Source: Elsinoe ampelina (lineage: Eukaryota). From it: a stretch of 20,000 bases of DNA. Shown piece by piece: positions 1 through 20,000 of the stretch; position 1 is the stretch's first letter, and each line of letters begins with the position of its first letter. The position numbers and the translations under genes were made by a program. Where the stretch lies: positions 1,004,047-1,024,046 of the forward strand of contig ML992510.1 of NCBI GenBank assembly GCA_010093995.1. The letters run 5' to 3'. The notes below the pieces were generated by a model. That model was not told the DNA's origin. It did no database searches and saw nothing but the letters and a program-made list of their open reading frames with translations.

Positions 1-1708
1 ATCCTACCAGCTTGTCCACGACTCATCACCACATTGAAGCGGCGGCGGTCAGTGGCGAGGTAACCCAGCGTGTCACCTGCGCCAGTGGTAGGTCCAGCGC
101 TGGAGAAACTACCAGGTCTCCCGGTCCGGAACGGCCCCCCGCCGCCAGTGGCAGCTGCTTTGCCGCCGAGAACGACACAGTCGATGATCTGCACCATGGA
201 CTGCATGCCTTGGGAGCCGTCGGCGGTCGTGATGGTGGTGCCGGACACGCGCGGTTCGGTTGCGAAGAGAGCCTTGAGGAGATCCACCTGGTCTGCGTAG
301 AAGGTTGTGACGAGGATGTCGGTGGGTGAGAAGCCGCCTTGGACCAGAATGCAGGTGGTGATGAAGGTGATAGCTGGGGTCTGGAAGTTTGTGCGGGAGT
401 TGCTGTTGCGACGCTGTTCTGACTTCCAGGTGTAGTAGCTTGACTGTTCGGGGCTGAGGACGATGGAGCAGATATGGTCGTCTGTGCGGACGAGAGGGTG
501 CTGGGCAGGGAGCAGGCGACGGCGAAGGATGTTTGTGAATTGGTCGACTTCTCTTCGATTCGTTGTGCTGAAGTCATCGACGAGGGTGCCATCGTAAATC
601 AGAGTATTGAAAGCCGCACTGATCTGGGGATGGCTGCGGTATTGTCTTTGGAGGTGGACGGATGGAGTGCCTGCATCGATCAAGCGCTCGAGTTGATAGA
701 TAGAGCCAGTATTGCTGAAAGGATTGCGCGGCGCAACGACGGTTGGTGGGAGCTGTTTGTGATCGCCAACCAGAAGCACTCGCTTGAGTCTATTCCCTCG
801 TAGATAGCTCTGACTGATGGTTGACTTGCACGAGCCTCTGACAGCTGCGAGGTTTCGTCAATGATGAGGACGTCGGGACGGATACGAGACATGATCGGTA
901 GGTCCGCAGCGGACGCAGTCGAATAGATGCCTTGAGCGGCAGCGATGTATGAGGACTGAACATCGCCCAGTGCCTTGCGCTCAGCTCGGCCGAAAGCTTC
1001 CTTTTCAGCCATGCGCTGTTGAACGGTCTTGTTGGTGTCGGTGCGATCAAGCGTCGCATCCTGGTGAGCCTTGTTGAGTCTGGCTAGTTCTTGAATTTCC
1101 TCGGGATAGTATGGTGTCCCTAATGAACCATCCGCCGCTGCTTGGGCCCGGCTGGCAATGACTCTGCTGAGAGACAGGAACTTCCTTCCTTTTTCTGTAC
1201 CGTTGAGGAATCGGAGGGCTCTTTCGTCAGTAGAAGTTTCGTCCAGCTGAAGGGCTTCGAGTGACCCTAGAAGCCCAGAGCTGCCGTCCTGACAGTAGTT
1301 CTCCCAGTCTTGCTGGGCGAAGTTGGAGTGAATGCGATAGATACCGTCAATTTGTCGTTGCCCCTTTCTTGCCATGATTTTACCAGTGAGGACATTTATC
1401 GCGGCATCGCTGTCCCCTGATGCCCAGAAGACATGCTTGACCATACGCTGGGACGGAGCGCTCGAGAGTTGGAGCTCGATCTCAAATGTGTGTTGAAGCG
1501 GTGAGATGTTCATGCTGAAAGTAACAGAGTAAGACTCGTCGGTGGGATGGATGGTGTCCTTGCCGACCTGGATGGCGCACTTGCGGTGGAAGCCGGCGAG
1601 CGTCTGGGTATCGAGCAGGCATCGGTTGAACTTTTTCATAGCATTGGGAGGAGGTGGGAAGCGACTTTCAAGCGCCCATGCGTTGGGTGGATGATCCCTG
1701 TCAGCCAT
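1..1708 (-). pseudogene. Upf1/DNA2-NAM7-like superfamily 1 helicase (AAA_11/AAA_12), frameshifted at ~793; 3' end beyond the window
   Basis: ORF 680..1849 has motif II (DVLIIDETSQLSE). After a 1-nt frame change near 792-797, a second frame stays open to base 1 and reads RLKRVLLVGDHKQLPP (motif III), LQRQYRSHPQI, TTADGSQG (motif V) and LGYLATDRRRFNVVMSRG (motif VI). Likely start is the ATG at 1708 (MADRDHPP), after a CT-rich leader; the ATG at 1849 is also possible. No GxxGxGKT Walker A was found. Confidence 0.85.
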
Positions 1709-2418
1709 GATGTGCAATATGGTAGACTTGGTCAGTTTGAAATCTGAAGTGGGCGAAAGAGAGAAAACTCTGCGGAGGGGTTGAGAGGACTTTACGAGCA
1801 CTGTCAATGTGAAAATACTACCAGGCGGCGAAGTTGGGCTGGCCGGCATCGAATTTCACATGCAAGTAACCGCTGCAAACATGAGAGGATCACAGTAGGC
1901 ATGCCAAACACTCCAGCGGGAACATCGTTGCGGTCATGAGATCTCGCGCCCTGGTAGTATCACTAGAGACTGTCTCGACATGTAGAACATCTGGGAAAGC
2001 TGCTCGGTGACAAGTATGGAGTCAAGCCAGCGACAGTGTGAGATTAGAAGCTGTCGGGCACAGCGTTGTCAACGCGAGTAATCGCAAGCACCAACCCACG
2101 TTATCCGAGGCCGAAGCGTGACAGTGTTTACGAAGCATGAAGCCCGTCGTGATGTCGGCTTTTCGAATGGTATGCATGCGAATAAAAGGCCGAACGAGAT
2201 TATGCTAGTGAGAAAGGAAGTTGGATGAAAGAAGCTGATCTGAAATGGCTGATCGAAACGTTCAAGACCCGCCGCCCGTCCGGCTCCGGATCTTGCAGCT
2301 TGGTCATCGATGAACTCCCCATCTCTCATCACCTCTAGGCCAAAGAATATCAACGAGACAAGTGCGTACATCTCTTCCATTTGAACGGAATCTCTCAAGT
2401 TGATTCATCCGAAACCTC

Positions 2419-2427
2419 ATGAGTCAT
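2419..2427. promoter_or_regulatory. Gcn4/CpcA (AP-1-type bZIP) consensus site ATGAGTCAT
   Basis: Exact ATGAGTCAT about 110 bp upstream of the F-box ATG, in the divergent intergenic region; near-match TGATTCA at 2401-2407. Function is inferred from the consensus only. Confidence 0.35.
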
Positions 2428-2537
2428 CGCAAGCACCATTAGTCAATATTGACTGGTGGCGACAGGCGTCCGTTCGGTACCCTTGCATCACCGCAGATCG
2501 TGGGACGACATCTTCCGTCTGGCAATAGATTTGCGAA

Positions 2538-3853
2538 ATGTCATCTGCACCAGGCTCGGCGCTGGAAAGCCTTTTTTCAATACAGGAACTTCTCTCGCTG
2601 ATCCTATCATACTTGCCGCCATCTCTGGACGAGTATGCCATCGACGGACCCACTGCGGATGACTATCGGTCTCAAGTCACGATCCAGCGTGCTCACAGTC
2701 TGCGAGACTTGATGAGATGCCGACTGGTGTGTCGACACTGGCATTCCGTCATTGGTCAAAGCCGGGAGCATCGGGAAGCTCTTTTCCTAGAAGCATCTCA
2801 TGGACGTGGCGGGCGGAAGAAAACCGTCGATTCGCAGGGACGAAGCTGGGATGTCCCCGATTCTGCACCATGGCTGCAGCTCAATCGCGAGGTCGAGTTC
2901 ATGGGGCGAGGCAGGGCTAATCAAGATATCGAGTCTGATATCGCTGCTTCACGAATACGAATGAGCCAAGTGAGTACACCCCTTATCCTGCCCGGGCACT
3001 GCATTGAGATCCTTTGCATCTGCCAAGTATCCCTTGTGATATCAATAGCCTGACAGTTCAATAGGCTATCCAGGCACCGCAGGTCCTCCGGCCTCGACGA
3101 CCACAATCCATCTCGCGTGCAGCACTATCTGCTCTTCGGGAGAGATCTCAGAGCAACTCTCGGGGATCTCTTCACTCAAGTCTAGCTCGGTCTGCGTCCT
3201 CCTCTCGCGCACCTCGGTCAGACCAAATGTACCCCTGCCGACCGATTCTCAATCCCTTACTCCAGCGCTACTTCCACAATGCACAGTTCCGCTTCAACCC
3301 CATGCACGCCAGCGATTCAGCCAGTCGCTACCAAGCACATCTGATCATCGAACGGGATGACTTCGACCAATGGAACGACATCGCCCACCCATCATCTCCA
3401 ACCTTCCCCCCCTTTGTCCCAACATGGTGCAACATGCACCTCGCCTCACCTCCCATCACATCCATCATCGCCGTGGTCTGGGAACGCAGCACCTACACCC
3501 TCGTCTCCCGCCCTAAACCAACGCCAACCTCCGAATCGTCCTCGCCTGCATCTCGAATCCTCCCCTCCGCACCTCCCTCGACACCTCAAGATCGCGAACA
3601 ACGCACCACCTCCTTCGGCGTCGGCGGCTGGGACCTCTCCGAACAAGCTAGTGAACCGACCCGGCATACAGGCGGCAGGAGGAGTTTCTACCGCAGCGAC
3701 GTGACCATGACAGCCGTGCCGCCTAGTGCGTTCTATAGTACGAAGCAAGTGTCTGATGAGAGAGGGTTGACGATGGGGGTGGTCATGGTGGCTGTGGGGG
3801 AGATGTTTGCCGGTGATGGAGCGCTGAAGGCTGTGAAAGTTTGTACGCAATGA
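2538..3853 (+). CDS. F-box-like domain protein, 2 exons (2538-2969, 3065-3853), ~406 aa
   Basis: N-terminus LFSIQELLSLILSYLP...LMRCRLVCRHWHSVIGQS...EALFL matches the fungal F-box-like pattern. Intron 2970-3064 (GTGAGT donor, CTGAC branch ~3050, TAG acceptor, phase 0) joins ORF 2538 in frame to ORF 3227..3853 without stops. Confidence 0.8.
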
Positions 3854-4362
3854 AGTGCCAGCCCGTGCTACGATTGATTAGTGAAATCTGGTTCATCAGC
3901 GGTTGGGGCTCTGAAGGGAGGATCAGACGTCTGGCCAACACTCTCAAGACTTCTATATTGGCTTGAACATGATTAACGAAGCCGGCCACATCAAGATTTT
4001 CAGGTTGTCGGACACGCCTCGAAACGTACACAGTGTCGACGGAACGTCAGTCCTGGTAGGAATGTTACCACAGATACTACCATTTTCTTTAGCAAATCTT
4101 AAAGTCTGTCATTCGTGTTTATGCTAGGTTCTGGTAGTAATTCTACTATAAGCCATGGACTGAGGGGCTGAGTGCGTTTCCAGGTGTGACTGACAACCTG
4201 AAAATCTCGGTAGCGCGGCAGTACTTTTCGAAAAATCACCTGTTGAACCCTATTCCTGCTTGGACAGAGCATGACGACCTTCTTTCCTCGCCTTGTGGTG
4301 CATCTTGCATCTCTGGCGCGCACGTGATGATGATCTGAGTGTCTCACGAGACGTGAAAGTAT

Positions 4363-4622
4363 TGTCAACCTCGGCAAGAGCTGTGGTGCCAAGAAGGACC
4401 CTGATTCAGTGCAACCAAGGTTGAACTAAGCACTCATCAACAGTTACACCAATTCATGATCAATTTAGACGGTTATTGTCTTATTCTGTTACCATCAAGG
4501 AGTTCTTCTAATTCAGCTATCTCTTAGTTCATTAGGTTAAGTATATATGTAGTTACAATCCACCTAATTTAGGTAGATTAGGCAGTAATAAATCTCTTTC
4601 CCTCCCCACACACAAGTCAACA
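4363..4622 (+). repeat. Copia 5' LTR (260 bp)
   Basis: TGTCAACC...GTCAACA; aligns without gaps to 9453-9712 with 15 substitutions (manual count). Confidence 0.97.
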
Positions 4623-4633
4623 GTTATAAGCCC
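4623..4633 (+). other. Primer-binding site, Ty5/Hemivirus type (half tRNA-iMet priming)
   Basis: GTTATAAGCCC directly after the LTR matches (G)GTTATGAGCCC, the Ty5/copia-type PBS, with one RIP-type TG>TA change. Confidence 0.75.
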
Positions 4634-4790
4634 GGTATAACTACCCCTATACAAGTATATCATTTAGTAGCTTCTCTACTCGATTTATTAGTTCATTCTC
4701 TATCATCTCGCTTTTTAAGCACTAGAATCTGTTAAGTACTGCCTTATCTACTACTACAGGATTCAGGTGTTAACAAAGAGATAAACAACT

Positions 4791-7700
4791 ATAGATACTA
4801 ACACACTAATAGCTAGAACACCTATCATTCTTGCTACATCAGCTGAATAGGCTAGCTAGCTATATATCATTAAGACTAGAGCTTTAAACACTAAGATCTA
4901 GCACCTTGTTAATCCTTAGGAGAGTATTAAGCCTAAAGGGCTCCCTAAGCCTTAGAGGCTAGATATATTAGATCCTAACTTCTTAGCACTCTTCTAGATC
5001 TATAAGGAGGAGCAAGCTTAGCATAACAAACAGCACAAGGCCTTAGTAGATCTAGCTAGCCTTATTTAGTTATTAATTGCACTATAAGTTCTTATAGTTA
5101 TCTAACTAGAGGGAGATCCCTATCTATAGGCTATTCTTAGAGCATTAAAGAACAGATTTGTACTATCTAATGCTATAATTTAGCTTAAGGTTAAAGCTCT
5201 CTAGAGGAGATAGCTCTCTAGTCTATTATTATAGAACATAGACTATTAGCTTTAGCAATAGGAAGAGGTTATAGACAAGGCTAGGAATTATAACCTACTA
5301 GAAGCTTAAGGCTTAAGGCTATAGAGAGACTTCTTACTCTCTATCTTAAGGACTAAACTAGCATTTACTAACAAATATCTTATTGATCTAGATTCACTAA
5401 CTCTGCTAACTATGCTTAAACTAATTACTAAGTTTAGACAGTTTTACAAACTTTATAAGCTATATAGCACCACAAAGGCTAGCAAGGGAGCAATAGCATT
5501 CCCTATAGCTACTAAGGACTCTACAAAAGAGCCTAGTCCTACTAGGGAGCCTAGATATATATACTAGAAGCGGCATAAGTAGAGTAAGTACTATTACTTA
5601 AATAAGTATCTAAGGCTAGAAGGATAGTTACTAAACTAATAAACCCTTAAGGAGGTTAAGCAAAGGCTTAATAATAAGGCCTTAAGGGAGAAGGTTAAAG
5701 CTATCCTTACTAAGGAGGCTTACCTTTATAAGGGGTTATCCCTACTAGTACTAATTAATATAGCTATAACTATTAGATTACACTTAGCATTTATTTTAGC
5801 TACTAGTAACATCTTAAGTTTATAGATTCTAGATTCTAGAGCAACTAATTATATCTATAATTACACTATAAAGGATAGATATAAGGTTACTAGACTTATA
5901 GAACCTTATAAGCAAATGTTCTATAGTAACACCTTACTTACTATTAAGAGTTAGGGATTAATCACTATTATAGCAATTTATAGGGGAAAGCTAGTAACTA
6001 TCTAACTTACATAGGTAGCTTATATACCATTAATAATGACTAATCTAGTTAGCCTTAGGAGGTTCCTAAAGGGTAGAGTCCACTAGAACACTTAAACTAT
6101 AGAGATTAATTACAAAGGGAAGGTACTCTTCTTAGTAACTCTAAAGTATAATTAATACATAGTAGAGAATAACTCTAAAGCTCCTTATGCTATTACTATA
6201 GCTATAGGAGGCACTAGAGATCCTTATCTATTAGTATTTACCTTAGTTATAACAAGGACTAATTAATCTTAGTATAAAGTTATAGGCTATCTAAGTATAG
6301 AGTCTATTAATCACCTCCTAACTGCTATAGTTAGTAGTAAACTAACTTTAACTAAGTCTAACTTGCATTAACTAAGTCATCTTAGGTTACTATATTAGAC
6401 TTGTAAGCTATTAAATGCTTAGAAGCTTATCTTAAGGAGCTCTAATACTAAGATTGTTATAACTAAGCCCTTTAAAAGGATCACCTTTAACATTATTATT
6501 AATAGATTTACTAGCTACAATAAGGCAAGGTATATAAGCTATTTTACCTATAGGGCCACTAACTATCACCTTGTAAGTAGTTATGCTTATAGATATAAGA
6601 TTAATAAAATCTGTATTAAGATAATTACTTACATTAAAAGTAATCTTAGCTTTAAGGTTAGATTCGTTAGGAGTAATAATAAAGAGGCTTTTAGTCTTAG
6701 ATTTACTATCTTCCTAGATAGTAAAGGTATCTAAAGAGAGCTATCCGCTCTATATACTCTAGCATAGAATACTTATAGTAAAAGGATAGGGTCTATACTA
6801 TTAAGGAGAGCAAGGGTAGTAGCTATCTTTACTAATCTTCTAAGGGAACTATACTCTAAACTATATAGATTAGTAGCCTATCTAATAAATAGGACTCTAC
6901 TTAAGAAGCTTAACTAGAAGACTCCCTTTAAGCTAGTTTATAGATGCCCTTCATTAATCTCCTATCTTAGGCTAATTAGTTATAAGGCCTATATACTAGA
7001 TTATTATATCATAAGTAGTAATAAGCTTACACTAAGAGCATACATTAGTTATCTAGTTAGATATAACTTAACTAACATATTTAGGATCTTTATACTAGCC
7101 TTAAAGAAGGTTATTAGAATAAGGGATGTTAGATTTAATAAGACTTAGTTCTATAAGCTAGAGGAGTAGCCTTAGCCTTAGCCTATTAGACTACTTAATC
7201 TACTAAGACTACTATAGGAAGTTAAGGAGAATATACCTTAAACTGAAGAGGTAACTAAAGGCCTATCTATACTACAGAATCTAGTTTAGAATCTAGTTTA
7301 GAATCTAGTTTAGAATCTAGTTCGGAATCTAGCTTAGAATCTAGTTTAGCAGATTCTAACTAAGGAACTAAATAATTATAGTTTATTATTATAGTTATAG
7401 GCTTAATAGGCTCTATTACCTCCACTAGATAATCATAGTCTATTATCATAGTTATAGACCCTAGAGCTAAACCTAGCTTAGATCTAGGAGGCTACATTAG
7501 TAGAGTAGTTCTATAATGCTCTAGCCTCTCTACCCTTAATAGCTATACAGCCTTCACCTCTATCTAAAGCTAAAACTATAAGGAGTGAGGTAGAAGCCCT
7601 AGCTAAAGGGGTAACTAAGGAGCCTAAACAGCCTAGAAGAAGAATTACTATAAGGTTAGCTAACCTATTGCCTAAGCATATCCTTACGACAAGAAGGACT

Positions 7701-9413
7701 AGAAAACTAAGAAGGCAGGCCTATATTACTAGTCTTGTATAGCCTTAGGAGGCTCCTAGATATCATTAAGCTTTTAATGCTTATCTATTAATAAAGCTAA
7801 TCTAGCTAAAGCTAGAACTAAGGGATAATCTACCTCTACTACTAGCTAACATTAGGGAGCTATAAGCTTATTCTTATAGGGAGCAATTCTAACAAGCAAT
7901 AAAGGTAGAATTACTTACTCTCTATTTAAAAGATACTTAGACTATTATACTTACATCTTAAGCTATAGGGAAGCTAGTGCCACTAACTTAGGTCTTTATA
8001 TATAAGACTAATAACAAAGGAGAAGTTATTAAACACAAGGTAAGACTTTATATAAGGGGTAATCTTTAATCTACAGATTTAGAGACTTATATAGCTACAT
8101 TAGCTGCTAAGATTTTTAGAATGCTTATAGCCCTCCTTACTTACAAGGATATAGAGGCTATCTAGATAGATATTGTTAATACTTATATTAATAGTCCTAT
8201 TAATAAGACAATCTACTATACTATCCTACCTAGATTTAAGCTTATACTAGAGGTACTTACAAAGGACTATCCTAGTATAGCATTATCTAATGCAATTCTC
8301 CTACTAAAGAAGGCACTCTAAAGCCTTAAACAAGCACTAGCTCTCTAGTATGTAGAATTTACTACTACACTAAAGAATCTTAGATTTACTTAGGCCCCTA
8401 AGGCTCTATGCCTCTAGCTAACCCCTAAGGTAATAATCTTCTTCTTTGTAGATAATATTACTATTATATACCTTAAGAAGCACAAGGGCAAGGCTAATGC
8501 TATTATTATAGCCCTATATGCTAAGTATAAGATAAAGATGCTTAGAGATCTAAGCTAGTTCCTTGCTATCTAAGTTATAAGGGATAGGTCTATAAGGAGG
8601 CTATAGCTTAGCTAAGCCTAGTACTTACAATAGATGTATAGCAAGTTTATTATAGAACTAACAAGGCTAGTATTAACACCTCTGCTAATAGAGATGATCT
8701 AGCTAAATAAGGGCTAAGTATCACTATAGGAGATCTATCTATATTAGCAGAAGATAGGATCTATTAATTTTGCAGCTGTCATTACTAGGCCTAATATTAC
8801 CTTTACTACTTCTAGATTGTTAGAGCATCTAATAAATCCTTTACTAACACACTAAAGGCTAGCGAATAGAGTGATCTAGTATCTCTATAAGACTAGAGAT
8901 CTAGCCCTTACCTTTAATGGCTTAATACCACCACTAATCTTCTAAGCCTTATTAGATACTAGCTTTAGAAGTTACCCTTTAAGGAAGAGCCTTTAGGGGT
9001 ATCTATTTAAGCTATTCTAAGGCTCTATAGATTAGAAGGCTATAAAGCAGCTAACTGTTACTACTTCTAGCATAGAGGCTAAACTACTTGCTCTTATAGA
9101 GACCACTAAGCAAGCTATATAGTAGAGGAGGCTAATAGCTGCTATCTATCTACTAAGGAATGTTAGTATTTAGTGTAATAACTAGCAAACTATTAGCCTT
9201 GTCACTAATCTAATTAAGAAGCTTAACACACATCTACGCTATGTAGATATCCACTATCACTAGCTAAGGCAAGAGATCACTCTAGGAGGCCCTATCTCTA
9301 TAGACTAGACTCTCTTAGTAGATACACTAGCAGATAGACTTACTAAGTCACTTCCTCTAGGGAGGTATAAGGTCTTCTTGTAATAGCTATCCCTCGAGTT
9401 AGTAGTCCACTAA
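4791..9413 (+). pseudogene. Copia gag-pol polyprotein relic
   Basis: De-RIPed motifs: PR WILDSGATDHIC (5823), pre-integrase WHKVMGHL (~6271), IN FVRSDN (6663) and APYTPAQN (~6747), RT FFVD(D) (8442), RNaseH HVDIHYH...GLTKSL (~9240-9355). The gag start, PR, IN and RT motifs checked share one frame; many TAG/TAA stops attributable to RIP. Confidence 0.92.
7276..7349 (+). repeat. Six copies of 12-bp tandem repeat AGAATCTAGTTT in the copia IN-RT linker
   Basis: Units start at 7276, 7288, 7300, 7312, 7324 (variant) and 7336; in frame, inferred ancestral peptide (Q/R)NPV. Confidence 0.9.
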
Positions 9414-9452
9414 CTAGCTATAATAGACTTATAGCTATTCAGTGAAGGGGTG

Positions 9453-9712
9453 TGTTAACCTCGGCAAGAGCTATGGTGCTAAGAAGGACCCTAATTTAGT
9501 GCAACCAAGGTTGAACTAAGCACTTATCAATAGTTACACTAATTTATGATCAATTTAGACGGTTATTGTCTTATTCTGTTACCATCAAGGAGTTCTTCTA
9601 ATTTAGCTATCTCTCAGTTCATCAGGTTAAGTATATATGTAGTTACAATCCACCTAATTTGGGTGGATCAGGCAGTAATAAATCTCTTTCCCTCCCCACA
9701 CACAAGTCAACA
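9453..9712 (+). repeat. Copia 3' LTR (260 bp)
   Basis: TGTTAACC...GTCAACA, preceded by the PPT and followed by TSD AGTAT. Confidence 0.97.
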
Positions 9713-9864
9713 AGTATTGATTGTCTCTCAGTAATGGTATTTACAATGAAAAGGGGCTAGACAGTAGCAGCTACAGAACCATCCCAGCCTTTTCCTCTGC
9801 CTTCCTCCTCCTTTGCCACCTATTTATCCACCTCCATCCCTTTCCCCGACGAGTCCGAAGAGTA

Positions 9865-11000
9865 TTACTTCGACAAAGGCCTGAACCCAACCGTCAGCCA
9901 CGGATAGGCAGCGCATCCAGTCTTGGCCGTGTCGTACGTCACGAAGACAAAGGTGCTAGCCGCGGGCTCTCCGACGACGCTCCCAGGACAGACGAGGAAA
10001 GTCATGGGCTTATTCCCCGCGCCACCCCTCATCGTGACTCTTCCGGAGTCGGTGCCGATGCTGCTGAGGCTCCACTGCATCGTGTTCTGGAACCGGGTGT
10101 CCGAGGTCAGGATGGAGTAGTTCTGGCGGTCCAGGAGGGCGTCGTTCATGGTGATCATGCTGGTGGTGGCGCTGTTGAGCGGGGTCGAGAACAGGGCCGC
10201 GGTCGCCAGGTTCGCGGTGCGGATCTTGAACGTGTAGGTGCCTGCTGGCGGGGTGGAATCCAGGGTGAGGGCCGTCGTCATGATGGTTGTTGCGGAATTG
10301 GCGACGTGGGGCCCGAGTTGTACGACTTTGTTGTTGTAGGCTACTCCGAGGCCGTTTGCGACTGATGGGATGGACATGTAGAAGTCTCTGCTGAAGAAGG
10401 AGGCAGTGGATATTGGTGTGGCCGATGTGGTGGTGGTGGTTGATAGTTTGGCCGTGGACAAGGTGGTGGTCGAGCTTATCTTCAATGGCGTGGCAGCTGG
10501 GGTGCTTGTCGGAGCCCGGAGCAGTGCTGGATTCTGGATGACGCACTGACATGCGGCGATGGCTTGCTGAGTGCTGAAAGCCGATGCGAATGGCTGAGAA
10601 GTGCCGGATCTGGTGAACGAGATCGATTAGCACTTGTTCGGAGAAATTGCTCAAATACAAAAGGTGCTCGATAGACTTACGATAAGAACCAAGTACACAT
10701 CTTTGTTGCATCCTTGAACGTGGCGCCAAGACGTTTGATAACAGTGTCATTCGTGGAGCAGACTTGATTCTGCGGTATCAAGCAAGCGCAGGCAACATTG
10801 ATCTGGCTAGGCGTCAGGCCGGCAAAAGGCGAAGTGAGCTGGGCCGTAGGCGTGGCACTATTCCAGGCCAGACAGAAGTCAGACGAATCGATGCCGGCGG
10901 CGCTGTTCAACAGCACAACCTCTGAGCTTGTGTTGCATGATTGAGCTATCGCAGCGCTGAAGAGACCTGTCAAGGTCAAGGCGGTGATTGCTGACCGCAT
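9865..11000 (-). CDS. Secreted Cys-rich protein with two tandem 4-Cys modules, Ser/Thr-rich linker and C-terminal domain; exons 11000-10681 and 10609-9865; ~354 aa
   Basis: Signal-peptide-like N-terminus MRSAITALTLTGLFSAAIAQ. Intron 10680-10610 (GTAAGT, GCTAAT branch, CAG) joins ORF 10677..11000 in frame to ORF 9865..10485 without stops. Repeated module C-x20-C-x1/2-W...PF...Q...ACxC. Confidence 0.85.
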
Positions 11001-11734
11001 CTTTGCAGGGTCACTGTACGATCGGTACGGGTGTAAGGAGAAGAACAGAATCGGTGCTCACCTTGACTCCCTCTATGTTGGGAGCTTCGCGCTGATAAGA
11101 AGGATCTGAGATGTACTACCTAGCCATACCTTTGGTCGACGGTTGCGTTCAACGGTGTCATTGGCAAGGAAATGTCTTGTATGATGGAGGAAAAAGGTGG
11201 ATACAGCGCGGCGATGGTGGGACGCTGTGGACTGTCTCCGATGAGGCTGACCGGTATTGGCTGCCAAAGCTCGCCTGGACCACTGTGGCTGGCAAGATAA
11301 GTGAATAGGCCACGAGGAAAGGGTTGGCCGTTGAGCGAAAACGGGCAAAGCGCTCGGCTTCGACGTCGAGCTCACTCAGATCAGAACAAAATCGAAAACC
11401 CGCGTGAGTCGTTACGAACGGCAAGGGCAGATGCAAACGGCTGAGGCAAGCTTGAACATGTCAGTGAGAATTGTGAGATCCTGCACCGAGGCTTTGTGGC
11501 TGAGCGCTAGCCTTGAATTGTCTCCATATTTCGAGAGGGTCTATACGTCTGTTATGAGTACATAACGCTGTAGCTGACGAGAAGCCTGTCGCCCAAAAGA
11601 TGTAGCACCACATTGATCAGTCTTGCCTTGTCTAATCTTTCGTGCCCCCGACAGTGCGGCAAAACCGTTCTGTACAGGTCACATACGCCTTCGTCGAGCC
11701 CAGTTGCGAAGAATGGATTACTATAGCAAGCTAA

Positions 11735-12050
11735 CAGGTGTCGCTCACATTTATTCAAGATTATATGAGCAATGATGCCCCGTACTCCTCCCCCATCCAA
11801 GCTAAGTATACGTATACCTGCGGTTAGTGGTATTAACCTGATTATCTTGTCCGCGGACGAAGATCGACAGAGCATGTAACGCTATATTCGATATGCATGT
11901 TTTTTAGTCCTACATCGAGCGCTAAAGATCTTTACGCAGCTGTTGTAAAAGGAATGCTCGCATTTAAGCTACTTCTCTAGAGAGCAATATAAGCAGCATA
12001 GACAAGTCTAATTACTAAAGGTATCTTATAGGAACTTATTAGTTTAAATA
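11735..12050 (-). pseudogene. Patatin-like phospholipase (fungal Cys-cluster + patatin type) fragment, RIP-eroded and 3'-truncated
   Basis: One frame reads FSN*TCLCCL..S(P)EK*LKCEHSF..SCVKIF...MLCR...IRLIP(P)TAGIRILSLDGGGVRGII (patatin DGGGxRG motif preceded by a Cys cluster). No GxSxG catalytic motif was found downstream. Upstream extent into the AT-rich DNA is uncertain. Confidence 0.8.
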
Positions 12051-12557
12051 AGTTAGCTCTATATCTAATATAGTAGAAAATCTAATATACCTTAGTATAT
12101 TAGTAATATAGACTCGTTTCTATATATACTACTAGAGTACTAATATACTATACTAAGTACTAATAGTTAGTTAATTCTATAGACTACTAGAATAACTACC
12201 TAGGTGTAGATTACTACTAGTTTAAGCTTAATAAACTACTTCTTAGTTAGTACTACTATTACTTCTAGCTATAGTTAGTATACTTATACTAACCTTATTA
12301 TCTAGAATTAGAATAGAACTATAATTCTAATTATGCTCTCTAATGTTAATAGTTATAATAGAGTATCTAGATAGAGTAGATATAATGTCTCTAAGATAGA
12401 GAAGCAATAGAGAAGAAGTATATACTATATAAATATAATAACAAATTTCTAACCTCTCTATAGAAGGTTAGAAACTACTACTATATATACTATATAGGAT
12501 TATAGCTAGAATAACATATCTCTAACGTCTGTCTACTAGCTATAAGTTTATAGTTTC

Positions 12558-12787
12558 TATTATAATTGCCTTCTTCTCTATAGGCCTATTCTTAGGCTAG
12601 TCTCTTATTAAAACCCTCTAGTAGTAGAGAAAGAGTAGACTACCTTTAGAGTATCGTTACGCTATATATAGAAGTCTATATATAGAGTCTTAGTATTAGA
12701 TAAGAAATATAAAGTGTAGCTCTACTTAACTTTATATATAAATTTGCCTTACTTAGTATATATAATAATATTATTCCCTTATCTCCT
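12558..12787 (-). repeat. Tentative PPT plus LTR of a third LTR element
   Basis: Minus-strand purine tract AGGAGATAAGGGAATAA (12787-12771) followed by TATTAT (RIP form of TGT...) and a TATATAAA box. The left end (12558) is a guess from a RIP-form terminal repeat. Confidence 0.35.
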
Positions 12788-13086
12788 AGCTACTATTATA
12801 CTAGCTATAATAATAATTAGTAAGCTACCTTATTTCTTCTTATATTCTTTATCTTATAATTAGTATAGGAGCCTTCTATTATTTATAATAATAGGATAAT
12901 AGAATAATAAAGTGCTTTAATATATATATAAGGCTTTTCCCTTATTAGAATACTTCTTCTCTTTCTTCTAAAACTCTTTTACTAAAGTATAGCTTTTTTC
13001 TCTCTAATTTATACCTTATACTAACTTTCTCTAGTATATCTCTAATATCTCGTTACTCTCTCTCTACTATTAGAAATCTTTTATTA

Positions 13087-13861
13087 ATATATCTTCTCTA
13101 GTAAGTACCTCCTCTAGTAATTAAGTCTATAGTTAAATCTAGTATAAAGGTACTTTACTATTATCTCCTAGTTACTTTAACTCTATCCTTATTAAGGGGA
13201 GTTCTTATGTTAACTACCTTAAGCTCTCTACTAAATATATAATATTAAATAACTCTAACTTTACTAATAACTCTTACTACTATAAGGAGTAGAATAACTA
13301 TACCTTCTACTAGCTCTATAGGCTCTACTATAATAGCTATACCTTTATAGGTCTAATATCTATTCTATATTAGAGTAATACTAATATTCCTAGTTTTCTA
13401 AGCGCTATAATACTAAGCTCGATACTACTAGAATTACCTATAAGGCTATCTATATCTACTATTATAATAACGAAGATAAGTACTTAGCTACTATACTCTC
13501 TAATAAGTAGTATATTTATAGCACCTACGCTATAATAGCAAGATATATTACTACTCTTAAGGCTAAATATATTTCTACTAAGAAGAAGAGAAAGAGAGAA
13601 GAATCTAACTCTAATAATAATTTACCTATAACCTATAAGAACTTTACTATCTTACTTACTAGTAGCTAAAAGACTAACGAGTTATTAGTAAGAATTATTA
13701 GCGCCTAGTCTACTAGGAAGGCTCTTACCTACGCTACTATACTAGCCTCTAGTAGTACTACTAGTAGAGCTTAAGAGATTTAGAGAGTTAGAGTAGTTAC
13801 TAGTATAGTCTTTAGGTTTCTAAGTATAAGTATAGGTTTCTTAGTTAATATAATAGCTTAG
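13087..13861 (+). pseudogene. RIP-degraded ORF of unknown function, antisense to the surrounding LTR elements
   Basis: Frame from 13173 runs ~230 codons with roughly ten TAG/TAA stops and codon-like periodicity. Upstream are a TATA run (~12920-12931), a CT-rich leader, candidate ATA(<ATG) starts at 13087/13089, a GTAAGT donor at 13101 and an acceptor at 13171. Confidence 0.4.
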
Positions 13862-14288
13862 AGCTATTAGAGATAGATTTTGCCTTTTAGAGTTTATAGA
13901 GTTTTTTGCTTTCTACTTCTTCTTTTTGCCTAAGTTTCTTATTTTATAGCCCCTAGTAAAGCTATAGCTCTTAGATTGCTCTTACTTCTTTATTAGGGGC
14001 CTATTATCCCCTTAGGTATTATTATATTATTATATTATTAAGGGTCTATTATTAAGGTAAGTATTATTAAGAAGAGTATTATTATTTAGATAATAGAGAA
14101 GTAATATATATATACTATCTTCTCTCTCTTTTCCCTTAATCTCCTTAGACTTCTTATTCTCTCTATCTACTTAACTTCTATACTATAATATTAAAATTCT
14201 ATAGTATTATAACCTACTATATCTCTACTAATTAGATTAATAACTCTAGCTACGCTATATCCTTTAAGTCTCTAGAGATTACTAATAT

Positions 14289-17230
14289 TATTATAGATAA
14301 TTATAGCTAGTAAGATAAGAGTTTAATTATGTCTATTTATTAAGATATTAAGACTTAGAAGAAGAAGAAGAAAAGCTAGTATATAAAGTATATATAATAT
14401 CGAGGGCGGAGTAGCTAAAAGCCTAGGCCGTAATACTAAAATTATATAACTAATCTAAACTAGATCCTAACTAAATCTAGTTTGTATCTATCTCGTATTA
14501 CTACTCTCTCTCTTAAGCGCATTTACTCTTAAACGCTATTATATATTATTTATTAATCTATTTTAGCCTTAGCTTATCTATGTAAGAGTCTAGATAGTTA
14601 CGTAGCACGTTAGTTACTCCTTTAAGGTTATTAATTAGCTACTAGATAAGATTCTCTAGATAGCTCTTCTAGCTTATATAAGTAACTAGCTTCCCTTATA
14701 GTAAGTATATATTAATTACATCGTCTACCTTATACTTCTCTTTACTATTAACCTCTATCGGAGGTAGTTCTTTAAAGACTTAGCCTAGTAAGGAGTTATT
14801 TAGATATTTAGTAAGAAGGTTAGTATAAAACACTAGGTAGATCCTTTATAAAGAGGCTAGTAAATCGAGCCTATAAACTAATAGTAACTACTTCTTAAGG
14901 ATCTTATAAGAACTAATATACTTTAGTAGTAGCTTTAGATTACTCTATAGCTAAAGATTTTTCGTCGATAACTATACTAAATTACTAGCTTCGAACTCTA
15001 TTAGCTAGCAGTATTTATTAGCTTATTCTACTATTCGTAACTAAGTAATAGTAAGGTTAGCTTTAGTAATAGTAAGGGCTTCTTATAGTTGCTTAGTAAG
15101 CGCGCGAACATTAGCCTTATTAAGCTTAGCTCTTATTAATAGTACGTCGGTAGAGGGCTAGAAGCTTATTCTTAGCTTATATCCTCTAGTTGCCTTAAAT
15201 AGTAATAGTTTAGTACTTTTCGAGGGGTTAGCGTTTATAGAGAACTCTATAACTAGTAAGATAAGAGTCTAATTACTAAACTATATTACATAGGATTAAA
15301 TAACTTATTTAAACTCTCGGTTTATAACTTCTAATTAGCTATCTATTTAAGAGTAGCTAGTAGTAGATAGCTTAGCTATAATCTTTAGAATCTAGTAGAG
15401 TCTCTTCTATACGTCGCTAACGAACTAAGGGCCGTAGTTAGAGGTAATACTATCTAGTAGACTATATAGTTTCTACACGTAGAAGAATAATAGCTTAGCT
15501 ATTTTAAACACTAATATTTCTCCTTCTCTAGAGAAGTAAGAGATTAAGTGTCGTTCCTTAGACAAGCGATTAATAATATATAGTACTACGTTATAGCTAT
15601 CTACTAAGAGTAAGCTAGTAACGAAGTCTATAGTAATATATTACTAAGGTCTTACTAGAATAGGTAATAGTAATAAGAGGCTAGCTAGTAAGCTATAGTA
15701 AGCCTTTAAGCGCTTATAGTTATAATAGTTAGTAACGAACCTCTTAATATTAGTATTGTACCTAGGGATATAGAAAGTAGACTTAATTATAGTAGCTGTC
15801 TTAGTAGCTCCTCTATATATATAATTCTTTAAAGTATAAACTCCTTAGATAACCTTCGTAGCTATAGAGAAAGGCACGATTAGTCGGCTATTAGTCTATA
15901 GTATCTCCTTTTTAATTGTAATATCGATTAATAGTAGCTATTTCCTCTTTAGAAAGACTTCTATTATATAGTAGATACTATAAACTGTCTTAAAATTAGA
16001 GTCTTATAGGTTAGCTTTAGCTACTTTATTAAAAAGAGGTAAAAGCTCTTCTATAGCTAAGATAGGTACTACGTAGATACCTAGTTTAGTAGCTAAAATA
16101 GGCACCGATATAGGTAGTAAAATAGAAGGCGAAATAGGTAATAAACTAGATAGTAAACTAGTTCGTAAACTAGATACTAAACTAGATCTTAGTTCGGCTT
16201 AGATTAGTAATCTAGTTTAGATACAACCTAGATTTAGTTTGTTAATAATACGCTAATCTAGTACCTTATATAGTAGTAGTATCTAGCGTAGATTAGAGTC
16301 TTCTCTTAAATGTAGTATATTTCTATTTCTCCTCGTAAGTACGTTAGCCTTACTATTAGTAGCGCTAGGCCTATATATAATCTTAAAGTTAAACTATATA
16401 AGGTAGAGAGCCTAGCGCGCCTAGTAGCGTAATAGCTTCTAAGTCTTTATAAAGTGTATTAAGGATTAGTAGTTAGTAAGAACGTAGATAGCCTTATTAA
16501 ATTAAGTACTTATAAGCTTAAGAGTCTACTCCTTAAAGGCTTAAATAATAGCTAGTAGTTTCTTGTTATAGATAGTATAGTTATATTTAGCTTTATTTAT
16601 AGATTTACTAAAAAAGGTAATAGGCTAGAGAATATTAGACTTATTATATTATAATAGAATCCTAGCAGTAGTAGTATTAGAAGTATTAGTCTTAAGAACT
16701 ATCTATTTTAAGCAATTAAAGTATATAAGGATAGACGCACTTATAATAGTATACTTTATATAATTAAATATAGTAGTATACTTATCGTTCTATAGCTTAG
16801 TGTCCTTCTTAAGTAAATTATTTAGTAGCTTAGTAATAGTACTAAATCCCTTAATAAAGTAGTAATAATAGCTATAGAAACTAATAAAGCTTCTTACCTA
16901 AGTAGTATTACTAGGAGCTAGCTATTTCTAGGCTCTAATAGCTTTTACCTTCTTAGGATCTATCTTAACTCTATCTTAGCTAATAATAATACTAAGGTAC
17001 TTTACTTCTATAAGATAGAATTTACTCTTCTTAATGTTAGTATTTAGGCCTAACTTATAGAGCTATTAGAGCACTAGCTTAATATACTTAGTATACTCTT
17101 AGTAAGAGCTGTTAGTATAAATAAGAATATTATTAAGGTAGATTAATATAAAGCGCTCTAGTATATTAATAAAGTTATAATTTATAAATCTCTACTATAC
17201 TATAGAGGCGTTAGTATAACAAAGGTAGAA
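14289..17230 (-). mobile_element. Ty3/gypsy chromovirus element 1 (partial RT-RNaseH-IN-chromodomain + 3' LTR), interrupted in RT
   Basis: De-RIPed: RT YLDDILI (~17120-17140), RNaseH NYTIYDKELLAII (~16545-16585), IN PWQHITMDFVTGL (~15610-15650) and KLHGLPDSITSDRGPQF (~15420-15475), IHPVFH plus chromodomain EEYEVDDV...WKGYP (~14600-14845). PPT GAGAGAGAGTAG (14512-14501); LTR starts at 14500; left LTR end ~14289 is tentative. Confidence 0.9.
16143..16190 (-). repeat. Four degenerate 12-bp tandem units in the gypsy RNaseH-IN linker
   Basis: + strand units AAACTAGATAGT, AAACTAGTTCGT, AAACTAGATACT, AAACTAGATCTT. Confidence 0.7.
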
Positions 17231-17428
17231 TATTAGAGCTAGAAAGACAAGTATATAAGAGTAGAATAGGTGTTATACTAGTATACTCTCGATTATTGTA
17301 AGACTAATCTCTACTCTATCTATTCTATAGGCAAGAAGTGTTTTATTCTTCTATAGAGAATAGTATCTCTAGAGTAAGCTAGTATAGCGTACTTACTATA
17401 TTAGTTCTTATAATTATTCCTCTCCTTC
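17231..17428 (-). repeat. Probable PPT (17428-17413) and ~182-bp 3' LTR (17412-17231) of element 2
   Basis: PPT GAAGGAGAGGAATAAT, then TATAAGAAC (<TGTAAGAAC) ... AATAAA ... CTCTAATA (<CTCTAACA), ending where element 1 RT codons (LPF..TNA) resume. Confidence 0.6.
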
Positions 17429-18069
17429 GAGAGGTATACTCTTATACCTATAAGCCTTAATAAAACCTAGAAAACCTAGTATAGGAGAAAACTAAGAAAG
17501 AGTATCTCGCTAGTGTCTCTTAGGTATAGCGTACCCTTTATATATATAGCGTACTTATAGTAGCCTATACTATTCTTCGTATACTAGATATAGTAATAGT
17601 AGTATAATTCTTTATATATAGAATATAGCGCTCTTATATTATTATTTTTATATATAAGAATCTACTTATTATTATATACTACTACTTATTATTCTTTAGA
17701 TTAGTCTTAGCTTAGAGCTAGATATATATTTTTTTCTTCTTCTTCTCTTCTTCTTTTCTTCTTTATAATACTTTCTTTATATAAGTATTCTACTTAATAC
17801 TAGCTTTATACTTATATAGGTCTAATACTATACTAGTAACCTATTTTAGGTGCTATATAGTATAGACTAGGTCTTACTAGCCTAAGAGCTAGTAGGGGAG
17901 GCTTAGTATATATACTAAGCCTACGCTACTATAGATCTAGCTATTAGGCTTATCTATTTAGTTGTTTATTTACTAATCTAGTATAGCACCTATATAGTAA
18001 TTTTTTTTCTCTTTGTTATTCTAGCTCTATACTAGCTTACCTCCTATATACTTATATACTTTAACAACT

Positions 18070-18940
18070 ATAGCTCCTAAAGTTTCTAAGAAGTAAGTAT
18101 TATATATAGCACTTACGCTATACTAGCGCTAACCTTTTATAGACCTTATAAGAGCGATTTTACTAACTAGAACTAGTATTCTATACTATACTTACGCTAT
18201 GCTATTACTATTAATAAGTACCTCTAGCTTAAAGATAGTATACTTTCTATTAAGAATTTCTTCTACTAGATTACTAAGGCTAAGGCTACCTACTATAATT
18301 GTTATAGTTATAGTAATAAATACTACTACTAGGTATACTCTATACCTACGCCGCGTCTACTTTATACTAACCTTAGTAGCCTACCGAGCTTAACTCTAAG
18401 AATTAAGTTACTACTAAGAAGCTCTAGGATAAATACTTTACTATATATATACTACTCTATAACGACGCTACTACTTCTAAGAAGAACATTATTCTTCTAA
18501 AGCGCTAGATTACTACCTATACTAACTATATATATAAGAAGGCTAGTACTAAGTATACGTAGAGTAAGCCTAATACTAAGAGTAAAAGTAAGGTAGTTAA
18601 TAAGAGTAATAGTAATAGTATAACTTCTTTACGCTATAATAGCGCTATTACTATACTCTCTACTCCTAAAGTCGATACTAAGTAGCTAGTAAAGACGCTA
18701 CGCCTAGGTATAATTAGTAATATTAGCTTTATACTTAAGGCTTTAGCTAATTATATAAGTCTAGAAGTACGCCTCTATAACGCCTAAGCTACGCTAACTT
18801 CCTTATAGATAGTTACTAAGAATAAGTAAGCCGCTACTACGTAGGCGATTAATAACACTATAAGGGCGCTAACTAGGTATATTAATAGTATTAAGAAGAA
18901 TAATAAGAATAAGACTAAGGTAGATAATATAGATAGTTAA
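18070..18940 (+). pseudogene. RIP-degraded three-exon gene (~257 aa) antisense within gypsy element 2; exons 18070-18092, 18143-18332, 18380-18940
   Basis: ATA(<ATG) GCT CCT AAA start (MAPKVSKK); intron 1 GTAAGT..GCTAAC..TAG (50 nt); intron 2 GTATAC..TACTAAC..TAG (47 nt). Splice phases link the low-stop frames. Internal stops are all TAG/TAA. The 3' end is uncertain. Confidence 0.65.
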
Positions 18941-20000
18941 GATAGAAGAGACTAGAGCGCTACGCCTATACTATACTCTCTTTACTTTAGTATAATTCTA
19001 TAGTTTTTGCTACGCTAGTATTCTCTCTATGTAAGCTAATAATACTCTAAGCTAACCTAGCGCTACGCCTAGGTACTCTTTACTTTAAAATTTGTACCTT
19101 TAACTTATTAATCCTAAGTATATCTAGAGTGTTTAGCTAGCGCTATACTTATACTAAGCTACCTCGTATTTATATAGTAATCCCTTAGCATTTATAAGGT
19201 TTTTTACTAGCTCTTATATACTTTCTTCTATAGAGTAACTCTACTACTTTACTAGGTAGTATAGCGCCTTTAGGGTACTAGTATAGCTCTTATCGAAGAT
19301 ATATTTAATAATGTATTCTTCTTACCCTTTTACCTCTAGAGGTAGTAGGTATATACTCTTACTACGCCTATATAGCTCTAGTAGCGCGATGTTAAAGACG
19401 TTATAGATTAGCTTTATTTTATCTAGTAAGCGTAGCTTATATATCTATATACTAATTCGTTATATAATTATAAATAGGCTAATTTACTTAGCTAATAGCT
19501 TATAGCTAGGTCTAGCGCTATAAAGGTTCTTAGTACTAAGTATAACCTTATTACTATTATAGAAGACTTTTACTTATTAACCTTTATTATAGACTAGCGC
19601 TTAGTCTTTCTATACTTTATATAGGTATTAGGTAAGCTCTATATACGTTTTAGTAATAGATTACACTTAGTTATTAACTAACGAGTTATACGCTAGCGTA
19701 TAGCTAGGTAGCACTAGCGCCTTAATATTATTAAGTAGGTATATCTCCTACGTAAATAAGAACTATACTAGCGTAGTATATAGTAATGCTTAATATATAT
19801 TATTATACACAAATTGCGCCTACTTAACCTAGTATAGCTAGTCCGTCTAGTAATAGTTAATAAAGTAGCGTAGGTACTACTCTAGTGTTTAGTTTTACCT
19901 TTCGGTTTAGCTATCTATCTATAGATAGAAACTAGTACTAAGCTTATATTACGCCTTCTAGCGCTAGTATAGCGCACTCTAGAATTTGCTTATAAAGATA

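Follow-up and report, generated by a model that had tools for sequence, protein, structure and literature searches.

The interval at 17413–19159 of the 20,000-nt window (the whole stretch of DNA analysed here) is best read as the 3′ internal region of a chromovirus, designated A, which is inserted in the reverse transcriptase (RT) of a second chromovirus, B, and which carries the remnant of an antisense accessory gene, all of it RIPed; we put the probability of this reading at roughly 0.55. The remnant is probably a RIP-inactivated antisense accessory ORF. Antisense accessory genes between pol and the 3′ LTR are an already known kind, to which the interval adds a probable member. The elements that frame it are as follows:

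14573–17245, minus strand: chromovirus B, pol truncated mid-RT, followed by RNase H, integrase and chromodomain (Pfam, tblastn, RIP-aware scores)
17231–17412, minus strand: 182-bp stretch with TA...TA ends, candidate for the 3′ LTR of A (boundary with pol B; depth)
17413–17436, minus strand: polypurine-tract-like run directly before the LTR candidate (literal sequence)
17413–19159, no strand assigned: post-pol internal region of element A, ~1.73 kb (no pol homology; depth like pol A)
19160–20000, minus strand: C-terminal part of the pol of chromovirus A, integrase SH3 and chromodomain-like end (Pfam, tblastn, RIP-aware scores)

The whole block is classically RIPed, with a TpA/ApT index of 2.0 and a (CpA+TpG)/(ApC+GpT) index of 0.107 over 12000–20000. 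Best-case de-RIP scoring was dropped because reversed queries scored like real ones; a log-odds RIP model was used instead, and gave the positive control a score of 695 where the null lay near 35.

Reading on the minus strand from 19999 to approximately 19160, pol A crosses the right edge of the window and contains an SH3_Tf2-1 domain (Pfam, E value 7.4e-11, 19549–19370). Of 270 tblastn HSPs obtained with 150 pol homologues, 13 overlap 17450–19200 and all of these lie within 19160–19999, those from 13 homologues stopping at 19160–19196, while 17450–19159 has none. RIP-aware scores for the best 15 homologues were 287–345, and, for the full-length homologues listed, the alignments stop no more than 1–24 residues short of the C-terminal end (1–3 residues for P0029). 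We class both A and B as chromoviruses because in each of them pol closes with an integrase and then a chromodomain (chromodomain-like in A); the Pfam Chromo model itself did not match the RIPed reading of either pol. Beyond pol, neither strand of 17413–19159 gave a match to pol, gag or protease. The layout proposed in the initial annotation, with about 1.6 kb between the end of pol and a polypurine tract and LTR, thus holds in its order, although the pol end lies at ~19160 and the distance is ~1.73 kb. The anatomy of the interval is largely real, with pol end, polypurine-like run and LTR candidate following one another on the minus strand.

Element B defines the other junction. Its pol is read in a single frame with no frameshift (single tblastn HSPs spanning 855–898 residues), matches RT_RNaseH_2 (E value 4.4e-14) and Integrase_H2C2 in Pfam, and aligns to the C-terminus of homologues that end in a Pfam Chromo domain (P0018, P0041, P0015 and P0115). 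At its N-terminal side, RIP-aware alignments begin at 17190–17279 for 128/150 homologues; P0001, which scores 1327, aligns from residue 528, within its RVT_1 domain (452–612). The missing N-terminal 110 residues of the RT were not detected upstream (in-phase mean 26.3 versus reversed-query mean 27.7, 119 homologues). The start of pol B homology and the absence of the upstream RT part together indicate that the element boundary at ~17231 is real, and as the outer edge of the LTR candidate (17231) coincides with the abrupt mid-RT start of B, chromovirus A is probably nested in chromovirus B. A reading of the interval as the start of element B (5′ LTR, gag and protease) was rejected, as RT homology breaks off at ~17245 and the gag–protease parts of seven homologues gave null-level scores against the interval on both strands.

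The purine run and the 182-bp TA...TA stretch that had been proposed as polypurine tract and LTR are literally present, and the ends of the latter could be a RIPed TG...CA. Depth for X1 (DNA contigs), at 28.0k at 17383 against 4.1k at 17555, fits an LTR. By eye, a polypurine-tract-like motif at 12555–12585 resembles the 17413–17436 run and has the same flanking octamer. The matching 5′ LTR expected of such an element was not found, however: blastn, purine/pyrimidine-collapsed blastn and transition-tolerant Smith–Waterman comparison returned nothing above null for a second LTR copy in the window, and neither a 5′ LTR nor a target-site duplication of A lies inside the 20,000 nt.

Within the interval, the following features bear on coding:

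18133–18390, plus strand: 86 codons without a stop in frame 1, longer than any other open run in 11950–20000 and overlapping the exon 2 that was proposed earlier in frame 0
18377–19012, plus strand: coding-like region in frame 2, proposed earlier as a third exon (periodicity, codon model, stop deficit)
18563–18620, no strand assigned: degenerate tandem array, period 6/12 (TRF)
18892–18919, no strand assigned: second tandem array, period 6/9 (TRF)

Frame 2 of 18377–19012 contains 13 in-frame stops, compared with 17 and 47 in the other plus-strand frames, a deficit with P 0.0045 by simulation. The region has strong 3-periodicity (chi2 77.4, p 1e-14), and in 360-nt windows the plus strand of the interval reaches a chi2 of 59 against a maximum of 47 for pol. 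Its codon positions are successively A-rich, G-poor and T-rich, matching the sense strands of the RIPed pol B and of a RIPed copia element. A codon model prefers frame 2 by 24–25 log units over 18300–18929 with each of three training sets. When trained on pol B, this model called 14/14 windows correctly on the independent copia element; the copia-trained version was wrong in 4/7 pol B windows and on pol A, and frame calls are therefore fallible. The 86-codon run has a probability of 0.0015 (local) or 0.004 (whole interval) in Markov-1 simulations. A second stop-free run in the interval covers 55 codons in frame 0 (18333–18497), and 8/10 of the other runs of at least 55 codons in the window's RIPed DNA fall in known sense frames. 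Every one of these statistical measures, from periodicity and codon-position composition through the codon model to the stop counts and the open runs, points to the plus strand, in a frame that RIP stops have broken, and an ancestral antisense coding region in the interval is likely. The signal requires a change of frame near 18380, for which we have no explanation. The frame-2 region ends at ~19012 and pol A at ~19160, so that the two lie tail-to-tail, ~110–150 bp apart, an offset within the range seen in the metagenome loci of the six-Cys family described below.

Contig depth bears on whether the remnant belongs to A. Summed depth for X1 is 12.8–16.8k over the interval and 14.8k over pol A (DNA contigs), and in X4, a different organism, the corresponding values are 24.6–43.6 and 35.4; the sums were taken at 80 % likeness and are noisy, ranging from 4.1k to 23.8k inside the interval. 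This similarity in depth to pol A, together with the boundary at the truncation of B, indicates that the interval is probably part of chromovirus A, as had been proposed, although the 5′ LTR that would complete the case does not lie within the window. None of the listed runs containing the stretch is recorded as RNA, and the RNA-like contigs X3 and X6 span the GC-rich genes and not 12007–20000, apart from a 41-nt low-complexity match at 18879–18919; both observations are uninformative on expression.

The best surviving alternative, which we nevertheless consider unlikely, is that the plus-strand coding remnant is real but foreign to A, being a fragment of another transposon or of a host gene caught between the truncated 3′ end of A and an unrelated LTR-like repeat where transposons have piled up and undergone nesting, recombination or deletion. 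The block is indeed a pile of nested elements, and the window holds no second LTR to link 17231–17412 to A. Moreover, the stretch at 12007–14007, which is weakly colinear with the interval, does not track pol B in depth (X1: 3.9–6.1k versus 23–45k; X4: 0.6–0.8 versus 5–23), showing that such sequence can adjoin a chromovirus without belonging to it. Against this, the end of pol A is intact to the last residues of full-length homologues, and the ~110–150 bp between pol A and the ORF-like region leave no space for an LTR of A, meaning that simple nesting cannot yield the layout. Insertion into B of an A element with a long 3′ region accounts for both junctions, the interval and pol A have equal depth in both organisms, and Pfam detected no transposase, gag or other domain in the interval.

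Slightly less probable again is that there was never a gene, and that a long noncoding 3′ UTR or part of a long LTR mimics coding through tandem repeats in multiples of three, strand skew and RIP. Both arrays lie inside the signal, and masking them weakens the periodicity and codon signals, about halving the chi2 and lowering the margin of frame 2 over frame 0 from 9.5 to 4.4 log units. The plus strand of 17413–18400 is pyrimidine-rich, which reduces the number of stops, and PMC11963269 reports plant Retand elements whose POL–3′LTR regions are long and hold tandem arrays. No homologue was found: all six plus-frame pieces of the interval matched no Pfam family, a protein database search with the plus-strand reading yielded 278 candidates, none at E≤10, and aligning antisense ORFs of IMG/VR chromoviruses (42 ORFs, 23 loci) to the interval brought up nothing beyond low-complexity matches. 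Nor is there conservation with the related stretch at 12400–14573. Two short colinear blastn HSPs (E values 1.5e-9 and 3e-5) join 11950–14573 to the interval, and at the protein level 12400–14573 shows no similarity to it (score 29, z −0.5). We also rejected 11950–14573 as a clean second copy of the interval on account of this lack of codon-level similarity and of a depth that does not follow pol B. The signals are nonetheless not abolished by masking: periodicity persists (chi2 46.1, p 3e-8) and the three minus-strand frames are each at least 20 log units worse. The simulated probabilities of 0.0015–0.0045 were obtained although the Markov-1 model preserves composition and dinucleotides, the depth of the interval does not exceed that of pol as a long LTR would lead one to expect, and the plus strand of 18400–19050 is A-rich, like a sense strand. 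We retain the reading of a RIPed accessory gene of chromovirus A as the more likely one.

A gene in this position is not without precedent. The initial annotation recognised no intron-containing equivalent in fungal chromoviruses. Its claim to novelty is not supported: passages of PMC7264820, PMC8365987 and PMC4227169 cite Zhao et al. 2011 (Virology 417:248) for brtn, a gene that Boty-like fungal chromoviruses carry in antisense orientation after pol and ahead of the 3′ LTR. According to these passages, the Boty-like element encodes gag, protease, RT, integrase and chromodomain, and it is by position and orientation, from the published description of brtn and not from its sequence, that we liken it to the interval. 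A point of difference is the host of the interval, which has GC-rich genes (52–58 % GC) and strong RIP. In plants, according to PMC7264820 and PMC11963269, the Ty3/gypsy elements Grande, RIRE2, Retand and PvRetro13 carry extra antisense ORFs that lie after pol and before the 3′ LTR. As described there, these belong to non-chromovirus Tat/Retand lineages and have regions of 2.9–6.6 kb, mostly with a Transposase_28 domain, whereas Pfam detected no Transposase_28 domain in the interval.

A further comparison is with a lineage of intact chromoviruses in which an antisense gene encoding a six-Cys, coiled-coil protein is conserved (members L022, P0151–P0202 and loci L026–L047, unnamed or 'hypothetical protein' in their sources). 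In the unRIPed chromovirus L022, this gene occupies the same place and orientation as the interval's remnant, and it encodes a protein that starts with a short basic stretch and combines a Cys cluster with an acidic coiled coil rich in Ala. The Cys spacing is invariant and Zn2Cys6-like (C-x2-C-x6-C-x8-C-x2-C-x6/7-C), and the genes are intronless (single tblastn HSPs). In 20/24 metagenome loci the gene lies tail-to-tail with pol, with an offset in those 20 that ranges from an overlap of ~50 bp to a gap of ~300 bp. L022-type genes and the remnant are alike in being antisense, tail-to-tail with pol and between pol and the 3′ LTR (a candidate LTR in the case of the remnant), with a length of ~145–254 codons against the 212-codon frame-2 region, and the L022-type protein plan of basic N-terminus, Cys cluster and acidic, Ala-rich helical part is what the initial annotation had inferred for the interval. 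They differ in that the L022 gene starts ~30–90 bp from the LTR, while the ORF-like region of the interval lies ~640–950 bp from the LTR candidate, and in that L022-type genes are intronless and may overlap pol, while the interval needs a frame change.

Pairwise, targeted and profile comparisons of the six-Cys family with the window gave no significant match. The best tblastn E value was 2.9, and the RIP-aware profile scored 30.2–36.7 across all six frames of the interval, none standing out, against a shuffled-profile null (mean 32.4, 95th percentile 41.3, maximum 49.2) built with other chunk sizes than the test. The first three positions alone of the six-Cys spacing fit, in frame 0 at 18288–18323, the other three being L, T and L. 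Scanning IMG/VR with P0102 by itself, and also with the family alignment, found nothing. RIP lowers the power of such homology tests, and distant kinship to the family is still compatible with null scores.

The initial annotation had gone further and drawn a complete spliced gene, on the following plus-strand features:

17720–17765, plus strand: TA run, then CT-rich tract with TTC repeats (literal; TRF array 17729–17764)
18070–18092, plus strand: putative first exon, with ATA as its start codon, which may be a RIPed ATG (literal sequence)
18093–18142, plus strand: putative intron-like string 1, GTAAGT...GCTAAC...TAG, 50 nt (literal sequence)
18333–18376, plus strand: putative intron-like string 2, GTATAC...TACTAAC...TAG, 44 nt (literal sequence)

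The TA run and CT tract are where it placed them and are possibly a promoter element for a plus-strand transcript, and the ATA start context at 18070 can likewise be read directly. We regard as very improbable the exact gene of three exons (18070–18092, 18143–18332 and 18377 to ~19012) with two canonical introns and a C-x2-C-x6-C protein. The two strings, their lengths and their joining of frames 1, 0 and 2 are literal, and exon 3 in frame 2 is coding-like, but the frame 0 proposed for exon 2 is disfavoured: over 18144–18332 it carries five stops and lies 13.5 log units below frame 1, which has none. String 2 (TAG at 18374–18376) joins frame 0 to frame 2, and thus starts from an upstream frame without support. 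The putative first exon is too short for the codon model, which does not rank frame 1 best there, and it lies within a 57-bp blastn island common to 13485–13539, in which no ATG-compatible codon stands at the matching place. The interior of string 1 (TAG at 18140–18142) is the best-conserved part of that island, whereas conservation extends to neither its 5′ site nor its branch point, GTAAGT and CTAAC being absent from 13485–13539. The density of loose intron-like patterns here is 3.1 per kb, compared with 0.0–2.4 per kb over both strands of the other RIPed DNA; such motifs are common in RIPed DNA.

The protein proposed for this gene fares no better. Its C-x2-C-x6-C motif rests on unconstrained de-RIP choices, under which real and reversed queries perform equally, and the acidic, Ala-rich C-terminus depends on similarly free choices. 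The six-Cys family does open with the same C-x2-C-x6-C spacing, and the Cys-cluster part of P0152 has its best plus-strand frame 0 alignment at 18288–18404, with its first three Cys opposite Y, C and Y and a score (31.3) reached by 6/200 shuffles. However, this was one of 18 targeted tests, two others of which reached 1/200 in frame 2 at other places and are mutually inconsistent with it; the last three Cys of the family fall opposite L, T and L, the full profile has no frame preference, and the family's members lack introns. In this single RIPed copy the introns and the protein are putative, and the suggested function as an element-encoded regulator or anti-silencing factor is speculation.

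If the preferred reading of an accessory gene in chromovirus A is correct, a minus-strand Ty3/gypsy chromovirus A would have inserted into the RT gene of chromovirus B, and RIP would later have destroyed both. The remnant would span ~0.65–0.95 kb of the plus strand, from ~18070 or ~18133 to ~19012, antisense to gag-pol. By analogy with known elements, the gene may have been transcribed toward pol from its own promoter between the 3′ LTR and the ORF, and its product may have had the element, or host silencing, as its target in trans. Retrotransposition would leave any intron of such a gene in place, as the gene lies on the strand opposite to the genomic RNA. A more specific proposal, tentative and in our view improbable, is that family A, which is common to a second organism, carries an undescribed antisense gene unlike both brtn and the six-Cys genes, with at least one spliceosomal intron near 18380.

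With 13 stops in its best frame, the accessory gene is dead in this copy, whose value thus lies in marking how the element is built and not in any gene function. The six-Cys antisense family is apparently undescribed and is possibly a more useful product of this work than the remnant itself, its genes being open to direct test since unRIPed copies exist. Were A to carry an unrelated antisense gene, fungal chromoviruses would have gained antisense regulators several times independently, and introns in antisense genes would be tolerated, the genomic RNA being antisense to them. If real, the accessory gene of A would represent a second or third fungal chromovirus lineage with an antisense accessory gene, making such genes a recurrent feature of fungal retrotransposons, not a curiosity of Boty, and one that perhaps regulates LTR transcription or host silencing.

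The analysis drew on the window, homologues from public protein sets and contigs of public sequencing runs. The window consists of alternating GC-rich stretches (51–58 % GC) and AT-rich blocks (25–36 % GC; about 4500–9500 and 11900–20000). In the right-hand block, the indices of repeat-induced point mutation (RIP) are textbook values (TpA/ApT 2.0 and (CpA+TpG)/(ApC+GpT) 0.107, versus 0.45 and 1.33 in the GC-rich part); all that is left in 8 kb is 37 CA and 50 TG dinucleotides, and no ORF of at least 80 codons survives. Positions 4363–9712 hold a RIPed Ty1/copia element (+ strand, frame 0; Pfam RVT_2, SH3_retrovirus and Pol_BBD), whose 260-bp LTRs (4363–4622 and 9453–9712) show 94 % likeness. 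One contig of run X1 links 4410 to 9538 of this element, which points either to a solo-LTR form at another site or to a collapsed assembly. The GC-rich islands between the RIPed blocks (1–4211 and 9683–11854) contain expressed, spliced genes, with junctions in RNA-like contigs of run X3 at 2969/3065 (+ strand) and at 10609/10681 and 11013/11062 (minus strand). The gene at 9683–11430 had no Pfam match in the ORFs tested.

ORFs with domain matches in the island 1–4211
680–1846, minus strand: ORF with an AAA_11 helicase-type domain
2538–3050, + strand: F-box ORF

Pfam matches in the right-hand block were confined to one minus-strand frame (all six frames of RIPed sequence searched, stops read as X). 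An exhaustive HMMER search with 15500–19099 in that frame returned 38,383 relatives; among the best 150, none had its top stretch before query residue 604 (right of about 17290). With those 150 proteins, tblastn delimited two separate minus-strand pol segments, belonging to chromovirus A, which runs off the right edge, and chromovirus B, and found no match at 17450–19159.

Chromovirus features of the right-hand block
19999 to 19160–19196, minus strand: element A, integrase C-terminus to end of pol (13 tblastn HSPs)
19549–19370, minus strand: SH3_Tf2-1 (Pfam)
17368 at most, down to 14573, minus strand: element B pol (tblastn, often a single HSP of 855–898 residues without a frameshift)
16786–16523, minus strand: RT_RNaseH_2 (Pfam)
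15817–15713, minus strand: Integrase_H2C2 (Pfam)

To compare RIPed DNA with proteins, we used a RIP-aware score, the log-odds of the observed codon given the homologue residue, with C-to-T and G-to-A allowed mainly in CpA/TpG context. The positive control (RT-RNase H of homologue P0001 versus pol B) scored 695, and reversed or shuffled queries about 35. A cruder score taking the best de-RIP choice was dropped; it could not tell reversed queries from real ones, and a free de-RIP reading therefore constrains little. By the RIP-aware score, pol B alignments start at 17190–17279 for 128 of the 150 homologues, that of P0001 beginning at residue 528, within its RVT_1 domain (452–612). The 110 residues of RT expected before that start are absent upstream (in-phase mean 26.3, reversed 27.7; 119 homologues). 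Because the starts cluster and these residues are missing, element B is taken to be broken off in mid-RT at about 17231–17245. The outer end of the LTR proposed in the initial annotation, at 17231, falls on this same spot, and the simplest account is that element A, with its 3′ end at 17231, inserted into B. An LTR at 17231–17412 would agree with the X1 contig depths of 28.0k at 17383 and 4.1k at 17555. The candidate LTR has no second copy within the window, and the 5′ LTR of A must lie past 20000. The idea that the interval between pol A and this LTR (17413–19159) holds the 5′ LTR, gag and protease belonging to B itself was rejected: gag-protease sequences of seven homologues scored 30–43 on either strand (nulls 25–46).

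Antisense accessory ORFs of LTR retrotransposons are already known in fungal chromoviruses. According to passages of PMC7264820, PMC8365987 and PMC4227169, which cite Zhao et al. 2011, the Boty-like elements found in Botrytis and Sclerotinia have an extra gene, brtn, that sits in antisense orientation in the stretch from pol to the 3′ LTR; the same elements code for gag, a zinc knuckle, protease, RT, integrase and a chromodomain. The view that such a gene has no fungal equivalent is thus outdated, brtn being the sole fungal case in the literature searched. Passages of PMC7264820 and PMC11963269 report comparable ORFs and long, repeat-bearing POL-3′LTR regions in plant Grande, RIRE2 and Retand.

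Four independent statistics suggest that part of the interval was once coding on the + strand. Firstly, a chi-square of base against codon position, taken in 360-nt windows, has its highest value, 59 (p 6e-11), at 18380–18919, above the pol B maximum of 47; over 18377–19012 it is 77, or 46 (p 3e-8) with two short TRF tandem arrays masked. Across the latter span, the three codon positions of + frame 2 are A-rich (0.49), G-poor (0.10) and T-rich (0.45), the pattern of the sense strands of RIPed pol B and the copia element. Secondly, a usage model over 64 codons, with RIPed pol B as its training set, recovered the true frame in 14/14 windows of the independent copia element (4700–9424) and on pol A; training on the copia element instead was weaker (4/7 pol B windows and pol A wrong). 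All three trainings performed preferred + frame 2 at 18300–18929 by 24–25 log units, a lead on a par with any true coding window. With the arrays masked, the lead over + frame 0 drops to 4.4, with the minus frames still at least 20 units worse. Thirdly, + frame 2 has 13 stops in 18377–19012, versus 17 and 47 in the other + frames (P 0.0045, Markov-1 simulations). Finally, no frame of 11950–20000 has a longer stop-free run than 18133–18390 in + frame 1 (86 codons; simulated P 0.0015–0.004), with a further 55-codon run in + frame 0 (18333–18497); of the other runs of at least 55 codons in the window's RIPed DNA, 8/10 lie in known sense frames.

We give a probability of about 0.55 to an ancestral antisense coding region that was part of chromovirus A; the copy in the window is dead. 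Contigs of four public runs were placed on the window at 80 % likeness. In X1, from the same organism and with single-copy sequence at a depth of about 180, the sums across 17343–19343 were 15.8k, 12.8k and 16.8k, versus 14.8k over pol A; in X4, from another organism, they were 24.6–43.6, versus 35.4. Equal depths in two organisms favour an interval that travels with pol A and speak against a long LTR, for which at least double the depth would be expected. This evidence is supportive but not decisive, because point depths inside the interval span 4.1k to 23.8k. An origin of the coding region in some other element is an unlikely alternative. Slightly less probable still is that no gene ever occupied the interval: set against the four statistics, Pfam assigned six + frame pieces to no family, and protein searches with the + strand reading returned none of 278 candidates at E<=10. 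Among the public runs listed for the stretch, none is recorded as RNA; RNA-like contigs leave the RIPed block uncovered and have no bearing either way on a + strand transcript.

The initial annotation is partly upheld, in what it observed and in how it read it: an antisense coding region is likely, but its exact three-exon form (18070–18092, 18143–18332 and 18377 to about 19012) is improbable; the two intron strings are literally present and their lengths link frames 1, 0 and 2, but frame 0 at 18144–18332 has five stops and lies 13.5 log units below stop-free frame 1, loose intron-like patterns occur at 3.1/kb on this strand (0.0–2.4/kb on both strands of other RIPed DNA), CTAAC and TACTAAC are frequent RIP products, and a related stretch at 13485–13539 keeps the 'intron 1' interior better than the 'exon' and lacks both GTAAGT and a branch point. 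The shift from frame 1 to frame 2 near 18377–18390 could reflect an intron of 1 mod 3 length, a 1-nt indel in the dead copy or two ORFs.

That related stretch forms a 57-bp island with 18071–18127 (82 % identity, E 1.5e-9), more conserved than the two pol genes at the DNA level. It lies in RIPed DNA downstream of pol B (11950–14573). The stretch 12400–14573 shares with the interval a PPT-like motif, two short colinear HSPs, periodicity and a low-stop frame succession, shows no codon-level similarity to it (score 29, z −0.5; pol control 138), and its depth is out of step with pol B; it possibly represents the 3′ portion of another A-like element, one that has diverged further. B-level X1 point depth extends to at least 14418 and has fallen by 13846, so an LTR of B itself may be located somewhere from about 14500 down to about 14000. 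The remainder, 12007–14007, has a much lower summed depth and is nearly absent from the second organism.

A scan of IMG/VR with an alignment of pol homologues yielded 23 chromovirus loci, one of which, L022, is an intact chromovirus with identical 300-bp LTRs (110–409 and 6652–6951). Its intronless antisense gene begins 91 bp inside the boundary of the 3′ LTR and runs over the end of pol.

Antisense gene of the intact chromovirus
L022:5918–6561, minus strand of the locus: six-Cys antisense gene

The product is a member of a 52-protein family (P0151–P0202; loci L026–L047), in which every entry is either unnamed or 'hypothetical' and one comes from Sporormia fimetaria; no prior description was found in the literature searched. 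Six invariant Cys (C-x2-C-x6-C-x8-C-x2-C-x6/7-C) are spaced as in fungal Zn2Cys6 clusters (sub-threshold match to Pfam Zn_clus, 12.7 bits versus a cut-off of 21) and precede a long acidic, Ala-rich coiled coil. In 20/24 metagenome loci, the gene lies tail-to-tail with the C-terminal end of an opposite-strand chromovirus pol; of the other four, two are too short to judge and two have an N-terminal pol-like match only.

This is the kind of gene imagined in the initial annotation, whose inferred protein resembles the family strikingly in its short basic N-terminus, C-x2-C-x6-C motif and acidic Ala-rich helix. Membership was not borne out: the window reading matched the family neither by tblastn (best E 2.9) nor in pairwise RIP-aware scores (under null maxima) nor by profile (30.2–36.7 across six frames of the interval; null mean 32.4). 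One of 18 targeted tests put the first three Cys where the motif had been proposed, a result reached by 6/200 shuffles; two others (1/200 each) pointed to a different frame and places and were mutually inconsistent. Distant kinship is possible, as RIP lowers the power of such comparisons. As a subject for follow-up, the six-Cys family of intact chromoviruses looks more rewarding than the dead copy in the window.
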